DNA of 64,000 nt, from positions 1 through 64,000 of IMG/VR virus record IMGVR_UViG_3300021426_000095. One strand, written 5' to 3'. Within the stretch, counting starts at the first letter, position 1. Every line of letters begins with the position of its first letter. Of this stretch, positions 1 to 64,000 are shown piece after piece. The notes below the pieces were generated by a model. That model ran no database searches, was not told where the DNA came from, and worked only from the letters and a program-made list of their open reading frames with translations. Source of the stretch: a virus. The translations under genes and the position numbers were made by a program.

Positions 1-70
1 GTTAGTGAAGCGGTTATCACAATGGTCTGTCTAACCATTATCACGGGTTCGATTCCCGTACGCCTGGCCA
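1..70 (+). tRNA. tRNA-Asp (anticodon GTC), 5' end cut by window edge
   Basis: anticodon arm atggt-ctgtcta-accat (22-38); T-arm acggg-ttcgatt-cccgt (43-59); 3' acceptor acgcctg + g + CCA at 68-70; 5' acceptor strand would lie before position 1. Confidence 0.6.
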
Positions 71-74
71 TATC

Positions 75-159
75 CCGCGGTATTCCGTTAAAGACACGGG
101 GCAGTCTGTAAAACTGTTGCTTTAATGCTGGCTAGGAGCGTTACCTAGACGCGGGACCA
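75..159 (+). tRNA. tRNA-Tyr (GTA), long-variable-arm type, non-canonical T-loop
   Basis: acceptor cccgcgg/acgcggg (one mismatch) + a + CCA 157-159; anticodon arm gcagt-ctgtaaa-actgt; T-arm ctagg-AGCGTTA-cctag lacks the usual TTCRANT loop. Confidence 0.45.
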
Positions 160-160
160 T

Positions 161-235
161 GCGGGAGAAGCTCAACGGTAGAGCACTCGACTCATAATCG
201 ATTGGAAGCAGGTTCAACTCCTGTCTCCCGCACCA
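161..235 (+). tRNA. tRNA-Met or tRNA-Ile2 (anticodon CAT), elongator type
   Basis: acceptor gcgggag/ctcccgc + a + CCA 233-235; D-arm gctc-aacggta-gagc; anticodon loop ctCATaa; T-arm gcagg-ttcaact-cctgt; G1-C72 paired so not initiator-like. Confidence 0.75.
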
Positions 236-258
236 TCTCACTATATAAAGGATTACAT

Positions 259-453
259 ATGGAACAAGTTGATGGATATATAAGTAAAATTTCTTTTGGT
301 GGTAAAACATATGCTCTTAAATGTGAAATTGTAGAAGTATATCCTATAACTTGTCCTAAGTGTGGTGCTTCTTTTGAATTAAAGTATGGTAGTGGTCAAT
401 GTGACCATTGCGGTACTTATTATACAACTCAATTTAAATTAATTGAATCTTAA
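259..453 (+). CDS. small zinc-ribbon protein (CPKCG...CDHCG)
   Basis: ATG 259 preceded by aaagga RBS; two CxxC pairs; sits between tRNAs; TAA stop. Confidence 0.55.
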   Translation: MEQVDGYISKISFGGKTYALKCEIVEVYPITCPKCGASFELKYGSGQCDHCGTYYTTQFKLIES

Positions 454-455
454 GT

Positions 456-537
456 GCGGGTGTGGTGAAATTGGCAAACACGACGGACTCAAAATCCGTT
501 GCCGCAAGGTTTGTGGGTTCGAGTCCCACCATCCGTA
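456..537 (+). tRNA. tRNA-Leu (CAA), type II
   Basis: acceptor gcgggtg/catccgt with two G-U pairs, discriminator a537, no encoded CCA; anticodon arm acgga-ctCAAaa-tccgt; variable arm ccgcaagg; T-arm gtggg-ttcgagt-cccac. Confidence 0.65.
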
Positions 538-595
538 GTTACGAGAATCAGAAACCTCCACGTGGTTCGTAATGGTTAATACTAATATCTGATAT

Positions 596-670
596 TTCCT
601 CTTGGTGTAATTGGTAGCACAAGGGTTTTTGGTGCCCTTAGTTTAGGTTCGAGTCCTGAAGAGGAAGCCA
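596..670 (+). tRNA. tRNA-Gln (TTG)
   Basis: acceptor ttcctct/agaggaa + g + CCA 668-670; D-arm gtgtaattggtagcac; anticodon arm agggt-ttTTGgt-gccct; T-arm ttagg-ttcgagt-cctga. Confidence 0.65.
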
Positions 671-671
671 A

Positions 672-745
672 CGCTATGTAGCTCAAAAGTAGAGCAGGGT
701 GCTGATAACGCCAAGACGGAGGAGCGTTACCTTCCATAGCGACCA
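672..745 (+). tRNA. tRNA-Ile (GAT), non-canonical T-loop
   Basis: acceptor cgctatg/catagcg + a + CCA 743-745; D-arm gctc-aaaagta-gagc; anticodon loop ctGATaa; T-arm ggagg-AGCGTTA-ccttc, same odd loop as the tRNA-Tyr at 75-159. Confidence 0.5.
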
Positions 746-777
746 GAGAAACTACGTTTTGCTAGTGATTGTAGTAA

Positions 778-800
778 ATAGATAAGAGTCATGACCTTAT
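778..800. repeat. imperfect palindrome ATAAGaGTCATGAcCTTAT, copy 1 of 2 (possible operator)
   Basis: perfect palindromic core GTCATGAC; near-identical copy at 1912-1933; both preceded by aaatag. Confidence 0.4.
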
Positions 801-954
801 TAGTCGAACCAATATCGAGCAAAATTAATGACTGCGGTGTGGTGTTTAGTAAGCATACCTTGTATCATGAGCAAGTAGGTGTCCACGGTTGTTTGCCAAG
901 ACGGACCTCCGCGATCAATTAAAAATTAATTAACTCCTACTCAAAAAATTAGCT

Positions 955-983
955 TGACTATCGTTAAACTAATATGTTATAAT
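955..983 (+). promoter_or_regulatory. sigma70-like promoter TTGACT-N17-TGtTATAAT with conserved ATATTTATAAGAAAGAGAGGA leader
   Basis: -35 955-960, extended -10 975-983; leader+RBS runs into ATG 1011. Confidence 0.6.
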
Positions 984-1010
984 ATATTTATAAGAAAGAG
1001 AGGAGCTAAT

Positions 1011-1181
1011 ATGAAAAGGGTTATATATAATATCTATTCTCCTGTTGGAAAACATGTCAAGACTTGTCTTAATCTTCGTCAGGCTAAGAAAGTTCTTAAG
1101 AAGTATAATTCAAATATCCCTTCTTGGCATTATGATGAACTTTATACGATGAGTGCAGAGGTTGTTTATGTCAATTCTTAA
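1011..1181 (+). CDS. hypothetical small protein
   Basis: ATG 1011 after gagaggag RBS and the conserved promoter+leader; the ORF-track start at 954 is a TTG inside the promoter. Confidence 0.5.
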   Translation: MKRVIYNIYSPVGKHVKTCLNLRQAKKVLKKYNSNIPSWHYDELYTMSAEVVYVNS

Positions 1182-1350
1182 AGAATATGTTGTTTGTGAA
1201 AAAAATATAGATAATGTTGTTAGTTATTATATTATTAGAGCAAATGCCAATTGCGGCTATCCTCCTTCAAGGATACTTGCAGATTTTGATACTTTTGAAG
1301 AAGCTCGTGAATATATAAAATATTTAGAAGATTCATTAAAGAATGAATAA
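1168..1350 (+). CDS. hypothetical protein, paralog of 1418..1615 (LKEYVVCxE...F.TxEEA.EYI.YL)
   Basis: ATG 1168; shares motif LKEYVVCE/D with the next gene. Confidence 0.5.
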   Translation: MSILKEYVVCEKNIDNVVSYYIIRANANCGYPPSRILADFDTFEEAREYIKYLEDSLKNE

Positions 1351-1417
1351 AAAATAATTCTTTACAAAAACTCAATTTCATTATATAATATATATAAAAT
1401 TGAGGAAGGAATTAAAA

Positions 1418-1615
1418 ATGCAACTTAAAGAATATGTTGTTTGTGATGAACAAATTAACGGTTTTTACTGTGGCTATTATAGTATTCGTAGTATTCATGA
1501 TAGTCTTTCTTCAAGATTTAGAATAATGGCTAGTTTTAATACATATGAAGAAGCAAATGAATATATAGATTATTTGCGGCATCCAGAAGATTATTTTAAC
1601 CATGATGATGATTAG
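1418..1615 (+). CDS. hypothetical protein, paralog of 1168..1350
   Basis: ATG 1418 after ggaagga RBS; upstream ttacaa ... tataat promoter-like sequence. Confidence 0.5.
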   Translation: MQLKEYVVCDEQINGFYCGYYSIRSIHDSLSSRFRIMASFNTYEEANEYIDYLRHPEDYFNHDDD

Positions 1616-1616
1616 C

Positions 1617-1810
1617 ACCTTGTGTTGCGGGTGGTAGGGATAGTGACCTAGTTAGCCTCATAAGCTAAAAAATATCAGAGCGTAACTGATACCCGCGACA
1701 CAGGGTAGCTGCAGACCTGTTCGATAAAGTTCAAAAAGGCAGCAGAGAGATGAAGGGTGAAACCGGATAATAGATACAATGCCTGAACTGCTAAAGTATC
1801 TTTCTCTCTT
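1617..1810 (+). ncRNA. structured RNA-like element of unknown family
   Basis: 16-bp long-range helix 1617-1632/1691-1706 enclosing about 58 nt; further nested helices gctgc/gcagc and gagaga/tctctc; contains gggtgaaacc; no ORF; directly upstream of tRNA-Asn. Confidence 0.3.
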
Positions 1811-1818
1811 AATTTTAT

Positions 1819-1892
1819 TCCCGGTTCGTTCAACGGCAGGACGCGACACTGTTAATGTCGTTATACTGATTCGAATCCAGTACTGGGAGCCA
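1819..1892 (+). tRNA. tRNA-Asn (GTT)
   Basis: acceptor tcccggt/actggga with one G-U + g + CCA 1890-1892; anticodon arm cgaca-ctGTTaa-tgtcg; T-loop ttcgaat. Confidence 0.7.
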
Positions 1893-1911
1893 CGTTAAAT
1901 ACCCGACCAAA

Positions 1912-1933
1912 ATAGATAAGAAGTCATGAGCTT
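1912..1933. repeat. imperfect palindrome ATAAGaaGTCATGAgCTTAT, copy 2 of 2
   Basis: second copy of the 778-800 motif, again preceded by aaatag. Confidence 0.4.
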
Positions 1934-2000
1934 ATTGAAAAGTGAATCCACACCACCTGTTTGGTCGGTTATTCATTAGTGTGGAGAAAGTGTGGTAATT

Positions 2001-2420
2001 ATGAATAGTAAAACCAAAGGTAATATTTCTGAAGCTAAAGCATTATTTGAATTTCAACGTCGTAATATTCCGGTAGCTCTTCCTTGAGGAGACAATGAAC
2101 GTTACGACATGATTGCTGAATTTGGTGGTAAATTAAATCGTATTCAAGTAAAAACTGCAAATGAAGAGAAAAATGGAAGTATTAGATGTTATTGTAGAAG
2201 TTCAAAAAATCATACTACTAATAAATCTTTAAGTACCTATGAAAATGATGTAGACTATTTTGTATTTTATAACCAAAATAGAGATATAATTGCTTTAGTA
2301 CCGATTAAAGATATTGGTAACTGTCAGACTATTTCTTTAAGGATTGAGCCAACTAAAAATGGACAAACTTCAGGAATAAAATTTTTTAAAGATTATAATT
2401 TTGATAATATTCTGCCGTAG
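2001..2420 (+). CDS. PD-(D/E)xK-type nuclease-like protein (possible freestanding homing endonuclease), one in-frame TGA
   Basis: ATG 2001; in-frame TGA at 2085-2087 (LP*GDNERYDMIAEFGGK...RIQVK looks like an E/D...K nuclease core); embedded in the tRNA array; TAG stop. Confidence 0.5.
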
Positions 2421-2639
2421 CTTAGAGGAAAAGCAGAGGACTTTTAAAAATAGGAGCCTTATAAGGAAACTTATAAGTGAACAGCTCGCTAAGTCGGTGA
2501 AACCTGTAAAATGGCAATACCGAGCAAGGGAAACCGTGTGTAGAGACTTTACACGAGCCACCTAAGTTTTATAATATGGTGAAGATAAAGTCCAGACCAC
2601 AAACAGAAATGGCTATGAAAATAGTAGTGGTATGTAATC

Positions 2640-2675
2640 CTAAGACCGTGGGTTCGAGTCCCACCGGCAGAACCA
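2640..2675 (+). other. tRNA-like 3' element (T-arm + acceptor 3' strand + CCA) with no identifiable 5' partner
   Basis: gtggg-ttcgagt-cccac then cggcaga + a + CCA 2673-2675; no complementary 5' acceptor strand within 250 nt upstream; upstream 2421-2640 has no ORF and contains hairpins. Confidence 0.3.
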
Positions 2676-2677
2676 AT

Positions 2678-2753
2678 ACCGAGTTAGCTTAATTGGCAAA
2701 GCGCGACACTCTTAATGTCGGAGATGTGGGATCGTGGCCCATGCTCGGTACCA
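2678..2753 (+). tRNA. tRNA-Lys (CTT)
   Basis: acceptor accgagt/gctcggt + a + CCA 2751-2753; D-arm gctt-aattggca-aagc; anticodon arm cgaca-ctCTTaa-tgtcg; T-arm gtggg-atcgtgg-cccat (unusual loop). Confidence 0.6.
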
Positions 2754-2763
2754 AACAACAAAC

Positions 2764-2840
2764 ATCCGTGTCGTATAATTGGAAGTATAGCTTGACTCCA
2801 AATCAAGAAGGCGTCTGTTCGATTCGGACTGCGGGTGCCA
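2764..2840 (+). tRNA. tRNA-Trp (CCA), canonical type I
   Basis: acceptor atccgtg/tgcgggt with G-U pairs + g + CCA 2838-2840; anticodon arm cttga-ctCCAaa-tcaag; T-arm gtctg-ttcgatt-cggac. Confidence 0.7.
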
Positions 2841-2848
2841 TATAATAA

Positions 2849-2924
2849 GCCGCATTAGCTCAAGAGGAAGAGCCACAGTCTTCTAAACTGTTTGTTATAG
2901 GTTCAAGTCCTATATGCGGCGCCA
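2849..2924 (+). tRNA. tRNA-Arg (TCT)
   Basis: acceptor gccgcat/atgcggc + g + CCA 2922-2924; D-arm gctc-aagaggaa-gagc; anticodon arm acagt-ctTCTaa-actgt; T-arm atagg-ttcaagt-cctat. Confidence 0.75.
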
Positions 2925-2943
2925 GTTAATTAAGGTAGGTAAA

Positions 2944-3291
2944 ATGTATACTATTGAAAATAATAACATTAGTCTTACTCGTGGAGACACTTTAATTGTA
3001 CAAATAAATATTAAACAAGATGGTAGTGATTATATCCCTGATTCTGGGGATATAATCTATTTTGCTTTAAAACACAATACTATGGATAGTAAAAGAGAAC
3101 GGTATCTTGATAAAGAACCGCTAATTTTAAAAATGATTCCAAATGATACTCTTATTTTAAGATTAGAATCTGTAGAAACAAAGAATCTTGCTTTTGGACG
3201 ATATGTTTATGAAATTGAGCTTACAAAAGAAGATGGTACTGTAGATACTTTCATTTCTGGTATATTTACATTGACTCCAGAGGTAAATTAA
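2944..3291 (+). CDS. hypothetical protein
   Basis: ATG 2944 after aaggtaggt RBS; the ORF-track start 2914 lies inside tRNA-Arg. Confidence 0.5.
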   Translation: MYTIENNNISLTRGDTLIVQINIKQDGSDYIPDSGDIIYFALKHNTMDSKRERYLDKEPLILKMIPNDTLILRLESVETKNLAFGRYVYEIELTKEDGTVDTFISGIFTLTPEVN

Positions 3292-3292
3292 A

Positions 3293-3586
3293 ATGAGTTT
3301 AAATAAAATTAATTTAACTGGTTATCTTAATGACAGTAAATCTTTAAGTGGCTCAATAACAAGTTTACAAAATTTAGAAGGTAGTTTAAGTTCTATTAAT
3401 AAAGAATTGATTAATATACCTTCTGATTCCATTAGAACACAAATTAAAACAGTAACATCATCTATTTCAAAACAAACAATTGTACCAGATGAAGGATATA
3501 ATTATTTATCTAGAGTAATTGTAGAAGGTATTCCATATAAGAAAATTTTTAATGAAGCTGGCGGTATAACTATTAAGATAGGATAA
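3293..3586 (+). CDS. hypothetical Ser/Thr-rich protein
   Basis: tightly packed ORF (2 nt after upstream stop). Confidence 0.45.
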   Translation: MSLNKINLTGYLNDSKSLSGSITSLQNLEGSLSSINKELINIPSDSIRTQIKTVTSSISKQTIVPDEGYNYLSRVIVEGIPYKKIFNEAGGITIKIG

Positions 3587-3589
3587 TTT

Positions 3590-4090
3590 ATGAAAGTAAA
3601 TAAAGTATATTATGGAAATCAATTACTTGTTGATTTAACTGATGCTACAGTTTCAGAAAAACAATTATTAAAAGATGTTATTGCATATGGCGCTGATGGA
3701 GAAAAAGTAATTGGTACAAATAACACGATGGCACTTTCACCAATTGAATATGATTATAACATAGGCTATATAGAATATGATTCTTTATGGAAATACCAAA
3801 GTCCAATAGATACTTATACTGATATTTATAAAGTTCAAAGCGGGCATAGATATTTTATTAGTTTAGGAAAAAATATTGGTACTCGTTTTCGTGCAATGTT
3901 TTGTCCTTTAGATGTTAGAAACAGGACAGAAGACTTATCGGGTCAATTTATTATTTATGATAATGCGCCAACCCCATATCAAAATGTTTCTCAAGAATCT
4001 CCTTGGGATGGTTATTTACTTATTTCAAAAGATCATATCGGTAAAACAGGACTTATTAGTTACGTATATGATACTACTAATTGGGTATAA
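3590..4090 (+). CDS. hypothetical protein
   Basis: ORF with RBS gataggataattt; packed operon. Confidence 0.5.
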   Translation: MKVNKVYYGNQLLVDLTDATVSEKQLLKDVIAYGADGEKVIGTNNTMALSPIEYDYNIGYIEYDSLWKYQSPIDTYTDIYKVQSGHRYFISLGKNIGTRFRAMFCPLDVRNRTEDLSGQFIIYDNAPTPYQNVSQESPWDGYLLISKDHIGKTGLISYVYDTTNWV

Positions 4091-4288
4091 ATGGAGAATT
4101 TAATAATGTTTAATTTTTTAAAACGCAAACAAACTGATCCTTATGAATATAAAATGCTTTGTAAAAATTGTGATATTTTTTTTAAACGAAAAAATCCTAA
4201 AGAAAAGAGATGCCCTGCGTGTAATCAGTTTAGTAGAGTAGAAACTTATAGTCTTATTAATAAAGAAACCGGTCAGGAGATTAGATAA
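4091..4288 (+). CDS. small zinc-ribbon protein (CKNC...CPAC)
   Basis: two CxxC pairs; overlapping stop/start with neighbours. Confidence 0.5.
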   Translation: MENLIMFNFLKRKQTDPYEYKMLCKNCDIFFKRKNPKEKRCPACNQFSRVETYSLINKETGQEIR

Positions 4289-4521
4289 TGAGAATTATTA
4301 AAGAAGGTGTAATACCTAATATTGAATATATCTTTACGTGTAGTTATTGTAATTGTGAATTTGCAGTAACCGAAATAGAATTAATTAATAATAATCCTTT
4401 TTCAGATAAAAATTCTTATTCATGCCCAACTTGTCATAAAAATGTATATAATCCTGAAAAACATATTGTAGAAGAAGAAACATCAGAACCTTCTACTGAA
4501 GATGAAACGGTAAATCCATAA
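4288..4521 (+). CDS. small zinc-ribbon protein (CSYCNC...CPTC)
   Basis: CxxC pairs; ATGA overlap with upstream gene. Confidence 0.5.
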   Translation: MRIIKEGVIPNIEYIFTCSYCNCEFAVTEIELINNNPFSDKNSYSCPTCHKNVYNPEKHIVEEETSEPSTEDETVNP

Positions 4522-4709
4522 TGAAACGAGAAAATATAAAATTTGATTGTCATAAATGTAATCATTCATTTATAGCAACACCACAAGAATATAAAACTAT
4601 ATTTTGACATGGAGATATTATTAAAGAAGGATATTGTCCAATTTGTGGTGCAGTTAATCAGCTTAATACCACAAGAGGATTTTGAGGTTCTAACGGAGGA
4701 AAATTTTAA
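4521..4709 (+). CDS. small zinc-ribbon protein with 2 in-frame TGA codons
   Basis: MKRENIKFDCHKCNH...F*HGD...CPICG...GF*GSNGGKF; taATG overlap at 4519-4523; TAA stop 4707-4709. Confidence 0.45.
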
Positions 4710-4845
4710 TATATTGCAACAATAAGTAAAGGTATTACTAATTATTATATAGTTTAGTAATATAAACAAATGCCTGTTCGACTCAGGCTCGGTCCATCTA
4801 CGGGCTGATCGTTTAAGTGCGGCAAGACTTGTTTTAGAATATTTG

Positions 4846-4875
4846 TTGACAGTTGTTCAATTTTTATGCTATAAT
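4846..4875 (+). promoter_or_regulatory. promoter TTGACA-N18-TGcTATAAT driving a short (~90 nt) leader-like transcript
   Basis: -35 4846-4851, -10 4870-4875; transcript begins ataaggtaagggaga and contains ttgttcgaatcaa and the hairpin ccatc-tga-gatgg. Confidence 0.55.
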
Positions 4876-4972
4876 ATATACATAAGGTAAGGGAGATGAT
4901 TGTTCGAATCAATTGCTGTCCATCTGAGATGGCTAGTTTAAAAGGAAAAATAACCGAACCTTAAATTTTTAA

Positions 4973-5002
4973 TTGACAATTAAATAAAAAATATGATATA
5001 AT
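4973..5002 (+). promoter_or_regulatory. promoter TTGACA-N18-TGaTATAAT driving non-coding RNA
   Basis: -35 4973-4978, -10 4997-5002; followed by aaaagggagag and about 400 nt of non-coding sequence up to the tRNA-like element at 5393. Confidence 0.55.
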
Positions 5003-5392
5003 ATAAATATAGAAAAGGGAGAGTTAAACATTCTCGCCAATATCAACTGGGAGTATGACTGCAGAAACTGCCCAGAGAGACGGCCTAGACGCAGGTGTGG
5101 GAAGTGGTGCCACATAGCGAAAAACGAGAGTGGGGAGTAGCTACCCCAGGAATTGGTCGGGATACAACGAAAAGGCTCGTACCGAGTAAACCTAAGTCGA
5201 AGGTAAGAATGTTTAACTATTCGTTTTCTAAAACGAAGTACGAAAGAGATGGATTCTCCATTCTCATATAAGGTTGATAGTCCTTTCAAACTAAACTATC
5301 AAAGTCGGCACGAAACGTTAACATCACATTAGCCGACTATAAAAAAGAAGAATGGTGATAGTTTCATAGCACGGGTGAAAGTAAACTGGAGA

Positions 5393-5465
5393 TAGCTGGT
5401 GGTGTAATTGGTCAGCATCGGCCCGCAAGGGCTAGGGTATTGGTTCGAATCCAATCTGGCTATCC
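5393..5465 (+). ncRNA. tRNA-like RNA with the anticodon arm replaced by a GCAA-capped helix (tRNA-Gln-derived?)
   Basis: acceptor tagctgg/ctggcta; U8-G9; D-arm gtgtaattggtcagc almost identical to the tRNA-Gln D-arm at 603-618; T-arm attgg-ttcgaat-ccaat; the middle arm is ggccc-GCAA-gggct, a 4-nt tetraloop, so no anticodon; no CCA. Confidence 0.4.
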
Positions 5466-6000
5466 GTGAAGGGTGATGGAACCAGGAAGATAAAGATCAT
5501 TGGTGTATAGTGTTCGCTTGCGGCAGTCCTCTTCAACGAAAGTCGTGTCGTCATTCTACTGCGGAAGGTAGTTTGTCCAATATGTCCTGATGACGTTAAA
5601 AGCTGAGCGTATAGTGAAAGACTGACGGGTTGAGTAGCGGCGTAAGGGTTTTCTTATGCTTTCTTTTCCAACAATGCTTTCTAGATAAGCAGCCACATAA
5701 TAAGTGGTATAAAGAAAGCGCCAAATAATTGGGGTATATGAGTCGCGAGCGAGAAGCAGAACCCCACAGGATGGTAACAGGTTCGATTGAATGCTGAAGC
5801 TCATGCGAACTCGGTAAGCGAGCTAGGGTGTAAATGGTAGACTCTCCGAGTATATAGTCAGAACAGACAATAAAATCGTTGGGTTCGTGGACATAGGCAA
5901 AGAGCTTCCTACCAACTGAATATCAAGGAAGGGGTTTTTCCAAGCGGCAGGTTGCGAGTCCTGAAAAAGTGCGTAAAGGCGCCACCCGCATTTATTTTAT

Positions 6001-6080
6001 GCACATATGGCGGAGTCTGGTCAATCGCAACGGCCTGCAAAGCCGTACAATCGTTAGTTCAAATCTAACTATGTGCTCCA
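6001..6080 (+). tRNA. tRNA-Cys (GCA)
   Basis: acceptor gcacata/tatgtgc + t + CCA 6078-6080; anticodon arm acggc-ctGCAaa-gccgt; T-arm gttag-ttcaaat-ctaac. Confidence 0.75.
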
Positions 6081-6084
6081 TTAT

Positions 6085-6178
6085 GGAGAGTTGGCCGAGT
6101 AGGTCGATGGCGCTCGCCTGCTAAGCGAGTATACAGTGTTAAGCTGTATCCAGGGTTCGAATCCCTGACTCTCCGCCA
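6085..6178 (+). tRNA. tRNA-Ser (GCT), type II
   Basis: acceptor ggagagt/actctcc + g + CCA 6176-6178; anticodon arm ctcgc-ctGCTaa-gcgag; long variable arm tatacagtgttaagctgtatc; T-arm cagggttcgaatccctg. Confidence 0.8.
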
Positions 6179-6316
6179 GAAAATTTTTATCAAAATATAA
6201 TAAAATATTTAAGCTAATTTTTATATATAATAACAAAGTCCAAGATGTTTTCACATTCGCAAATTATGACTTAAAACTGTCCCCAAATGTGAGCCTTATA
6301 ACAATGATGTTATTAT

Positions 6317-6351
6317 GGGGATAGCTATATTTTGGCTATCCCCATTTTTTG
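6317..6351 (+). terminator. rho-independent terminator closing the tRNA/ncRNA block
   Basis: ggggatagc-tatattttg-gctatcccc followed by attttttg. Confidence 0.6.
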
Positions 6352-6375
6352 TATATAAGGCGGAAAGGAGGAATC

Positions 6376-7428
6376 GTGTATAACATTGGATTTTATGGTG
6401 GTAAATTTCTTCCATTCCACAAGGGCCACTTACATTGTATTTTAAGAGCAGCATCACAATGTAATAAGTTATATGTTGTTATTATGTACAATGGAAGAGA
6501 AGAGCTAGAAGCTCTTTCCCAAGAGACTAAGTTTGGTAATAAATACCTTACTCCACACATTAGAGAATTGGCTATTCGTAAAGAATTAAAACCTTTTCCT
6601 AATATCGAAGTTATCATGTATGACACTAAACCTGCAGATGATAAAGCTGAGCAAGAAGGCAAAGATCTATGGTATTATGAATGTCAAGACATGATAGCAT
6701 TAATGGGTAAATTTGATGCCGCATATTCAAGTGAACCAAAGTATGATATTTTATTTAAACAATATTATCCTTGGGCAGATTCAATTATTTTAGATGAATG
6801 CCGCAATGATATTAATATTTCTGGCACTCAATTAAGAAATATGAATATTAAGCAGGCATATCAATATTTACCTAGAAGTTATCAGCAACTAATTAATCGA
6901 AAAGTATTATTTGTTGGAACCTGTTCTTGCGGGAAGACTACAACAATACAAAAACTTGCTAAATATTATAACACAAGTTACTCAGAAGAGCAAGGCCGCA
7001 AAGTAAGTGAAAATTTTAATATTCATAGCCCAGGCTCAGAATGGTATAATCAATTTGTATGTCAACAATATATGGCTAATGCTAAAGCTGTTGAAGATGC
7101 TAATTTAGTTGCTCTCTTGGATACTGATGCTTTGATTACTAGATTTTATAATGATTTATATGAAGATTCCCCTCTTCCAGCCGCTGAAGCTATTGCAGCA
7201 GACAATAAATATGATTTAATATTATTCTTTGAACCAACTGTTCCCTTTGTACATGATGGTATGAGAACTGAAAGAGAAAATGCTCAACGATGGGAATTAA
7301 GTCATAAATTAAAAAATACTTTCTTTCAATATTATGATAATATTAAAGTTCTTTCAGGAACCTATGAAGAGAATTATTTAAATGCTATTAAATATATTGA
7401 TGAAATGTTGGAGGGTTCAAATGAATAA
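6376..7428 (+). CDS. nadR: NadR-like bifunctional NMN adenylyltransferase / ribosylnicotinamide kinase
   Basis: GTG 6376 after aaggagga RBS; N-terminal GGKFLPFHKGH (HxGH nucleotidyltransferase motif); C-terminal P-loop GTCSCGKTT; no TGA codons. Confidence 0.7.
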   Translation: MYNIGFYGGKFLPFHKGHLHCILRAASQCNKLYVVIMYNGREELEALSQETKFGNKYLTPHIRELAIRKELKPFPNIEVIMYDTKPADDKAEQEGKDLWYYECQDMIALMGKFDAAYSSEPKYDILFKQYYPWADSIILDECRNDINISGTQLRNMNIKQAYQYLPRSYQQLINRKVLFVGTCSCGKTTTIQKLAKYYNTSYSEEQGRKVSENFNIHSPGSEWYNQFVCQQYMANAKAVEDANLVALLDTDALITRFYNDLYEDSPLPAAEAIAADNKYDLILFFEPTVPFVHDGMRTERENAQRWELSHKLKNTFFQYYDNIKVLSGTYEENYLNAIKYIDEMLEGSNE

Positions 7429-8110
7429 TATTTTAAAACAATATGATTGGAATTGGTTTGAATTAGGATTAATTGGAATTGTTTCTATTATTGGGTTATA
7501 TTTCTTTGCCGGAACAATTACTCCACAAGAATTTATTTTACCAACAGTAGATTTAGTTGCAGCTTTTTGTGGTATCTGTTCTGTGGTTTTATGTGCTAAA
7601 GGTAAAAAAGCAGGATTTATTTTTGGCCTAATTAATGTAATTGGTTATTCTATTATTGCTTTTAATAACTTATATTATGGAGAAGTTTTATTAAACGTAT
7701 TATTCTATATTCCTATTAATATAATTTCTTATATTACTTGGAGTAAAAATCAATATGAAGATAAAAATGAAGTTATACCTAAAGCTCTTAATTGGAAACA
7801 AATACTTATCGGTATAATTATTATTAGCGCCGCAACTATAGGTTTACATTATATCTTACTTTCTCTTGGAGGAGCAATGACTCTTCTAGATGGAACTACG
7901 ACAATTCTTTCAATCGCAGCTTCTTTATTAATGTGGCGTAGATATGCAGAACAATGGGCTTGTTGGATTATTGTTGATATAATCACTGTAATTATGTGGA
8001 TTATTGCTGGTGATCCAATTATGATTGCTATGTGGGGAGCATATCTTGTGAATGCTTTCTATGGTTATTATTTATGGCTTAAGAAAAGTAATCATTTTCT
8101 TTGGAAGTAA
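7421..8110 (+). CDS. pnuC: PnuC-family nicotinamide riboside transporter
   Basis: about 230 aa, 7-8 hydrophobic segments with the Trp-rich pattern typical of PnuC; ATG 7421 overlaps the nadR stop. Confidence 0.65.
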   Translation: MNNILKQYDWNWFELGLIGIVSIIGLYFFAGTITPQEFILPTVDLVAAFCGICSVVLCAKGKKAGFIFGLINVIGYSIIAFNNLYYGEVLLNVLFYIPINIISYITWSKNQYEDKNEVIPKALNWKQILIGIIIISAATIGLHYILLSLGGAMTLLDGTTTILSIAASLLMWRRYAEQWACWIIVDIITVIMWIIAGDPIMIAMWGAYLVNAFYGYYLWLKKSNHFLWK

Positions 8111-8117
8111 AAACTAT

Positions 8118-8147
8118 TTGACGAATGCTCCTTTTATATGATATAAT
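8118..8147 (+). promoter_or_regulatory. promoter TTGACG-N18-TGaTATAAT + conserved ATATTTATAAGAAAAGGAAAAGG leader
   Basis: -35 8118-8123, -10 8142-8147. Confidence 0.6.
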
Positions 8148-8205
8148 ATATTTATAAGAAAAGGAAAAGGTTAATTAGTTGACCCATCCAATAGAAAGGA
8201 GTCCT

Positions 8206-9204
8206 ATGTGAAGTAATACAACTGCGGGTAGTTGTGGTTGTGATAATTTTTCCCCTCCTCGTAATATTTATAGTACCTCTACAACATATACACCTAACAT
8301 TACAATTGATAATGGGTCTATGAAGATAGGTAATATGACTATTGATGAAGATTCTATTACATTTAATACTTCGTCTAAAGTTATGATTGATGGAGAAGAA
8401 ATAAGTGGAGACGATATTGATTTTATCCATAAATTAAAAAATTTAGGGAATTCCGCTTGTGATTGCACTTCGGCAATTCAACATATGATAGATCAACTCA
8501 CATCAAGTCCCAAATATAATAATAAAATTAAATATAATGAAAAGGAGAGTCAAGGAATGGATCTAATGAAAAATTTTAATTTTGGTCCGTGCGGTGATCG
8601 TGCTAAGATTTCACATCTTGGTATTGCGGTACAGAATAGTAATGGTGAATGGGTATCTTATGATAAAGAAAACAACGAAATTGTTAATGTTGATTTAATT
8701 AATTTTGGTTGTGATAATTTTGTTTATATGATGCCTGTTGCAATTAAAGATGTAACTGAAGGCGATGCAATTATTCATAATCGTCATGTAATGTTTGTTA
8801 CAAAGGCAAGAGGGAAGGCTATTTCTGTTATTGATGTAACAGATGGTGAGATTAAGAAAATTCTTCCTACTAAGTCTATATTTGGTTTTGATTTTGTAAC
8901 TAAGATTGTGAGTCTAATAGATTTTACAGCATCGGCCGCGGATGAAGACAATCCTTTTGGAAACATGCTCCCCTTCCTTCTATTGAATAATGATAATAAT
9001 AGGAGCAATGATGTTCTCCCTTTAGCCTTTATGCTAATGAACAAGGATGGTCAGGATGGTGGGCTATTCTCTTCTTCTATCTCCTCTACTCAGATGATGC
9101 TTATAGCTATGATGATGACAAATGGCAAGAATGGTTGCGACACACAGAATCTTTTACCACTAATGTTCCTGATGAACGAGAATACAAAGACGGCGACTTC
9201 GTAA
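8206..9204 (+). CDS. hypothetical protein (333 aa) whose second codon is TGA
   Basis: ATG 8206 after aaaggag RBS (spacing 5), immediately followed by in-frame TGA, then continuous with the ORF-track frame 8320..9204; the C-terminus is Met/Leu-rich. Confidence 0.5.
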
Positions 9205-9423
9205 AAGTTATTTGGAGTAAAAATCATCGTATTGTTAAAGAACCTCGGTTGGATGTATTGAAAGATGCTCCACCTTCTCCGCATGTAGAAGCATGCACTA
9301 ATACAAAAGGTCGTATTCTTGAAAATGATGATGGTTTTTGGCTTCAATTTATTGATTCGTCAACTATTGCTCATTATATTTGGTTAAGTAAATCTGATTG
9401 GGTTATAAAACAGTAGGAGATAT

Positions 9424-10371
9424 ATGTTCGCAATTTTTGGTATTATCGTTCTAATCGCAGGTATTATTTGTGCGATCTTTTTTGGTAAAACAGAAACATA
9501 TGAAGCATGGGGTGAAGAAAGAACAAAACAAATTACACCACCTAAGCTATGGAGTTTAATTCCAATTATTCTTGGTGTCGTTCTTATTTTCAGTTCTTGT
9601 ATTTATACTCAATCTGTTGGAGAAGTTGTTGTCCTTCGTAATTGGGGTGGTCAGCTAGTTGGGCATGATAGTGAAGCTGGTTTTGGTCTAAAAGCTCCTT
9701 GGCAAGAAATTACTCGCTATGATATTCGTAATAACATCCTCTCCTTTATGGGTGAAACAGAAGAAGAGCAATTTGAAGGTGGTTCCGCAAATGGCTCTGG
9801 TATTATTGTGAATGATCGTGGTGGTGCAAGAGCCGTTGTAGATGTTCAGGTTAACTATTCACTTGACCCAGAAGCGGCAGAAGATCTTTATATAAATTAT
9901 GGAACTCAAGAAAACTTTGTAAAAGCTATTTGTGCGGTTGATATTCGCGCAGTTCCACGTCAAGTTGCAGGTCAATTTGATACAATTACTATTCTAACCG
10001 CACGTGAAGAATTTGTTAAAGCTATTTGGGAAGCTCTTGAAACAAAGTGGAAGCCTTATGGATTAGTTATTGAACAAGTTAATGTTCAACACGTAGAATA
10101 TCCCGATAATATTAATGAAAGTTATACTAAAGCACAGCAAGCTGAAATTGATAAGCAAACAGCTGAAAATAAAAAGTCTGTTGCTGAGGTTGAAGCACAA
10201 ACTAAAGTAGTACAAGCACAAGGTGAAGCTGACGCAAATAAAATTCTTAATGATTCACTTACACAAGAAATCATTCAGCAACACTATATTGATGCTCTTA
10301 AAGAAATTGGTGCGCAAGGAAATCTTGTAGTTGTTCCAGAAAATTCAACACCAATGGTTAATACTAAATAA
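9424..10371 (+). CDS. SPFH/band-7 (stomatin/HflC-like) membrane protein
   Basis: N-terminal transmembrane segment, band-7 core (VVVLRNWGGQLVG...GLKAPWQEI), C-terminal coiled coil (QQAEIDKQTAENKK...). Confidence 0.65.
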   Translation: MFAIFGIIVLIAGIICAIFFGKTETYEAWGEERTKQITPPKLWSLIPIILGVVLIFSSCIYTQSVGEVVVLRNWGGQLVGHDSEAGFGLKAPWQEITRYDIRNNILSFMGETEEEQFEGGSANGSGIIVNDRGGARAVVDVQVNYSLDPEAAEDLYINYGTQENFVKAICAVDIRAVPRQVAGQFDTITILTAREEFVKAIWEALETKWKPYGLVIEQVNVQHVEYPDNINESYTKAQQAEIDKQTAENKKSVAEVEAQTKVVQAQGEADANKILNDSLTQEIIQQHYIDALKEIGAQGNLVVVPENSTPMVNTK

Positions 10372-10381
10372 TTATTAATTT

Positions 10382-10420
10382 ACGCCTGTTAAGGATTATT
10401 CCTTGACGGGCGTTTTATTT
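10382..10420 (+). terminator. rho-independent terminator overlapping the next promoter's -35
   Basis: acgcctgttaagg-attatt-ccttgacgggcgt followed by tttatttt. Confidence 0.5.
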
Positions 10421-10432
10421 TTATGTTATAAT
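10403..10432 (+). promoter_or_regulatory. promoter TTGACG-N18-TGtTATAAT + ATATTTATAAAAGAAAGGAAA leader
   Basis: -35 10403-10408, -10 10427-10432. Confidence 0.6.
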
Positions 10433-10458
10433 ATATTTATAAAAGAAAGGAAATAATT

Positions 10459-10623
10459 ATGGCTCATTGTTTTGTTGAATTTGGTGCTTACGGCGCAATT
10501 GGTGATTTTGATATCGAAGGAATGACTGAAGAGCAAATCCTTGAAGAGGTTGAAGAGATTACTCAAGAATTTGTCGCACAAGAATCTGGTTATATAATTG
10601 TTGATAATAAAGAGGATTATTAA
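10459..10623 (+). CDS. small acidic protein (54 aa)
   Basis: ATG 10459 directly after the conserved leader+RBS; absent from the ORF track only because it is under 60 aa. Confidence 0.45.
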   Translation: MAHCFVEFGAYGAIGDFDIEGMTEEQILEEVEEITQEFVAQESGYIIVDNKEDY

Positions 10624-10625
10624 AA

Positions 10626-10808
10626 ATGAGCGATATTAATATAAAAGCATTAATTTATACTATTATAACTCTTGTATTAATTCCTTTATTTATTTATGTC
10701 GCATTAACGAATGTTATTTTTCTTACGATTATTGAAATAATATTAAGTATTATCATAATTGTAACACTTTTTTATGGATTATATGTATTTTTTGATGAAT
10801 TTTTTTAA
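10626..10808 (+). CDS. small membrane protein (2 predicted TM helices)
   Basis: hydrophobic 60-aa ORF. Confidence 0.45.
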   Translation: MSDINIKALIYTIITLVLIPLFIYVALTNVIFLTIIEIILSIIIIVTLFYGLYVFFDEFF

Positions 10809-10819
10809 AGGAGATAACA

Positions 10820-11644
10820 ATGCCATATTTAAATGATATTGATATTAATAAACGTTTACATGAACATCTTCTTTACTATATAAATACTTATAACAAAGAC
10901 TGGTTTGTTCTTTGTCTCCAAGGAAGTCAAAATTATAATATGGCAGATGCGGAGTCTGATATTGATTCTAAAATTCTCGTTATTCCTTCATTAGAAGATA
11001 TTGTGCTTAACCGCAAACCAATTAGTCATACTCTTGAAATGCCAGATAACCAAGAGCATGTTGATTGTAAAGATGTGCGGGAGTATTTTAAGATTTTCCG
11101 CAAGTCAAATATTAATTTTGTTGAAATTTTATTTACTGACTATTTTATTGTAAATAATAAATATTATGATCTTTGGAATAGGCTACGGGAGAATGCGGAA
11201 GGATTAGCAAGAATTAATCCTTATGCCGCAGTTTCTTGTATGAAAGGTATGGCGAGTGAAAAACGACATGCCCTGTGTCATGAATACCCAAGCCGCATGC
11301 CTTGGATTGAAAAGTTTGGTTACGACCCTAAACAATTATCGCATTTATGCCGTATTAGCTATTTTTTAAAATGGTATGTTGAAGGTAAGCCATATAAAGA
11401 TTGTATTCATTTTGAGAATAGTTGGATTCGTGATTGGCTTTTAGAGGGTAAACGTACTGGTTGGAGTCTTAATAAAGAAGATGCGGAAGCTAAAGCAGAT
11501 GAAGTAATGGAAGGTATTATTTATATGGCTGATGATTTCCGCAAAGATCATCCTAATGAAAATGATCCTATAATGGATTCTCTTTTGGATGAAATTCTTT
11601 ATGATTTAATTAGTAGGTCTTTAAAAGCAGAATTAGGAGTATAA
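10820..11644 (+). CDS. Pol-beta-superfamily nucleotidyltransferase (GS...DxD)
   Basis: LQGSQNYNMADAESDIDSK is a minimal nucleotidyltransferase signature; RBS aaaggagataaca; substrate unknown. Confidence 0.55.
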   Translation: MPYLNDIDINKRLHEHLLYYINTYNKDWFVLCLQGSQNYNMADAESDIDSKILVIPSLEDIVLNRKPISHTLEMPDNQEHVDCKDVREYFKIFRKSNINFVEILFTDYFIVNNKYYDLWNRLRENAEGLARINPYAAVSCMKGMASEKRHALCHEYPSRMPWIEKFGYDPKQLSHLCRISYFLKWYVEGKPYKDCIHFENSWIRDWLLEGKRTGWSLNKEDAEAKADEVMEGIIYMADDFRKDHPNENDPIMDSLLDEILYDLISRSLKAELGV

Positions 11645-11647
11645 TAA

Positions 11648-11839
11648 ATGAGTGGTAAAAAGTATAAGATTTATCAAAAAGGTCAATTCCTAGGTCATCA
11701 TTGTGCTACATCTGCAGCACAAGCTATTGAGAAAATGTCTCATACTCTATATGCAACAGTATATAATGTAGATTTTAATGATTATTTTGATGTATATCAT
11801 GGAAGTGATTATGGTCAAATTTATGTAGGTGAAGATTAA
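11648..11839 (+). CDS. hypothetical small protein
   Basis: ORF tightly following the upstream stop. Confidence 0.45.
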   Translation: MSGKKYKIYQKGQFLGHHCATSAAQAIEKMSHTLYATVYNVDFNDYFDVYHGSDYGQIYVGED

Positions 11840-11848
11840 AACTTTTTC

Positions 11849-11878
11849 TAGACAGGCGTATAATTTATATGCTATAAT
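11849..11878 (+). promoter_or_regulatory. promoter of the TAGACA-N18-TATAAT class
   Basis: tctagaca 11847-11854, -10 11873-11878, then ATATACAAAGAAAGGGAAAG leader. Confidence 0.5.
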
Positions 11879-11919
11879 ATATACAAAGAAAGGGAAAGAT
11901 ATTTAATTAGGAGGTTATT

Positions 11920-12438
11920 ATGGGTTTTGATATGATGGCAAGTGTTTATCACCGCAATAAGGAAACGCAGAAATATGAAAAAATAGCCTTCTATGACAAG
12001 AACGGCAAAGAACTTGATAGTGTATTTCCTACTCGTGATGGTATGCTGAATCAACTTCTTGTAGGTTATAATCGTCATGGTTATGATTTTGAAGCTATCG
12101 GTGCACGTCGTGGTCTTCCTGAGTGGTATGTCAATCTTCTAAAAGAAGAGCATCCTGATTGGTTTGATGGTAGTGATGGATCCTGGCCTTATAATGTAAA
12201 TGAAGGCACGTATTATGACTATCTTGAACTGCGTGGATGGGCGCAGGGTGATGTTTGTGCTCACAAGGATTGGATGGCTATAGAAGAGCCTGATTATGAT
12301 GATGATGTTGCACCTGAGCCACCCATGCGGAATGCTCTAAAAGACTTTATGGCACAAGTAGATACCTACCTGTATGCTTATGGTATCTATTATCCTAAGC
12401 CTGGTGAGGTAATCATAGTTTGTGAGCTGAGTTATTAA
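11920..12438 (+). CDS. hypothetical protein
   Basis: ATG after taggaggt RBS. Confidence 0.5.
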   Translation: MGFDMMASVYHRNKETQKYEKIAFYDKNGKELDSVFPTRDGMLNQLLVGYNRHGYDFEAIGARRGLPEWYVNLLKEEHPDWFDGSDGSWPYNVNEGTYYDYLELRGWAQGDVCAHKDWMAIEEPDYDDDVAPEPPMRNALKDFMAQVDTYLYAYGIYYPKPGEVIIVCELSY

Positions 12439-13055
12439 TGATTACTTTAGAAGATACTTATGGCGCATCATACGGTTTAGACGTAAAATATTTTAAGAAT
12501 TTGGGTGAATTTGAAGCGTATCTTAACAAACATCCTAAAGTACGCTATAGGATTTTAAATGGATACGCAGATTTTTATGTTTCAACCCAAGAGGAAGAAG
12601 ATAATATGGGAATGAAAAATCTCGTAATTTGTGATTGGCAAACTAAGGGTAATGCTGTGCGGCTGTGGTGCTGTGACCAAGATAAGTATGATGACATTTG
12701 GGGTGATGATTGGGACGATCAGCCTTATGAACATAATGCGGGTCGAGTATATGATAAATACGTCGATAAAGTAATTGATATTTATTTTAATTTTGATATT
12801 GTCATCCTTGAAGCTGAGAATGATTGGATTTATAACGGTAACTCTCCATTTAGCAAGCAAGATTTTAAAGAAGGCAAAGCTCCAATTTTTATTGCCTATT
12901 GGCCACAAAAAAATGACTATTGGGATGGTAGTGAATATCATCTTCTAATAGGAGGTAAGAATAACGATCGTATTCTTAAATTTTATATGGGTGATATGAT
13001 TAAGCCTATTCTTACTGATAATAAGAAAATTGTTTATTATATTGTTCATGAATAA
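12438..13055 (+). CDS. hypothetical protein
   Basis: ATGA overlap with upstream gene. Confidence 0.5.
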   Translation: MITLEDTYGASYGLDVKYFKNLGEFEAYLNKHPKVRYRILNGYADFYVSTQEEEDNMGMKNLVICDWQTKGNAVRLWCCDQDKYDDIWGDDWDDQPYEHNAGRVYDKYVDKVIDIYFNFDIVILEAENDWIYNGNSPFSKQDFKEGKAPIFIAYWPQKNDYWDGSEYHLLIGGKNNDRILKFYMGDMIKPILTDNKKIVYYIVHE

Positions 13056-13059
13056 TATT

Positions 13060-13397
13060 GGAAGGGGCAAGACTTGCGGGTACTTGCCCCATATGAGATA
13101 CTAAACATACATACCTCCGCGTGGTGTATCTTGGGTTGTGCTAAAATGTATGTACCTCTTCTCCCGGAGTTTTAGCAAGTTTCTCCGTTTTTATAGTTAT
13201 GGTTATAGTATTTAACTTGCTGAAGATTAGATTGTCTCTTCGCATTGATAGGCCGCAAAAACAGTCTCGTCCAGCGATAAAGCGTGAACTGGTGGTATAT
13301 GCTTATCCCTGAAAACTAAGCAACCTAGTATATTATCGCTCTGCTAGGGCCGCAATTACTATCCTTGCTACTCTTTAGGGTAGTAAGGATTTTTTAT
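13060..13397 (+). ncRNA. about 340 nt non-coding structured region ending in a terminator (possible sRNA or riboswitch-like leader)
   Basis: no ORF; hairpins ggggcaagacttgcgggtacttgcccc and others; terminator atccttgctac-tctttaggg-gtagtaaggat + tttttt at 13361-13397. Confidence 0.35.
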
Positions 13398-13411
13398 TAT
13401 AAGGAGATTAC

Positions 13412-14005
13412 ATGAAAATTTTAATTGCAGTACCTACATTTGAAAATATATTGCCTGACACTTTTAAATCAATTTATAATTTAGAAAAAACTGAAGATAT
13501 GATTGTAGATTTTGATTTTATTCGTGGGTATGACTGTGCTCGCGCAAGAAATAATATATGTAATAATGCTATTAAAAGTAATTATGATTATGTATTAATG
13601 GTTGATTCTGATGTAATTCTTCCTTCATATACGTTAATTAAAATGTTAAATGATCCTAAACCAGTTTGCTTAGGGTGTTATCCCCGCAAAAATACTAAAA
13701 CTGGTGTATTTGAAATTTTTAAATTAGGTCAACAAAATTATGTAGATACTTTTAATTATGGAGAAATTACTAGTTTAAGTGGTAAAATTGAAATCAAAGG
13801 CGGTGGTTTTGGATGTGGTATGATTGATGTAGAAATTCTTCAAAATTTATCGCATCCATTTTTTAAATATGTAGAGTATGAAAGTGGAGCAACATTATCA
13901 GAAGATTTATATTTTTGTAGTAATGCTACTAAAAATGGATATAAGATTTATGCTGAAACAGATGTTATTTGCGGCCATAGTGTACGTGGTTTTCAATGGC
14001 AATAA
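13412..14005 (+). CDS. glycosyltransferase (GT-A fold, DxD motif LMVDSD)
   Basis: N-terminal ILIAVPTFEN and DSD motif typical of family-2-like glycosyltransferases. Confidence 0.55.
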   Translation: MKILIAVPTFENILPDTFKSIYNLEKTEDMIVDFDFIRGYDCARARNNICNNAIKSNYDYVLMVDSDVILPSYTLIKMLNDPKPVCLGCYPRKNTKTGVFEIFKLGQQNYVDTFNYGEITSLSGKIEIKGGGFGCGMIDVEILQNLSHPFFKYVEYESGATLSEDLYFCSNATKNGYKIYAETDVICGHSVRGFQWQ

Positions 14006-14013
14006 TCATGCTA

Positions 14014-14043
14014 TTGACAAATGTTAAATAATTATGATATAAT
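14014..14043 (+). promoter_or_regulatory. promoter TTGACA-N18-TGaTATAAT + ATATTCATAAGAGAAAGGAA leader
   Basis: -35 14014-14019, -10 14038-14043. Confidence 0.6.
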
Positions 14044-14068
14044 ATATTCATAAGAGAAAGGAATTACT

Positions 14069-14281
14069 ATGGCTAAAATTAAAGATGTGCTTTATGACTA
14101 TGGTGATAAAGTTTTTTTCTTTTTTGATGGAAAAGAATATATTGGAATAGTTGAGATTATTGATAAATTTGGATATTTTTTCGATAATTCAGAACCATAT
14201 TACGATATTTTTATAAAAGAGAGTAATGTTTTAGTAAAACACGTTCCACAAAGTATTATTAAGAGGGTAGAAAATGTTTAA
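14069..14281 (+). CDS. hypothetical small protein
   Basis: ATG after leader+RBS. Confidence 0.45.
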   Translation: MAKIKDVLYDYGDKVFFFFDGKEYIGIVEIIDKFGYFFDNSEPYYDIFIKESNVLVKHVPQSIIKRVENV

Positions 14282-14492
14282 TCATAGAAAAAATCAAATT
14301 AATTACCATTCTATAAAAGATATTATAAAAGGTATACGAATTAGTTGTGAATGTGGTATTAGAGAAAAAGCTTTTGACTGGAAAGAAATTGGTGTTAAAG
14401 GTTTTAGAAATAGACGCCGTATTATTAGAATATGTAAAAAATATGGTAAAATTAAGCACGTGCCGCAAGGTTTTATTATTAAGTTTGGATAG
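14274..14492 (+). CDS. hypothetical small basic protein
   Basis: 8-nt overlap with upstream gene. Confidence 0.4.
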   Translation: MFNHRKNQINYHSIKDIIKGIRISCECGIREKAFDWKEIGVKGFRNRRRIIRICKKYGKIKHVPQGFIIKFG

Positions 14493-14505
14493 ATAGGAGC
14501 TAATT

Positions 14506-14697
14506 ATGATTGTTAGTATTTTATTTTATGAAAGTCCTAATCCTATTGATTGTAATGTACTTGGAGTTTTTGAACATAAGGCCGATGCTAAAAAATGGTT
14601 AGAAAATCACGGGTGGAGTTTTAATGTTGATTCTTGCACTTGGAGAAACCCTTCTCGTTTAGGGTTTGTTGAAATACTTGAAAAGAGTTTAAAATAA
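14506..14697 (+). CDS. hypothetical small protein
   Basis: RBS taggagctaatt. Confidence 0.45.
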   Translation: MIVSILFYESPNPIDCNVLGVFEHKADAKKWLENHGWSFNVDSCTWRNPSRLGFVEILEKSLK

Positions 14698-15425
14698 TGG
14701 AAAGACATGCCGCATATACTGGTACTCGTAATCTTTATGGAGATATGGAAACTGCTGCAAAGTCTCTAATTGGAATGACTAGTGTTGATAAAGTTCATTT
14801 TTTAATTGAAGATGATGAATTCCCTAATGAGTTACCAGATTTAATTGAGTGTCATAATGTTAGTAATCAAACTTTTTTTAAACCCGGGACTCCAAATATG
14901 CAAAGTCAATTTTCATATATGGCCATGATGCGGATTGCTCTATGCCACGTTTTAGATGAAAATATTCATAAAGTATTGTCATTAGACTGTGACACAATTG
15001 CCGCAAATGATTTATCTGATCTATGGGAATTGCCAATTGATGATTATTATTTTAGTGCAACACATGAATGGCATAAAAGTAACAATGGATTACTTTATTG
15101 TAATCATGGAGTCGTTCTTTATAATTTAGATAAAATGCGTGATGGTAAAGCAGATGAATGTATTGATGTTTTAAATAAACGTAGATATACATGGGTTGAA
15201 CAAGATGTGGGGAATTATCTATGTCAAGGCCGCATCTATGATATGCCAGCATTATATAATAGTAATTACTGGACAGATAAAGGTAAACCAAAAAAACTTC
15301 CTTATATAATTCATTATGCCGGTTTAAATCATGAAGATTGGTGTAATAATAATGAAGTAGTCTATTGGAGAAATATGCCTTGGGATCAAGTGTTAAGTTT
15401 TCATGAGTATCGCTGTAAAGGTTAG
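14697..15425 (+). CDS. glycosyltransferase family 8-like
   Basis: LSLDCDTIAANDLSDLW and HYAG..HEDW resemble GT8 (LPS glycosyltransferase / glycogenin) motifs. Confidence 0.55.
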   Translation: MERHAAYTGTRNLYGDMETAAKSLIGMTSVDKVHFLIEDDEFPNELPDLIECHNVSNQTFFKPGTPNMQSQFSYMAMMRIALCHVLDENIHKVLSLDCDTIAANDLSDLWELPIDDYYFSATHEWHKSNNGLLYCNHGVVLYNLDKMRDGKADECIDVLNKRRYTWVEQDVGNYLCQGRIYDMPALYNSNYWTDKGKPKKLPYIIHYAGLNHEDWCNNNEVVYWRNMPWDQVLSFHEYRCKG

Positions 15426-15428
15426 TTA

Positions 15429-15458
15429 TTGACGACTGACCTTTCTTTATGTTATAAT
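15429..15458 (+). promoter_or_regulatory. promoter TTGACG-N18-TGtTATAAT + ATAAGCATAGAGAAAGGAA leader
   Basis: -35 15429-15434, -10 15453-15458. Confidence 0.6.
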
Positions 15459-15481
15459 ATAAGCATAGAGAAAGGAATTTT

Positions 15482-15985
15482 ATGTGGACTATCCAAGAGA
15501 TAAAGAATTATTTACAAGAATTAGCTGAAAGTATTGATCTTGTTTATGATACTCCTGTTAAAATTAATGGTAGATTGACTAAAACTCTTGGGAGAGTTAT
15601 TGCTGAACCTGTTGCATTTGATTCTTATAAGCCGCAAGTAATTGAATTTAGTAGACAGTTTCTTGAAACTTCTACTGATGAAAGTGTGCGGCAAGTTGTC
15701 ATGCATGAGTTCGCGCATTGGGCTGTTTTGATTGAAACTGGTGAAGTTCATGGTCATGATGCAGTTTTTAAAGCTATGTGCCGCAAGATAGGTTGTCAAG
15801 CTGATCGGCCGCAAACTAAAGTTGAGCGTACTGTCAGTGATGATAAATTGTTTAAATATATTGTTAAATGTGATGAATGCGGCAATGAAATGCATTATAG
15901 TCGAGCTGGAAAAGTTGTTAAGCATCCTGACTGGTATGGATGCGGCAAATGTGGAGGAAGCTTAAGGGTGATTCAAAATTGGTAG
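15482..15985 (+). CDS. SprT-like zinc metalloprotease with C-terminal zinc ribbon
   Basis: HEFAH (HExxH) plus CDECG...CGKCG. Confidence 0.6.
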   Translation: MWTIQEIKNYLQELAESIDLVYDTPVKINGRLTKTLGRVIAEPVAFDSYKPQVIEFSRQFLETSTDESVRQVVMHEFAHWAVLIETGEVHGHDAVFKAMCRKIGCQADRPQTKVERTVSDDKLFKYIVKCDECGNEMHYSRAGKVVKHPDWYGCGKCGGSLRVIQNW

Positions 15986-16073
15986 AGTTCGACCCTATAT
16001 CTTTTTGTATTAGTTTTATTATTGGTGTCATTATAGGTAGGATTATTGGCTTAAAACTTTGGGGAAGATAATT

Positions 16074-16253
16074 ATGTTTGAAGATATCGCTAGAATTTGG
16101 CTAGAAAGTCGTACTGGTATTAATTATGATGACATGGTTCTTAATGAGCTTGTAAATGATCTTGCTATTGTACTTATGGAAGTTTATGAAGCTGGCCGCA
16201 GTTATGGTTATGATGAAGGGTTAGAAGAAAATTTAACTGAACTTCAATGGTAA
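16074..16253 (+). CDS. hypothetical small protein
   Basis: ATG 16074 after ggggaaga RBS. Confidence 0.4.
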   Translation: MFEDIARIWLESRTGINYDDMVLNELVNDLAIVLMEVYEAGRSYGYDEGLEENLTELQW

Positions 16254-16261
16254 GGATTGTT

Positions 16262-16447
16262 ATGACATTAAAAGAGTTTTGTGTTAATCAAAAATGGTGC
16301 TTAGGTTTTGCAGAAGTTAGACATTTTATTTCTAACAATGTTATTCAAGTTAATAATATCATGGTAACTAATGAAGATATGGAATTAAATATTGGTGATA
16401 TTGTTAAACTTGGCAAACATAAAGCAGCAATAGTAGGAGAAAATTAA
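16262..16447 (+). CDS. hypothetical small protein
   Basis: ATG 16262 after aaggattgtt. Confidence 0.4.
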   Translation: MTLKEFCVNQKWCLGFAEVRHFISNNVIQVNNIMVTNEDMELNIGDIVKLGKHKAAIVGEN

Positions 16448-16681
16448 ATGATTACTTTAATGCAATTGGTTGAGTCAACCGCATGGCTTCAGCCGCAAGA
16501 TCATATAAAAGTAAATCTTTGGGATAGAACCAAAGTTTATGAAGATGGTGAGTATAAAGATATTGAACTTAATGTCCGTAATCTCGCTAAATATGGAGAT
16601 TATTGGGTAACTGATCTTGATATTGAAGAGTATAAAGATGAAGATAAAGCTTTTCTATCTTGCTTAATTTGGAAGGATTAA
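16448..16681 (+). CDS. hypothetical small protein
   Basis: packed operon ORF. Confidence 0.45.
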   Translation: MITLMQLVESTAWLQPQDHIKVNLWDRTKVYEDGEYKDIELNVRNLAKYGDYWVTDLDIEEYKDEDKAFLSCLIWKD

Positions 16682-16682
16682 T

Positions 16683-16931
16683 ATGAGTCGTTGGAGTAGA
16701 ATCACTGGTATTCAAAGTACGATTGGTATCATACTTTTAATAGTTTTTATTGTAATCGCAGCGCTTGCTGTTAGTTGGGGACTTACGTGTTTAGTTGTCT
16801 ATTGGATTAGTTTACTTTGGGCAGGAACTGCATTTGTTTTTGAATGGTCATGGGCATTTGCAACTGGCGTTTGGCTTGCTCTCTGTCTTATTGGTAGTTT
16901 TTGTCAAGCGAGGATAAATTTTAATGACTAA
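16683..16931 (+). CDS. small membrane protein (3 TM helices)
   Basis: hydrophobic ORF. Confidence 0.45.
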   Translation: MSRWSRITGIQSTIGIILLIVFIVIAALAVSWGLTCLVVYWISLLWAGTAFVFEWSWAFATGVWLALCLIGSFCQARINFND

Positions 16932-17247
16932 TGATGAAGTGTTCGTATCAGTGGCAGAAGCTCTGCGCCGCAAAATCCAAGAGGAAGGTAAAAGTTTAGA
17001 AGATGTAGACTTTATATCGGTTGGTGGATTAGGCTTACAAACTGATGATTTTTGGAAAACTGCGGAACTTTGGAAATGGGATATTAATCAACTTAAAGAT
17101 GAATTTAAGATAGTTTTTAAAGATCGTACTTGGATTGGTAAACATTATAGTCGTAATGGTAGTGTGCGGCTTAAGTATCATAAATTATTTGAGGAACCTA
17201 CGTGTATTCTTTTACATCCTATGCCGAGTGAATTTTTAGATGGATAA
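16924..17247 (+). CDS. hypothetical protein
   Basis: ATGA overlap with upstream gene. Confidence 0.45.
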   Translation: MTNDEVFVSVAEALRRKIQEEGKSLEDVDFISVGGLGLQTDDFWKTAELWKWDINQLKDEFKIVFKDRTWIGKHYSRNGSVRLKYHKLFEEPTCILLHPMPSEFLDG

Positions 17248-17256
17248 AAATATTTC

Positions 17257-17286
17257 TAGACTAATGTAGAATAATTATGGTATAAT
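17257..17286 (+). promoter_or_regulatory. promoter of the TAGACT-N18-TATAAT class + ATAATTATAAAAGAAAGGAA leader
   Basis: tctagact 17255-17262, -10 17281-17286. Confidence 0.5.
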
Positions 17287-17313
17287 ATAATTATAAAAGA
17301 AAGGAATTATATT

Positions 17314-17571
17314 ATGCTTACTGCTAAAGAAGCTCGTGAATTAGCTAATGATTTTGAAAAACGTAGACAAGCTAGAAATTATGTAGAAGATCATGTACTT
17401 CCGCAAATTGAGAAACAAGCTCTTAAAGGAAATACTGAATTAATTTTTGAAATATGTAAACCTAAATTACAAAGTTTTATTATTAGTGAACTAGAAGATT
17501 TAGGTTATTATATAAAAAAATCAGATGGCTGCTATTTTGATTTACGTACTCCGTATATTATTAAATGGTAA
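17314..17571 (+). CDS. hypothetical protein
   Basis: ATG after leader+RBS. Confidence 0.45.
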   Translation: MLTAKEARELANDFEKRRQARNYVEDHVLPQIEKQALKGNTELIFEICKPKLQSFIISELEDLGYYIKKSDGCYFDLRTPYIIKW

Positions 17572-17589
17572 TCCAAGAGAAAGAGAAAA

Positions 17590-17778
17590 ATGAAAGATAC
17601 TTATTATGTGCGGCGAGGTGTAGCAGGAACAGTACTCTCTATTAGAATGTCTACTCCGAGACGTGAAGATGCTTTAAAAAACGCGGCAGATAGTGCAATT
17701 ATGAATCCTGGTTTTACTTATACTGTTTGTAAAGGTGAAACTGAAATTGCTAGGTTTTTTGTAAAGGAAGAGGATTAA
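17590..17778 (+). CDS. hypothetical small protein
   Basis: RBS agagaaaaatg. Confidence 0.4.
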   Translation: MKDTYYVRRGVAGTVLSIRMSTPRREDALKNAADSAIMNPGFTYTVCKGETEIARFFVKEED

Positions 17779-17780
17779 TT

Positions 17781-18155
17781 ATGGCATATGGAGCTTTAAT
17801 CTATGGGTTCGCGGCTAAGGCTGATGATATTACTCAGATGCCGCGAGTAGACTCTTACCGTGACAGGGACGGCCGCACAGTTCTTATTGATAATGATGAT
17901 GTTCATCCTATTGAATGGGCTATGGAACATCATAAGTATGGTCAATATGTATTTGTTGAAGATGATCAATTGTGGTATTCTGATAGGGTTATTTTCGGTA
18001 TTTTTCTAGGTGAGTCTGGAGATGAATTAAATCTCGAAAATATGGAAGATGCTAAAAAGAGCGCCAAGGAGATTAGTGAAGCTGTAAAATTCTTTACTGA
18101 TTGGGATACTGATATTAGCGATTATGGATATCATGTTTGTACTATGTATGACTAG
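17781..18155 (+). CDS. hypothetical acidic protein
   Basis: packed ORF. Confidence 0.45.
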   Translation: MAYGALIYGFAAKADDITQMPRVDSYRDRDGRTVLIDNDDVHPIEWAMEHHKYGQYVFVEDDQLWYSDRVIFGIFLGESGDELNLENMEDAKKSAKEISEAVKFFTDWDTDISDYGYHVCTMYD

Positions 18156-18247
18156 GAATCTTGATTAAAATTTTTGATTTTTTATATCAAAAATAAGTAA
18201 GGAATTTGAATTAAAAATTATATATAATAAGCCATATGATTATTTTT

Positions 18248-18276
18248 AAGCGGGTTATCATACCCGCTTTCTTTTT
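18248..18276 (+). terminator. rho-independent terminator
   Basis: aagcgggt-tatcat-acccgctt followed by tctttttaac. Confidence 0.65.
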
Positions 18277-18330
18277 AACTTGATTATGTGAACCATTTTG
18301 GTGTACAAATTTTATAAAGGAGGATATTAG

Positions 18331-18489
18331 ATGGCTGAAGGTAAAAAAGATATTCGTCTTAATATTCGGATGCCGCAATATCTGAAAGATAAGATTGAAC
18401 AAGAATCCAAGAGATTGGAATTAAGTCAAAGTGAGTTTGTGCGGCATTTAGTTATTGAATATTTTGCAAGAAAAGAAAAATTAGGTTAG
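18331..18489 (+). CDS. ribbon-helix-helix (CopG/Arc-like) DNA-binding protein, 52 aa
   Basis: KKDIRLNIRMPQYLKDKIEQESKRLELSQSEFVRHLVIEYF matches the RHH beta-strand plus two-helix pattern; RBS aaaggagg. Confidence 0.55.
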   Translation: MAEGKKDIRLNIRMPQYLKDKIEQESKRLELSQSEFVRHLVIEYFARKEKLG

Positions 18490-18498
18490 TGGTGCCAT

Positions 18499-19062
18499 AT
18501 GGGTAGATATAATCAGGCACCAAAGTTGGTGAATAAAAAACCTAAATTAAATGGTAACACTATAATGATTAGTAATGAAATGTATTCTGCTATTTTTAAT
18601 GCAGTTGGCCGCAAATATCAAGCTGGAGCTTTAATGGTTTGGTTGATTGGTCAAGCAGATGGATTTGGTGTTGCATTAAAAACTGTTAGTGATGCTCTTG
18701 GTATGGATAAAAATGGTTATTATAAGTCTAGAGCCGCGTTAGAAGAACTTGGGTTTATTACGGCAGATGGAGATAATATTACGATTCATTATAATAAAAT
18801 TTTGGGTAATGAAAAAGATGACTCTAAAAATAGGGTAATGAAAAAGATGACTCATTCTTTTGATGACTCTATTTTGAGTAATGAAAAAGATGACTCTATT
18901 TTTTTGGGTCATCAAAAAGATGACCCTATGGGTAATGAAAAAGATGACTCTATGAGTCATCTAAAGTGGGAATATAACATAGAAGAACATAGAAAAACAA
19001 AGAAAGAAGAAGGTTTTAGATTAGAAGATTTTACGGATGAGAATGGGAACTTTAGATTTTAA
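18499..19062 (+). CDS. replication initiator (lambda-O / RepA-like, wHTH) with iterons inside its coding sequence
   Basis: HTH region ALMVWLIGQADGFGVALKTVSDALGMDKNGYYKSRAALEELGFI; the coding DNA 18780-18960 carries 5 tandem copies of gtaatgaaaaagatgactc (protein repeat GNEKDDS). Confidence 0.55.
   Translation: MGRYNQAPKLVNKKPKLNGNTIMISNEMYSAIFNAVGRKYQAGALMVWLIGQADGFGVALKTVSDALGMDKNGYYKSRAALEELGFITADGDNITIHYNKILGNEKDDSKNRVMKKMTHSFDDSILSNEKDDSIFLGHQKDDPMGNEKDDSMSHLKWEYNIEEHRKTKKEEGFRLEDFTDENGNFRF
18780..18960 (+). repeat. iteron array (5 x about 19 bp, G(G)TAATGAAAAAGATGACTC) inside the rep gene: candidate phage origin
   Basis: direct repeats at about 18783, 18824, 18874, 18905, 18935; the arrangement mirrors ori-lambda inside gene O. 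Confidence 0.5.
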
Positions 19063-19082
19063 ATGTAAGGAGTTAAATTAAC

Positions 19083-20636
19083 ATGGCTGAAAGAGAAACA
19101 GAATATTTATTTAAGCCTTATCAAATGCATATTTATATACCACATAAATGAGGAGCATACCCTCAAAAGGTTAAAATTAAAGATCGTATTAGTACTTATG
19201 AAGTTTGTCGAGTTATGGTTGATGGAAAATTAGTCCATGAACGGCATAGCGATTATTCTATAGAGGCTACTGAAAAAAATAATAAAAAAGATGGTAAACA
19301 CACTGGAAGATGTAATCTTTGTGGTAGTATACAAACAGAACCGCACAGTTGAGAAAATAAACCTCAATATATTAAAAGAGACGATATTAATCATAAATAT
19401 CTTTGTAGTAAGTTTGACACAAAAGGTCATCGTTGTGAAGGATATTATTTAGAAAAGCATAGTAAACAATATTCATTTCTTTTCGATCCTAAGGGTAAAA
19501 ATTATCGTAGTCCAGTATGACATATGGTTTTTTGTGAAATTTGTGGTGGAAGTTGACAAGAATCTCATCATTGAAAAGAAGATGGCCAAGGAGAGACTAA
19601 ATGAGAAATTTCTAATAAAGATAAACATCATAAAACCTGTATTTATTGTGGACAAGAAGAAGAAGGAAATCATAGTAATATAAAATATTTTCAGAAGTTC
19701 ATTAATAATGGTGATTTTGATACAGATAAGCATACGGCAGTATGTGGAGTTTGTCATGGACCATGACTTGAAGATCATGATTGACTGAGAAAAAGTGATA
19801 ATAGTCTTAGGTGAGAAAGTGAAAAAACTGATAGTCAATATAAAACACATCACAGGGTACAGTGTAGAAAATGTAAAGGTTTTCTATATGAAAGACATAA
19901 TTATGATCTTATTCATGTAAAATCTGGATATGACTTTGAAACTAAGTGTATATGTGGTAAAACGGATAGTATAAATAAATGAAGTATTGCTTATAAAAAT
20001 GTTCCTTGCGGGAATAAAAAAACTATGAATATTCAATTAAAATATACTGGTAAAGGTTATTTATATTTAAAAATTTTACCAGATGATCAAGGAAATTATC
20101 CTAATTATCCAATAGTTTATACAGGTGATTCAAAAAGACCTAGTCCTGAAAATAAAAATGAAAAACTTCCAATTCATGTTAAAAATGGTTGGTATAAACG
20201 TGGTAACGGTGAAGACTGAAATTTAAGTAGTTATAAAAAATATACATATAAAAAACATTTTGTAATAGAAGGTGTTAAGGAAAGTGAAAATCGAGGAATT
20301 CTTTATGAGGGAGAACGTTATAAAGGATATCGTCTTATATCTGATTATGCCGGTTATGAATCATCTGGATCAGGATCAAAAGTAACAAATATTGTGTTTT
20401 CATTAAAAGATATTAATGCTAATAAACATCGTTATTCTACTTCTAAAACAAAAGTAACTAATGAAAAAGAAGGAGGAGCAGATACTATATATTATTTTTA
20501 TAGAGGTAGATTTAATGATTTTTGGATCTATAGTAATAAGTTATATGAAGAACCATATATACTTTTTCCTTGTGTGCGTGGATGGCATAAAAGTAAAAAA
20601 AGTTTAATTAGTGGAAGTTATATAGTAACAGGGTAG
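19083..20636 (+). CDS. Cys/His-rich multi-zinc-finger protein (517 aa) with 11 in-frame TGA codons
   Basis: one continuous frame (track ORFs 20025.. and 20394.. are in frame with ATG 19083); repeated C-x2-C ... H motifs; TGA concentrated in the first 330 codons, TGG used in the last third. Confidence 0.5.
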
Positions 20637-20639
20637 TAT

Positions 20640-20800
20640 TAAATAAAATTTTATTTATTCAACTGGAATTTTATTTATTCAACCAGAATTTCATCTGCTC
20701 AACTGGAATTTTATTATTTGATTAAAATTTGATCTACTCAACTGAAATTAAATAAAATTTTATCTACTCAACTGGAATTTGAGTGCGCACATAATTACAG
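20640..20800. repeat. degenerate tandem repeat array (about 6 x 21-22 bp, AATTTTATnTAnTCAACTGG)
   Basis: ttcaactggaattttatttattcaaccagaatttcatctgctcaactggaattttatt...ctactcaactga...ctactcaactggaatttgag. Confidence 0.55.
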
Positions 20801-21001
20801 CTGCTGTCAAGAAATTTTCCAAATCGAGTCCTAAAAATTTTTACACTAGTGTAAAGAATTCTCTCACGAGTGTAGCCGCACAACCTTATACATTGATCTT
20901 CTTTTGGAAAATAATTCTGAAAGATAATTTTCATTTCTGAACCTATAAATATTAGTTGTCAGCTGTTCAATATTTATTTCGAGCTTAAGCTCAAAATTTA
21001 C

Positions 21002-21031
21002 TTGACGAACGTCAAGTAAATATGCTATAAT
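21002..21031 (+). promoter_or_regulatory. promoter TTGACG-N18-TGcTATAAT (the -35 sits in the palindrome cttgacgaacgtcaag) driving a short non-coding leader
   Basis: -35 21002-21007, -10 21026-21031; about 75-nt transcript with hairpin aaggaaa/tttcctt, then a second promoter. Confidence 0.55.
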
Positions 21032-21109
21032 ATATTTGTAAGAAAGGGAAAGGAAATTTAATCCTAATCTTACATATCAGGTTTCCTTCAAGAAAAAATA
21101 AAAAACTTC

Positions 21110-21139
21110 TTGACAATCGAAAAGGAAATATGATATAAT
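21110..21139 (+). promoter_or_regulatory. promoter TTGACA-N18-TGaTATAAT + ATAAATGTAAGAAAGGGAGAG leader
   Basis: -35 21110-21115, -10 21134-21139. Confidence 0.55.
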
Positions 21140-21259
21140 ATAAATGTAAGAAAGGGAGAGATGAGAAAGGAATCCCGCTTGGGACGTCCTCCCAGGAAGT
21201 GAAAAGAAATTTCATTTCCAAAACGAGACCGCTCGCAAGAGCAGAAAAGGAGGGCCATC

Positions 21260-21628
21260 ATGGCCGAGAAGAAGATCACCATCGCTGAGAAGTTCGCTGC
21301 TACTATCGCCCTGTTTGAGGGTACTGAGCCTGAGATCGAGTGGGACCCCGCTGATGCGGTTGAGTTCCTGAAGGATCGTGCTGAGAAGGCCAAGTCCAAG
21401 CCGCGTGAGCGCAAGGTTAAGCCTGAAGTTGCTGAGTTCCGTGAGCGTGTCGCGGAGTGGCTGGCTGAAGCTGAGGCTCCTGTGACTGCCAAGGAAGTTG
21501 GTGCGGCTCTGGGTGAGTCCACTCAGAAGGCGTCGGCAGCTCTGCGGTTCCTGGTCGCTGAGGGTGAGGTTGTTGCCCATGATGGCGAGAAGGCCCGCGA
21601 CGCCAAGACTTACGAGATCGCTCGCTAG
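21260..21628 (+). CDS. small winged-helix DNA-binding protein (paralog family, 4 members)
   Basis: GC-rich ORF; C-terminal VTAKEVGAALGESTQKASAALRFLVAEGEVV is wHTH-like; N-terminus MAEKK + KPRERK shared with 25116..25436; flanked by 5 copies of AATTTTCATTTCC. Confidence 0.55.
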   Translation: MAEKKITIAEKFAATIALFEGTEPEIEWDPADAVEFLKDRAEKAKSKPRERKVKPEVAEFRERVAEWLAEAEAPVTAKEVGAALGESTQKASAALRFLVAEGEVVAHDGEKARDAKTYEIAR

Positions 21629-21795
21629 TCTATAACGGTAGGGGAGGGTGCAATGGGGCACCCTCCCAGGAAACAAATTTTAAATTTGAATTTTAATTTT
21701 CATTTCTGAACTTTAAGATTCATATTTGAAATTTTCATTTCCAACTAATCGCAGGTTACTGAAGAAAATTTTCATTTCCAAGAGAGAGGAAAATA

Positions 21796-22188
21796 ATGAA
21801 ATATACTCTTCCTAAGTCATATGCAAATGCGGGACTGCAAGTTGAGATTCCTGATTCCACTCTTAAGCAGTATCGATCTGAGCTCGGTAGTACCAAGGCC
21901 GCAGTTGATAAGTGGCTGTATGAGAATGGCTATATGGCGAAGGTTGAGTATGAAGCTTCAGTAGAAAAGATTGAGGCTAAGAAGCCTGCTAAACGTGAGT
22001 TTAAAATAGACCAAGAGAAGAGCGAAATCATTAATTTTATCTATGAACGGTTGCGGGAGTATGAAGACGAAGAAGGGTCAGCTCTTTTGTCCGAGGTAGA
22101 GATCATAAACCGCAATCGCCTTATTTCTTTCTCTCTTGGAAACAATAAATATGAGCTGACCCTAGTGCGGAAAAAGCAACCTAAATAG
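21796..22188 (+). CDS. hypothetical protein
   Basis: ATG after agagaggaaaataatg; followed by tandem terminators. Confidence 0.5.
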   Translation: MKYTLPKSYANAGLQVEIPDSTLKQYRSELGSTKAAVDKWLYENGYMAKVEYEASVEKIEAKKPAKREFKIDQEKSEIINFIYERLREYEDEEGSALLSEVEIINRNRLISFSLGNNKYELTLVRKKQPK

Positions 22189-22195
22189 ATGACAC

Positions 22196-22227
22196 GAAAG
22201 GCCATAAGGTCGGTTCCTTTCTCTTTT
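22196..22227 (+). terminator. rho-independent terminator
   Basis: gaaagg-ccataaggtcggtt-cctttc + tctttt; a second weaker hairpin + T9 at 22275-22307. Confidence 0.55.
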
Positions 22228-22396
22228 AGCCGTAAGGCTAATAATACACGGCGATCCTGACTAAGCCGTGGGTTAAGGCGTTCGAAAGGGCGCCTTTTCT
22301 TTTTTTTATGCGGTGCGGCTGTCTAAAAAATTTTTAACGAATGTAAGACTTTCCGGTAAGCGGTATTAAATTTGCGGCGAATGGTAAGAATCGCTC

Positions 22397-22426
22397 TAGA
22401 CAGATGTAGTAAAGATATGATATAAT
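22397..22426 (+). promoter_or_regulatory. promoter of the TAGACA-N18-TATAAT class firing into the AT-rich block
   Basis: tctagaca 22395-22402, -10 22421-22426. Confidence 0.45.
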
Positions 22427-22429
22427 TAA

Positions 22430-22560
22430 TCTTAGAGATTAATTAATATATAAATATATTTTATATTATATAAATATTATATATTATATTCTTATATTTT
22501 ATATAGTTAATATATTATATATTTATATAATATATATGACATGACCTTTTTTCTTTCTTG
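22430..22560. repeat. extremely AT-rich (>90% A+T) low-complexity block: candidate DNA unwinding element
   Basis: taattaatatataaatatattttatattatataaatattatatattatattcttatattttatatagttaatatattatatatttatataatatatatgac. Confidence 0.5.
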
Positions 22561-22624
22561 GTACTTCTTTCTTTTTAACTAGTTATTGCGGCCCTAGTGG
22601 TCGTTTTTTTATTATAAAATAATA

Positions 22625-22680
22625 ATTGACAGGAACTTTATTTTATGATATAATAAAAGTGATATATATTTTTTACTAGT
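22625..22680 (+). promoter_or_regulatory. promoter TTGACAG-N17-TGATATAAT + conserved AAAAGTGATATATATTTTTT, copy 1
   Basis: -35 22625-22630, -10 22648-22653; near-identical 40-nt unit repeated at 22765-22815; the hairpin ctaaacgtg-actgccg-cacgtttag at 22699-22723 lies between the copies. Confidence 0.5.
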
Positions 22681-22764
22681 GTGTGCTTCACTAAACGTGA
22701 CTGCCGCACGTTTAGTTCAGCGAGTCAAGTTAAAAGATTTTTATATTAAAATAGTGCGGCGAGC

Positions 22765-22815
22765 TTGACAGCTGCATCATTTTATGATATAATAAAAGTG
22801 ATATATTTTTTTAAA
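22765..22815 (+). promoter_or_regulatory. promoter TTGACAG-N17-TGATATAAT + AAAAGTGATATATTTTTTT, copy 2
   Basis: -35 22765-22770, -10 22788-22793; followed by A/T runs. Confidence 0.5.
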
Positions 22816-23025
22816 AAAATTTTTTTTACTAAGATAAGTTAATTTTTTAATAGCTTAAAAATAAGCTTAAAAAATTCCTAAAAAGTTGTCTTGTCCCTTG
22901 ACAAATCTTATGATAAATAAGCTTTTTGCTGGGCAGAGAGCGCAGCCCAATATAGCTAAAATAAGCTTTCCGACCAAGTAATCAGGCCTTTTTTAAAATT
23001 GCGCAAATGCGGGCAAATCAAGTAG

Positions 23026-23057
23026 TTTTCCACAAAGTTATCCACAAGTTTTCCACC
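23026..23057 (+). promoter_or_regulatory. three head-to-tail DnaA-box-like 9-mers (TTTTCCACA, TTATCCACA, TTTTCCACC): oriC-like element
   Basis: 23026-23034 TTTTCCACA; 23038-23046 TTATCCACA (perfect consensus); 23049-23057 TTTTCCACC; spacing 12 and 11 nt. Confidence 0.55.
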
Positions 23058-23106
23058 ACTGGCCGCACATCTATCCTTCTATTGGGTGAGTTTGCGGATG
23101 TGAGAA

Positions 23107-23150
23107 AAATTGCCTATAGACCTGCGAGTACGACAGAAATTGCCTATACG
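23107..23150 (+). repeat. direct repeat GAAATTGCCTATA(g/c) x2
   Basis: gaaaaattgcctatagacc ... gaaattgcctatacgat. Confidence 0.4.
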
Positions 23151-23239
23151 ATTTTTGATACAGGCGTGCGGGCGAGCACGGCCGAGCTGCCTTATAAGCG
23201 CGTATAATGGTACATTTGTACGTTTGTTGCTTGCGCGGT

Positions 23240-23300
23240 AATTGTGGAGATTTTGTAGATTAGTTTTGGGATTTTTGTGGATTAGTTGTGGAGATTTTGT
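23240..23300. repeat. inverted-orientation DnaA-box-like repeats (TGTGGAGAT, TGTGGATTA, TTGTGGAGA) interleaved with TTTTGTAGATTAG repeats
   Basis: attgtggagattttgtagattagttttgggatttttgtggattagttgtggagattttgtgtagatta. Confidence 0.45.
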
Positions 23301-23339
23301 GTAGATTAAAAATTTCCCTTGACTACGTGGTATAATTTC

Positions 23340-23362
23340 GCTAGAATGCGCCGCATTCTAGC
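23340..23362. repeat. flank-conserved palindrome family, copy 1 (arms gctagaatgcg / cgcattctagc)
   Basis: aatTTCG-arm-c-arm-CGCTGAAAgg. Confidence 0.5.
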
Positions 23363-23380
23363 GCTGAAAGGTTTGGGCAA

Positions 23381-23409
23381 AAGAAAAACCCCGCCATTAC
23401 TGGGCGGGG
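23381..23409 (-). terminator. rho-independent terminator for 23441..23806
   Basis: minus strand: ccccgcc-cagtaat-ggcgggg + tttttctttt. Confidence 0.6.
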
Positions 23410-23440
23410 TTCTCGCCATTACTGGGCGATTAGGTGAGGA

Positions 23441-23806
23441 TTACACCAGCTTGTAGCCGACATAACGCCCCTTCACCTTTTCCACTTTCTCCACTTTACC
23501 AGCGGAGATAAGCACAGCCATGACTTTGGTGCATTTCTGCGAAGTCATAATCCCGTTTACGTGTTCCATAATCCACGAGGTCAGAACAGGCTCACCCTCG
23601 GGCATGACTTTAAGCACTTCGCCAGCCAAACGAATGTTCTCTTTGGCTGCCTTAGACGGCTCATTCGACTTTTCGCGGGGCTTAGTGATGCTTGCCAGCA
23701 TCTTGGCTGCGACCTCACGGGCGTCCTCACGGGCGAGGGTTTCATAATCGCCATTCACAACAGCAGTCAGGACTTCAGCGCGGGTGATGGTGGTGTTCTT
23801 AGCCAT
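23441..23806 (-). CDS. small winged-helix DNA-binding protein (paralog family)
   Basis: C-terminal LTSWIMEHVNGIMTSQKCTKVMAVLISAGKVEKVEKVKGRYVGYKLV is nearly identical to the C-terminus of 26375..26779; RBS aaaggag. Confidence 0.55.
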   Translation of the reverse strand: MAKNTTITRAEVLTAVVNGDYETLAREDAREVAAKMLASITKPREKSNEPSKAAKENIRLAGEVLKVMPEGEPVLTSWIMEHVNGIMTSQKCTKVMAVLISAGKVEKVEKVKGRYVGYKLV

Positions 23807-24075
23807 AATCAGGCTCCTTTCGGTTGCGGGTGAGATTCCGTTTTTTCTCTCCCTCTGACAGTTAATATATTACCAAATCTTAGTGCTGGGGTCAAGTAGA
23901 ATTTTGTCTTCATAAAGTCTCCATAATTCAGGATTTAAAACAAGCGTCTGACCTGCGGTTTTGGTGATCAATTTTTCCCATGCCGGCACAAAGGCAAATT
24001 CGCTTGATTCCGCCGGAATCAAGCGCTCAAACGTTTTAAAGAACAAAAAACCCGCCTGTTTTGGCGGGTTTTTGT

Positions 24076-24774
24076 TTAAAATTGCTCAAATCGCTTTGAA
24101 ATTTCGCGCCAATGCGGATTGTGCATGCAAATTTTAACAAAATCTGAATCAAACTTGCGCTTGCGGCGAATAATTGCTGCGAAAATGTAAGATTCTATCT
24201 CACAGTCTGCCCGTGCGGTGTGCTTTTCTTCAAAATCTGTATCATTTGTGAGGTAGCGATACACAGCTTCCGCACCTGTTTGCGGATGGCCTTTTGCGGT
24301 GGTCAAATTATGCTCAGCACAGAATTTTAGATAATTACGGCTATTGCAAAGGACGGAGAGAGCCATCGCCCAAATGTCCATAAATTTTACATCACCCTTA
24401 AAGAACTGGTCATAACCGAAGTATTGCGCCGTTTTAAGCAGATGAGATACGTCAAATGAAGCATTGTACGCGCACACGGTAGCGTTAAAAGCTTTGCGGA
24501 CACTGTTAATTGTGCGGCGAATCTCAGCAAACGGCATCACGGTAAAAGCATTTGAACCCTTGTACAGCTCAAAATAGTATTGAGCAATTTTAGTCTTAGT
24601 AAAGCAGTCATGAAACATATCAAGCGTCTCAGGATGGTTCATAAATTCCTCACACACAAAGCTACCCTCGGCAACCAAGTTGCCCTTGCGGTCAATCACC
24701 GTGTAGCCATAGTCAAAAACCAGGTCGTCGCACGTTTCGGTGTCAAGAATCATGAAGAACTTTTTGCTTGCCAT
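24076..24774 (-). CDS. DEDDh-family 3'-5' exonuclease (DnaQ / oligoribonuclease-like), paralog A
   Basis: Exo I ILDTETCD, Exo II YNASFDVSHL, Exo III HTARADCE. Confidence 0.65.
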   Translation of the reverse strand: MASKKFFMILDTETCDDLVFDYGYTVIDRKGNLVAEGSFVCEEFMNHPETLDMFHDCFTKTKIAQYYFELYKGSNAFTVMPFAEIRRTINSVRKAFNATVCAYNASFDVSHLLKTAQYFGYDQFFKGDVKFMDIWAMALSVLCNSRNYLKFCAEHNLTTAKGHPQTGAEAVYRYLTNDTDFEEKHTARADCEIESYIFAAIIRRKRKFDSDFVKICMHNPHWREISKRFEQF

Positions 24775-24804
24775 TTTGTTTCCTTTCTCTCTCTGACAAT
24801 TAGT

Positions 24805-24833
24805 ATATTACAGCATGTGCCGCACACAGTCAA
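24805..24833 (-). promoter_or_regulatory. island-type promoter (minus): TTGACT-N17-TAATAT + conserved ACTAATTGTCAGAGAGAGAAAGGAAACAAA leader
   Basis: -35 at 24833-24828, -10 at 24810-24805; equivalent units precede nearly every minus-strand gene of the island. Confidence 0.55.
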
Positions 24834-24915
24834 GTATTAATTTCAGGATTTTGTCTCTTCATATTTTCTTCACAATTGTTCTTGATCTTTCTCTTGGGGT
24901 GTGCAATGGTAAATT

Positions 24916-24940
24916 CGCTCGTTTGCGCCGCAAACGAGCG
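24916..24940. repeat. flank-conserved palindrome, copy 2 (arms cgctcgtttgcg / cgcaaacgagcg)
   Basis: aaATTCG-arm-c-arm-CGCTGAAAc; perfect 12-bp arms. Confidence 0.55.
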
Positions 24941-25115
24941 CTGAAACAAAAAACTCCCGCGTCCTGTGCGCAACAGGCTGATAGCGGGAGGGAGTCTATT
25001 CTTCGGGCACCTTACCATTCCCTTTTATTTGGCGGGGCTACCGCATTAGTAAACTGTTTAATCACCTCTTTTGGATTGTGGGCGGGGAATTTCACCCCGC
25101 CCTGTTTAGATTGGT

Positions 25116-25436
25116 CTAGAGCTTGTAGACCTTGACCTTTTCGGTCGTGGGAATTTCTTCCCACCCCATCGCCTTACAGATGGCGTTTGCCTTGGGCTTG
25201 GAGACTTCCAGAATCTCAGCCACGTTCGCAGCCTTGAAAGTCTCTTCGTCCCAGACCTCAGCGAACTTTTCACCGAGGGCGATGTTCGCATCACGCTTTG
25301 CCGTGTTAGCCTTGCGGGGACGCGGCTTCGTCACCTGAGCGTACATCTTCTCCAGAACCTCTACTGCTTCAGCATTCTCAACAGCAGCAATCGCGATTTC
25401 CAGAGCTTCCTTGCGGGTCATCTTCTTCTCAGCCAT
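25116..25436 (-). CDS. small winged-helix-like protein (paralog family)
   Basis: MAEKKMT...KPRPRK... resembles 21260..21628; its terminator ctcccgc...gcgggag + T6 lies at about 24955-25000 on the minus strand. Confidence 0.5.
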   Translation of the reverse strand: MAEKKMTRKEALEIAIAAVENAEAVEVLEKMYAQVTKPRPRKANTAKRDANIALGEKFAEVWDEETFKAANVAEILEVSKPKANAICKAMGWEEIPTTEKVKVYKL

Positions 25437-25611
25437 GTCACTTTCCTTTCTTTCGTGGGGAGTTTCTTTCTTTTTTCCTCTCCCCTCCTGACACTTAGTA
25501 TATTACACTACCCATACCCAAGAGTCAAGCATTAATTTCAGGATTCTTGCGGCTTCACAATTCCTTCACATTTGCGATGATCTTTTTGACTGGTGCGTGA
25601 TAAGGTAATTT

Positions 25612-25638
25612 CGCGTCATTTCCTCCGAAAATGACGCG
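25612..25638. repeat. flank-conserved palindrome, copy 3 (arms cgcgtcattt / aaatgacgcg, 6-nt centre)
   Basis: taATTTCG-cgtcattt-cctccg-aaaatgacgcg-gcc. Confidence 0.45.
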
Positions 25639-25700
25639 GCCATCAGAGTCAATTAAACTATTTTTAATTAAAAAATAAATGGGGCTATTGCCCCATTTAT

Positions 25701-26159
25701 TTACCACCTAGCATTAAGCCATTTACGAGTTTCTTTGTCATGAATTTTTACCGTTAGCTTTTTGTGATGTGAAATCCTCCAATCTTTGAACAGTGCAGGC
25801 TCTTCAATGGTATCAAAACCATTAGCTTTAATAATGACCTTTTTTACATCAACCCTCTCAAATAGTCCGACTTCATGAATAGCTACGACTTTGTACTTTT
25901 TGCCGTTAACCCTAATAAACTTTGGAACTACAATCGTTTTTGCGTGATGCTTAATTTTAGTCAGTGCGCAGATTTTACCAGTATACAGTGCATAATGATT
26001 GCCGTCTTTGTATTTTACAATTTGTGTAGCATTCGGTGGCAAATTAATATTTGCGGCGGTTAATTGTGATGCATGAGCCGTTGCGGGGAAAATAATCAAC
26101 GTGGCAAATAACATCAGGATGAACATCGAAATGAAATTACGATTATTAGAAGTGGTCAT
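25701..26159 (-). CDS. secreted or lipoprotein-like protein with signal peptide
   Basis: ATG 26159 after agaaaggga RBS; MTTSNNRNFISMFILMLFATLIIFPATAHA|SQ looks like a signal sequence. Confidence 0.5.
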   Translation of the reverse strand: MTTSNNRNFISMFILMLFATLIIFPATAHASQLTAANINLPPNATQIVKYKDGNHYALYTGKICALTKIKHHAKTIVVPKFIRVNGKKYKVVAIHEVGLFERVDVKKVIIKANGFDTIEEPALFKDWRISHHKKLTVKIHDKETRKWLNARW

Positions 26160-26295
26160 TTTGTTCCCTTTCTCTCTGTCCTTTTGACAAATACATAATA
26201 TCATATTCGTAGCTTAAATATTTCAGGATGTGACTTCCGCACATAATCTCCACATTTAGTTTTGATTTTTTCTCTTGGGTGTTACATAGTAATTT

Positions 26296-26321
26296 CGTTG
26301 GATTGCGCCCGCAATCCAACG
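26296..26321. repeat. flank-conserved palindrome, copy 4 (arms cgttggattgcg / cgcaatccaacg)
   Basis: aATTTCG-arm-cc-arm-CGCTGAAAgg. Confidence 0.55.
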
Positions 26322-26374
26322 CTGAAAGGAAAAGCCCCCGCCTTACGGCGAGGGCTAGAAGGGAAGGGGTCAGA

Positions 26375-26779
26375 CTAGACCAGCTCATAACCGACGTAGC
26401 GACCCTTGACCTTTTCTACACGGCGAGCCTTACCCGCGGCAATGAGAACTTCCATCACCTTTGTGCACTTCTGAGAGGTCATAATCCCGTTCACATGCTC
26501 CATAATTTCGGAGGTCAGCACGGGGCGGTCAGAGGGCATCCACTGGAGGACACGTGCGGCAAGCGCCTTGTTTTCCTTTGCGGCACGGCTCTCACCCTTC
26601 GGAGCCGTGGACTTCTTACCAAGCTGGGCGAGATGTGCCTTAGCCTTGTCCACGATTTCCGTGGGAGCATCCGTCTCTTCCAGCGCACGAATGGCAAATT
26701 CCATCATCAGCGCATTCGTAACCAGCGTCTCTTCGCCGTTGAGGGTGATGAAAACACGGGGAGCGTTCTTGGTAGCCAT
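26375..26779 (-). CDS. small winged-helix DNA-binding protein (paralog family)
   Basis: ATG 26779 after agaaagaagg RBS; the C-terminus is nearly identical to that of 23441..23806. Confidence 0.55.
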   Translation of the reverse strand: MATKNAPRVFITLNGEETLVTNALMMEFAIRALEETDAPTEIVDKAKAHLAQLGKKSTAPKGESRAAKENKALAARVLQWMPSDRPVLTSEIMEHVNGIMTSQKCTKVMEVLIAAGKARRVEKVKGRYVGYELV

Positions 26780-27032
26780 AGTGTACCTTCTTTCTGCCTT
26801 GCGGCGGTTCCTTGGGGAGTTCCTTTGCTCTCCCCTCCTGACACTTAGTATATTACTCCTGTCATCTCTCAGAGTCAAGCAAAATCTTTGAGAATTTTTC
26901 TCTCCATATTCTCTTCACAATTGCGGTTGTACCGGCAAACAGGCTTCTGACCTGGGGAAACGGGATCTTTCTGATAAGTTTAAATGTGAGCAATTTGGTT
27001 AATTTTTTCCCTGGTGTGTCTAAAGGGCAATT

Positions 27033-27057
27033 CGGTCGTTTGCGCCGCAAATGACCG
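27033..27057. repeat. flank-conserved palindrome, copy 5 (arms cggtcgtttgcg / cgcaaatgaccg, one G-T)
   Basis: caATTCG-arm-c-arm-CGCTGAAAgc. Confidence 0.5.
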
Positions 27058-27343
27058 CTGAAAGCAAATCGCCCCGCAGGCCTGACACGCAACGGGGCGA
27101 CAAGTATTTTCTTTAGAGGGCGCAGCAGGACGCATCCCCGCACCCTCACACTAGCGACTAGACCGCCGCGCTAGTGTTCTATTTTTTTAAAGTATCCCAA
27201 TAGTGTTTTGCAATATTTGGAGTTCTTTCTTCTTTTGGTAAATCTTTTTCCTCGGGAAGTGGAGAAAGTGCATACCAGATAAAGAGGGCGGGGAAGCCAA
27301 GTACCATAATGTAAGTAAAGATAGTTTGCAACATTTTAATCAC

Positions 27344-27616
27344 CTACCCACAGACCAAAATTGAAATTACCAGTCCAGCCGTGAGAGCAGTCAGACAAGC
27401 GTTTTTAATCTTGTCAGCTGCGGGACGCTCCAAGTAGAAATCACGACCAAGAGCAATCAGGTTTGCGACCAACCAAATGAGCTGTGCGACCAGTGCGAGG
27501 TCAAAGCGAACAAGCACCTGACCGATGATAGTCAAACCCAGACCCAAGAGCTGAAGATTCTCAACCAGCGTTACGTGCTTGCGACTTGCGAGTTTGTTAG
27601 CTTGCTTCTCAGTCAT
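27344..27616 (-). CDS. small membrane protein (2-3 TM)
   Basis: hydrophobic ORF with its own island-type promoter. Confidence 0.45.
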   Translation of the reverse strand: MTEKQANKLASRKHVTLVENLQLLGLGLTIIGQVLVRFDLALVAQLIWLVANLIALGRDFYLERPAADKIKNACLTALTAGLVISILVCG

Positions 27617-27938
27617 CTTAGTTCCTCTCTCTTTGATGATTTCATATTACCACCATTGCGAGATTGTGTCAAGAGATTTTTCAGACTTTTTTTATTGTTT
27701 AGTCTGAGGAAAGCTAAGGCGTGCATCTCTGACTGGTACCAAGGTCAGCCATCGCCACCCGACTGCGCCAAGTCCTAGTGTGCTCGGCTTGTGGTTGATT
27801 TACGCTTACCTCTCTTGACACTTAGTATATTACACTAATAAAGCGGTGTGGTCAAGTGTTAATTTCAGGATTTCTTTATCTTCACAGAATCTTCACAATC
27901 GCGGTTGATCTTTTCTGGCCCGGGTGTAATGGTAAAAT

Positions 27939-27963
27939 CGTGCGCTTGGCCCGCAAGCGCACG
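27939..27963. repeat. flank-conserved palindrome, copy 6 (arms cgtgcgcttg / caagcgcacg, centre gcccg)
   Basis: aaAATCG-arm-gcccg-arm-CCaaacaaaaac. Confidence 0.5.
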
Positions 27964-28013
27964 CCAAACAAAAACGCCCCGAAGGGCGTTTTAGAGAGAA
28001 AGGCCAATCTTGT

Positions 28014-28271
28014 TTAGTGCATGTCTGCCCATTCCTGAGCAGTGGTTTCAGTGGTGAACGGGCCAGCTACCGCGGTGTGATAAGTTTCCCAACCAAACAT
28101 TTCGTCATACACTTTTTCAACTTCTTCTACGAAGTAGGCCGCAGGCCAAACCTTCTTGCCGACTACCCTTGTCGGGTTTGCTGCTTCAACAGCTCCCAGA
28201 TGTTCTTTCATGTACCAATCACACTTGCAACCGAAGTCCCTAGCGTTTTTTTTGATTTCGTAGCGTTTCAT
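28014..28271 (-). CDS. hypothetical small protein
   Basis: ATG 28271 after gaaagagaaaggtaagaag. Confidence 0.45.
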   Translation of the reverse strand: MKRYEIKKNARDFGCKCDWYMKEHLGAVEAANPTRVVGKKVWPAAYFVEEVEKVYDEMFGWETYHTAVAGPFTTETTAQEWADMH

Positions 28272-28357
28272 CTTCTTACCTTTCTCTTTCTTTCTTACAA
28301 GGTAAGTGTACCATGAGGGGCTGACTTTGTCAACCCCTCTACGAAATCTCCACAAAA

Positions 28358-29041
28358 CTACTTCTTGCACTTAAGACGTTCTTTCCAGACGCGCTGACGG
28401 AAAACAGGCGAGCACATAGAAGTTTCAAGCTTTTGCTTGCGCTTAAACACCGCTTGCAAAATTTGTGCTTCAATTTCACAGTCTGATAGCGCGGTATGGT
28501 CTTCCTCAAACGTGGCGTTTTGCACAAGGTAGGAGTAGACGCTTTCAGCGCTGCAAGAAATATTACCCTTTTCAGTGATAAAACCTGAATCAATACACCA
28601 ACGGACATAATTGGAACTATCACAAATAATGTTAAGTGCCATGTTCCACAAGTCCCAAACCTCAGTATCTTCAGTGAAGAACTGCTCACCCATAAGGATT
28701 TTTGCATAATCATTAAGCACTTTTACATCAAATCCCGCATTGTAAGCGACCACAACAGCGTCAAACTTTTCAATGGTTTGAGTTGTGTACCAGTGAATAG
28801 TTTCAAAATCCATAATGGGCGCAGGCTCATTATCAAGATAAAAAGCAGCTTTGTGCTTAGAAAAAGAGTCACGCTTAATCAGATAGCGCAGCGTTTCATT
28901 TTGCATAATCTCAGCGACAAGACCGTTGAAGCGCTCTACGATTTGACCCTGACGGTCAACCAAAATCCAAGCTACGTCATAAGGCACGCGAGCATCTGCA
29001 ACCGTTTCAGTGTCAAGAACCATGTAATACTTCTTAGTCAT
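28358..29041 (-). CDS. DEDDh-family 3'-5' exonuclease, paralog B
   Basis: ATG 29041 after gaaaggaaa RBS; MVLDTETVAD, YNAGFDVKVL, HTALSDCE. Confidence 0.65.
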   Translation of the reverse strand: MTKKYYMVLDTETVADARVPYDVAWILVDRQGQIVERFNGLVAEIMQNETLRYLIKRDSFSKHKAAFYLDNEPAPIMDFETIHWYTTQTIEKFDAVVVAYNAGFDVKVLNDYAKILMGEQFFTEDTEVWDLWNMALNIICDSSNYVRWCIDSGFITEKGNISCSAESVYSYLVQNATFEEDHTALSDCEIEAQILQAVFKRKQKLETSMCSPVFRQRVWKERLKCKK

Positions 29042-29198
29042 TTCAGATTTCCTTTCTCTCTCTGACAAGATACATATTACACTAATGCGGTCATGCGGTC
29101 AACCACTTCACATAATCTCCACATTTCAGGATTGATCTGTCATAGTCCTGTACTAGTAATGCACGATTATTTTTCTCCAAGGCACATAAAGGCAAATT

Positions 29199-29223
29199 CG
29201 CCAGCGTGGGCCGCACGCTGGCG
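29199..29223. repeat. flank-conserved palindrome, copy 7 (arms cgccagcgtg / cacgctggcg)
   Basis: aaATTCG-arm-ggccg-arm-CTGAATG. Confidence 0.5.
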
Positions 29224-29256
29224 CTGAATGAGAAGGAGGGCTTTTGCCCTCCTGTT

Positions 29257-29457
29257 TTAAACTTCAATCTCTGCAAAGAGTTCATCAGTATCAGCATCCC
29301 AGATATCCGCATGACCTCCACCTAGCTCTTCAAGGCCACTTCGCACATCTTCGAGCATTTCTTTTTCAGCAGATGGCGTAGTGTAGGAAATCCAGTAATC
29401 GTGCCAGTGGTCGCATCCGTCTATTCCGTCAAATTCGATATTAAAACATCTAGCCAT
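29257..29457 (-). CDS. hypothetical small acidic protein
   Basis: ORF with RBS gaaaggaaagaaaatg. Confidence 0.45.
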   Translation of the reverse strand: MARCFNIEFDGIDGCDHWHDYWISYTTPSAEKEMLEDVRSGLEELGGGHADIWDADTDELFAEIEV

Positions 29458-29543
29458 TTTCTTTCCTTTCTCTTTACCTTACAGGTAAATTGTATCACAG
29501 AAAATAATAAAAGTGAAGACCCCTCACGGAGTCTTCACATTTT

Positions 29544-29735
29544 CTACACGTAATATTCTTTCCCAGAGGGCGCGACAATCTTAGCAACTTGTACACGGTT
29601 AACATAAACAAACTTTTTAGCTTCATCCATGACTTCAACAATACAAGTTGCTTTGTATTCCCGCACACAGGAGCGACCAATAAAATCTTCATACTTGAGT
29701 TGATAAACAACTTTCTTTGCGACTTTCTTTTTCAT
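29544..29735 (-). CDS. hypothetical small basic protein
   Basis: ORF with RBS agagaaaggagtaacc. Confidence 0.45.
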   Translation of the reverse strand: MKKKVAKKVVYQLKYEDFIGRSCVREYKATCIVEVMDEAKKFVYVNRVQVAKIVAPSGKEYYV

Positions 29736-29768
29736 GGTTACTCCTTTCTCTCTTGGACTACGTCCAGT

Positions 29769-30017
29769 TTACCAGAAGTCTACCACAATGTCAAGGTCAT
29801 TTTTGTCCTTCACATCTTCTCCACAATTGCGGAGTTGCGGCAGAAAATTTTCATCCAATGGCATGGTAATTTCTCCACCGACAAAATCTTCTGAATCGAG
29901 AACAATTTCTGCAGCATCAATACGGCGTTCAATTTCTTGGATTGCATCAGCCATACTATCAGCTTCAATAATAATGCGGCGTGCAAGAGTTTCTTTGTAA
30001 TCAAAAGTAAACTTCAT
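29769..30017 (-). CDS. hypothetical small acidic protein
   Basis: ORF; contains the CTTCACATCTTCTCCACAATTG motif within its coding sequence. Confidence 0.4.
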   Translation of the reverse strand: MKFTFDYKETLARRIIIEADSMADAIQEIERRIDAAEIVLDSEDFVGGEITMPLDENFLPQLRNCGEDVKDKNDLDIVVDFW

Positions 30018-30019
30018 AA

Positions 30020-30163
30020 TTAATTCTCCTGTTCATCTTCTGGTAACTCTTCATCTTCGTACCGATGAGTAAAGATATTTTCAATCTCTCCATTTTTTGT
30101 TTTTTGTTCAAAAAGGTCTTTCGATTTTTGGCTTTCTTCCTGAAGAAAATCAAACAGCGTCAT
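30020..30163 (-). CDS. hypothetical 47-aa acidic peptide
   Basis: ATG 30163 after gagaaaggattaatc; under 60 aa so not in the ORF track. Confidence 0.3.
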   Translation of the reverse strand: MTLFDFLQEESQKSKDLFEQKTKNGEIENIFTHRYEDEELPEDEQEN

Positions 30164-30180
30164 GATTAATCCTTTCTCTC

Positions 30181-30429
30181 TTACAAGAAGAGGATACCAT
30201 AAACACTAAACCAAGTCAAGATAAAAACAGCGATTGCGGCACATCCACACAAAAAAGCCACAATTCGCGCAGGCCAACTCAAAGCGTCATACATGTAGCA
30301 ATGTTCAACCCCTGTGCATGTTTCTACATCGCCAAGATAGGTAAACAGGTAAGCATCAGCCCATGCCCAAACAAAATAACACCCAACAGAGATGGTAATT
30401 GCCGCGCAAATAATAATAATTCCGTTCAT
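30181..30429 (-). CDS. small membrane protein
   Basis: ATG 30429 after aagagaaaggagagaaa; 3 hydrophobic segments. Confidence 0.45.
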   Translation of the reverse strand: MNGIIIICAAITISVGCYFVWAWADAYLFTYLGDVETCTGVEHCYMYDALSWPARIVAFLCGCAAIAVFILTWFSVYGILFL

Positions 30430-30545
30430 TTTCTCTCCTTTCTCTTTTGGATACATAGTATCACACTTAGTTTTAGGATGCAATACTCTTCACAGAATTA
30501 TCACATTCGAGCTAATTTTTTATCTACCTGCAATAGACGTAATTT

Positions 30546-30570
30546 CGCTCGCTTGCGCCGCAAGCGAGCG
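30546..30570. repeat. flank-conserved palindrome, copy 8 (arms cgctcgcttgcg / cgcaagcgagcg)
   Basis: aATTTCG-arm-c-arm-CTGGCAAG. Confidence 0.55.
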
Positions 30571-30595
30571 CTGGCAAGTTCCAGCGCTCTTTTTA

Positions 30596-30709
30596 CTACC
30601 TCTTGGAAATTTCTTCTTGCCAAGCTGCGATTTTGTCTTCATTTAGAAAGAGGGCTATCGCTGCGATGATTGTGAAAATGACGGCGATAATCAAATCAGA
30701 AATCAGCAT
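30596..30709 (-). CDS. 37-aa single-TM peptide
   Basis: ATG 30709 after ggagaaataaa; MLISDLIIAVIFTIIAAIALFL. Confidence 0.35.
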   Translation of the reverse strand: MLISDLIIAVIFTIIAAIALFLNEDKIAAWQEEISKR

Positions 30710-30719
30710 TTTATTTCTC

Positions 30720-30932
30720 CTAAGCTTTGAATTTATTTCCCCAGCCATCAGACAGATACAGCGGCTTGATAGTGTCTTCGCAATTCTCCATAAAGGCGAC
30801 AGCTTTGTCAACTGCTTCTGCAACGCCCAGGCATTTACCGAGGTCAGCTTGACGGGCAATCCACTCGTTTTTGTAGCTGTAGTAAGTCGCATAGTGGAGC
30901 TTGTAGTTGCCAATCCATTCCCGCTTTGCCAT
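30720..30932 (-). CDS. hypothetical small protein
   Basis: ATG 30932 after agagagaaaggaactcag. Confidence 0.45.
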   Translation of the reverse strand: MAKREWIGNYKLHYATYYSYKNEWIARQADLGKCLGVAEAVDKAVAFMENCEDTIKPLYLSDGWGNKFKA

Positions 30933-31074
30933 CTGAGTTCCTTTCTCTCTTTCTGACAAATAAATTGTACCATAAATAATTTTGACCGTCAAGAAAAGTT
31001 TCAGGATTACTTCTCTTCATAATTATTCCACAAGTGCGGAAGATCTTTTTCTCTGGTGCGCTTAAATGTAAAAT

Positions 31075-31099
31075 CGTCCGCTGTGGCCGACAGCGGACG
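31075..31099. repeat. flank-conserved palindrome, copy 9 (arms cgtccgctgt / acagcggacg, centre ggccg)
   Basis: aaAATCG-arm-ggccg-arm-CGGAGCC. Confidence 0.5.
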
Positions 31100-31134
31100 C
31101 GGAGCCTTTTTGACTCCGCGCCCCAAGAGAGAGA

Positions 31135-31341
31135 CTAAAACAGTCTTTCAAGGTCTGCCCAGCTGTAACCAATCGCGGGAGAGAGAATCAAGCGGCCAAT
31201 TCCAATTTGCCATTTAAACTGTTCTTCCGCTTCTTTCTTTGCGGCCAGCAGTTCTTCTTTGGTGTCAAAGAAATCAACATGCTGTTCGTACAAATCAAAA
31301 GTATCTTCGTCTACCCAGTCCCAAACAAGCATGAACTCCAT
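31135..31341 (-). CDS. hypothetical small acidic protein
   Basis: ORF with RBS agagaaaggaaaaatc. Confidence 0.45.
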   Translation of the reverse strand: MEFMLVWDWVDEDTFDLYEQHVDFFDTKEELLAAKKEAEEQFKWQIGIGRLILSPAIGYSWADLERLF

Positions 31342-31383
31342 GATTTTTCCTTTCTCTTAACTGACAAAGTCATTGTACCACAG

Positions 31384-31833
31384 TTAGGCAACACGGTCAA
31401 GCAGATTTTGAAGTTGCTTCATAATATCTTCACAAGCATTAATGGTTTCACCATGCCACGCCGCACGCACTTTTGCATTATCATCTACTAGAATAGAGTC
31501 TTTAATCTTTGCGGTTTGGTGCTTAGGTGTACCATACTTGACACAGTGGAATTCAGTCACGCAGGGAAGATTTTTAGCAATCCAATCTTTCTTAACTCTG
31601 CGAGTAGCTTTGTTAAATTCTTTGCTACCATGCATAGCAGACCACGTAACTACACCGATAACAAATCCAAGGGCTACAAACTCTTCAAGTAGAGCGTTCA
31701 AGTTACCCATGTCATACATAGCTTCGCCGCACGAATAGGCAGTTACGTCCTCAGAATTAAGGCGAGACTCCCAATCAGTTACAGAGTACAGGTCATAAAT
31801 TGTGCCGTCCATGTCAAAATAGATAGCTTGCAT
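31384..31833 (-). CDS. HAD-superfamily 5'(3')-deoxyribonucleotidase-like hydrolase
   Basis: motif I IYFDMDGTI (DxDGT); later ILVDDN. Confidence 0.6.
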   Translation of the reverse strand: MQAIYFDMDGTIYDLYSVTDWESRLNSEDVTAYSCGEAMYDMGNLNALLEEFVALGFVIGVVTWSAMHGSKEFNKATRRVKKDWIAKNLPCVTEFHCVKYGTPKHQTAKIKDSILVDDNAKVRAAWHGETINACEDIMKQLQNLLDRVA

Positions 31834-31962
31834 GTTTCTTCCTCTCTCTTGGTTGATTACATAATAGCATAATACACTATTGGTAGTTACAGGATTGTCT
31901 TACTTCACATAATCTCCACAAGTCCGGCGATCTTTTTACCCTAGTGCGTAAGGTGCTAATTT

Positions 31963-31988
31963 CGTTCGCGCAGGACCGTGCGCGAACG
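31963..31988. repeat. flank-conserved palindrome, copy 10 (arms cgttcgcgca / tgcgcgaacg)
   Basis: taATTTCG-arm-ggaccg-arm-CACGACC. Confidence 0.5.
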
Positions 31989-31998
31989 CACGACCTGT

Positions 31999-32196
31999 TT
32001 AGAAGCCAACTCGCCTAATTACGCGATAGCTACGCTTAGTAGGCCCGAAGATTTCTTCTACTACATCGCCATCCTGCCAGTCGGAGTCAAAGCCCCAGAA
32101 CTCCAAGGCTTCGGCCTCAGTGTTAAACCATGCGTACAGAAACCCGCCTGCGCGAGTGTGTCCGTCTACGTGGAAAATACTCTCAATGGTGGCCAT
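31999..32196 (-). CDS. hypothetical small protein
   Basis: ATG 32196 after agagagggg. Confidence 0.4.
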   Translation of the reverse strand: MATIESIFHVDGHTRAGGFLYAWFNTEAEALEFWGFDSDWQDGDVVEEIFGPTKRSYRVIRRVGF

Positions 32197-32346
32197 GTCA
32201 GCCCCTCTCTCTTCTCTCTTAACCTTACAAATACATAATACCATAGAGTGAGATATTTGTCAACTAATAGTTACAGGATAGAACTATCTTCACATAATCT
32301 ACATAATGCTGCCGGGTTTTTCTTGTAGTGCGTGTAAGCGATAATT

Positions 32347-32371
32347 CGCTCGCTGTGGCCCACAGCGAGCG
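32347..32371. repeat. flank-conserved palindrome, copy 11 (arms cgctcgctgtgg / ccacagcgagcg)
   Basis: taATTCG-arm-c-arm-GCCAGTCC. Confidence 0.55.
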
Positions 32372-32419
32372 GCCAGTCCCTTAAGCCAGCCACTCTGCTA
32401 GATTGCCTACAAGATTAGA

Positions 32420-32617
32420 CTAAGACTTTTTGACTTTTTTCTTCTTTCTCCTAATTGGTCTGATAATAAACCAGCCAATAATAATCCAGATAGGACCTAA
32501 GACAAACCAAGGAATGCACCATATTATTTCTTCTTTTGAACAGTTGTCTAAAATCATCATAATGCTAAAGCACACAGCACACAGATAGAGCCAGCTTAAA
32601 ATAATTGTTGTAGTCAT
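32420..32617 (-). CDS. small membrane protein with poly-Lys tail
   Basis: 2 TM + RRKKKKVKKS; promoter TTGACA-N17-TATTAT on the minus strand at about 32640-32700. Confidence 0.45.
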   Translation of the reverse strand: MTTTIILSWLYLCAVCFSIMMILDNCSKEEIIWCIPWFVLGPIWIIIGWFIIRPIRRKKKKVKKS

Positions 32618-32771
32618 TGTATCTCCTTTCTTCTAACAATTGCATAATACTGTATTTATTGTTTAGTGTCAACCTTTTCATAATATCTACATAAGTTTCA
32701 GGATATTAGAAACCATATTTAAATATGTATTTGAAAATTATTTTTGTTTCTAGTGTGCGTGAGAGATAATT

Positions 32772-32796
32772 CGCTCGTGTTGGCCCAACACGAGCG
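32772..32796. repeat. flank-conserved palindrome, copy 12 (arms cgctcgtgttgg / ccaacacgagcg)
   Basis: taATTCG-arm-c-arm-AGCGAGC; followed by the GC-rich low-complexity block 32797-32950. Confidence 0.5.
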
Positions 32797-33238
32797 AGCG
32801 AGCTCTACGAGAGAGCGTGTGCGTGCGCGTGAGAGAGTGTACGCACAAGACCGCACAAAGCTTGCGCTAAGCTTACACAAAGCCTGCGAAGACGTGCCAG
32901 CGAGCTAGACAGCCCGGCCGCATGAACTGTCCTCTTTTGGAGTGATGGGAAGGTGTGGACATTGTTGCCATTATTTTATCGGTCGAGCATAGAAGACTGT
33001 TGTGTTATTGCAATGATAAATAAAACTCCTACCAGGGGGTGTAATTTCAGGATTTTTTAATATTGATTTGTGAAATGTCTTTTGCCTCGCAATCCAAAGA
33101 ACGTACTTTAAATTTAAAAGAACGTAAATCAAAATTTCCTATATTAAAATTTTTTAATATATCAAATTTCGAGAAATCTATCCTCCTAAAAATTATATTA
33201 TATAGCTTAAAATTTTGTGTTTCTATCTAAAAAAGTCA

Positions 33239-33268
33239 TAGACAGTGTTGTTCTGTCAATGGTATAAT
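33239..33268 (+). promoter_or_regulatory. promoter TAGACA-N18-TATAAT for the late/morphogenesis block
   Basis: catagaca 33237-33244, tggtataat 33260-33268. Confidence 0.5.
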
Positions 33269-33319
33269 AAGAATAGAAATAAAAAGATTTAAGCTAAGCT
33301 TAAATCGGAAAGGAAGCAA

Positions 33320-34417
33320 ATGACAAAAAATTTAGACTATTCACTTAAAACACCAAAAGAAAGAGCTAAGTGCGTTGAAGAAGTCATAGCATCCACTCCT
33401 AAAGAACAATTAACACAAACATATCTTAATTATTTAGGTGATTATATATTGTTTATTAGAGAAAAAGGACAAACAAAAGGACATAACCTTCTTACTAGAA
33501 ATAGAGAAACCGTAATTAAAAAAAGAGAAAAATCATATGAAGATATTGTTAACAGCTTAGAAGGTGGTGAAGATGCTTTTCATAATCTTATAAATAATGA
33601 TAAAAATCAACTATTAGATTATAAAGAAAAAGTATCAGAAGAAGAAGCATTAGCTGATCCAAGATTTCAAGAAAAAATGCGAACTATACAATCTCTTAAA
33701 AAAGCTTTTGATACAACAACTGATAGCTCTAAACGCTTTAAATTAAAACAACAAATCATTGAAACATGACAAGAAATTTATATTATTAAAGCATCATATA
33801 AACAAACAACCACAGGACGACTCTCTCCGCAAATGCGGCAAATGGGACATATAAATTTAGAAGAAAAAATTAAAGTACTTCCAAATGGTAAACTAGATAT
33901 TAAATCAACATTAACTCTTTTAAAACCAGAACATATTTCTTTCTTATTAAATTATTATGCTCAATTAAAAGAAGAAGTAGACGAAGATCTTAATAGCGAT
34001 TTGCGGTGATTACTTGTTGATTTAGAAGATTTAGTTCATAGAACTTTAACTGGACCAGATCAAACAGCAGTAAACAATGAAATTCTCTATGATTTAATTA
34101 TTTGAAAAATAGATGGATTAAAAAATAAAGAAATAGTTGAGCTTATGCGGCAAAGGCATGGCGTAGTTCATTCAGAACAGTATTATTCTACACTTTGACG
34201 TAAAAATATCCCTAATCTTTTAGCAAAACAAGCTCAAAAAGAATGGGTTATTTGGCATTTTTCTCAAGAAGAATATGGACATTGGAAAAAATGTACAAAG
34301 TGCGGCGAATGAAAAGTTGCAAGCCCTTATTTTTATGATCGTTCTCCAATTTCTAAAGATGGCTATTATCCTCAATGTAAGGAGTGTCGTTCTATTCGTA
34401 AAAAGAATAAAAAATAA
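33320..34417 (+). CDS. hypothetical protein (365 aa, C-terminal zinc ribbon) with about 9 in-frame TGA
   Basis: frame-2 reading continues from ATG 33320 through TGAs to TAA 34415-34417; the track shows it as fragments; CTKCGEW...CKEC at the C-terminus. Confidence 0.45.
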
Positions 34418-34431
34418 AGGAGGAAGGATAT

Positions 34432-35643
34432 ATGCCAGAAAGAATTGTTTGTACACAATGCGGCAGGGAAAAAGCAGAAAAAGAATTCTTCATGATGAAA
34501 ACTCATGAACGTTATCCAGTTTGTAAAACCTGTCTTACTATGTATATAGATAATACAGATCCATCTACATTTAAATGGATTCTTGAAAAATTTGATGTGC
34601 CCTATATTGAGCGAGATTGAAAAGAAGAAGCTCAAAATGCTTATGATAAAAATCCCGCAAATTTCTCAGGAGCTTCAGTCATTGGTCGTTATTTGCGGCG
34701 TATGAATATGACACAGTACCGCAATCTTACCTATGCAGATACAGCACGCTTAGCCGCAGAAGAAGAAAAACGTCAACAAGAAGCAGCCGCACGAGTAAGT
34801 TTAGCTAGTGAAGATGAACAAGAAGAATTTATGAATCTTCAAGCTAAACTTGATGCGGGAGAAATTTCTCAAGCTGAATTTGATACTCTCAATCCTCTTA
34901 TGCGGGGAGTAGAAAGACAGCAAGGCCGTAAATATACGTTTGACCAAGAGCAAATAGGTATAAATGAAGATGATATTCTTGCGGAATTAACCGAAGATGA
35001 AAAGAAAATGCTTGCGACCAAATGAGGTATAGTATATAAACCTTCTGAATGAGTTCATATGGAAGAAACATATACCAAATATGCTAATGAATATGAACTT
35101 AATGTAGACCGCGAACTTACTCTTAAACAAATTTGTAAACTTGAATTAAAGATGGATCAAGCTTTAGATGTTGGTGATACAGGAGCATATAAATCATTGC
35201 AGCAATCATATGATGCTCTTCGCAAATCATCTAAATTTACAGAGGTTCAAAATAAAGAAGGCCAAACACGTTATCTTGACTCTATTGGAGAATTAGTGCA
35301 ATTCTGTGAACGTGAAGGTGGATTAATTGATCAATTACCAGACCCAGACGAGTATCCCAAAGATAAAATAGATTTTACAATTAAAGACATGAAAGCATAT
35401 ATTCGTAATCTTGTAACTAATGAACTTGGTCTTGGTGACTTAATTGAATCATATGTCAAAAAACTTGAAGATGCGGAAAGAGAAAAAGAAAAATCTCTTG
35501 ATGTGGGATTATACACATCTATTGAAGAAGAACTTGCGGACCAGGTAACGCCGCAAGAAGAGATAGAATTCCAAGAGTATCTAGACAATGAAGTAGAGGA
35601 AGAAGCTGCTCGTCTCTTGGAAATGCTTGGTGGTGATGTATAA
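34432..35643 (+). CDS. acidic coiled-coil protein (403 aa) with 2 in-frame TGA
   Basis: track ORFs 34432.., 34693.., 35059.. are all in one frame joined by TGA codons. Confidence 0.5.
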
Positions 35644-37400
35644 TGGCATTAAAGGATTTATTATCAGTATCCAATAATCAAATAAAGGATATTGAAATAT
35701 CTGAAGAGTTGTTGCGGCGAGACCTCGACAAATATCGTGAGCTTATCGCATATTGAAGAATGTATCCAGATAGATTAATTGATTATTATTGTAGCTTAAA
35801 TCCAGATAATAGATTTCACTTATTTTTTTATCAAAGATTGTTTCTTCGTTGTCTTATGCGGCATAAGATAGTTTATGCAACATTTGTTCGTGCTTGGTCT
35901 AAATCTTTTATGTCTGTTATGGGATTAATGCTTAAATGTATTCTTTATCCAGGAGCTAAAGTATTCACTGTTGCGGGCGGTAAAGAACAGTCCGCATCTA
36001 TCGTATCATCTAAAATTGATGAAATATGCACTTTAATTCCAGCTATGGAGCGTGAAATTATATGAGATACACGCGGCAAACGAGCTACAACAAGACAAAC
36101 GAAAGATAGTGTAACTTATTCTTTTAAGAATGGTTCTCAATTATCTAACGTTGCGGCGAGTGAGAAAACTCGTGGCGCGCGTTTTCATAGTGGCCTTATG
36201 GAAGAGTGCGTTGGTATTGATCAAGACATATTAAATGAAGTTATTGTTCCTACAATGAATGTTAATCGTATGGTTAATGGTGAAACTGATCCAAAAGAAC
36301 CATTAAATAAATCTCAAGTATTTATTACTACTGCTGGTTATAAAAATACTTATTCATATGAAAAACTTATTCAAATACTTTGTCAAGCTGTTGCACGTCC
36401 AAAAGAAGCAATAGTATTAGGTGGTTCATGAAGAGTCCCTGTTGTTGAAGGTCTCTTGGATCGTGATTTCGTTACTCAATTGCGGCTTGATGGTACATTT
36501 AATGAAGCTGCTTTTGATCGTGAGTATGAATCTCGTTGAACTGGTGACATTGAATCAGCATTCTTTAGTAGTGAAATATTTGATAAACATAGAGTGCTTA
36601 ATCTTGCGGAATATAAACCTAATGGTCGTATGTCTGCAAAAGGTTATTATTTAATGGGTGTTGACGTTGGACGTTTTGGATGTACTACAGAAGCTTGTAT
36701 ATTTAAAGTTACACCAGCTCCATCAGGAGTACCATTAAAACAATTAGTTAATATTTATACTTTTGAAGCAGAGCATTTTGGTTTACAAGCTATTAAACTT
36801 AAGAAATTATTCAATCAATACAAGTGTCGTGCGGCCGTTATTGACGGAAATGGATTGGGTGCAGGTCTTGTAGACTTTCTCGTTACGGATCAAATTGATC
36901 CAGATACAGATGAGGTACTATATAACTGAGGCGTTATAAATGATGAGGATCGTAAATATAAAAAATTTCAAACACCTGAAACAATTTATGATGCTATGTA
37001 TATTATGAAAGCAAATGCTCAATTAAATACTGAGATGTATGCTTATTGTCAATCACAAATGCGGAATGGTAAAATTAAATTTTTAATTCCTGATAATCTT
37101 GCCAAAGATAAATTAATGCAACAGGCACAAGGGAAGAAGATGTCACCAGAACAGCGTGCGAACTATTTACTTCCTTATGTTCAAACGAATATTCTTAAAG
37201 ATCAAATGCTTAATATGATTGAAGAATCTGAGGGCGCCAATATTATTTTAAAACCCGCAAATAAAAAAATTAAACACGATAAATTTTCTGCTTTAATATA
37301 TGGATTATACTATTGTAAATTAGAAGAAGATAAAGGTAAAAAACGTTCTGGCCGCAATATTTCAGATTTTATGATGTATACAAAACCTATTACACATTAA
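35643..37400 (+). CDS. terminase large subunit, 5 in-frame TGA
   Basis: track ORFs 35760, 36198, 36594, 36996 are co-frame with ATG 35643; ATPase-like N-terminal half (VAGGKEQSAS) and nuclease-like C-terminal half (AAVIDGNGLGAGLVDF); sits upstream of the portal gene. Confidence 0.6.
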
Positions 37401-37493
37401 AAAATTTTTTTTAGTATTTTTATCAAAATCTAATAATTCTTACCTCGTAAAATTTATATATATTAGAACGTAAGATGTTGAGGAGGTGGTTAA

Positions 37494-37853
37494 ATGTTAT
37501 CAAGCCAAGGTGAAATTAAAATTCATGAATTTTTAACCTATGGGAATATTCCTTTTGAAGAAGAATATACTTTTGATGATTTAACCGCAGAGAATGGTAA
37601 GCATCTACGTTTTGATTTTTGTTGTTTTGATGATGATGGAAATATTGATTGTCTTATTGAATATAATGGACGTCAACATTATGTACCAGTTAGTAAATTT
37701 GGTGGTAAAAAAGGACTTTTCCGTCAACAACATAATGACGCATTAAAACGAAGATACTGCTTAGAAAATGGATATAGGTTGATAACCATTCCATTTACAG
37801 AAGAAAACCGATTAAGTTATGATTATTTAATGAATCTAATTAACGGTTATTAG
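37494..37853 (+). CDS. DUF559 / PD-(D/E)xK-type endonuclease (freestanding homing-endonuclease candidate)
   Basis: GKHLRFDF...IEYNGRQHY...K pattern; wedged between the terminase and portal genes; RBS gaggaggtgg. Confidence 0.5.
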   Translation: MLSSQGEIKIHEFLTYGNIPFEEEYTFDDLTAENGKHLRFDFCCFDDDGNIDCLIEYNGRQHYVPVSKFGGKKGLFRQQHNDALKRRYCLENGYRLITIPFTEENRLSYDYLMNLINGY

Positions 37854-37863
37854 GAGGTGCGGT

Positions 37864-39447
37864 TTGGCTTTTTATAAAGAAAAGCGTCAACGAGATTTCA
37901 GACTACATACTAGTTCAAGTACCTCCACTCTTGACTTTTCTAAAATTAAAGTAGGAAAAAATACTTTAAATGGTGAGATTGCGACTTTGATTAATTATCA
38001 TAAATCTCCCAATCGTCTTTATGATAAAGAAGCCGTTGAGCGTGCAATTCATAGACGCGATATCAAAGAAATGAGACGTATTTCAAATTATTTCTTTGAA
38101 ACAAGCGGTATCTATTCAAGACTATGTCGATACATGGCTTACCTATACCGATATGACTGAACCGTAACGCCACAGCGATATGATGAAAAAATTAAAGACG
38201 AAAAAGTTATAGAGGGATGGATAAAAGCTAGTAGGTATTTAGAAAAATCTAATCTCAAAAGAAATTTTGGTTTATACGCATTAGATGTTATAAAAAATGG
38301 CTGTTATTATGGATATATTTTAGATAAAGGAACAGCCGCATTCTTACAGGAATTACACCCTGATTATTGTCGTTCTCGTTATGAGATTGATGGTATGCCA
38401 GCGGTTGAATTCAATATAAAGTTTTTTGATGATTTCTTTACTGACAATGTTTATAAACTCCGTGTACTAAAAACATTTCCAAAAGAGTTTCAAAAAGCTT
38501 ATATCGCCTATAAAGAAGGTAAGTTACCAAAAGACTTTAATGGCGATGATAGTGGTTGATTTTTACTCGATCCAGCTAAAGTTGTAAAGTTTTCTCTGTG
38601 TAATAGTGACGCGCCACTATTTATACCTGTGATTCCTGCAATTTTAGACTTGGAGGATGCGAAACAACTAGATAGAGATAAGATGGCACAAGAACTGCTA
38701 AAAATTATTATTCAACAAATGCCGATTGATAAAAATGGTGATTTAATCTTTGATGTTCAAGAAGCAAATGCTTTACATAATAATGCAGTTGCAATGTTAG
38801 GAGATACTATTGGAATTAGTGTTTTAACAACATTTGCAGATGTTGATGTTGCTGACTTATCTGATAGAAGTAATTTGACTTCTGTTGATAAATTAGAAAG
38901 GGTTGAACGATCACTTTATAATGAAGCTGGTGTCAGTCAAAAACAATTTAACACAGATGGTCAAACTGCTTTAGACAAATCGATCGCAAACGATGAAGCT
39001 ACTATGACAGATTTACTATTACAATTTAGTAAATATGCAGAACGATTACTTGCGGCATTTAATAAAAATCCTAAAAGACTTGAGTATACTGTTTATATTT
39101 TACCGACAACAATTTATAATTATAAAGATTTGTCTAAGATGTATAAAGAACAAACTCAAATTGGATTTTCTAAATTATTACCTCAAGTTGCTCTTGGAAT
39201 GTCACAAAGTGAAATTATTGCAACAGCGTGTTTTGAAAATGGTATGCTTGCATTAAATGATCTATTTGTTCCGCCACAAATGTCTTCTACAATGAGTGGA
39301 ACTAAGGCACCCAGCTCAAGTGGAAACAAAACAACAGAAAAAAAAGATGACAACGCCCAGTCAGAAAAATCACAGGGCGGGAGACCAGAAAAGCCAGATG
39401 ACGAAAAGTCTGAAAAGACTATCCGTAATATTGAGGCTTCTGGCTAA
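37864..39447 (+). CDS. portal protein, 2 in-frame TGA
   Basis: 37864 frame is continuous with track ORF 38629..39447 through TGAs at 38158 and 38557; size 527 aa; C-terminal KS-rich acidic tail; position after terminase. Confidence 0.55.
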
Positions 39448-39449
39448 AA

Positions 39450-40805
39450 ATGAGAGTGAGTGATATGTTAAAAAATCAATCAGTTGCTACAATTGCGGCA
39501 CCTGAGTTTCTTAACATTGAACCTTATAATCCTTTAATCTCTCAGTGTGAAATTAAAGTCCTATACGTGGGAGAGAACCGCAACGGTTCTTACATCACGG
39601 AGGATGTTGCTAAAGACATGGCGAATTCTCTCCCCGGCACACCAATTGTTGCAGCTTTTATTAAAGACAAAGATGATTTTGGTGATCATGGACATGTTAT
39701 TACAATTGAAGATGGAGAAATAAAGTTCTCTTGTAAGACTCAACCTTATGGTTTCGTTGCCCCTGATGCAAGAGTCTGGTTCAAAGATTTTATTGATACA
39801 GATGAATTTGGTAATGAAACTGTTCGTAAATACTTAATGACTACTGGATATCTTTGAACAGGACAGTATCCTGAAGTACAAAAGGCTATTGACGAGGGTT
39901 TGCCGCAATCAATGGAATTAGATGAAGCGTCATTAGATGGACACTGGGCTACAAATACAAATTCTGGTGTTGAGTTTTTTATTATTAATGATGCAACTTT
40001 TAGTAAATTATGTATTTTAGGTTCTGATGTTGAGCCTTGTTTTGAAGGTGCATCTGTTACTGAGAAACAAGTAAGCAAAAATTTTACAGTAAAAGACGAA
40101 TTTATGAATACATTATTTACTATGATGAATGAATTAAAAGATGCTTTACAATATAATGAAGGAGGGTCAAGTATGGATCAAACTGCTCTAGAAGTTCAGG
40201 AAGAAACTGCTGAGGAAGTTGAAGTAGAAGAAACTGAATTTAAAGCAGAAGAGTCCCATGCTGACGATGCTGTTTCAACCTCTTTTGCAGATGATGATGA
40301 AGAGGAAGAGACTGGTGAAACCGGTGAAACTGGCGAGACAGGAGAAACTGGTGAGACAGGTTCTGATGAAGAATCAGCAAATAATGATGATGATGAGACT
40401 GAAAAGAGAAAGCCTCGTCAAAATCACGCCCTAGAAGAAATTGAGAGTCAGTTTGCAGCTGTTAAAGCAGAGCTTGAAGCAGCAAAAGCTGAACTTGAAG
40501 CTTTACGTGAATTTAAATTAGGGGTTGAAAATCAGCAAAAGGATGAACTCATTGCTAAATATCATATGCTAAGTGATGAAGCTCGTAAAGAGATTTCTGA
40601 TCATAAGAGTGAATATACAATTGAAGAGATTGAATCTAAACTTGCTCTAGCATTTGTTAAAGAAAATGTTGATTTTAGTGAAGTTGATGGCAAGAAAACT
40701 GAAGATGCTGAAGTTGAGCCAGTAACGACTTTTTCACTAGATGCCGCAGTAGACACTACCGTGTCTCCTGTGCTACAGGCACTTCGTGATGCCAAAAATA
40801 ACTAG
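39450..40805 (+). CDS. prohead protease/scaffold-like protein with (GET)5 repeat, 1 in-frame TGA
   Basis: 39450 and 39900 ORFs are co-frame via TGA 39855; acidic coiled-coil C-terminus; tandem GETGETGETGETGETG. Confidence 0.45.
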
Positions 40806-40834
40806 TTATAATTTTTAGAAGGAGGACAGGAAAT

Positions 40835-41386
40835 ATGTCTATTGCGATTTATCGTAAGAGCTTAGATGGTAAAACAGCAAGCACCGACGATGGCAAAAAG
40901 GGCGTCGTTGAGCCTAATCATCTATCAGCTCCCCGTAATGGCCAAGTCTATGCTCAGTATGAAGCAGTTAATACTATCACTGAGTTAGAAAATGGCATGT
41001 TTGTTAAATATGATGCCACAGATGGTAATCTAAATATGGATAATGCCACTGATGGTCCTTGGTATATGGTTTTTAATGAAGAAAAACTATATGATGAACG
41101 TAAACAGTCACATCGTGATTATTCTATGAAGGCTGTAGATTTTACTGATGGTAAACTAGTTCCTCGTATTTTTGCAGTTCAGCCTGGCGATATTTATACT
41201 ACAAATACACTAGCTGATGCTGCTGCTTATGCTGTTGGAGCTAAACTTTATCCAAATGCTCAGGGTCTACTTTCTAGTACCGTCCCGACTGGTAAGACTG
41301 CTTTTGCTGAAGTAATTAAGGAATACACTCTTCCTGATGCTATTACTCCAGCTGTAAAAATTCGTATTATTGCTGATGCCCAATAA
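40835..41386 (+). CDS. hypothetical head protein
   Basis: strong RBS ggaggacagg; between scaffold and capsid genes. Confidence 0.45.
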   Translation: MSIAIYRKSLDGKTASTDDGKKGVVEPNHLSAPRNGQVYAQYEAVNTITELENGMFVKYDATDGNLNMDNATDGPWYMVFNEEKLYDERKQSHRDYSMKAVDFTDGKLVPRIFAVQPGDIYTTNTLADAAAYAVGAKLYPNAQGLLSSTVPTGKTAFAEVIKEYTLPDAITPAVKIRIIADAQ

Positions 41387-41406
41387 TTTGTGAGAGGAGA
41401 GAAAAC

Positions 41407-42468
41407 ATGGAATTTAGTGATCTAAAGAAACTTTGTGTTGCTGCATTCGGTGCTGAAAAGAACGCTCCTGTTGCTTATTCTTGCGGCGAAGAGAAATATA
41501 CTTCTGCAGAAGTCTCTAAGGCTGTTGCAAAAGAATTCCGTGATCTTTGCGGCTATGTTGAAGGCAAGGGTTGCAGCTATCGTACATTTAAGAAAAATGA
41601 AAATACCATCTTTGAGCTAATTGAAGAAACAATTACAGAGGTTTTACCTCCTCGTGTTGAAGCTCAATATGCTCAATTTGCTGAAGTTAAGACAATTCCG
41701 CAGGGCGATCGTGCGATTTTCCGTTTAAAGGTAACTGATGCTTCCAAGCGTCGTGCTAAGACTTTCGTTACTCGTGCTGGGCTTGCTGGTCGTTATGAAA
41801 CTTTCATGCTTGATGGTAAGGAATTAGAAGTCCAGACAAGTGCCATCGCTGGTGCTGCTCGTATTGGTTTTGAAGAATTCCTTGATGGCCGTTGGGAGTT
41901 CTCTGAGTTTACAACTCTAATCATGGAGGGCATTGACGAGTATATCTATAAGACAATTATGGATGAACTTGCGGCTCTTGCAGCTACCCTACCTGCTAAG
42001 AATAAAGCGACTGCCGCAGGATTCGTAGAAGATGACTTTGACGATCTACTTGCTGCAATTGATACTTATGGCAAGGCCACTATTTATTGCACCCAAGAAT
42101 TTGCTAATAAGATGGTTCCTAGCGACGCCCGTATGAGTGGCGATATGAAGAATCGTCTATGGGATAATGGCTGGCTTGGTAATTATAAGGGTCACAATGT
42201 AGTTGTTTTAGCTCAGTCTTTTACTGATATTGATAATAAAACCAAGGTAGTTAATCCTCAAATCGCTTATATGATTCCTACAGGAACTGAAAAGCCTATT
42301 AAGATTGTCTTTGAGGGTCAAGCTCAAACCCGTTCCGTTGAGGACAATGATGACTGGAGCACAGATCTTCAGACTTATGTAAAGGTTGGCGTTGGTACTA
42401 TTGCTCAACTTGAGGGTAATCACTTTATTGGTGCTTATACTAACTCTTCACTTAGCCAAACTCGCTAA
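41407..42468 (+). CDS. putative major capsid protein
   Basis: 353 aa, no TGA, strong RBS gaggagagaaaac, position after protease/scaffold. Confidence 0.5.
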   Translation: MEFSDLKKLCVAAFGAEKNAPVAYSCGEEKYTSAEVSKAVAKEFRDLCGYVEGKGCSYRTFKKNENTIFELIEETITEVLPPRVEAQYAQFAEVKTIPQGDRAIFRLKVTDASKRRAKTFVTRAGLAGRYETFMLDGKELEVQTSAIAGAARIGFEEFLDGRWEFSEFTTLIMEGIDEYIYKTIMDELAALAATLPAKNKATAAGFVEDDFDDLLAAIDTYGKATIYCTQEFANKMVPSDARMSGDMKNRLWDNGWLGNYKGHNVVVLAQSFTDIDNKTKVVNPQIAYMIPTGTEKPIKIVFEGQAQTRSVEDNDDWSTDLQTYVKVGVGTIAQLEGNHFIGAYTNSSLSQTR

Positions 42469-42550
42469 ATTAATTTAAATTAATATGATCGTTGGGGCAA
42501 CTATTATATTGATGGTTGCCCCACCTTCCAAGAGATACAAGGAGAAAACA

Positions 42551-43108
42551 ATGATTAGAGACGACAAACTTATTCCAGTTCAAAATTTAACAGCAAGTAC
42601 TGTTTCTTATATCATACCTGAGACCAATAATGTTAGACGTTTTTCTGGTCAACAATTACGCAAGGATATTACTGCTGGTGAGCTTAGATCTTTATACGGT
42701 ACTAAGGGCGGTAGAGTGTTAATTGAAGATTATTTAGGTATTAAAGATAAAGAGCTTGCGACAGAGTTTAACATCTCGACCGATGTATTCGAACATGAAT
42801 ATTCCTGGACTCAAAATGAGGTTGATGATGTATTACAGACTGGCTCATTAGATGCTTTAAAGGATGCTTTAGAATTTGGGCCAGAAGGTATTAGACAACT
42901 TATTATAGACAGGGCCGTAGAATTACGTATCCCTGATAACAATAAATTAGCAGTTATTCAAGAATTTACCGGCCGCGATGTTGGCAATATGATTAAATTG
43001 GACAAAGAATTAGAAAATCCAAAAGAAGAAACACCTTCTAGAGGAACTCGTCGTGTCACTTCTAATAAGGCAGATACGCAACAAGGTCAACGTCGTGTAT
43101 CAGAATAA
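42551..43108 (+). CDS. hypothetical structural protein
   Basis: ATG 42551 after aaggagaaaaca. Confidence 0.45.
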   Translation: MIRDDKLIPVQNLTASTVSYIIPETNNVRRFSGQQLRKDITAGELRSLYGTKGGRVLIEDYLGIKDKELATEFNISTDVFEHEYSWTQNEVDDVLQTGSLDALKDALEFGPEGIRQLIIDRAVELRIPDNNKLAVIQEFTGRDVGNMIKLDKELENPKEETPSRGTRRVTSNKADTQQGQRRVSE

Positions 43109-43132
43109 AATTTTATACCAAAGGAGGTTCAA

Positions 43133-43597
43133 ATGGCTACATCCTTTGATACAATGGAGGATTTTTTCCTTGCAGGTATAACTGATGATATGTATATGGA
43201 ATTAACAGAGGATGACACAAAGCCAATATTAGACGAAATTTTAATTGCAGCACTTCCATCCTTTGAATTTCCTAAACAGCCGCAATTGCATAATATAGAT
43301 TTAAAAAATCGTATGTTTACAGTTGATTTAACTAATGAAGAAATGATGATTATTCGTCAATATATGATTGCGGAATGAATTGGTTATCAGCTTGCAACAG
43401 TTGAAAATATACGTCAGAAATATAGCGGTAGTGATTTTAAATTTACTTCTCAAGCTTCTCATATGAAGCAGCTAATTGCTATGAAGCAAGACTATGAAAA
43501 ACATGGATTTCATCTTCAACGACTTTATTGTCGTAGAACTTTAGATGAAGAAGGTAAATATAAAACTACTTTTGATACTATTATGGAGGTTAAATAA
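43133..43597 (+). CDS. hypothetical head-tail joining protein, 1 TGA
   Basis: TGA at 43376; ends with TAA 43595-43597 overlapping the next ATG. Confidence 0.45.
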
Positions 43598-43911
43598 TGA
43601 TAACCATATATAATAGTGAAGTAGATAATTCAACAATAGCTTTTAATCTTAATAGACTTAAAAATCAAATTTTTCATCTTCTACCATCTAATGAAGAAGG
43701 GGAGAATTGATTAAAACCATTGGATACAATTATACTTGAAATTGCGGGATTATCTAATTTATTTCCAGAAGATGTAAAAATATTTGAGTTATTGACTAAA
43801 TTAGAGGGTTTAAAAGCTCAAGGCGAAGAAATTGAATTTCAATGATTTCGTCGTATTATTTTTGAATGTTGTTCTTTAACTCAAAACATTGAGAAACACT
43901 TTAATAGTTAG
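43597..43911 (+). CDS. hypothetical protein, 2 TGA
   Basis: taATGa overlap; ends TAG 43909-43911. Confidence 0.4.
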
Positions 43912-43923
43912 GAGCGGAAAAAT

Positions 43924-44802
43924 ATGTCTTTAAAAACGCTTCAAACTAGGATTGATCATTTAGGAGGAAATAGCTTAAACCGCATAAAACAGCAAAAATT
44001 AAAATCTTTTTATGCGGCTTTACAAAATGATTATAATTCTAGAACTATTTTAACCCCTTTTGGAGAAGAGTTTCAAGCTTTAATTAATGACGATAATACT
44101 AAATCAGATTATGATAAACGATATGTAAGCATTGATTTTGCAGCCAATCTTAATCCTGGAGATGTATTTGAATGTATAGATGATAATACTCATTGAATGG
44201 TATATTTACAGGATTTAGTTGAAATTGCTTATTTTAAATCTGAAATTATTCGTTGTAGATATCAAATTACTATTGATGATACTGATTATTGAATTTATTT
44301 TCAAGGCCCTACAGAAACTGCTGTTCGTTGAAATTTTAAAAGAGATTTAAATTGAAATGATTTAAATTTTTCTGGAACTGTTTATATTAAAAATAATGAA
44401 CAAACAAGAAATTTTTTTAATCGTTTTACTAAATTAAAAATTGATGGGCACACTTGACAAGTTAAAGTTGTTGATGTTTTAACTGTCCCTGGTATTATTG
44501 AACTTGAAGTTCAAGAATATTTTGATAGTCTCACAGAAGATTTGGTTGAAATTAATTATATTGATACCAACAGTGAAATAATAGGCCCGCAACAAGTTTA
44601 TCCATATGAAGAGTATGATTATCAAATTAATGATATTGCAGGAGTATTTAGTATTGATGATCCTACTAAAGCAATTATTATAAATCAACAAAATGGTAAG
44701 TGTAATATTGAAATTATAGCGAGTAAAAAAGGTAAATTTAATCTTATTTATACGACAGAAGAAAATGAATATATTCTGCCTATTGTTATTTTATCTTTAT
44801 AA
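43924..44802 (+). CDS. hypothetical tail/baseplate protein, 6 TGA
   Basis: 43924 and 44542 ORFs are co-frame; TGA sits in aromatic contexts (TDY*IYFQG). Confidence 0.45.
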
Positions 44803-44811
44803 GGAGGAAAG

Positions 44812-45411
44812 ATGCCAACATTAACGAATAGAATGAATCCGAGAGATTTTCAAGCATCTTTTCTTTCTTGTGAAAAAGATATGGAAACAATTATAAATAA
44901 GCTTTTTGTAAAAAGTAAACCTTACAGTGATATTCTTAAACGATTATTAATAATTGATCAGCCAGATTGTCTTGATCCGAGTCAAACAAAATATCAAGAA
45001 TTAATTAATGAATATTCAATTCATAAAATGAAAAATGAAGATTATATCTTAACAGTTCCAAGAATTGAAAAATTAATTCATGACAATTTTAAATCACATA
45101 TATTAATTGAATTTGATGATTTTGTTCCAACAGAAAATAATCATTATAGAGATTGTACTATTTCTTTTACTATAATATGTCCATTAGTTAAATGAGAATT
45201 AGATGATTATAAAATGCGGCACACTCAAATTGCTGGTTATATTGATGGTATTTTAAATAACTGCAAGCTTAGTGGTATTGGCACTCTTCAATTTATGGGA
45301 GCAAGTCAAGTTATTCTTGATGAAGAGCACGGAGGGATGATCATCCGTTATATCGCAACTCATGGTAATGATGATAAAGATAAATTTGAAAAAACATGAC
45401 CTCTCGAATAA
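44812..45411 (+). CDS. hypothetical tail protein, 2 TGA
   Basis: 44812 and 45214 ORFs are co-frame; TAA at 45409. Confidence 0.45.
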
Positions 45412-45423
45412 GGAGGCCTATTT

Positions 45424-46170
45424 ATGAGATTACAAGGAGATCAAATTGCTCTGTTTTTAAGTGGGCAAGATGTCCCAATTGTTGAATGTAATATAGTAAT
45501 TCATCAGCCAACTATTAAACAAATTGCAATTTTTAAAGAAACAAATTTTATTAGTGCGGTACAATTATTTAGTCAAATTGATGATAATATAGCTCGATTA
45601 CGGAAGCTTAACCCATTGACAGAACAATTTTCAGATTTTGAATTATTAATGGCTGTATTAACTCAAGATGATAAAATTAAAAAAAGTATTAATGATTTTT
45701 TTGAATTAATTTTTCCACGATATAAAATAGAAATTCGTGATAAAGATATTTGCTTTTATCAAAATGAGCAAAGAGTTGGAATTATTAATCTTTATAATTA
45801 TAAAATATTTTGTGATACAGTGGATAAATTATTTGGATTGCCGGCAGATAAGAAAAAATATAATCCAGCTAATAAAAAAGCCGAAGAACTTGTAGATAAA
45901 TTTAAAAAACGAGCTGAAATATTAGCAAAACAAAAAGGAAAAAGTGATAATTCTCCTTCTTTATATGGATCATATATTTCTATCCTTTCTGTTGGAATGA
46001 ATCTAGATATGAATATATTATTAAATTACACGCCTTTCCAATTATATGATACATTTGACCGTTATTGGAAAAAAGTTAATAGTGATTTTTATCAAAGAGT
46101 ATCTACGATGCCAATGATGGACGTATCTAAAATGAAAGAGCCAGATAATTGAACTGATAATTTATATTAA
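45424..46170 (+). CDS. hypothetical tail protein, 1 TGA
   Basis: RBS aaggaggcctatt; TAA at 46168. Confidence 0.45.
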
Positions 46171-46283
46171 CAATAATCTGAGACTGCCTATCTCAGTTTA
46201 TTATAAAGGAATAGAATATTGCGCGAGTATTCTATATAACAAGGAAATATTGTATACAACATTTTCTATAAGGAGGAAAAAAT

Positions 46284-47303
46284 ATGCGATTTGGTGTACG
46301 CGAAATTTGCAACGTTACATTTCGTCCATTAGCTGCACTTGATATTGGTTCTCAGCATTTCGATAAAATGCAACCATGTCTTTATATTGATACTGCTACA
46401 GCTTCTAATATGGAAGTTGCTACTACAACAGTATATGCTCAAGGTGGTCGTGGTAATGCTCGCTTAATTGCTTGGGAAGGTGAAAAAACTGCAACATTCA
46501 CTGTTACAGATGCTTTGCTTTCACCAATTTCATTCTCAATGCTTTCCGGTGCAGGTGTAATTGACGGTGCGCCTTCAGAAAAAATTGTCCATATTACCGT
46601 TGATGGTGAGATTAAAGCTGGTACTGGTACTGGTAATGCCTCTATTGTTGTACCAAAAGAAAATTTTGCTGGTTATACCCCTGTAGCTCCTGCTACTACT
46701 AGTTCAAGTCTTCCTGAGTACGGTCTTGGTTTAAATGTTTATGCAATGGTTCTAGATAATAATGGTCAAGTTGTTGATTATCTTGGTGACCAAGAGATTA
46801 GTCAACCTACCACTAGACCAACTGCAGACAATGATTGGACTATTCAACTTCAAGGTTCACTAAAAGATCTTGATACAACTAAAACTGGTGATCAAACCTA
46901 TGCTGGTTATCTTTGCCGTGTTGACTGCTATGCTGTAACAACTGCTAAGGTAACTACTCTAACTGTTGATGCTGAAAACTTCGGTGGTACTTTCTACATT
47001 GAAGCTGAGACATTATTCCGTGATGAGGCTACTGGCCATGACTTCCCTGCAACATTTATTATTCCAAAGGGTAAGATTTCTGGTAACTTTACATTTAACA
47101 TGGCTTCTAGCGGTGATCCTAGTACATTTGATTTTGCTATTGACTGTACTGTAGGCTCTGTTCGTACTCTTGATAGCTCAAAGAAAGTCCTTTATGCTAT
47201 TGATATTATTGACAATATCTCTACAGCTGAAGCACATACAGAAAAAGCTAGCATTGACACCTCTCCAACGACAGCTAGCTCTGTAAATCGTAGTGGTGCA
47301 TAA
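46284..47303 (+). CDS. putative major tail (tube/sheath-like) protein
   Basis: strong RBS aaggaggaaaaaat, no TGA, followed by a terminator. Confidence 0.45.
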   Translation: MRFGVREICNVTFRPLAALDIGSQHFDKMQPCLYIDTATASNMEVATTTVYAQGGRGNARLIAWEGEKTATFTVTDALLSPISFSMLSGAGVIDGAPSEKIVHITVDGEIKAGTGTGNASIVVPKENFAGYTPVAPATTSSSLPEYGLGLNVYAMVLDNNGQVVDYLGDQEISQPTTRPTADNDWTIQLQGSLKDLDTTKTGDQTYAGYLCRVDCYAVTTAKVTTLTVDAENFGGTFYIEAETLFRDEATGHDFPATFIIPKGKISGNFTFNMASSGDPSTFDFAIDCTVGSVRTLDSSKKVLYAIDIIDNISTAEAHTEKASIDTSPTTASSVNRSGA

Positions 47304-47325
47304 TTAAAGAATAATTAAATATGGG

Positions 47326-47358
47326 CGCTCTCCCTCTGCGGAGGGTGCCTCTTTTTTG
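47326..47358 (+). terminator. rho-independent terminator
   Basis: ccctc-tgcg-gaggg + tgcctcttttttgtttt. Confidence 0.5.
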
Positions 47359-47374
47359 TTTTAAGGAGATATTA

Positions 47375-48904
47375 ATGCAATATATCCATATATATTTAGA
47401 CAATGCAGTACAAAAATCTAATTATCGTTTAATTCAAAATGTTAAAGCAGATATCTCTGAAAGACATATGAATCAAAAAATTCGCAGCTCTCAATTATCA
47501 AAATACCATGAAATGCGTACTAGTTTTATGGATACAACAGATTATTTAACATCTAATACAAAAAAAGAATTTGAACAATTTTTAAAAGCAATTGTTGAAT
47601 CTGCATATACTTCAACCCATATAATGGGAGGTAAAGATAAAGGTAAATTAGATTTACAAGCTGTCCAAAGAATGATCAATGAAAATAAAAAAGTTTTAAC
47701 AGAATTAAAAGCTGTTAATGTTAAAATTGAAGAAATTATTGATATTATTAACAATTTACGATCTAATGAAGTGACTTATAATTTATTAAAATATAGATTA
47801 TTATACTCTCCTGATGGTCAAATTACTGGTATTAAAATACCCGATGGTTTATATGCTGATATTGATCAAAAAATAATTAATGATGTTAAACAAAAGATAC
47901 AACAAATTGAGCAGATTGCCGCACAAATTCAGCAAGATATTCCAAAAGCATATGAAAAATTAACTTCTTTTAATCCAAATGCTGGTAGTGGTACTAAAAC
48001 GATTAAAGAAATTTTTCAATCTTTTCAAGGTTATGAAAGCGTTTATCGTGGAGCACTTTATGAACAAAGCATTTATTTGGGATATATTAACGCTGAAGAA
48101 AAAGCTATTGATGGGTTTTTAACAGCCAGAATTGATAAAAAAGAAGCTGATAAAATTTTACAAGATTCAAAATGACAACAAAACAAAGAGTTATGCCAAA
48201 AAATTAAACAAGATTTACAATCTTTTATAAATAATTATAAAAGTGGTTATGGTAAAGCTGACTTAACTTTTCATGTTTTTGATGAGAATGGTAGTTTTTC
48301 TGCTGTAGAAATGGTTAGTGTAAAAGATTCAACCTTTTCAGCATTACACCCCGAATATGGTAAAATTTTATTAGGAGGGTCTGCGAAACCTCTCTATCAA
48401 TTGTTAGATAATAAATTGCTTTCAGAGCTTCTTGATGGACAAGATCCTCGCTATTATGCTTTACAAACTTTTGCTGGTATTGGTGGTTCTACTTTTAAAA
48501 AAATTCCAAGACCACATTCAAAAAAAATTACTGCAGACATGGCAAATAAAAGTTTTAAAACATTGGTTGAAGCTGCGGGTATTTTAAATTTTATTGATTA
48601 CTTAGTAGGTTCTGGGAAATATGGTGATACTGCTACCTATTTTGCTGTAAATGGCAAATTGTATGAGATGGCTTCAGTATTAAGAAACGCCTTACGAAAT
48701 ATAAATTCAATATCTTTTACAATTCCAGCTTCATTAAAAAGAAATGATACTAGAGCAAAATCTTTACAAGCACAAGCTTTTAGTGAAACAGATAAAGATG
48801 GTAGTGATAGAAGTGATTATTTAATAAATCATTTTGAATCAATTTTTTCAGGTATGTTACAAGCTAAATTAAAAATTGGTTTATTATCAAGATTAGCAAA
48901 ATAA
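47375..48904 (+). CDS. hypothetical tail protein (509 aa), 1 TGA
   Basis: ATG 47375 after aaggagat; co-frame with track ORF 48311 via TGA 48173. Confidence 0.45.
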
Positions 48905-48909
48905 TTTTC

Positions 48910-48939
48910 TTGACAAAGTTGTTAAATTCATAGTATAAT
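48910..48939 (+). promoter_or_regulatory. promoter TTGACA-N18-TAgTATAAT
   Basis: -35 48910-48915, -10 48934-48939. Confidence 0.55.
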
Positions 48940-48973
48940 ATAATTGTAATAAAAAGGATATAAAGGAGTTAAC

Positions 48974-49474
48974 ATGAATCTTGAACAAGAAAAAAATAAT
49001 GTCTTTACGCCCCAAGAGACATATGAAATTATATCTACAGCAATTGATATGGCAGATGATGAAGGTTTTGTAAATAGCTATGTGTTTGAACGTGCATTAT
49101 ATGTATGTGCCGCACGTGTTATCTATGAAGATAAAAATGAAGAAATTAATACTTCTTTACTAGAGGACGGCTCTCCATTGATTACATGGAAAAAGCTTCT
49201 TGACGATGGTACTATTGATCAAATGAATGCGGAACATTCTGAATCTCTAAATTATCTTGCTTCTCTTGGAGAAACGTGGTTTGAAGAATATACAGAAGCA
49301 GCTCATTCTCTTCGTAGTCTTATTGATGTAATTCAAACATTTACAGACGGAATGGCTGGAAATATTGGAAAACAATTAGATATGTTTAAACAGGATGCTG
49401 ATGTTCAAAATGTAATTGACATTGCAGATAAATGGGGTCTTGATAGAAACGGTCAATCTTTGTTTGGAGAATAA
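48974..49474 (+). CDS. hypothetical acidic protein
   Basis: RBS aaaggagttaac. Confidence 0.45.
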   Translation: MNLEQEKNNVFTPQETYEIISTAIDMADDEGFVNSYVFERALYVCAARVIYEDKNEEINTSLLEDGSPLITWKKLLDDGTIDQMNAEHSESLNYLASLGETWFEEYTEAAHSLRSLIDVIQTFTDGMAGNIGKQLDMFKQDADVQNVIDIADKWGLDRNGQSLFGE

Positions 49475-49499
49475 AATATAAGATTGTGTAAAATTTTAA

Positions 49500-49529
49500 T
49501 TGACAAATGCTGTTAATTCATGGTATAAT
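49500..49529 (+). promoter_or_regulatory. promoter TTGACA-N18-TGgTATAAT upstream of the suppressor tRNA and lysis genes
   Basis: -35 49500-49505, -10 49524-49529, leader gaaaggaggaaaa. Confidence 0.55.
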
Positions 49530-49551
49530 ATAAATATTGAAAGGAGGAAAA

Positions 49552-49725
49552 TTGATTATAGCTGAATGTAATTTAAATCAATTAATTAATTTAGAATCAA
49601 TATTATTTGCGGCTGAGTGAGATAATAATCCACATATTCCTTCTTTTAATATTAAATGTGATAATGAATTATATAACTATAAAGTTATTAAAGCTTTTGG
49701 GAAATATAGAATTGTTACAAATTAA
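49552..49725 (+). CDS. possible 57-aa protein (TTG start, 1 TGA)
   Basis: TTG 49552 after aaaggagga (short spacer); TAA 49723; weak. Confidence 0.25.
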
Positions 49726-49728
49726 TAT

Positions 49729-49825
49729 ACCCCTCTCGCCTATCGGTATGGCCTCGGTCTTCAAAACCGAAAGTGGGCTGTGTCCAAAGCAGTCTTGCGG
49801 GGTTCGACTCCTCGGAGGGGTGCCA
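49729..49825 (+). tRNA. opal-suppressor tRNA (anticodon TCA, reads UGA), type II with long variable arm, G73, CCA encoded
   Basis: acceptor acccctc/gaggggt + g + CCA 49823-49825; D-arm gcc-tatcggtat-ggc (close to tRNA-Ser); anticodon arm tcggt-ctTCAaa-accga; 27-nt variable arm with ggctg/cagtc stem; T-arm cgggg-ttcgact-cctcg. Confidence 0.7.
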
Positions 49826-49863
49826 TACATATAGTCATTGTTTTAAGCAATGTTAAGATATAA

Positions 49864-49899
49864 AGGTTTACTAGTTTGACTAGTAAACCTTTTCTATTT
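49864..49899 (+). terminator. hairpin + T-run after the tRNA
   Basis: aggtttactagt-ttg-actagtaaacct + tttctattt. Confidence 0.45.
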
Positions 49900-49914
49900 A
49901 AGGAGGTAATTTAT

Positions 49915-50394
49915 ATGGAAGAAAGTACTCCAAAACATGAGATGCAAGAAAATATAAGAGGGACTATTAAAATATCAGATTTTCGTCCTAAAAATCTTCA
50001 TCCAAAAGCAAAAATGCGTGTATTACTATCTATTTTAGGAACATTTTTAATTATATTTGGATGTTTCTATATGCTTTCAATGACGCCTTTTTATTTTGAA
50101 CTAAATTTAGATACTTCAATTGGATTATCTAATTTCTTCTCTGATGCAGTATTTTTTAGTTATATTATTGGAAGTATTCTTGTAATTTTTATTTTATGAT
50201 ATGTAATGATTAAAGATTGTCCAATTTCTCCTGCTGCAAAAGCTAATTATGAAGCTTCACATGATAAATCTATAAAAGGTGTTAAAGTTGTTGCTGCACT
50301 TGCTTTTGCTATAGCTAATAAAGGAACAGGTGATAGTATTGAATCTATAGCGACTGCTGTTGATGATTATTTTACTGTTGAAGAAGAAAAATAA
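49915..50394 (+). CDS. holin-like membrane protein, 1 TGA
   Basis: ATG 49915 after aaggaggtaatttat; 2-3 TM; track ORFs 49876 and 50206 are co-frame via TGA 50197. Confidence 0.5.
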
Positions 50395-50413
50395 AAGATA
50401 GAGAGGATGTATT

Positions 50414-51418
50414 ATGGCTAATATTGCGAATGTTGCTGCACAAATTCATGCAAATATGTGTAATGATTCAGGATTTGGTTATTCTTGAGGCGAACGTTAT
50501 GGTACGTGAAATGATCCTGTAACATGGAATATTGAAGGTCAAAACTATACTATCGCTCGTGGAGATTATGATTGTAGTTCTTCTGTCTGTACGGCTTGGC
50601 AAACAGCTCTTAAAGGAACTTCTTATGAAGGAGCTTTAGATGGTGCGACATATACTGGAAATATGCGTTCGGTCTTTGTTAATTCTGGGTTATTTGATGT
50701 TTGGGATACTAATTCTACCTCTGCTGTCCGTGGTGATGTTTATCTAAATGATAATAAGCACACCGCAATGTGTCAAGATGGCGGTAATGATGGTGTATAT
50801 GGATATGATGCTTTATCAGAATTCTGCATCAATGAATTTGGTGAAGTGTATGGCGGACAACGTGGTGATCAAACTGGCGGTGAATCCCACATTACAGGAT
50901 ACTATAACTATCCTTGGAGCTGCAGTTTACACTATAACGGAAAAGCTGACACAACTAAACGCCAAGATGACAACCGTAGACATAATGTTATTATGTGGCA
51001 TTCTCATGGTAAAAAGAATCAGCGTTGGCAGCTAGAAAAGAAAGCCGAAGGCTTATACGCTATTAGAAATAAAGCTGATGGATATTATCTTGATGTTAGC
51101 GGAAAAGAAGATAAAGATGGCGCAGAAGTTATTCTTTGGTCTGAGTATAACGGCGGTAAAAACCAACTTTGGAAATTAGATCCAGTAGAAGGGAAGAAAG
51201 GCTGTTATTTCATTGTATCTGCAATGAATGGTGCTCGTGTTCTTGATGTTGTTTCAGAATCTCAAGATGAAGGCGCAACACTTTGCATTTATAAACGGAA
51301 GACAAAGAACACCGCAAATCAAGAATGGTATTTCTTAAAGAATAATGATAATACTAAAACAATTATCAACAATGGTAAAGGACCTAAGATGGCACTTGAT
51401 GCATCTGGTCAAGCTTAA
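50414..51418 (+). CDS. endolysin: N-terminal cysteine-peptidase/amidase-like domain + C-terminal ricin-type (QxW)3 beta-trefoil, 2 TGA
   Basis: ATG 50414 co-frame with track ORF 50663; NQRWQL, NQLWKL, NQEWYF repeats; Cys in DCSSSVCTAWQ; TGAs at 50486 and 50510. Confidence 0.55.
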
Positions 51419-51456
51419 AAAAAATAAAGGGTTACTCAATTAAGAGTAACCCTTTT
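51415..51456. terminator. bidirectional terminator between convergent blocks
   Basis: aaaaaaataaa-gggttactc-aattaa-gagtaaccc-tttttatttatt. Confidence 0.6.
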
Positions 51457-51540
51457 TATTTATTTATATTTATTTATCAAGAACCCAACCAATTATTGAT
51501 AATATAATCAATATTGTACTAATTGAAACAAATCAAAACA

Positions 51541-52035
51541 TTAAAATGCACTCCTATTCTGATTCAATTCTATTAGTCCAGCTTTACCGATACAAATAGC
51601 ATCTGCGGAATCTGATGTAAAATTTCCATTATATTCTTGTTGTACCCATTTTAAAGCAGCTTGTTTTTGTTCTTCTCGCTTACGGCCTCAGTTGATTTTG
51701 TATTTATCTTTTAGTATTTTTCGTCAATGACTTGGAGATAAAACATTATATTTAATACCACCACGATTTCTACACCATAACATAATTACAGACTGAACAT
51801 AACATAAACGTTTATAAGTATCTAAATTAACTTGTTTTTGTGTATCTTCAAAGAATACATATCCTATATTATATTGTTGATCTAATTTAGTTAATTCTTG
51901 TTGAATTGTATAAAGTCTTTCTTCTATTGAATCTGATGCTTTTGTTGAAAAAGTTCCTCATTTAACTAGTTTATCATTGTCAAAAATGGCATAACCGCTA
52001 GTTTGAAGAGCTTGATCTAATGCTAAATAAAACAT
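51541..52035 (-). CDS. RuvC-like Holliday-junction resolvase, in-frame TGA codons
   Basis: revcomp from ATG 52035: MFYLALDQALQTSGYAIFD ... SDSADAICIG (RuvC/YqgF fold motifs); 495 nt in frame to TAA at 51541; 3 in-frame TGA. Confidence 0.55.
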
Positions 52036-52460
52036 TATACACCGCTCGATCCGAATCCGCCTCTGTTGACATTATTCAAACTATCTTTTTGAATAAAATC
52101 AATAGAGGGTTGTTCCTTAATTAATCTAAATTGAAAACATCTTGTTCCTTTTGGAATCGTAATATCTTGAGTTGCATAAACGCAAGCTTTCCAATAGTCA
52201 TCAGTTCCATTATAACTATTATCTACATATCCAACAGAGTTAGTCATTAAAATACCATAACGTTTAAATGTAGAACTGCGAGGAAAAATTAAAGCGTCAT
52301 ATCCTTCTGGTAATTTCATTGAAATGCCAAAATTAATAAATCCTTTTTCGCCCTTTTTTAGACATATTTCTTCATAATTATAAAGATCAATACATCCGCC
52401 ATAGTTTGTTACTTCGAGATGCGGCGAACCTGGTAAATAATGAATTAAAATCTCTACCAA
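52035..52460 (-). CDS. dut: dUTP diphosphatase (trimeric dUTPase)
   Basis: IFPRSST, GILMTNSVGYVDNSYNG, C-terminal RGGFGSSG motifs. Confidence 0.75.
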   Translation of the reverse strand: MVEILIHYLPGSPHLEVTNYGGCIDLYNYEEICLKKGEKGFINFGISMKLPEGYDALIFPRSSTFKRYGILMTNSVGYVDNSYNGTDDYWKACVYATQDITIPKGTRCFQFRLIKEQPSIDFIQKDSLNNVNRGGFGSSGV

Positions 52461-52756
52461 GATAAATCACCTTCTTCCGCAGAATTAGTCATATTATACT
52501 CAATATTTTTTAAATAAGTATAAGGTTCTTTAATATCGTTAAATACATAAGTATATTTAATTTGATAGTACTCATCAATTACTTCACCTTTAGATTTTTT
52601 TTGACGAAGAGTTTTTGTAAAGGTTGAAAGGATACATCCAATTTTTTCTGCTTCTTGCTGAAGTTCTTTATGAAATTGGTCTGCTTCTTCTTCAGTCTCT
52701 ACACGAACTTCATTTGTTGCTTTAATAAGTGATTTAAGCATTCTTGATCCTTTCAA
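52454..52756 (-). CDS. hypothetical protein
   Basis: ORF in packed minus operon. Confidence 0.45.
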   Translation of the reverse strand: MKGSRMLKSLIKATNEVRVETEEEADQFHKELQQEAEKIGCILSTFTKTLRQKKSKGEVIDEYYQIKYTYVFNDIKEPYTYLKNIEYNMTNSAEEGDLSW

Positions 52757-52985
52757 TCTTTACTCTTTTTTCAAAATTGGTATGTAACATAGTTCCAATC
52801 TTGTCTGCAAAAGGTGTATCTCCAATAATAAAAATTGAATCAATTGGCTCTTCTTTTAGGTATTTAGCAGTCATCCGCACATTATCTTCAAAACTACAGT
52901 TTTCATTTGTTAAAATTTGATTATCTTTAATTAATTGAAAAGTTAACATTTGTGCAGGATAAGCATAGATATATAGATTTTTCAT
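52734..52985 (-). CDS. hypothetical protein
   Basis: ORF in packed minus operon. Confidence 0.45.
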   Translation of the reverse strand: MKNLYIYAYPAQMLTFQLIKDNQILTNENCSFEDNVRMTAKYLKEEPIDSIFIIGDTPFADKIGTMLHTNFEKRVKIERIKNA

Positions 52986-53404
52986 TATACCTCCACGACG
53001 AATCCTTCGGCATTAAAGAACATATACATATAATTTTGATGTCCTCCGTCTTCAAAAATTCTAATCCATATTTCCCAAGCATCTTGGTCTTGGAGATAAC
53101 GAACATCTAAAAGTTTGCCTCTATTCTCTAAACATTGTTTTAGATCATTAAAAATTCCATAATGGTATTTTTTATCTTCACGAGTTTTATATCTAAAAAT
53201 GGTATAATCTCTTCGTTCATGACATAAAAGCATTGTGTAATCACATCGTTGTTCTTTTACCCATTCATAAAGATTATTTAACTGATCATGTTTTTCTTTA
53301 ATACCTAAGGGATTAACAGTGTCATAGGCCTGTTGATTTAACATATATAATGAATTAGTTGATAATGATCCATCCTCTGCCATTTTCATTTCAATCTTAT
53401 CCAT
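52985..53404 (-). CDS. hypothetical protein
   Basis: ORF; RBS aaaggagtgtt. Confidence 0.45.
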   Translation of the reverse strand: MDKIEMKMAEDGSLSTNSLYMLNQQAYDTVNPLGIKEKHDQLNNLYEWVKEQRCDYTMLLCHERRDYTIFRYKTREDKKYHYGIFNDLKQCLENRGKLLDVRYLQDQDAWEIWIRIFEDGGHQNYMYMFFNAEGFVVEV

Positions 53405-53501
53405 AACACTCCTTTCATTCTATATATATATTATAGCATATAATAAGGAATTTTGTCAAAAGAATTTTAAATAAAAAAGGGTGATAGAATATTTATCACC
53501 C

Positions 53502-54038
53502 TTATTCAAAGACAATAACAGGAATTTCACTGTTTTTTGTTGCTTGTAAATCAATAATTTGTTGATTAGAAGACCCTCTCCAAGGTAGCGTTAAATTTTT
53601 TTGACTTTGTATAAAAGGGCCACAAACAAGATAATCTGCATATTTAAAAGTTACAAATAGTTTATCTGGTTTTATTTTTTTTCTTATTTCTTGGAGTTCA
53701 TCTCAAGTATATCCTGTCCATATCCATATTTTAATATCAGGCCAATTAGATTTAATTGTACATAAAATATAATTTAATTGATGAAGGTTATCTATAACTA
53801 ACGGTTCTCCTCCAAGAACACTAAATCGAGTAATATAGCTTGGTTTTAATGCTTTGTATATTTGAGATTCTTGATAACTAGTTAATTCTTTTCCACCATT
53901 AAAATCCCATGTTTCAGGATTGAAGCATCCTTCACAATGAATTGGGCATCCTTGAGTAAATAATGACACGCCCCATCCTAATCCATTTGTACATTCACAA
54001 GTATTTATACTACTATATCTCATTTTGACTCCCATCAT
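53502..54038 (-). CDS. nrdG: anaerobic ribonucleotide reductase activating protein NrdG (radical SAM), 1 in-frame TGA
   Basis: CxxxCxxC-type cluster CPIHCEGC; WIWTGYT*EEL...LPWRGSSNQ closely parallels E. coli NrdG (WVWTGYKLDEL...LIWRGSSNQ); reading continues through TGA 53703-53705 to TAA 53502. Confidence 0.7.
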
Positions 54039-56196
54039 GACGAACTCTCATACGGGTTTCTTGTTGTTTTCCTAAATTAAAAGCTGTAGTATAATTACCA
54101 GTTAAATATCCAGTTACTCTACGGAGTTGTTGAATATGATGGCTGCCACATATAGGACATTCATTATCAAATTCATCAGTATAACCGCATTCTAAACAAG
54201 TGTCATTTGGTACATTGATAGCAAAATAGGGAATATCTTTATCCATTGCATAATTAACAAGTTTTTCTAATGCTTCAATATTATTTTTAACTGTAGATTC
54301 TAATTCAACATAAGTAATACATCCTGCGCTGCTATATCCAGTTAATTGTGACTCAATATTAATTTTTTCAAACGGGTCGATTGATTTCCATACTGGTACA
54401 TGCATACTATTAGTAAAGAAATCTTTATCACTTACTTTTGGAATAACGCCATATTTCTCGCGGAATTTTTTCATTGCGGTATAGCAAAGATTTTCTGCAG
54501 GAGTATAATAAACACCAAAATTAAGTTTATATTCCTGTTTAAATTGAGCGCAACGATCTTTGAATAATTGTTCAATTTGTTTAGCTAATTCCATACCTTT
54601 TTCTTCTGTATGGTCACATCCAATTAAAATTTGTAATGTTTCTGCAAGGCCAAGTTGACCAATTACAATAGTACCATGTTTAAGTGCTGAACGAATTCCT
54701 TCTTCTGGAATATATCCAGCCATAGTATTATTTTCATACATAAAAGATGCAGATTTAGGATCTTGTGCACAAATCCATTCAAAACGTTCTAATAGCATGT
54801 CTTTAGCTTCATGAATTTTTGTATCCAAAAGAGTCATAAATTTATCAATATCTTTATCAGCTTCCATCGCTAATGTTGGCATGATAATAGTTACTGGACA
54901 AATATTTCCACGTCCATCTTTTAATTGTCCGAAGCCATTAATATCAAAACCATTAGCTGTGCGGCATCCCATTGTACTAAAATATGTACGAGGATCATTA
55001 ATATCATATCCTGCATTACCAGACCAATCAACATTTGCATAATTAGGATATAGTCTTTGAGCAGTTGATTTTAGAGCAAGTTGGAATAAATCATAATTAG
55101 GATCACCAGGTTTACGATTTACTCCTTTCATACATTGAAAAATTCCACAAGGGAAGATACTTGTTTTGTGTAATTTGCCTAAACCCTCAATACTTACTTC
55201 AAGAAGTGCTTTAGTTACCATGCGACCTTCTGGTAAAGTGCAGGTACCATAATTAATTGAAGTAAATGGTAGCTGATTACCACTACGTGATTGTAAAGTA
55301 TTAAGATTATGATACATACCTTCCACAGCTTGGTGGGTTTCACGTTCTGTCATATCTAAAGCATATTTATAAGCATATGTATATTTTTTATATTTATTAT
55401 CTTCTATACTTAAACTATCTAAAAATTGACTTATATCAAGCTCATTTTCAGGTTGAATTTCTTCACAATATTTTAATCCATCTTTAAAATGTTTTAAAAA
55501 TGATTTGCGGACATATGGAACCATTGTCCAATCTAAATGAGTTGCACTAACACCACCAAATTGTTGAAGTGATTGAAGTTGAAAAATTACTGCTACTAAC
55601 TGCATAGCAGTATTTATACTATTTGCGGGACGAACATCTGTTTGACGAGTATTAAAACCATTTGCAAGTAAATCATCAAAAGGGATTGAAAGACAATTAT
55701 GCATTCCAACAGCATAAGAATCTAAATCATGGATGTAGATTTCGTTGTTTAAATGATTTTTTTTAGCCATCTTTGAAACTAAATGATCTAATGCATATTG
55801 TTTCATAAATACCGCATCAGCTTCTCCTTTGCGGCCACCAAATGAATACTCATCGATATTTGCATTTTGGTTTTCTATATTTTCTGTTAAAAGTTTTGCC
55901 TTAATATCATCTTCAAGTTTTTTCTTTCGTGCAAGTTCATGGTCATATCTATATTTAATATAAGCACGAGCTTCATCAATATATCCATTTTCACAGAGCA
56001 TTTCTTCGACAATGTCTTGAATTTGTTCAACGGTTATTCGTTCAGAATAATGTTTCTTAATAATAGAATCAATTTCATCTAAGGTTACGGTACTTTCAAA
56101 AGTATGCCCTAAATCTTCAAAAGCTCCTTCTATAGCTACACTTATTTTTTCTAAGTCATAATCAACAGGAGTGCCATCACGTTTAATAACAATCAT
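54013..56196 (-). CDS. nrdD: anaerobic ribonucleoside-triphosphate reductase NrdD
   Basis: 727 aa; glycyl-radical motif RVTGYL and Zn ribbon CLECG...CPICG at the C-terminus; ATP-cone-like N-terminus. Confidence 0.8.
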   Translation of the reverse strand: MIVIKRDGTPVDYDLEKISVAIEGAFEDLGHTFESTVTLDEIDSIIKKHYSERITVEQIQDIVEEMLCENGYIDEARAYIKYRYDHELARKKKLEDDIKAKLLTENIENQNANIDEYSFGGRKGEADAVFMKQYALDHLVSKMAKKNHLNNEIYIHDLDSYAVGMHNCLSIPFDDLLANGFNTRQTDVRPANSINTAMQLVAVIFQLQSLQQFGGVSATHLDWTMVPYVRKSFLKHFKDGLKYCEEIQPENELDISQFLDSLSIEDNKYKKYTYAYKYALDMTERETHQAVEGMYHNLNTLQSRSGNQLPFTSINYGTCTLPEGRMVTKALLEVSIEGLGKLHKTSIFPCGIFQCMKGVNRKPGDPNYDLFQLALKSTAQRLYPNYANVDWSGNAGYDINDPRTYFSTMGCRTANGFDINGFGQLKDGRGNICPVTIIMPTLAMEADKDIDKFMTLLDTKIHEAKDMLLERFEWICAQDPKSASFMYENNTMAGYIPEEGIRSALKHGTIVIGQLGLAETLQILIGCDHTEEKGMELAKQIEQLFKDRCAQFKQEYKLNFGVYYTPAENLCYTAMKKFREKYGVIPKVSDKDFFTNSMHVPVWKSIDPFEKINIESQLTGYSSAGCITYVELESTVKNNIEALEKLVNYAMDKDIPYFAINVPNDTCLECGYTDEFDNECPICGSHHIQQLRRVTGYLTGNYTTAFNLGKQQETRMRVRHDGSQNEI

Positions 56197-56295
56197 ATAA
56201 TCACCTCAAATAAGATACTAAATATTGTATTAAATTTTTAAATTAATACAAAAAATTTTTCTTTATTAATATATTTAAAAATTAATCTATATAAA

Positions 56296-56922
56296 TTATT
56301 GTGATTTGTTATATGAGGGCAATAAATTTTTCATTTTAAGACGCCATATAATATGATCAACCATTGAAACAACAGGCATTTGTTGGCTGTTAAAAATAAA
56401 TTGACTTGGAAAACGTTTTAGAATATCTTTGACATTTTTAAAGTCATAATAATCTGCATAAACTCGACGAATATATTCTATTTTAAATTTTTGTTCTCGA
56501 TCATAAGAACGAATTAACCGTTGAATTAATCCACATTTTAGATATACGCAAATAATTTCAAAATCTGCCTGATAATTAGCTAAACTAGACATTCCATCAA
56601 TATTAAAAATACCAATATTAATACTATTTGGAATAATAGACTGCTTATTCGTTCCATAAAACCAGCCATTAAAAGAACTATATTCAAGATAATCTTTATT
56701 ATTTATTTTATAATGGAATTCACTTTCTGTTAAAAAATTATAATCTATACCATTTTTTTCAAATACTCGTGGTGGTCTAGTTGTATCACTTATAATCATA
56801 TTTGCAGGTATATTATTTATCTTTAACATACTTAATAACCAATTTGCGAGAGTATCTTTACCAGTTGCGCTTTTCCCGCAAATTGCTATAATAATTGGTC
56901 GATTTTGATATTTTATATTCAA
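56296..56922 (-). CDS. deoxynucleoside-monophosphate kinase-like P-loop kinase (TTG start)
   Basis: IIAICGKSATGKDTLA resembles the T4 gp1 dNMP kinase P-loop; start TTG 56922 after aaaagga. Confidence 0.5.
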   Translation of the reverse strand: MNIKYQNRPIIIAICGKSATGKDTLANWLLSMLKINNIPANMIISDTTRPPRVFEKNGIDYNFLTESEFHYKINNKDYLEYSSFNGWFYGTNKQSIIPNSINIGIFNIDGMSSLANYQADFEIICVYLKCGLIQRLIRSYDREQKFKIEYIRRVYADYYDFKNVKDILKRFPSQFIFNSQQMPVVSMVDHIIWRLKMKNLLPSYNKSQ

Positions 56923-56924
56923 TT

Positions 56925-57146
56925 TTATTCCTTTTCAGGTGGATTAGGATTAGCTGTTCCATTAATCATAAAACCGCACTTAGGACAAAAATGCATCAAT
57001 CCTCAAGACCAGCTTAAATTAGCATGACAATTTCCACAGTACTCTTTATCAATAAATCAATTACCATGTCCAAATTCATCTTTTTGTCAATCATAAAATC
57101 TTTGTGTTTGCGGTGCATTGATATTTACTACATATTCTTCTTGCAT
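56925..57146 (-). CDS. 73-aa zinc-ribbon protein with 4 in-frame TGA
   Basis: MQEEYVVNINAPQTQRFYD*QKDEFGHGN*FIDKEYCGNCHANLS*S*GLMHFCPKCG... Confidence 0.4.
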
Positions 57147-57173
57147 TTATCCTCCATAATAAAATCTAATTAA

Positions 57174-57422
57174 TTAATTATTTTTATATACATCTTTATA
57201 AGTAATAGGAGTTCCACCCATACGGAACTCCTTACCGGTTTCAATTACAATAAGAGTAGGCACTCCTGCATAACTCCAAGTTAAATCCCATATATCTTCA
57301 ACTATTTTTTCAGGATGACAACAAGCAACTCTTTTTTCTTCGATAGCTTTTTGAAGCCAAAGAGGAAAGTTATAAAATTTTTGTTCTTCATGATTGTACT
57401 GAATATGATAAGGTTCTTGCAT
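57174..57422 (-). CDS. thioredoxin/glutaredoxin-like small redox protein (possible NrdH-type)
   Basis: 82 aa; CCHP near a helix N-terminus; C-terminal TLIVIETGKEFRMGGTPI; context next to nrdDG. Confidence 0.4.
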   Translation of the reverse strand: MQEPYHIQYNHEEQKFYNFPLWLQKAIEEKRVACCHPEKIVEDIWDLTWSYAGVPTLIVIETGKEFRMGGTPITYKDVYKNN

Positions 57423-60400
57423 TATTCCTCCTCAGTTTCGCCCCATCTACGATTAGTCATATTAATACTGCCATCTTGATGAATTTCAGTTATTTTATAT
57501 AATTGATGTGATTTTGATCGTTTATAACTCTTTGTTACAAATTGATTCTGACGACGGTAACCATTTACAACAACTAAAGTTCCACGTTTAAACCAACCCT
57601 TTTCCATCACGTGCTTTTTGCCATCAATACCGACCTCAGATAATTGAGCATTATATCTTGCATAATAATCACGAGTCATTTTAACAGTTACAACACCGCT
57701 ATTTTTTGTTAAAATACTTATTGATGATTTCAAATCATCTTTTGCAATTACTGTACCGCATAATCTAAATGTCTTAAAAATAGGAATTTCTCTGCCATTA
57801 CGCTTAAAAGTATAATCAATAATTGGTTGTTCTGGTAATGTATTATATTCAACAATGCCATACTGACTATCATTAACATTAATCAATTCGTGATCATGAT
57901 AATAAAAACCAAGAGAGGCCATTTCCCATGTACTTAATGATCCAGCCGCGTATTTATTCCATTCCTCTTGGAATAATGAACTATTTAATTGCTCTAATAA
58001 TTCTTCTTTATGTGCGGTGATGTATTGTTTTGCTGGGAGCATAGCCTTGTCATACAAAGTTTTCCATTTTGTTTCCGATATACACAACAAATTGTCTTTT
58101 GGTTCGAGGAGGTCTGTGTCAAAAAATTCTTGATAGAATTCATAATAGTTATTTGATACTGAAAAAGTTCCATTACCTACCTTACAATTTTTCTTTAATG
58201 CTTTATTGAATACAAATACTCGTTTTTGAAAATTAAGTTCTTGCGGCAAGAGTCCTCGTTCATTTAACATATTAAAATTTTGCATTGTAATACGTTTTTT
58301 AGGACTACAGGTGGTCCATAAATATTCTTTCATCACATTCTCACGAGTATCAAATTGATCAAACGCACCTGCTTTAATTAATGCAATCATTACAGTCTTA
58401 TTGCATTTAACTTTTTCCATAAATTCATACATATCTTCATATGGTCTATTAGCAATAATTTCTTCAATAATTTCTCCACCGACACCATTTAGGGCTTTAA
58501 GACCAAAACGAATTGCATTATGTTCTTCATCTGGTTCAAACATATAACCAGATTTATTAATGTCAATTAATGATACATTTACTCCATGAGAAATAATATC
58601 ACCAACACCACGAGCAATTTTATTATAATTAGAACTTGCGTCTGCATCAAGACCACTAATTACTCGAAGATATGCTGTATTCCAATAGATAGATGGATAA
58701 TAAGATGAAAGATATGCTGCTTGACAAGCAATTAATGAATAACTATATCCATGAATACGACTAAATGAATAACTTGCTTGCGGCATGATAACATAATCCC
58801 AAATATATTGCCCTAAAATTGGGCGTTTTGCTCTTGAGATAATTTTATCTTTTAATTCAGATACCTTATCCATTTGTTTTTTAGCAACAATTTTACGTGC
58901 AGCGTTACTTTCTGCGAGAGTAAAACCGCATGTGTCAGGATCCATCAAAATTGTCATTAATACTTCTTGTGAGGATGGTGCTCCATAATCAATTAACATA
59001 TATTTTTCAAGAACTTTTTGCTCTTCTTTTGTCAGACCGATATTATCCATTTCTCTATACCATTGAGAAATATCATTCTTTAAACGCTCATATCTATCTG
59101 CAGGACGTTCCGCGCCTTTTTCACCAGTTAATCGCATAAGAGCATTACAAGCTGTTAATTCTTCTACATTTCTAGGAAGCAATTGCCGCACAACATTACC
59201 ACCAACCGCTGTATTAAGTTGGAATAATGCTAAAACATTTGTACTATCAATAACATCCCAAAGTTTATCATCTTTTAATGGAAGTTTATCTGGATGGACA
59301 TATTTATCATATGCTTGCCGCAATGTTAAATCTTTATCCATATACCCATTCTCTTGGAGTAGTTGAATACATTGTGCGACAATATCCATTTGTTCTGTAA
59401 CAAGAAAATCATATTTTACATCGCCACAATATTCAGCATCATGAAGTGAATATTGTGTAATAATTGCACCACTTGTTGCTTTCATAAAACATGCTGTATC
59501 ATATGGATCATCACTATAAAAAACAACACCAGATGCATGGATACCTCTAGATACAACTAATCCTTCAATACCCATAATAATATCTAATAATCCGGGATAT
59601 TGATTAATTGTATTAATAAAAATTTTATTTGGTTTACGCCCTTTTTCTTTATTTCCATTAACAACATCATTAATAGGCCAAAGGAAACCACGTTCAGATG
59701 GAATTAAAGATGATAAATATAAAGCTGTATCATTATCAATACCGTCTTTATATTCTTCTGTTTGATAACCTCGACAGGCGATCTGAACAGCACTTTTAGT
59801 TGTTGCTGTTCCAAATGTGCAAACTTGAACACATCCTAATTCGCCACGTTCTTCACGAATTTTTTTAAAAATATCTTCTCTTTTAGATGGACTTAAATCT
59901 AAATCAATATCAGGCATTTCAACACGATCTTTATTCATATAACGCCAAAAAGGGGCATTGGTTTTAATGGGATCTGTTTGTGTAATACCTAATAAGTAAT
60001 GATTTAATCCAGCACCAGCTGATCCACGACCAGCACCTACAGGACTTCCACATTCCCAGAATAAATTAATATAGTGTTGAAGAAAATTGGGATATGCAAA
60101 AACGCATGTTCCTAAATTTTTCCCAATATGGTCTTTAATATCTGCTTCATACTCGAGTCTTTCTAAATATTCATCGTTTAATAGACTTAGTTCATCGAGT
60201 TTATTGATACATTCATTAACCCAATATCGTTCTTGGTTATTTGTTGACCACAATAACTTTTTTAAGGTTGGATATTTATCATCACCAGAACGATTTCCCC
60301 TACGATAATATGGTACATCAACTTCTAAGACATGTTGATTCCTTGCAAGACTATAATCTTGAATTTTATTATAAATTTCTAAAGTATTAGCTTCAAGTTC

Positions 60401-61243
60401 ATTATAATCTAATCCAGTTCCTTCAAGATTATTAATCACATCTTCTGTTGATTGAAGATAAGCATATTCATAAAATTCATCGACTTCACGCTCCCCGCCT
60501 TTACTATTAAGAAATGCTTTATGAACCCATCTATCTTCTTTTTTAAGATAATGAGCATCAGTTGTAACAATAATCTTAATATCAAATGCAGCTCCAATAG
60601 AACCCATCATTTTATTAACTGTCATTTGTTCTTTTGAACGTGCGGGCTGAACTTCAAGATAAAAATTATCGTTGAATAATTGTTTATTCCAAGAAAGAAA
60701 ATCAACAATTTTTTGATATGTCTCTTCTTCAGTAACACTATCTCCAACTTTACGAGCTTTGTAAAGTTCAAGAATAAGGCCGTCTAATTCTGAACCTAAA
60801 CATGCGGTTAATGCAATCAGATGGTCTTGTCCATATTTATTCACTATTTCTTCGAGTTCAGATTTTAAAGTTGGAACTCGTTCCATGCCTCGATCAAAAT
60901 AACTATTAATCCAAGCTGTAGACGATAATTCTCGCAACATTTTATGACCAATTGCATCACATGCAATTAAAATATAGTGCCAATATCGTTGACCAGATTT
61001 ACGTTCATCTACAAGATAAATTTCATTACCACGGACTATTTTAAAATCTGGATTTGTCTTTTTATATTTATTAATTAAACGATCGAGCTCAACATGACTA
61101 GAAAGACTTTCATGATCAGTAATTGCAATACCTACTAAATCAAGTTCAATTGCTTGCTTAATTAAATCTTCTGGACGATTAATACTATCCAGTAATCTAA
61201 TATTACTATACATAGTATGACTATGACATTCAAATCGTCCCAT
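57422..61243 (-). CDS. DNA polymerase III alpha-subunit-like replicative polymerase (PHP domain N-terminus)
   Basis: 1273 aa; N-terminal PHP signature FECHSHTMYS...GIAITDHE; size and architecture of DnaE/PolC catalytic subunit. Confidence 0.75.
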   Translation of the reverse strand: MGRFECHSHTMYSNIRLLDSINRPEDLIKQAIELDLVGIAITDHESLSSHVELDRLINKYKKTNPDFKIVRGNEIYLVDERKSGQRYWHYILIACDAIGHKMLRELSSTAWINSYFDRGMERVPTLKSELEEIVNKYGQDHLIALTACLGSELDGLILELYKARKVGDSVTEEETYQKIVDFLSWNKQLFNDNFYLEVQPARSKEQMTVNKMMGSIGAAFDIKIIVTTDAHYLKKEDRWVHKAFLNSKGGEREVDEFYEYAYLQSTEDVINNLEGTGLDYNELEANTLEIYNKIQDYSLARNQHVLEVDVPYYRRGNRSGDDKYPTLKKLLWSTNNQERYWVNECINKLDELSLLNDEYLERLEYEADIKDHIGKNLGTCVFAYPNFLQHYINLFWECGSPVGAGRGSAGAGLNHYLLGITQTDPIKTNAPFWRYMNKDRVEMPDIDLDLSPSKREDIFKKIREERGELGCVQVCTFGTATTKSAVQIACRGYQTEEYKDGIDNDTALYLSSLIPSERGFLWPINDVVNGNKEKGRKPNKIFINTINQYPGLLDIIMGIEGLVVSRGIHASGVVFYSDDPYDTACFMKATSGAIITQYSLHDAEYCGDVKYDFLVTEQMDIVAQCIQLLQENGYMDKDLTLRQAYDKYVHPDKLPLKDDKLWDVIDSTNVLALFQLNTAVGGNVVRQLLPRNVEELTACNALMRLTGEKGAERPADRYERLKNDISQWYREMDNIGLTKEEQKVLEKYMLIDYGAPSSQEVLMTILMDPDTCGFTLAESNAARKIVAKKQMDKVSELKDKIISRAKRPILGQYIWDYVIMPQASYSFSRIHGYSYSLIACQAAYLSSYYPSIYWNTAYLRVISGLDADASSNYNKIARGVGDIISHGVNVSLIDINKSGYMFEPDEEHNAIRFGLKALNGVGGEIIEEIIANRPYEDMYEFMEKVKCNKTVMIALIKAGAFDQFDTRENVMKEYLWTTCSPKKRITMQNFNMLNERGLLPQELNFQKRVFVFNKALKKNCKVGNGTFSVSNNYYEFYQEFFDTDLLEPKDNLLCISETKWKTLYDKAMLPAKQYITAHKEELLEQLNSSLFQEEWNKYAAGSLSTWEMASLGFYYHDHELINVNDSQYGIVEYNTLPEQPIIDYTFKRNGREIPIFKTFRLCGTVIAKDDLKSSISILTKNSGVVTVKMTRDYYARYNAQLSEVGIDGKKHVMEKGWFKRGTLVVVNGYRRQNQFVTKSYKRSKSHQLYKITEIHQDGSINMTNRRWGETEEE

Positions 61244-61310
61244 ATAACCTCTTTCTAATACATCCCTTTATTTAAATATATTATAACATAAAATTTTACA
61301 TTTGTCAAAA

Positions 61311-61562
61311 CTATCCATATAACTCATATACTTTAATATTTGCAATATCACATTTATCTAAAAGATCAAGGCTACAAAATTCCCAGTAGTCTTTATCTTT
61401 AGAATATCCGCGGCCTTCATCACAAGCATAGCCAAAACCAACCCAATTATCAACTCCAGCTTGTTCTAATCGCAAATAAAATTCAGCATCATCTAAAAGT
61501 CTTTCAAGATCTTTAGCTTTTATAGTTACATATTTTTCATAATTGCTCATTAAAACACCCAC
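61311..61562 (-). CDS. hypothetical small protein
   Basis: ORF between the polymerase and the RecJ-like gene. Confidence 0.45.
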   Translation of the reverse strand: MGVLMSNYEKYVTIKAKDLERLLDDAEFYLRLEQAGVDNWVGFGYACDEGRGYSKDKDYWEFCSLDLLDKCDIANIKVYELYG

Positions 61563-63292
61563 TTAGTTTCTAAAATATAATCGTCAATAAATCCTTCTCC
61601 GCTTACTTGTCCTTGCCATTCATTCTTACTAGGTGAAACAATACAGGTCATATAAGTATTCGATTGAAGTAGTTCTTTATATTGATCTTCATCAATCCCA
61701 AATTTAACAAGCACTAATCCATTCGGTAATATCATGCGGAGAGTGTTATTTTTAGCACCGCATAAACGTATTTGACATTGACTTAAATCAATATTTTCAA
61801 TAGCAACTTGACTTGCGGGCATATCTTGTCCCCAAAAATTACTCATTTCCGCGAGCTCTAACAGTTTATCAGGACTAGCATCTGTCATATTCCAAATATA
61901 ATCAACCCAATATACAGCTTCTTTTGGGACATTCTTATATTTTTCATTCATCATTGTGATAAATGTATTAAGATTACGTTCTGCTATTCCAAAACCATGA
62001 GCATTACCATGTCCTTGTGCATATTCAATAAGTCCAGTAGATTCTTCAACAGCTTTTAGATCAGTAACTTCGCTCATACTATAATTGCGGCCAGAACCTC
62101 TATAATAATATTCATCATCATCTTTAGTTTTACTTTTAGTTAACACTAAACATGGACGTTGATATTTACTAGCAAGTTTATTCGCGGCAAGACCTCTAAT
62201 ATTGGGTTCTACCTCACCAGGTTCACAACAGCATACTAAAATACTGTTATCAAGAAGATGCTGTGCTGCAATCTTCTTTTCTAAAAGAACCATAGATTCT
62301 GTTTCTAACTTGGTTTGACGTCTTTTAATTGCACTTGTAAGATAAGCAGCTTGCTGATACAAAGGCCATTTCTCACCTTTATGTCCTCTTTTGGTGTTAG
62401 GAACTTTTTCAAAGCACCAAGGTTTGCACATAGCTCTAAAGACCATATCTTTTTCTTCTTGAGTACCAGATCGAACTGTCGCATTAATAAATGGTACAAC
62501 TGCAAAAGCAATAGCTTTATAACAATATTGACCACCATACTTATTTAAAGTATATTCATTTGTTTCAAGTAATTCATTGAAAAATGGATTTGTTACATGA
62601 TGTAATCCTTCTAAGATAACAGCTTTAGTCTCTATTGATCTAAAGCTCATCATGTCTCCACAATTTCCAAGAGCACATAAATCTAATCCCTCATCACCCT
62701 TAGTTCCATTAATAAAATTAAAAGCTCTACAAAATTGCCAAACTACGCCAGCACCACTAAATTCTTTGTTTGGATAATCACATAATTGATTATTAATAGT
62801 AACTATATTTTTAAATTCTGATATGCGCGGTGCTTCATGATGGTCAAGGATAATTATATCTATACCTTTATAAAACCAGTATTCATGTTCTTCATAATCA
62901 TTACTTGCACTATCTGGACAAATTATTAATTCTACACCTTCTGGAATGCTATCTCGCATATCAACCAAACCATGTTGTTTACCAGTATGATGCAAATAAG
63001 TTAGATGTTCGTTTACCCAGTCAGGATAAAGACTATAGAGGAAATTAATTAAAATTGCAGCGGAGGTATAACCATCAACATCACAATCCACGATGATACA
63101 AGTATCTATATTATTTTTAATTGCAAATGTTAAATTATAAACAGCTATTTCTATATTATTAAAAGCATTCCAAGGAGTTACATCTGCCATACTTGCTTTT
63201 AGCCATTTATCTATATTATTAATTCCTCTACCATATAATACTTGTTCAATTGATGTATTGTATATTTGTTTTAAATATGTTTTATATTTCAT
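61550..63292 (-). CDS. DHH-family (RecJ-like) phosphoesterase/exonuclease
   Basis: motifs IIVDCDVDGYTSAAIL and IILDHHEAP (DHH). Confidence 0.65.
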   Translation of the reverse strand: MKYKTYLKQIYNTSIEQVLYGRGINNIDKWLKASMADVTPWNAFNNIEIAVYNLTFAIKNNIDTCIIVDCDVDGYTSAAILINFLYSLYPDWVNEHLTYLHHTGKQHGLVDMRDSIPEGVELIICPDSASNDYEEHEYWFYKGIDIIILDHHEAPRISEFKNIVTINNQLCDYPNKEFSGAGVVWQFCRAFNFINGTKGDEGLDLCALGNCGDMMSFRSIETKAVILEGLHHVTNPFFNELLETNEYTLNKYGGQYCYKAIAFAVVPFINATVRSGTQEEKDMVFRAMCKPWCFEKVPNTKRGHKGEKWPLYQQAAYLTSAIKRRQTKLETESMVLLEKKIAAQHLLDNSILVCCCEPGEVEPNIRGLAANKLASKYQRPCLVLTKSKTKDDDEYYYRGSGRNYSMSEVTDLKAVEESTGLIEYAQGHGNAHGFGIAERNLNTFITMMNEKYKNVPKEAVYWVDYIWNMTDASPDKLLELAEMSNFWGQDMPASQVAIENIDLSQCQIRLCGAKNNTLRMILPNGLVLVKFGIDEDQYKELLQSNTYMTCIVSPSKNEWQGQVSGEGFIDDYILETKWVF

Positions 63293-63495
63293 TAATTTTC
63301 AATCACATCCTCTGCTTTATACCATTGGCACACACAGCCACGTAAAGGCCAGACATTTATATTAATATATTTATCTTTTAAAACGCATTTATCACAGCTT
63401 ATAGAACATAAAAATGCTTTAGTTATATGTTTTCTATATTTGCAATATCTGCATCGCTTATGTCTATGACGATACGTCATTAAATTATTATCCAT
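63292..63495 (-). CDS. small zinc-finger protein
   Basis: CRYCKYRK ... CSISCDKC. Confidence 0.45.
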   Translation of the reverse strand: MDNNLMTYRHRHKRCRYCKYRKHITKAFLCSISCDKCVLKDKYININVWPLRGCVCQWYKAEDVIEN

Positions 63496-64000
63496 TTGGA
63501 ACCAGCCTATTTTCCCATAAATTTAAAAATACTTCACGACCATCATCTGTAGGACTGTGTTTATACCCTGTTAAACCTTTTGTGTCTAACATAAAACTTA
63601 TATTACAAGATGGAGAATATTTTTGATACATTTTTTCCATTTTCTTTAACACTTTTATATATTCTTCATCATATAGATTATTAAAATCTCTATCAACACC
63701 GATACAAATTTCTTTAGCGCCGGCATCTAAAAGAAGATGGAATTGATAATTGGATAGGGTGCTGCCGCACATACCAACAGCAATATTATTTTTCAATCCG
63801 AGATAACCGATTGATTGTAAAACAGCTTTTTCAGATTCAAATACCATCGCTACACCGATTTCTTTGATACGTTCTTTGGCTTTATTTAAACCATATAAAT
63901 TAAATGATAATGGATGATTTGCTAATTTACCGCCGATCTTTATTGGTCTATATTTTCCATATACTTCATTCTCTTGGACAAGAGTTCTTTCTCTAATTCC
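63488..64000 (-). CDS. DNA primase (TOPRIM domain), N-terminal part lies beyond the window
   Basis: KEICIGVDRD toprim DxD; reading frame continues upstream of M63847 to the window end with no stop. Confidence 0.55.
   Translation of the reverse strand, partial: GIRERTLVQENEVYGKYRPIKIGGKLANHPLSFNLYGLNKAKERIKEIGVAMVFESEKAVLQSIGYLGLKNNIAVGMCGSTLSNYQFHLLLDAGAKEICIGVDRDFNNLYDEEYIKVLKKMEKMYQKYSPSCNISFMLDTKGLTGYKHSPTDDGREVFLNLWENRLVPNG

What the first reader, a model, noticed from the sequence alone, without database searches (positions are those of the whole stretch)
23340..32796. Twelve palindromes with conserved flanks (aATTtCG ... CGCTGAAA) but completely different, co-varying 9-12 bp arms
One sits in each island intergenic region, for example cgctcgtttgcg-c-cgcaaacgagcg, cgttggattgcg-cc-cgcaatccaacg, cgctcgctgtgg-c-ccacagcgagcg and cgtgcgcttg-gcccg-caagcgcacg. 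Arms are perfect inverted repeats with a 1-6 nt centre, usually G/C-rich (gccgc / ggccc). Arm sequence differs in every copy while position and flanks are kept. That is selection on structure (hairpin or cruciform), not on sequence. They lack a U-tract, so they are not intrinsic terminators, and they lie between the upstream terminator and the -35. Possibilities include:
- attC-like single-strand recombination sites that define cassettes
- structure-specific protein binding sites
- RNA elements of antisense transcripts (a -10-like gATAAT often directly precedes the TTCG flank on the plus strand)
Basis: seen in the sequence. Interest (0 to 1): 0.8.

Follow-up and report, generated by a model that had tools for sequence, protein, structure and literature searches.

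The report
Boundary hairpins of shuffled phage gene cassettes
Thirteen strictly base-paired DNA hairpins each mark the upstream edge of a repeated promoter unit in a gene island of a large rumen/gut phage, and related phages have swapped genes exactly at these hairpins; this resembles the promoter/stem-loop linkers of T4-like phages, but in a new phage group and with unusual features.

Summary
The window holds 13 hairpins (12 perfect, 1 with a mismatch), not 12. All lie on the coding (minus) strand inside the 44% GC island, and none elsewhere in 64 kb. The arms are not "completely different": they vary around a consensus CGCTCGCTTK, with changes mirrored on the other arm.

In 38 distinct 25-nt copies from related metagenomic phages, 94.5% of cells pair (73% in shuffles). 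Stem positions 3-9 show no G·U-type variants. Orthologous stems diverge at 2.6% per site, against 11-16% for their flanks.

Each hairpin is the 5' edge of a conserved unit about 140-250 nt long (the shortest are about 115 nt): hairpin, AWWT, ATCCTGAAA starting about +67/+68, TGTGRAGA boxes, sigma-70-type promoter, SD, gene. A distant 31% GC relative keeps the same design.

Islands of related phages are mosaics. Junctions fall at the hairpin's 5' or 3' edge, within 0-5 nt, or at the start codon. One inserted cassette is flanked by two copies of the target hairpin.

The closest known system is the PeSL promoter/stem-loop linker of T4-type phages. It is not an attC site, a canonical terminator, an Rfam family or an antisense RNA.

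Most likely these are strand-specific boundary or insulator hairpins that also act as recombination hot spots. The molecular function is inferred, not shown.

The parts
32772..32796 (-). Hairpin P13, the first of the island: CGCTCGTGTTGG-g-CCAACACGAGCG. No island gene lies upstream.
32347..32371 (-). Hairpin P12: CGCTCGCTGTGG-g-CCACAGCGAGCG.
31963..31988 (-). Hairpin P11: CGTTCGCGCA-cggtcc-TGCGCGAACG. It starts 10 nt after the g18 stop codon with no canonical terminator between. In L011 it is duplicated on both sides of an inserted cassette.
31075..31099 (-). Hairpin P10: CGTCCGCTGT-cggcc-ACAGCGGACG.
30546..30570 (-). Hairpin P9: CGCTCGCTTGCG-g-CGCAAGCGAGCG. It overlaps by 5 nt a second hairpin at 30566-30589.
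29199..29223 (-). Hairpin P8: CGCCAGCGTG-cggcc-CACGCTGGCG.
27939..27963 (-). Hairpin P7: CGTGCGCTTG-cgggc-CAAGCGCACG.
27033..27057 (-). Hairpin P6, the only imperfect copy: CGGTCATTTGCG-g-CGCAAACGACCG, with A.C at stem position 6. Orthologues are perfect, with G-C in L001, L011 and L063 and A-T in L031 and L065.
26296..26321 (-). Hairpin P5: CGTTGGATTGCG-gg-CGCAATCCAACG.
25612..25638 (-). Hairpin P4: CGCGTCATTT-tcggagg-AAATGACGCG. Its 5' edge is the right-hand junction of a recent cassette replacement relative to L065.
24916..24940 (-). Hairpin P3: CGCTCGTTTGCG-g-CGCAAACGAGCG.
24001..24025 (-). Hairpin P2: CGCTTGATTCCG-g-CGGAATCAAGCG.
23339..23363 (-). Hairpin P1, the last of the island: CGCTAGAATGCG-g-CGCATTCTAGCG. 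Only the first ~12 nt of a module follow it, and no gene.
24775..24915 (-). Example of the conserved promoter module that each hairpin heads (unit P3 to g2): AATTTACC..., GAGAAAGATC, tandem TGTGAAGA / TATGAAGA boxes, ATCCTGAAAT at 24841-24849, -35 TTGACT and -10 TAATAT at 24833-24805, SD, and ATG at 24774.
23300..32900 (-). The island itself: about 22 small genes in 12 hairpin-bounded units, all on the minus strand, at 42-47% GC against 30-36% in the rest of the window.
24046..24073 (-). Example of a canonical intrinsic terminator (stem plus T-run) lying 20 nt upstream of hairpin P2. Roughly half of the window's units have such a terminator in front of the hairpin.

Best explanation
Each palindrome is the 5' boundary hairpin of a portable early-promoter cassette. 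The cassette runs: hairpin, AWWT, ATCCTGAAA starting about +67/+68 (its CCTG core at +69/+70), TGTGRAGA boxes, sigma-70-type promoter, SD. It is a functional analogue of the PeSL promoter/stem-loop linkers of T4-type phages, here in an SPbeta-like phage of rumen or gut Firmicutes. Shown: the stem is kept as a strictly Watson-Crick helix under purifying selection. The hairpin sits in fixed register with the downstream module and is co-oriented with transcription. Related phages have gained, lost, moved and replaced genes with junctions at the hairpin's 5' or 3' edge or at the start codon. Inferred: the hairpin acts in single-stranded nucleic acid of the sense strand. There it most likely blocks or attenuates transcription that escapes the upstream unit, so that each promoter is insulated. 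As a stable DNA hairpin it also stalls replication and promotes template switching or breakage at its base, which makes its edges the preferred joints for cassette exchange.
For: Anatomy. Specificity: there are 13 model hits, all on the sense strand and all in the island. Unbiased test: modules were located by an nhmmer profile that excludes the hairpin, and 75 of 77 distinct contexts have a hairpin directly upstream. Covariation: 94.5% paired against 73.3% in shuffles (0 of 500 reach it), 86 double-sided changes against 21 expected, and slid registers give 24-44%. Stem positions 3-9 have no one-sided variants. G.U makes up 4 of 490 stem pairs, against 18 of 217 in the canonical terminators of the same loci (Fisher p = 7e-7). 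Orthologous stems diverge 2.6% per site, against 10.6% upstream, 15.9% in the module and 8% in the loop; 7 changes are double and 3 single. Strand specificity: the central base is G on the sense strand in 43 copies and C in 9 (p = 2e-6), although loop inversions do occur. +1 is A in 49 of 49. The whole design recurs in a 31% GC relative whose exonuclease-like protein is about 23% identical. Cassette exchange: mosaic maps of 9 islands; 3'-edge junctions at L011:1599, L031:7986, L116:4682 and L031:6201; a 5'-edge junction at L011:3017, plus 23 pairs that share the hairpin and downstream module but not the upstream gene. In L011 a cassette is inserted between two copies of hairpin P11. A replacement in a 99.15%-identical phage is bounded by the ATG and by the 5' edge of P4. 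Adjacent hairpins are more alike than random (p = 0.0006 and 0.005 in two islands). Some units have no other hairpin between the stop codon and the next promoter. PeSL properties are taken from PMC2839356 and PMC4122927.
Against: No transcription data exist. The tail is not a U-tract: +1 is always A and only about 3 T occur in the first 8 nt. The tail is no more U-rich in units that lack a canonical terminator, so classical intrinsic termination is unlikely. Roughly half of the window's units already have a good terminator just upstream, which makes an extra terminator look redundant. The near absence of G.U, the fixed ~68-nt spacing to ATCCTGAAA, and the conserved loop are more than an attenuator needs, and they hint at a specific protein partner. 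The number of independent precise junctions is small, about 5-6. Junctions at the 5' edge are partly expected simply because conserved sequence starts there. At least one deletion junction lies inside a module (L001), so ordinary homologous recombination also operates.
Confidence: 0.45

Rival explanations
1. The hairpin is a strand-specific binding site for a phage protein. In RNA it would be a boxB/nut-like antitermination or processing signal. In extruded or single-stranded DNA it would be a hairpin promoter or activator site working together with the ATCCTGAAA motif that starts about 67-68 nt downstream.
For: The stem varies while the loop (xGGCx, with central G in 43 copies and C in 9) and the 3' flank are conserved, with A invariant at +1. 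The spacing to ATCCTGAAA is fixed regardless of promoter layout. The whole design is kept in the distant relative L107. Strict Watson-Crick pairing fits a DNA hairpin that must extrude from duplex DNA.
Against: No partner protein is identified, and no RNA polymerase gene was seen among the ORFs scanned in the window. SPbeta's YonO start-site region has no comparable hairpin. From my own knowledge, N4-type promoter hairpins have 5-7 bp stems and 3-nt loops, not 10-12 bp stems. The G+C-rich centre disfavours cruciform extrusion. A nut-like site would be expected downstream of a promoter, not upstream of it. The last hairpin, P1, has no gene to serve.
Confidence: 0.2
2. The hairpins are attC-like, structure-specific recombination sites. 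A dedicated recombinase or structure-specific nuclease cuts at the hairpin base to excise and insert promoter-bearing cassettes.
For: Junctions lie within 0-5 nt of the hairpin edges even when the two hairpins are unrelated in sequence. One inserted cassette is flanked by two copies of the target hairpin. Neighbouring hairpins are unusually alike. A loop is inverted on identical stems. Cassettes occupy different positions in different islands.
Against: No tyrosine or serine recombinase, HUH/RAYT or resolvase domain was found in the 40 window ORFs scanned, 10 of them in or beside the island, or in the gene lists of the flanking loci. The only related hit is a NUMOD homing endonuclease outside the island in L021-L023. 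attC-defining features are absent. Junctions also occur at the start codon and inside modules. Hairpin-stalled template switching explains the same junctions without an enzyme.
Confidence: 0.15
3. The hairpin has no function of its own. It would be a quasipalindrome kept perfect by replication template-switch 'correction' and carried along as part of the duplicated promoter module.
For: Template-switch correction of quasipalindromes is a known mutational process (my own knowledge). It would give perfect arms, no G.U on either strand, symmetry reaching into the centre, and occasional loop flips.
Against: Orthologous stems change 4-6 times more slowly than their flanks. The hairpins stay G+C-rich in a 31% GC relative. 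One loop orientation dominates although flips occur. Position and register are fixed.
Confidence: 0.06
4. The hairpin is part of an antisense (+ strand) small RNA, or it is the operator of a dimeric sequence-specific repressor.
For: A -10-like TAAATT or GATAAT abuts the hairpin on the + strand. The element has dyad symmetry with a consensus half-site.
Against: No -35 lies at a proper spacing except at P1. No conserved structure or terminator follows on the + strand. Changes in one arm are mirrored in the other, which an operator does not require. Flanks and loop are asymmetric and follow the sense strand.
Confidence: 0.04

Closest known systems
PeSLs (promoter-early stem-loops) of T4-type phages (Arbiol et al. 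2010, PMC2839356; Comeau et al. 2014, PMC4122927)
   Same: Both are repeated intergenic composite motifs combining a stem-loop, a strong sigma-70-type early promoter and an SD. They flank small orphan genes in a hyperplastic region. Insertions, deletions and replacements between related phages map to the motifs, and one PeSL crossover was mapped in the stem-loop's loop.
   Different: The phage lineage and host differ: SPbeta-like and probably Clostridia. PeSL stem-loops sit at variable positions within or next to the -35/-10 boxes, contain G-T pairs and polyG/polyC, and serve as the terminator. Here the hairpin is at a fixed position 63-173 nt upstream of the -35. It is strictly Watson-Crick, with CG clamps and a strand-biased xGGCx centre. 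It often follows a separate canonical terminator. It heads a longer module with extra conserved boxes. Junctions pile up at the hairpin edges.
Integron attC sites and gene cassettes
   Same: Both are variable-sequence, structure-conserved hairpin sites at the boundaries of mobile single-gene cassettes arranged in one orientation.
   Different: There are no R''/L''-L'/R' core sites, no extrahelical bases and no unpaired central spacer. The stems are short and perfect, 25-27 nt in total. Every cassette has its own promoter and terminator. No IntI-type integrase or attI was found in the sequence available.
Rho-independent (intrinsic) terminators and tandem terminators
   Same: Both are G+C-rich hairpins downstream of genes on the sense strand. 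Four of the 13 copies pass a lenient terminator scan.
   Different: The tail starts with 1-3 A and has few T. G.U is tenfold rarer than in the canonical terminators of the same loci. The ends are fixed, the centre is conserved, and the register follows the downstream promoter module rather than the upstream stop codon.
DNA-hairpin promoters of phage N4 virion RNA polymerase
   Same: Both are small hairpins with a conserved loop and flank but a variable stem, upstream of early genes, acting in one strand of DNA.
   Different: The stems here are 10-12 bp rather than 5-7 bp. No vRNAP-like gene was seen. A host-type promoter lies downstream of each hairpin. Nothing shows that transcription starts at the hairpin.

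Membership tests
PeSL (T4-type promoter-early stem-loop cassette) | A repeated intergenic motif that contains a sigma-70-type -35/-10 early promoter followed by an SD and the start codon | tested here: met
   TTGAC(N17)TAATAT-type promoters and AGGA-type SDs occur in the units; nhmmer finds 195 module copies in the fetched loci.
PeSL (T4-type promoter-early stem-loop cassette) | A stem-loop placed within, overlapping or immediately next to the promoter boxes, serving as terminator for the upstream gene, with G-T pairs tolerated | tested here: not met
   The hairpin lies 63-173 nt upstream of the -35. A separate canonical terminator is often present. G.T pairs are almost absent.
PeSL (T4-type promoter-early stem-loop cassette) | It flanks orphan genes in a hyperplastic region, and indels or replacements between related phages map to the motif | tested here: met
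   no families for most island proteins; mosaic islands and their junctions.
PeSL (T4-type promoter-early stem-loop cassette) | Measured terminator and promoter activity, and formation of cassette mini-circles | not testable with these tools
   These are experimental properties.
PeSL (T4-type promoter-early stem-loop cassette) | It occurs in T4-type myoviruses of Gram-negative hosts | tested here: not met
   The backbone's Pol III alpha is closest to SPbeta YorL at 38% identity. YonG_N lies next to the island in relatives.
Integron attC | Conserved R''/L'' and L'/R' core sites (RYYYAAC ... GTTRRRY) at the two ends | tested here: not met
   The ends are CG(C/T)... and ...(G/A)CG, with flanks (T)TTCAG and AWWT.
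Integron attC | An imperfect hairpin with extrahelical bases and an unpaired central spacer | tested here: not met
   478 of 490 stem positions are Watson-Crick, and no bulges are seen.
Integron attC | An adjacent IntI tyrosine recombinase with attI and Pc, and promoterless cassettes | tested here: not met
   No recombinase domain was found in the 40 window ORFs scanned, 10 of them in or beside the island. Each cassette has its own promoter. The rest of the genome was not available.
Integron attC | The sites coincide with cassette boundaries | tested here: met
Intrinsic terminator | A G+C-rich stem-loop immediately followed by a U-tract | tested here: not met
   The stem criterion is met. The tail is A(1-3)T(2-4), with +1 = A in 49 of 49 and a mean of about 3 T in the first 8 nt. 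Only 4 of 13 pass a lenient scan.
Rfam RNA families | A match to any curated covariance model | tested here: not met
   only sub-threshold hits, all on the canonical terminators.
N4-type DNA-hairpin promoter | A 5-7 bp stem with a 3-nt loop, recognised by a virion RNA polymerase, with the start site just downstream | tested here: inconclusive
   The stems here are 10-12 bp. From its length, an N4-type polymerase gene would exceed any ORF in the window. SPbeta's YonO start-site region lacks such a hairpin. Start sites cannot be mapped here.
REP / RAYT elements | Sequence-conserved imperfect palindromes with a GTAG-type guide tetranucleotide and an associated HUH transposase | tested here: not met
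   The arms vary with compensation, no GTAG flank is present, and no Y1/HUH domain was found.

The most novel reading that the evidence does not exclude
The hairpins are the working sites of a structure-directed cassette-mobilisation system in phages. Promoter-bearing gene cassettes would be cut or copied exactly at the base of a DNA hairpin and inserted at another hairpin, regardless of its sequence, with duplication of the target hairpin. That would be an integron-like gene-capture array without a known integrase, resting either on a new structure-specific enzyme or on programmed template switching.
Probability: 0.18. Interest if true: 0.85.

Novelty: new variant of a known kind. Interest (0 to 1): 0.6.

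Why it matters
PeSL-type linkers have been described only in T4-like phages. Finding the same logic in an unrelated Firmicutes phage lineage suggests that portable promoter/hairpin linkers are a general, convergent way for large phages to keep a fast-turnover gene nursery.

This version is built differently. It has a strictly Watson-Crick hairpin, a strand-biased loop and a fixed register with the downstream module. These hairpins give sharp landmarks: junctions at their edges, a duplicated target hairpin and a flipped loop. Those features make the recombination mechanism directly testable, in particular whether it is enzyme-driven or caused by template switching.

The constrained loop, the invariant +1 A and the fixed spacing to ATCCTGAAA also point to an unidentified protein partner.

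Tried and rejected
- **Rfam:** a search of the island found nothing above threshold.
- **Phage records:** megablast of the island against GenBank phages gave no match.
- **Motif scans of IMG/VR:** the ATCCTGAAAYT...CTTGAC scan returned seven stretches, none with the hairpin class. The -10/leader scan found only the contig of L001.
- **Long-range helix:** I tested pairing of the 5' flank TTTCAG with CTGAAA in the motif at about +68 (CCTG at +69/70). The flank varies freely while the motif stays constant, and RNAalifold predicts only the hairpin.
- **Terminator compensation:** tails are no more U-rich where a canonical terminator is missing.
- **RNA-strand assignment from G.U polarity:** there were 4 sense and 5 antisense cases, so this was uninformative and argues against a purely RNA-level constraint.
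- **Recombinase search:** none was found in the window.
- **SPbeta repressor link:** the SroF operator is a 26-bp AT-rich, non-palindromic box and is unrelated.
- **YonO promoter link:** there is no G+C-rich hairpin in the yonN-yonK gap of SPbeta.
- **Segment-wise homology patterns:** these were partly confounded by the shared hairpin consensus and by paralogous module similarity. I therefore relied on nucleotide-level junctions.

Full report
**Observation.** A scan of all 64 kb for perfect short-loop hairpins finds 12 G+C-rich palindromes between 23339 and 32797 that begin and end with CG. A thirteenth, at 27033-27057, has one mismatch. All genes of this stretch lie on the minus strand. The stretch is a 42-47% GC island in a 30-36% GC genome. 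A covariance model built from 38 distinct copies finds exactly these 13 sites, all on the minus strand and all in the island, and nothing else below E = 0.1.

**Anatomy.** Read on the coding strand, each unit has the following order:
- the upstream gene;
- often a canonical terminator with a T-run;
- (T)TTCAG in about half of the copies;
- the hairpin: CG, 8 variable pairs, a centre reading xGGCx, the mirrored 8, then CG;
- an invariant A, then (A/T)(A/T)T;
- a G/A-rich stretch ending in GATC;
- two TGTGRAGA boxes 11 nt apart;
- ATCCTGAAA;
- a TTGAC-N17-TAATAT promoter;
- a strong SD and the start codon.

The CCTG core of ATCCTGAAA sits 69-70 nt after the hairpin (so the motif starts at about +67/+68) in about 45 units. 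This holds whether the -35 lies at +83/84, +97-113 or +155. The island has 12 hairpin-bounded units and 13 hairpins. The first hairpin has no island gene upstream, and the last has no gene downstream. Internal promoters inside units lack a hairpin.

**Context.** The backbone is a large phage with Pol III alpha (38% identical to SPbeta YorL), NrdD, RecJ and many tRNAs. Most island proteins have no family. The exceptions are two paralogous DEDDh-exonuclease-like proteins and a nucleotidase-like protein. Relatives come from rumen or gut metagenomes and from Clostridia or Erysipelotrichaceae MAG contigs.

**Relatives and an unbiased test.** Protein-anchored retrieval gave nine full or partial islands of the same type: L001, L011, L031, L053, L063, L065, L067, L115 and L116. 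It also gave many fragments. All carry the same hairpin class, always in the sense orientation. To avoid circularity I located units with an nhmmer profile of the downstream module only. Of 77 distinct contexts, 75 have a hairpin directly upstream: 58 are perfect over 10 bp and 11 have 9 of 10. Six of the remaining eight are perfect stems with 12-18 nt loops. A distant relative, L107 (31% GC, exonuclease-like protein about 23% identical), keeps the whole design, from terminator T-run through G+C-rich hairpin with a YGGNC-like loop, A-T tail and TCCTGAAA to the promoter. Intermediate relatives L025, L027 and L028 keep the TGTGRAGA boxes. In place of the hairpin they have other elements, such as a sequence-conserved AAAAGTTAACC..GGTTAACTTTT palindrome.

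**Constraint on the stem.**
- On 38 distinct 25-nt copies, 94.5% of cells pair, against 73.3% in shuffles (0 of 500 reach it).
- There are 86 double-sided changes, against 21 expected. Slid registers give 24-44% pairing.
- Stem positions 3-9 show only full Watson-Crick switches, with no one-sided variant.
- Over 49 distinct copies, 478 of 490 stem positions are Watson-Crick. G.T mismatches number 4 on the sense strand and 5 on the antisense strand, so neither strand is favoured.
- Canonical terminators in the same loci have 18 G.U in 217 pairs (Fisher p = 7e-7).
- Orthologous stems diverge 2.6% per site, against 10.6% upstream, 15.9% in the module and 8% in the loop. Seven changes are double-sided and three single-sided.

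The arms are therefore not "completely different". They vary around CGCTCGCTTK under strong selection for exact pairing. The lack of wobble pairs suggests a constraint at the DNA level or on both strands, and template-switch correction of quasipalindromes may help maintain it.

**Strand specificity.** The flanks are asymmetric. The central base is G on the sense strand in 43 copies and C in 9 (p = 2e-6). This holds even though loop inversions do occur: L011:4440 (TGGCG) and L031:4018 (CGCCA) have identical stems and exactly reverse-complementary loops. A preferred orientation despite flips implies that one strand is read.

**Cassette exchange.** The islands are mosaics. The clearest nucleotide-level junctions are these:
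- In L011, the module-g8-g7-terminator cassette, which sits between P8 and P7 in the window, lies between two copies of P11. Homology breaks at the first base after one copy and within 3 nt before the other.
- L031 lacks the g4 cassette exactly from the 3' edge of P5 to the 3' edge of P4.
- L116:4682 and L031:6201 give two further 3'-edge junctions.
- In 23 pairs the hairpin and downstream module are shared but the upstream gene is not.
- L065 is 99.15% identical to the window, yet g4 is replaced by another gene. The junctions are at the ATG and 3-4 nt before P4.
- One deletion, in L001, has its junction inside a module, so homologous recombination also acts.
- Adjacent hairpins are more alike than random pairs: p = 0.0006 in L011, 0.005 in L031 and about 0.09 in the window and in L001.

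If crossovers fell uniformly over a ~155-nt linker, a 6-nt window would catch about 4% of them. Four of roughly six non-trivial events at the 3' edge is far more than that. This is my own rough estimate from a small sample with possible detection bias.

**What it is not.**
- It matches no Rfam family.
- It is not an attC site: the core sites, extrahelical bases and integrase are absent, and the cassettes carry promoters.
- It is not a canonical terminator. The tail starts with A, has few T, and is not compensated where a terminator is missing.
- It is not an antisense RNA: no + strand promoter geometry exists except at P1, and no + strand structure is conserved.
- It is not a dimeric operator, because arm changes are mirrored.
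- It is not the SPbeta SroF box.
- It is not linked to the YonO start region of SPbeta.

**Interpretation.** The best-supported reading is that the hairpin is the 5' boundary element of a portable early-promoter linker. This is functionally analogous to the PeSLs of T4-type phages, which combine a stem-loop, a strong early promoter and an SD, flank orphan genes and mediate modular shuffling. Three steps are shown: selection on pairing, fixed register and orientation, and junctions at the hairpin. Two steps are inferred. First, the sense-strand hairpin insulates each promoter from read-through. Second, as a stable DNA hairpin it provokes template switching or breakage at its base.

Three rivals remain. 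One is a strand-specific protein site, either boxB-like in RNA or a DNA-hairpin promoter or activator site. The second is a true structure-specific recombination site. The third is a functionless, self-correcting quasipalindrome. As a PeSL member it fails on stem-loop position, on G-T tolerance and on lineage, so I file it as a new variant of that kind and not as a member.

**Limits.** There are no expression data and no complete genome. The number of independent recombination events is small, and the hairpin copies share ancestry, so the binomial and Fisher p-values overstate independence.

Noticed in passing
window 33300-52000 (+ strand) and tRNA at 49729-49825: ARAGORN calls a 97-nt tRNA with anticodon TCA, labelled 'SeC'. 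Reading TGA through nearly doubles the long stop-free frames in this probable late-gene block (2601 to 4984 codons; longest 363 to 659). It changes nothing in the 52-64 kb replication block, and TAG read-through has no effect in the late block (TAA read-through gives a smaller rise, to 3953 codons). This suggests TGA recoding of late genes by a phage suppressor tRNA.
   Followed up: partly
window 22200-23330: This is a 1.2-kb non-coding zone where + strand and - strand genes converge. It holds an extremely AT-rich stretch with AT-only palindromes (22420-22860), tandem DnaA-box-like 9-mers including a perfect TTATCCACA near 23040, and TGTGGAGA boxes in the orientation opposite to the promoter modules (23243, 23287). 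It looks like a candidate replication origin or regulator sink.
   Followed up: partly
window 23800-32700, minus strand, two per promoter module: Tandem TGTGRAGA boxes lie 11 nt apart upstream of the -35. There are 18 matches in the window against 3.6 expected, almost all on the island's sense strand. The motif resembles the complement of a DnaA box, and it is conserved in distant relatives that lack the hairpins (L025, L027). It is probably the operator of a shared early-gene regulator.
   Followed up: partly
window 24841, 25536, 26221, 27863, 29124, 30999, 31887, 32271, 32696; also 33045, 53912, 57308 (minus strand): The ATCCTGWAA motif occurs 16 times against 2.1 expected. It sits at a fixed position relative to the hairpin (CCTG at +69/70) and close to the -35. 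It also occurs on the minus strand at 53912 and 57308, close to the nrdD and Pol III alpha genes outside the island.
   Followed up: partly
window 30566-30589 versus hairpin P9 at 30546-30570; also L011:4421-4444 and L001:6042-6065: A second 9-11 bp hairpin overlaps the boundary hairpin by 5 nt, so the two structures are mutually exclusive. On the + strand it is followed by a T-run and is terminator-like there.
   Followed up: no
window 25643-26155 versus L065:9596-9770: A phage 99.15% identical over 8.2 kb carries a different small gene in place of g4, the signal-peptide protein at 25701-26159. This is a very recent cassette replacement. The neighbouring ~1.5 kb is only 92% identical, which suggests a recombinant patch.
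   Followed up: yes
window 23441-23806, 26375-26779, 25116-25436 (minus strand) and 21260-21628 (+ strand): Several small paralogous proteins lie in and next to the island. They have a helical N-terminus, a basic KPR linker and a conserved C-terminal domain. Homologues next to the island in L025 and L027 carry weak MarR hits. They may be DNA-binding regulators.
   Followed up: no
L027:4700-15100: A related island (exonuclease-like protein 51% identical) lacks the co-varying hairpins. Instead it has 13 copies of a sequence-conserved palindrome AAAAGTTAACC-NN-GGTTAACTTTT and many TTTACAnnTGTAAA repeats in its intergenic regions. It appears to use a different regulatory repeat set in the same kind of island.
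   Followed up: no
window 6349-8110: A NadR-like protein (AAA_28 plus a cytidylyltransferase-like domain) is followed by a PnuC-type nicotinamide mononucleotide transporter. Together these are phage-borne NAD-salvage genes, and they lie next to a cluster of 10 tRNAs at 161-6178, one of which has an undetermined anticodon (5393-5465).
   Followed up: no
L021:6419-6967, L022:4811-5359, L023:4681-5229: A NUMOD1/NUMOD3 homing-endonuclease gene is inserted in the backbone about 3 kb beyond the island's end in some relatives. It is absent at the corresponding place in the window.
   Followed up: no

What the first reader, a model, noticed from the sequence alone, without database searches (positions are those of the whole stretch)
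49729..49825. Suppressor tRNA(UCA) has tRNA-Ser/Sec-like architecture and sits upstream of the holin-endolysin cassette
The only UCA-anticodon tRNA in the window is 97 nt with a 27-nt variable arm, a 3-bp D-stem with 9-nt loop, G73 and an encoded CCA. That is a type-II layout closest to tRNA-Ser. It is not the type-I tRNA-Trp derivative expected for TGA to Trp, and a canonical tRNA-Trp(CCA) coexists at 2764-2840. It lacks tRNA-Sec hallmarks (8-bp acceptor, 6-bp D-stem). Either seryl-tRNA synthetase charges it, giving TGA to Ser, or it carries unusual identity elements, so the amino acid inserted at about 45 TGA codons is an open question. Its position between the promoter at 49500 and the holin and endolysin, both containing TGA, fits a lysis-timing switch: lysis proteins cannot be completed until the suppressor is expressed.
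Basis: partly seen in the sequence, partly recalled or inferred. Interest (0 to 1): 0.85.

Follow-up and report, generated by a model that had tools for sequence, protein, structure and literature searches.

The report
Suppressor tRNA with decoy tryptophan anticodon
This phage tRNA reads the stop codon TGA as tryptophan, and its extra arm is not a serine-type arm but a copy of the tryptophan anticodon loop, which probably lets the host's tryptophan-charging enzyme still recognise it; this design is widespread in phages and I found no published description of it.

Summary
It is not serine-like in function.

- **TGA means Trp.** Of 27 in-frame TGA codons in ten late genes, 22 align to TGG-encoded Trp in two standard-code relatives. 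None aligns to Ser.
- **Identity elements.** The tRNA has A1:U72 and G73, as in tRNA-Trp. It lacks the bacterial tRNA-Ser pairs G1-C72 and G2-C71.
- **The "variable arm".** It is a 7-bp stem closing the 7-nt loop GUCCAAA, which copies the tRNA-Trp anticodon loop, CCA included.
- **A family.** An IMG/VR scan blind to that loop found 54 distinct phage tRNA(UCA) of this build; 53 carry UCCA there, against 0 of 23 true tRNA-Sec. The stem covaries strongly.
- **Experimental data.** In a 2025 preprint's table, all 13 such tRNAs suppress UGA in E. coli extract, against 2 of 18 others. One shares the window tRNA's body. Mass spectrometry gave Trp.
- **Parallel cases.** Amber suppressors carry Gln anticodon loops, and tRNA-Ile(UAU) carries GAU, in the same arm.

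Best reading: a pseudo-anticodon arm keeps TrpRS recognition while UCA decodes UGA. The lysis-switch idea is a published model and gains no specific support here.

The parts
49500..49529 (+). Sigma-70-type promoter TTGACA-18 nt-TATAAT with TG extension, driving the small ORF and the tRNA
   Evidence: 12 of 12 consensus matches with TG before the -10. A similar promoter is kept in relative L106 (TTGACG ... TGATAAAAT). Function is inferred, not shown.
49552..49725 (+). Small ORF of 57 codons after the RBS AAAGGAGG, with one in-frame TGA (codon 23, 49618-49620). It ends 3 nt before the tRNA.
   Evidence: Read. Conserved directly upstream of the tRNA in L106 (89% identity, TGA kept) and L016 (42% identity, Ser TCC at that site). 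No PHROG match. Function unknown.
49729..49825 (+). tRNA(UCA), 97 nt: opal suppressor with two anticodon-type arms
   Evidence: ARAGORN; Rfam tRNA 40.5 bits; cloverleaf minimum-free-energy fold; sub-part coordinates.
49729..49735 (+). Acceptor stem 5' strand ACCCCTC. It pairs with 49815-49821 (GAGGGGT), giving A1:U72, C2:G71, C3:G70, C4:G69.
   Evidence: A1:U72 plus G73 is the bacterial Trp-type acceptor end. C2:G71 is a listed antideterminant against SerRS.
49754..49770 (+). Arm 1, the decoding anticodon arm: TCGGT-CTTCAAA-ACCGA, anticodon UCA at 49761-49763
49775..49795 (+). Arm 2, the pseudo-anticodon arm in the 'variable arm' position: 7-bp stem GGGCTGT/GCAGTCT closing the 7-nt loop GTCCAAA, with pseudo-anticodon CCA at 49784-49786. 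Linkers are AAGT (49771-49774) and TG (49796-49797).
   Evidence: The loop motif N-U-C-C-A-A-A is present in 53 of 54 family members. Stem covariation score is 1.011 against 0.226 in shuffles, 0 of 500 shuffles reaching it.
49798..49825 (+). T arm CGGGG-TTCGACT-CCTCG, acceptor 3' strand, discriminator G73 (49822) and encoded CCA (49823-49825)
49862..49900 (+). Intrinsic terminator (14-bp stem, 3-nt loop, T tract) between the tRNA and the next gene
   Evidence: Kept in L106.
49915..50394 (+). Putative holin: 159 aa, two hydrophobic segments, 1 in-frame TGA
   Evidence: No Pfam or PHROG hit, so 'holin' rests on position and hydrophobicity only. The TGA is kept as TGA in L106, L034 and L016.
50414..51418 (+). 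Endolysin (ELLD endolysin-like domain plus ricin-type lectin domains), 2 in-frame TGA
   Evidence: Pfam PF25309, PF14200 and PF00652. The two TGA sites fall at variable positions (Q and A/K in relatives).
2764..2840 (+). Ordinary type-I tRNA-Trp(CCA) of the same phage, with anticodon loop CUCCAAA, A1:U72 and G73. It is the model that arm 2 copies.

Best explanation
The gene encodes a tryptophan-inserting opal suppressor tRNA of a phage related to SPbeta that uses TGA as a Trp codon, mainly in its late genes.

The tRNA has two anticodon-type arms:
- **Arm 1** carries UCA and decodes UGA on the ribosome.
- **Arm 2** sits where a variable arm would be. It is a stem closing a 7-nt loop, GUCCAAA, that copies the tRNA-Trp anticodon loop including C34-C35-A36.

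Bacterial TrpRS relies on G73, the 1:72 pair and the CCA anticodon. Arm 2, together with A1:U72 and G73, would therefore keep the tRNA a good substrate of the host TrpRS even though the decoding anticodon has been changed. In this way charging identity is uncoupled from decoding.

What is shown and what is inferred:
- **Shown here:** the anatomy; TGA = Trp; conservation of the loop and covariation of the stem across a large phage family; association of that family with TGA-recoded DNA.
- **Shown by others, for family members including one with the window tRNA's body:** strong UGA suppression in E. coli extract without added synthetase. The same study's mass spectrometry gave Trp for all 13 tRNA(UCA) analysed; which 13 is not listed.
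- **Inferred:** that TrpRS reads arm 2. This could work by docking arm 2 into the anticodon-binding domain, or by a conformer in which arm 2 stacks as the anticodon arm.
For: 1. **TGA is a sense codon.** Reading it as sense raises long-ORF coverage from 0.62 to 0.78. Late genes are rich in TGA and poor in TGG.
2. **TGA = Trp.**
   - The five TGA sites of the large terminase align to W in 117-120 of 120 homologues. In standard-code relative L001 those W are TGG.
   - Over ten late genes, 22 of 27 TGA sites are TGG-Trp in both L001 and L002. The rest are F, Y/H, L, Y, L.
3. **Family.** A scan of IMG/VR with anchors in arm 1 and the T loop only gave 54 distinct 7/5 (7-bp acceptor stem, 5-bp T stem), G73 tRNA(UCA).
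   - 53 have UCCA in the extra arm; 0 of 23 canonical tRNA-Sec do.
   - The loop is N-U-C-C-A-A-A.
   - U72 is present in 52 of 54 and A1 in 43 of 54.
   - There are 36 distinct stems.
4. **Covariation of the arm-2 stem.** 90.2% of cells are paired. The covariation score is 1.011 against 0.226 in shuffles (0 of 500 reach it), and at most 0.214 when partners are slid. All five pairs show double changes.
5. **Link to recoding.** 29 of 44 family loci gain at least 0.10 long-ORF coverage under code 4, against 0 of 15 tRNA-Sec loci.
6. **Origin of the bodies.**
   - Type-I tRNA-Trp(CCA) genes in the same phage loci have the loop CUCCAAA.
   - With the anticodon arm masked, 32 of 53 family cores are closest to a tRNA-Trp.
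7. **Functional data.** Supplementary table of bioRxiv 10.1101/2025.10.30.685624.
   - All 13 tRNA(UCA) with a long arm and UCCA loop give 26,699-58,947 RFU on a UGA reporter (no-tRNA control 5,403). Only 2 of 18 others are active (Fisher p = 5e-7).
   - tRNAUCA-20 is identical to the L016 tRNA, which has the window's body type.
   - ESI-MS of 13 tRNA(UCA) gave Trp in every case.
8. **Same design for other identities.**
   - Amber suppressors carry the loops CUCUGAA, UUCUGAG or CUUUGAA, which are Gln anticodon loops, in the extra arm.
   - Eight long phage tRNA-Ile(UAU) carry [C/U]AGAU[A/U]A, with compensatory stem changes.
Against: - No direct test shows that TrpRS contacts arm 2. The activity difference in the preprint's table is a correlation across tRNAs that also differ elsewhere.
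- Two type-I tRNA(UCA) are also active in that screen, so the arm is not strictly required.
- The window tRNA lacks the G2-C71, G3-C70 and G4-C69 pairs that B. subtilis TrpRS prefers. Its body resembles a phage tRNA-Gln, not a tRNA-Trp.
- The geometry is unproven: a variable arm leaves the tRNA core at a different angle from the anticodon arm.
- The window tRNA itself was not assayed, only relatives 70% identical (same body) and a relative of the tRNA at the syntenic site in L106.
- The window covers only part of the genome, so another UCA tRNA or a phage TrpRS elsewhere cannot be excluded.
- One TGA, in the small ORF, aligns to Ser in a 42%-identical homologue. The two endolysin TGA sites fall at non-Trp, variable positions.
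Confidence: 0.7

Rival explanations
1. The tRNA does insert Trp at UGA, but arm 2 is not a TrpRS determinant. Charging would rest on G73 and A1:U72 alone. The CCA-type loop would serve something else: recruiting an anticodon-loop modification enzyme, tuning ribosome or EF-Tu performance against RF2, acting as a decoy for a host anticodon nuclease, or mimicking the 3' CCA end. It could also be a relic of an anticodon-arm duplication.
For: - Two type-I tRNA(UCA) are active without the arm.
- The preprint cited notes that opal suppressors are tryptophanylated in E. coli.
- No contact data exist.
Against: - A relic would not keep U-C-C-A invariant across 36 different stems and several unrelated tRNA bodies.
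- A CCA-end mimic does not explain the Gln (CUG/UUG) and Ile (GAU) loops in the same position of amber suppressors and tRNA-Ile(UAU).
- All 13 tRNAs with the arm are active, against 2 of 18 without it.
Confidence: 0.18
2. One reading: SerRS charges the tRNA through its long variable arm and G73, so TGA is read as Ser.
For: - Long extra arm, G73 and C11:G24 are present.
- SerRS ignores the anticodon.
- One TGA in the small ORF aligns to Ser in L016.
Against: - None of 27 late-gene TGA sites aligns to Ser; 22 are conserved TGG-Trp.
- G1-C72 and G2-C71 are absolutely conserved in bacterial tRNA-Ser and are absent here. C2-G71 is an antideterminant against SerRS.
- The linkers of 4 and 2 nt differ from the 1-nt linkers read off the phage's own tRNA-Ser(GCU).
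- Mass spectrometry of the 13 tRNA(UCA) analysed in the preprint gave Trp in every case, and at least 11 of them must be long-arm family members.
Confidence: 0.03
3. It is a selenocysteine tRNA, as ARAGORN labels it.
For: - UCA anticodon, long extra arm and G73.
Against: - The fold is 7/5, not 8/5, and the D stem is 3 bp, not 6 bp.
- True tRNA-Sec genes found in the same scan form a separate class with none of the UCCA loops.
- TGA sits at Trp positions and occurs about 46 times in ordinary structural genes.
Confidence: 0.005
4. Because its body resembles tRNA-Gln, GlnRS charges it and TGA is read as Gln. Alternatively, the tRNA can use either arm on the ribosome and reads both UGA and UGG.
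For: - The D arm and the first four acceptor pairs match a phage tRNA-Gln(UUG).
- One endolysin TGA aligns to Gln in three relatives.
Against: - Neither loop has the U35-G36 that GlnRS needs. That requirement is from my own knowledge of E. coli GlnRS, not a tool result.
- 22 of 27 TGA sites are conserved Trp.
- The phage already has a tRNA-Trp(CCA) for UGG.
Confidence: 0.04

Closest known systems
Phage-encoded TGA suppressor tRNAs of code-4 (TGA to Trp) recoded gut phages (Borges et al., bioRxiv 10.1101/2021.08.26.457843)
   Same: - Low-GC gut phage with a presumably standard-code host.
- TGA is concentrated in structural and lysis genes.
- The suppressor tRNA lies next to the lysis cassette, as in the 'code change module' of Jade phages.
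- TGA is read as Trp.
   Different: - That work does not describe the tRNA's architecture. It notes that phage tRNAs may be non-canonical and hard to detect.
- The window shows no TrpRS or RF1 gene next to the tRNA. Instead there is a small conserved ORF.
[quoted passage not shown]
   Same: - A hairpin in the variable-arm position that mimics an anticodon arm.
- It was designed to recruit a synthetase's anticodon-binding domain and so enhance aminoacylation of a suppressor tRNA.
   Different: - Synthetic: allo-tRNA chassis and HisRS fused to an extra anticodon-binding domain, with a modest effect.
- The phage tRNAs are natural and would work with the unmodified host enzyme. No natural case is cited in the parts of that paper I read (passages found by term search).
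Phage tRNA(UCA) library screened in bioRxiv 10.1101/2025.10.30.685624
   Same: - It contains members of this family. tRNAUCA-20 is identical to the L016 tRNA, tRNAUCA-26 is 94/97 identical to the L106 tRNA, and tRNAUCA-3 is identical to the L063 tRNA.
- It shows UGA suppression in E. coli extract, with Trp by mass spectrometry for the 13 tRNA(UCA) analysed.
   Different: - The main text does not mention the extra arm or its loop (term search).
- The window tRNA itself is not in the table (70% identical to tRNAUCA-20).
Bacterial tRNA-Ser and tRNA-Sec (type II tRNAs with G73)
   Same: - Long extra arm and G73.
- UCA anticodon, as in tRNA-Sec.
   Different: - A1:U72 and C2:G71 instead of G1-C72 and G2-C71.
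- 7/5 fold, not 8/5; 3-bp D stem of the tRNA-Gln type.
- 7-nt anticodon-like loop with longer linkers.
- The codons it serves are Trp positions.
Anticodon-arm mimics that bind synthetases outside tRNA (E. coli thrS operator; viral tRNA-like structures)
   Same: - A hairpin that copies a cognate anticodon loop and is read by the synthetase.
   Different: - Those sit in mRNAs or viral RNA 3' ends and serve regulation or replication.
- Here the mimic is inside a decoding tRNA and sits beside a different, functional anticodon.

Membership tests
tRNA (Rfam RF00005) | Cloverleaf with a T loop, scoring above the gathering threshold | tested here: met
   40.5 bits against a gathering score of 29. ARAGORN call. 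Cloverleaf minimum-free-energy fold.
Bacterial tRNA-Sec | 8-bp acceptor stem plus 5-bp T stem | tested here: not met
   7/5 fold. In the same scan, real tRNA-Sec genes separate cleanly as 8/5.
Bacterial tRNA-Sec | 6-bp D stem with a 4-nt loop | tested here: not met
   3-bp D stem GCC/GGC with a 9-nt loop.
Bacterial tRNA-Sec | Serves rare UGA codons at Sec/Cys positions | tested here: not met
   About 46 in-frame TGA codons in ordinary late genes; 22 of 27 tested are conserved Trp.
Bacterial tRNA-Ser | G1-C72 and G2-C71 (absolutely conserved in most bacterial tRNA-Ser) | tested here: not met
   A1:U72 and C2:G71. Rule taken.
Bacterial tRNA-Ser | Long variable arm and G73 | tested here: met
   27-nt variable region and G73. 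However, the arm has 4-nt and 2-nt linkers and a 7-nt loop, unlike the phage's own tRNA-Ser(GCU).
Bacterial tRNA-Ser | The codon it reads corresponds to Ser in homologues | tested here: not met
   0 of 27 late-gene sites. One small-ORF site aligns to Ser in a 42%-identical homologue.
Bacterial tRNA-Trp identity set | G73 discriminator | tested here: met
   G at 49822. Rule.
Bacterial tRNA-Trp identity set | A1-U72 first pair | tested here: met
   A 49729 pairs with T 49821. U72 is present in 52 of 54 family members.
Bacterial tRNA-Trp identity set | C34-C35-A36 anticodon | tested here: inconclusive
   The decoding anticodon is UCA. CCA is present, in a 7-nt loop with U before it and AA after it, but in arm 2 (49784-49786). 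Whether TrpRS reads it there was not tested.
Bacterial tRNA-Trp identity set | G2-C71, G3-C70, G4-C69 (B. subtilis TrpRS) | tested here: not met
   C2:G71, C3:G70, C4:G69. The phage's own tRNA-Trp(CCA) also has C3:G70 and C4:G69.
Two-armed phage tRNA(UCA) family defined here | 7/5 fold, U72-G73, arm 1 with UCA, and an extra arm with a covarying stem closing an N-UCCA-A-A loop | tested here: met
   All features are present. Family statistics. Nearest members are L034 (83/97) and L016 = tRNAUCA-20 (68/97, ungapped).
Code-4 (TGA to Trp) recoded phage | In-frame TGA in conserved genes at Trp positions, TGA not needed as a stop codon, suppressor tRNA encoded | tested here: met
   Every likely gene without an in-frame TGA ends in TAA or TAG. 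The code-11 ORFs that end in TGA are interrupted late genes or short, overlapping or antisense ORFs.
Lysis-timing 'code change module' (Borges model) | Suppressor expressed before, and required specifically for, the lysis genes | not testable with these tools
   Adjacent to the lysis genes in the window, L106 and L034, but about 5 kb away and inverted in L016. TGA is also in terminase, portal and tail genes. Timing needs expression data.

The most novel reading that the evidence does not exclude
Phages have evolved a general class of tRNAs with two anticodon-type arms. One arm decodes a reassigned or unusual codon: UGA, UAG or AUA. A second 'pseudo-anticodon' arm in the variable-arm position shows the host synthetase the standard anticodon of the intended amino acid: CCA for Trp, CUG/UUG for Gln, GAU for Ile. 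This would be a natural way to uncouple aminoacylation identity from decoding. It would explain how suppressor tRNAs stay good substrates of unmodified host enzymes during code switching.
Probability: 0.55. Interest if true: 0.92.

Novelty: new variant of a known kind. Interest (0 to 1): 0.82.

Why it matters
**An open question about recoded phages.** How does a phage infecting a standard-code host get its suppressor tRNAs charged with the right amino acid, when TrpRS and GlnRS both read the anticodon that had to be changed? A built-in copy of the original anticodon loop would be a simple answer.

**A principle of tRNA identity.** It would be a natural tRNA in which the synthetase-facing "anticodon" and the ribosome-facing anticodon are different elements. 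I found no described natural example; only engineered versions are on record.

**Practical consequences:**
- ARAGORN labels these genes tRNA-Sec.
- Rfam's fast filters miss this one in a whole-window scan, which may partly explain why suppressors were found in only about 35% of code-4 phages.
- The design offers a portable module for genetic-code expansion.

**Testability.** The hypothesis can be tested at once with loop mutants in an assay that already exists.

Tried and rejected
- **GenBank phages.** Megablast of 33.3-52 kb against GenBank phages gave only a 144-bp hit to an unannotated faecal phage. There is no named close relative.
- **Protein annotation.** Pfam gave hits for only three of eight late proteins. 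PHROGs gave nothing for the putative holin, the small ORF or the two upstream genes.
- **Host search.** The terminase search of bacterial genomes found no relative. The tRNA-pattern scan of genomes returned mostly true tRNA-Sec from Caulobacteraceae and other high-GC bacteria that happen to contain TCCAA, in numbers compatible with chance plus shared ancestry. Only five family members appeared, all on low-GC MAG contigs that look like phage. The host therefore remains unidentified.
- **Second tRNA(UCA) upstream.** Four relatives of the tRNA array show only a tRNA-Thr upstream of the window start.
- **Intron reading.** Either arm could in principle be an intron that is removed. I rejected this from general knowledge: bacterial tRNA introns are group I introns of hundreds of nucleotides, and no bulge-helix-bulge motif is present.
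- **CCA-end mimic.** Disfavoured by the Gln and Ile parallels.
- **Literature.** Nine full-text searches for a natural second or pseudo-anticodon arm in phage suppressors found none. Papers outside the searchable library cannot be excluded.
- **Lysis-gene TGA sites.** They gave no independent information. The holin site is TGA in all relatives, and the endolysin sites are variable.
- **The 20.8-32.3 kb stretch.** I tested whether it uses yet another code. No single stop-codon reassignment opens long ORFs there.
Full report
**1.
- ARAGORN finds eleven tRNAs in the window. Exactly one has anticodon tca, at 49729-49825 on the + strand, 97 nt.
- ARAGORN labels it "SeC" only because of the anticodon.
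- Rfam's tRNA model scores it 40.5 bits (threshold 29) in a local search. The whole-window scan with Rfam's speed filters missed it.
- The minimum-free-energy fold is a five-armed cloverleaf.
- Reading the sequence gives:
  - acceptor ACCCCTC/GAGGGGT (7 bp);
  - D stem GCC/GGC with a 9-nt loop;
  - anticodon arm TCGGT-CTTCAAA-ACCGA;
  - a 27-nt variable region;
  - T arm CGGGG-TTCGACT-CCTCG;
  - G73 and an encoded CCA.
- A type-I tRNA-Trp(CCA) lies at 2764-2840.

**2. What the genome is.**
- Full-length homologues of the 585-aa protein at 35643-37400, which I take to be the large terminase, come from contigs of about 110-147 kb. The assignment rests on size and gene order; neither Pfam nor PHROGs names it.
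- The neighbouring genes on those contigs carry Pfam families named after SPbeta proteins: YonG, YonD, YonB, YomW and YomU.
- The window also encodes an anaerobic ribonucleotide reductase, a large DNA polymerase and a RecJ-like nuclease on the minus strand.
- It has a tRNA array at 1-6178.
- It is therefore part of a large phage related to SPbeta, from an anaerobic, probably gut, habitat. The host was not identified.

**3. TGA means tryptophan.**
- Treating TGA as sense raises coverage by ORFs of at least 100 aa from 0.62 to 0.78.
- In-frame TGA is concentrated in the + strand late genes at 33.3-51.4 kb and in one gene at 19.1-20.6 kb. These genes have few TGG codons. Early and replication genes mostly use TGG.
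- The five TGA sites of the terminase align to W in 117-120 of 120 homologues.
- This is not circular. In relative L001, which has no in-frame TGA, those residues are encoded by TGG.
- Over ten late genes compared with L001 and L002, 22 of 27 TGA sites are TGG-Trp in both. The other five are F, Y/H, L, Y and L. None is Ser, Cys, Gly or Arg.
- The lysis-gene sites add nothing: the holin site is TGA in all relatives, and the two endolysin sites are variable.

**4. Identity elements.**
- According to the review read, bacterial tRNA-Ser has G1-C72 and G2-C71 absolutely conserved. C2-G71 is an antideterminant against SerRS. G73 is an antideterminant against LeuRS and TyrRS.
- The same review gives bacterial Trp identity as G73, the anticodon C34-C35-A36 and the first pair A1-U72.
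- The window tRNA has A1:U72, C2:G71 and G73. Its acceptor end therefore argues against Ser, Leu and Tyr and for Trp.
- Its D arm (UC-GCC-...-GGC) and its first four acceptor pairs match a phage tRNA-Gln(UUG), L126 6923-6998.
- The phage's real tRNA-Ser(GCU) at 6085-6178 has G1-C72 and G2-C71. By my reading of its sequence, its variable arm has 1-nt linkers.

**5. The extra arm is a copy of a tRNA-Trp anticodon arm.**
- It is a 7-bp stem (49775-49781 with 49789-49795) closing the 7-nt loop GUCCAAA.
- The phage's own tRNA-Trp has the anticodon loop CUCCAAA.
- A first scan for the window's anticodon arm turned up another long tRNA(UCA), L007. It has the same loop but a different, compensating stem.
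- I then scanned IMG/VR with a pattern anchored only in arm 1 (GTCTTCAAAAC) and the T loop (GGGTTCGA), at type-II spacing. It found 104 stretches, of which 80 loci were returned.
- The 86 distinct sequences fall into two main classes, with a few non-tRNA hits:
  - **23 canonical tRNA-Sec.** These have an 8-bp acceptor stem and a 6-bp D stem. Their loops are diverse and none has UCCA.
  - **54 tRNAs with a 7/5 fold and G73.** Of these, 53 have UCCA in the extra arm.
- In the second class the loop reads N-U-C-C-A-A-A: GUCCAAA 22 times, CUCCAAA 16 times, plus UUCCAAC and other variants.
- U72 is present in 52 of 54 and A1 in 43 of 54.
- There are 36 different stems.
- On an alignment of 49 distinct arms, the 5-bp stem is 90.2% paired. 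All five pairs show double changes. The covariation score is 1.011, against 0.226 in shuffles (0 of 500 reach it) and at most 0.214 for slid partners.
- With the same anchors at type-I spacing, only 42 stretches were found, with mixed acceptor ends. The two-armed form is therefore at least as common as the plain one in this collection.

**6. The family goes with TGA recoding and has several origins.**
- 29 of 44 family loci gain at least 0.10 long-ORF coverage when TGA is sense. None of 15 tRNA-Sec loci does.
- With the anticodon arm masked, 32 of 53 cores are nearest to a phage tRNA-Trp(CCA).
- In those, the segment from arm 2 through a 3-4-nt linker to the T arm looks like the anticodon arm, variable loop and T arm of a type-I tRNA-Trp. 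An internal duplication of the anticodon arm would produce this.
- Other members have a 6-bp D stem, a type-II D arm or, like the window tRNA, a tRNA-Gln-type D arm.
- The closest relative of the window phage, L106 (80-90% protein identity, same gene order), carries at the same site a tRNA with a quite different body: a 6-bp D stem and the loop CUCCACA.
- L034 and L016 have the window's body but different arm-2 stems.
- The arm and its loop are what is kept.

**7. Experimental data already exist for family members.**
- The supplementary table of bioRxiv 10.1101/2025.10.30.685624 gives sequences and read-through signals for 213 phage suppressor tRNAs. The assay used E. coli extract with no added synthetase.
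- All 13 tRNA(UCA) with the long arm and UCCA loop give 26,699-58,947 RFU on the UGA reporter. The no-tRNA control gives 5,403 and wild-type sfGFP 69,124.
- Of the 18 others, only two are active (Fisher p = 5e-7; medians 48,745 against 6,144).
- tRNAUCA-20 is identical to the L016 tRNA, which has the window's body type and is 68/97 identical to the window tRNA without gaps. It reaches 33% of wild type.
- tRNAUCA-26 is 94/97 identical to the L106 tRNA and reaches 68% of wild type.
- The text reports Trp by intact-mass spectrometry for all 13 tRNA(UCA) analysed. Only 15 were active and two of those are type I. If the 13 were drawn from the active ones, at least 11 of the two-armed tRNAs were shown to insert Trp. 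The text says only "representative non-orthogonal tRNAs", so this step is an assumption.
- A term search of the main text found no mention of the extra arm.

**8. The same design for other amino acids.**
- In that table, long amber suppressors carry extra-arm loops that are tRNA-Gln anticodon loops. Examples are tRNACUA-14, -31, -41, -51, -56, -135, -139, -147, -148 and -155. Their loops are CUCUGAA, UUCUGAG, CUCUGAC or CUUUGAA.
- Nine of these ten give strong UAG signals (46,048-66,665 RFU); tRNACUA-155 gives 10,163.
- Separately, I noticed a 91-nt tRNA-Ile(UAU) in L014 and found seven homologues.
  - Their extra arm is a 3-4-bp stem closing [C/U]AGAU[A/U]A, which is the Ile anticodon GAU in a 7-nt loop.
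  - The stem shows compensatory changes: CGA/UCG, CAA/UUG, CGC/GCG, GCGG/CCGC.
- So there are three identity systems in which the synthetase reads the anticodon (for Trp and Ile; for GlnRS this is from my own knowledge). In all three the extra arm carries the standard anticodon of the intended amino acid.
- This argues for a pseudo-anticodon and against a CCA-end mimic or a chance motif.

**9. Mechanism.**
- Most likely, arm 1 (UCA) decodes UGA. Arm 2 supplies the C34-C35-A36-like element that TrpRS needs, together with A1:U72 and G73.
- Two physical versions are possible, and I cannot separate them:
  - arm 2 docks into the anticodon-binding domain while the tRNA keeps a type-II shape;
  - the junction can restack so that arm 2, followed by a short linker as in a type-I tRNA, takes the anticodon-arm position during charging.
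[quoted passage not shown] This makes the first version plausible.
- The step "TrpRS reads arm 2" is an inference.

**10. Local context and the lysis-switch idea.**
- The tRNA sits in its own unit. In order:
  - a perfect extended -10 sigma-70 promoter (49500-49529);
  - a strong RBS and a 57-codon ORF (49552-49725) with one TGA;
  - 3 nt of spacer;
  - the tRNA;
  - a strong terminator (49862-49892);
  - the RBS of the putative holin.
- The small ORF is conserved upstream of the tRNA in L106 and L016 but not elsewhere. Its role is unknown.
- A consensus host-type promoter suggests expression that does not depend on late phage factors.
- TGA occurs throughout the late genes. In L016 the module is not adjacent to the lysis genes.
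- The general idea that recoding delays late and lysis proteins is published. Nothing here adds specific support for a lysis-only switch.

**11. Novelty and caveats.**
- TGA-to-Trp phages and their suppressor tRNAs are known, and a pseudo-anticodon V-arm has been engineered.
- I found no description of natural tRNAs of this build in nine full-text searches. The library lacks most subscription-journal papers.
- The family scans used fixed anchor motifs, so the proportions apply to tRNAs with those motifs.
- The sequences are related, so counts are not independent events. Even so, the variety of stems and bodies is large.
- The window is only part of the genome.
- No experiment has been done on the window tRNA itself.

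Noticed in passing
L014 11311-11401; homologues in L126-L130, L132 and L135 (for example L126 near 6731-6777): Long (about 91 nt) phage tRNA-Ile(UAU). The extra arm is a 3-4-bp stem with compensatory changes that closes the 7-nt loop [C/U]AGAU[A/U]A, so it carries the standard Ile anticodon GAU. It looks like the same pseudo-anticodon design applied to AUA decoding.
   Followed up: partly
Supplementary table of bioRxiv 10.1101/2025.10.30.685624 (tRNACUA-14, -31, -41, -51, -56, -135, -139, -147, -148, -155; tRNACUA-44): Phage amber suppressors with a long extra arm whose loop is a tRNA-Gln anticodon loop (CUCUGAA, UUCUGAG, CUUUGAA); nine of the ten give strong UAG signals. tRNACUA-44 combines a CUA anticodon with the Trp-type loop GUCCAAA.
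   Followed up: partly
window 5393-5465 (+): tRNA-like gene whose 'anticodon arm' is a 5-bp stem capped by a GCAA tetraloop, so it has no anticodon. Rfam's tRNA model scores it 37.3 bits. The sequence is kept, with the same arm, in relatives L003 and L006, and ARAGORN makes the same call in L004.
   Followed up: partly
window 672-742 and about 72-160 (+); also L025 near 1054-1084: tRNAs with the unusual T loop AGCGUUA (T arm GGAGG-AGCGUUA-CCUUC) that ARAGORN misses. One is a tRNA-Ile(GAU), found by Rfam. The other is a tRNA-Tyr(GUA)-like fold at 72-160, found by neither tool. A two-armed tRNA(UCA) in L025 has the same T loop.
   Followed up: partly
window 49552-49725 (+): Conserved 57-aa ORF with a strong RBS directly upstream of the suppressor tRNA. 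It contains an in-frame TGA in the window and in L106 but not in L016. It may be co-transcribed with the tRNA. It has no family match.
   Followed up: partly
window 20800-32300: An 11.5-kb stretch with GC 0.42-0.46, against about 0.32 elsewhere, containing only short overlapping ORFs. No single stop-codon reassignment opens long ORFs. Relatives have many small minus-strand genes in the equivalent place.
   Followed up: partly
window 19083-20636 (+): A 517-aa protein rich in Cys and His, with 11 in-frame TGA codons. Many fall in a repeated C..C(G)...H.W-like motif. No Pfam match.
   Followed up: no
L003 and L005 3645-8023 (upstream of the window's tRNA array in relatives): Two RNA ligase genes (Pfam RNA_ligase and RNA_lig_T4_1) and a Zeta_toxin/AAA_33 kinase-like gene lie next to the tRNA array. 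This looks like a tRNA repair module.
   Followed up: no
window 48910-48939 (+): A second perfect 12/12 sigma-70 consensus promoter, upstream of the 166-aa gene at 48974-49474.
   Followed up: no
L139-L173 (bacterial genome contigs, for example Caulobacteraceae MAGs): True 8/5 tRNA-Sec genes of several high-GC lineages have variable-arm loops containing GUCCAAAAG. The numbers fit chance plus shared ancestry, but this was not tested further.
   Followed up: no
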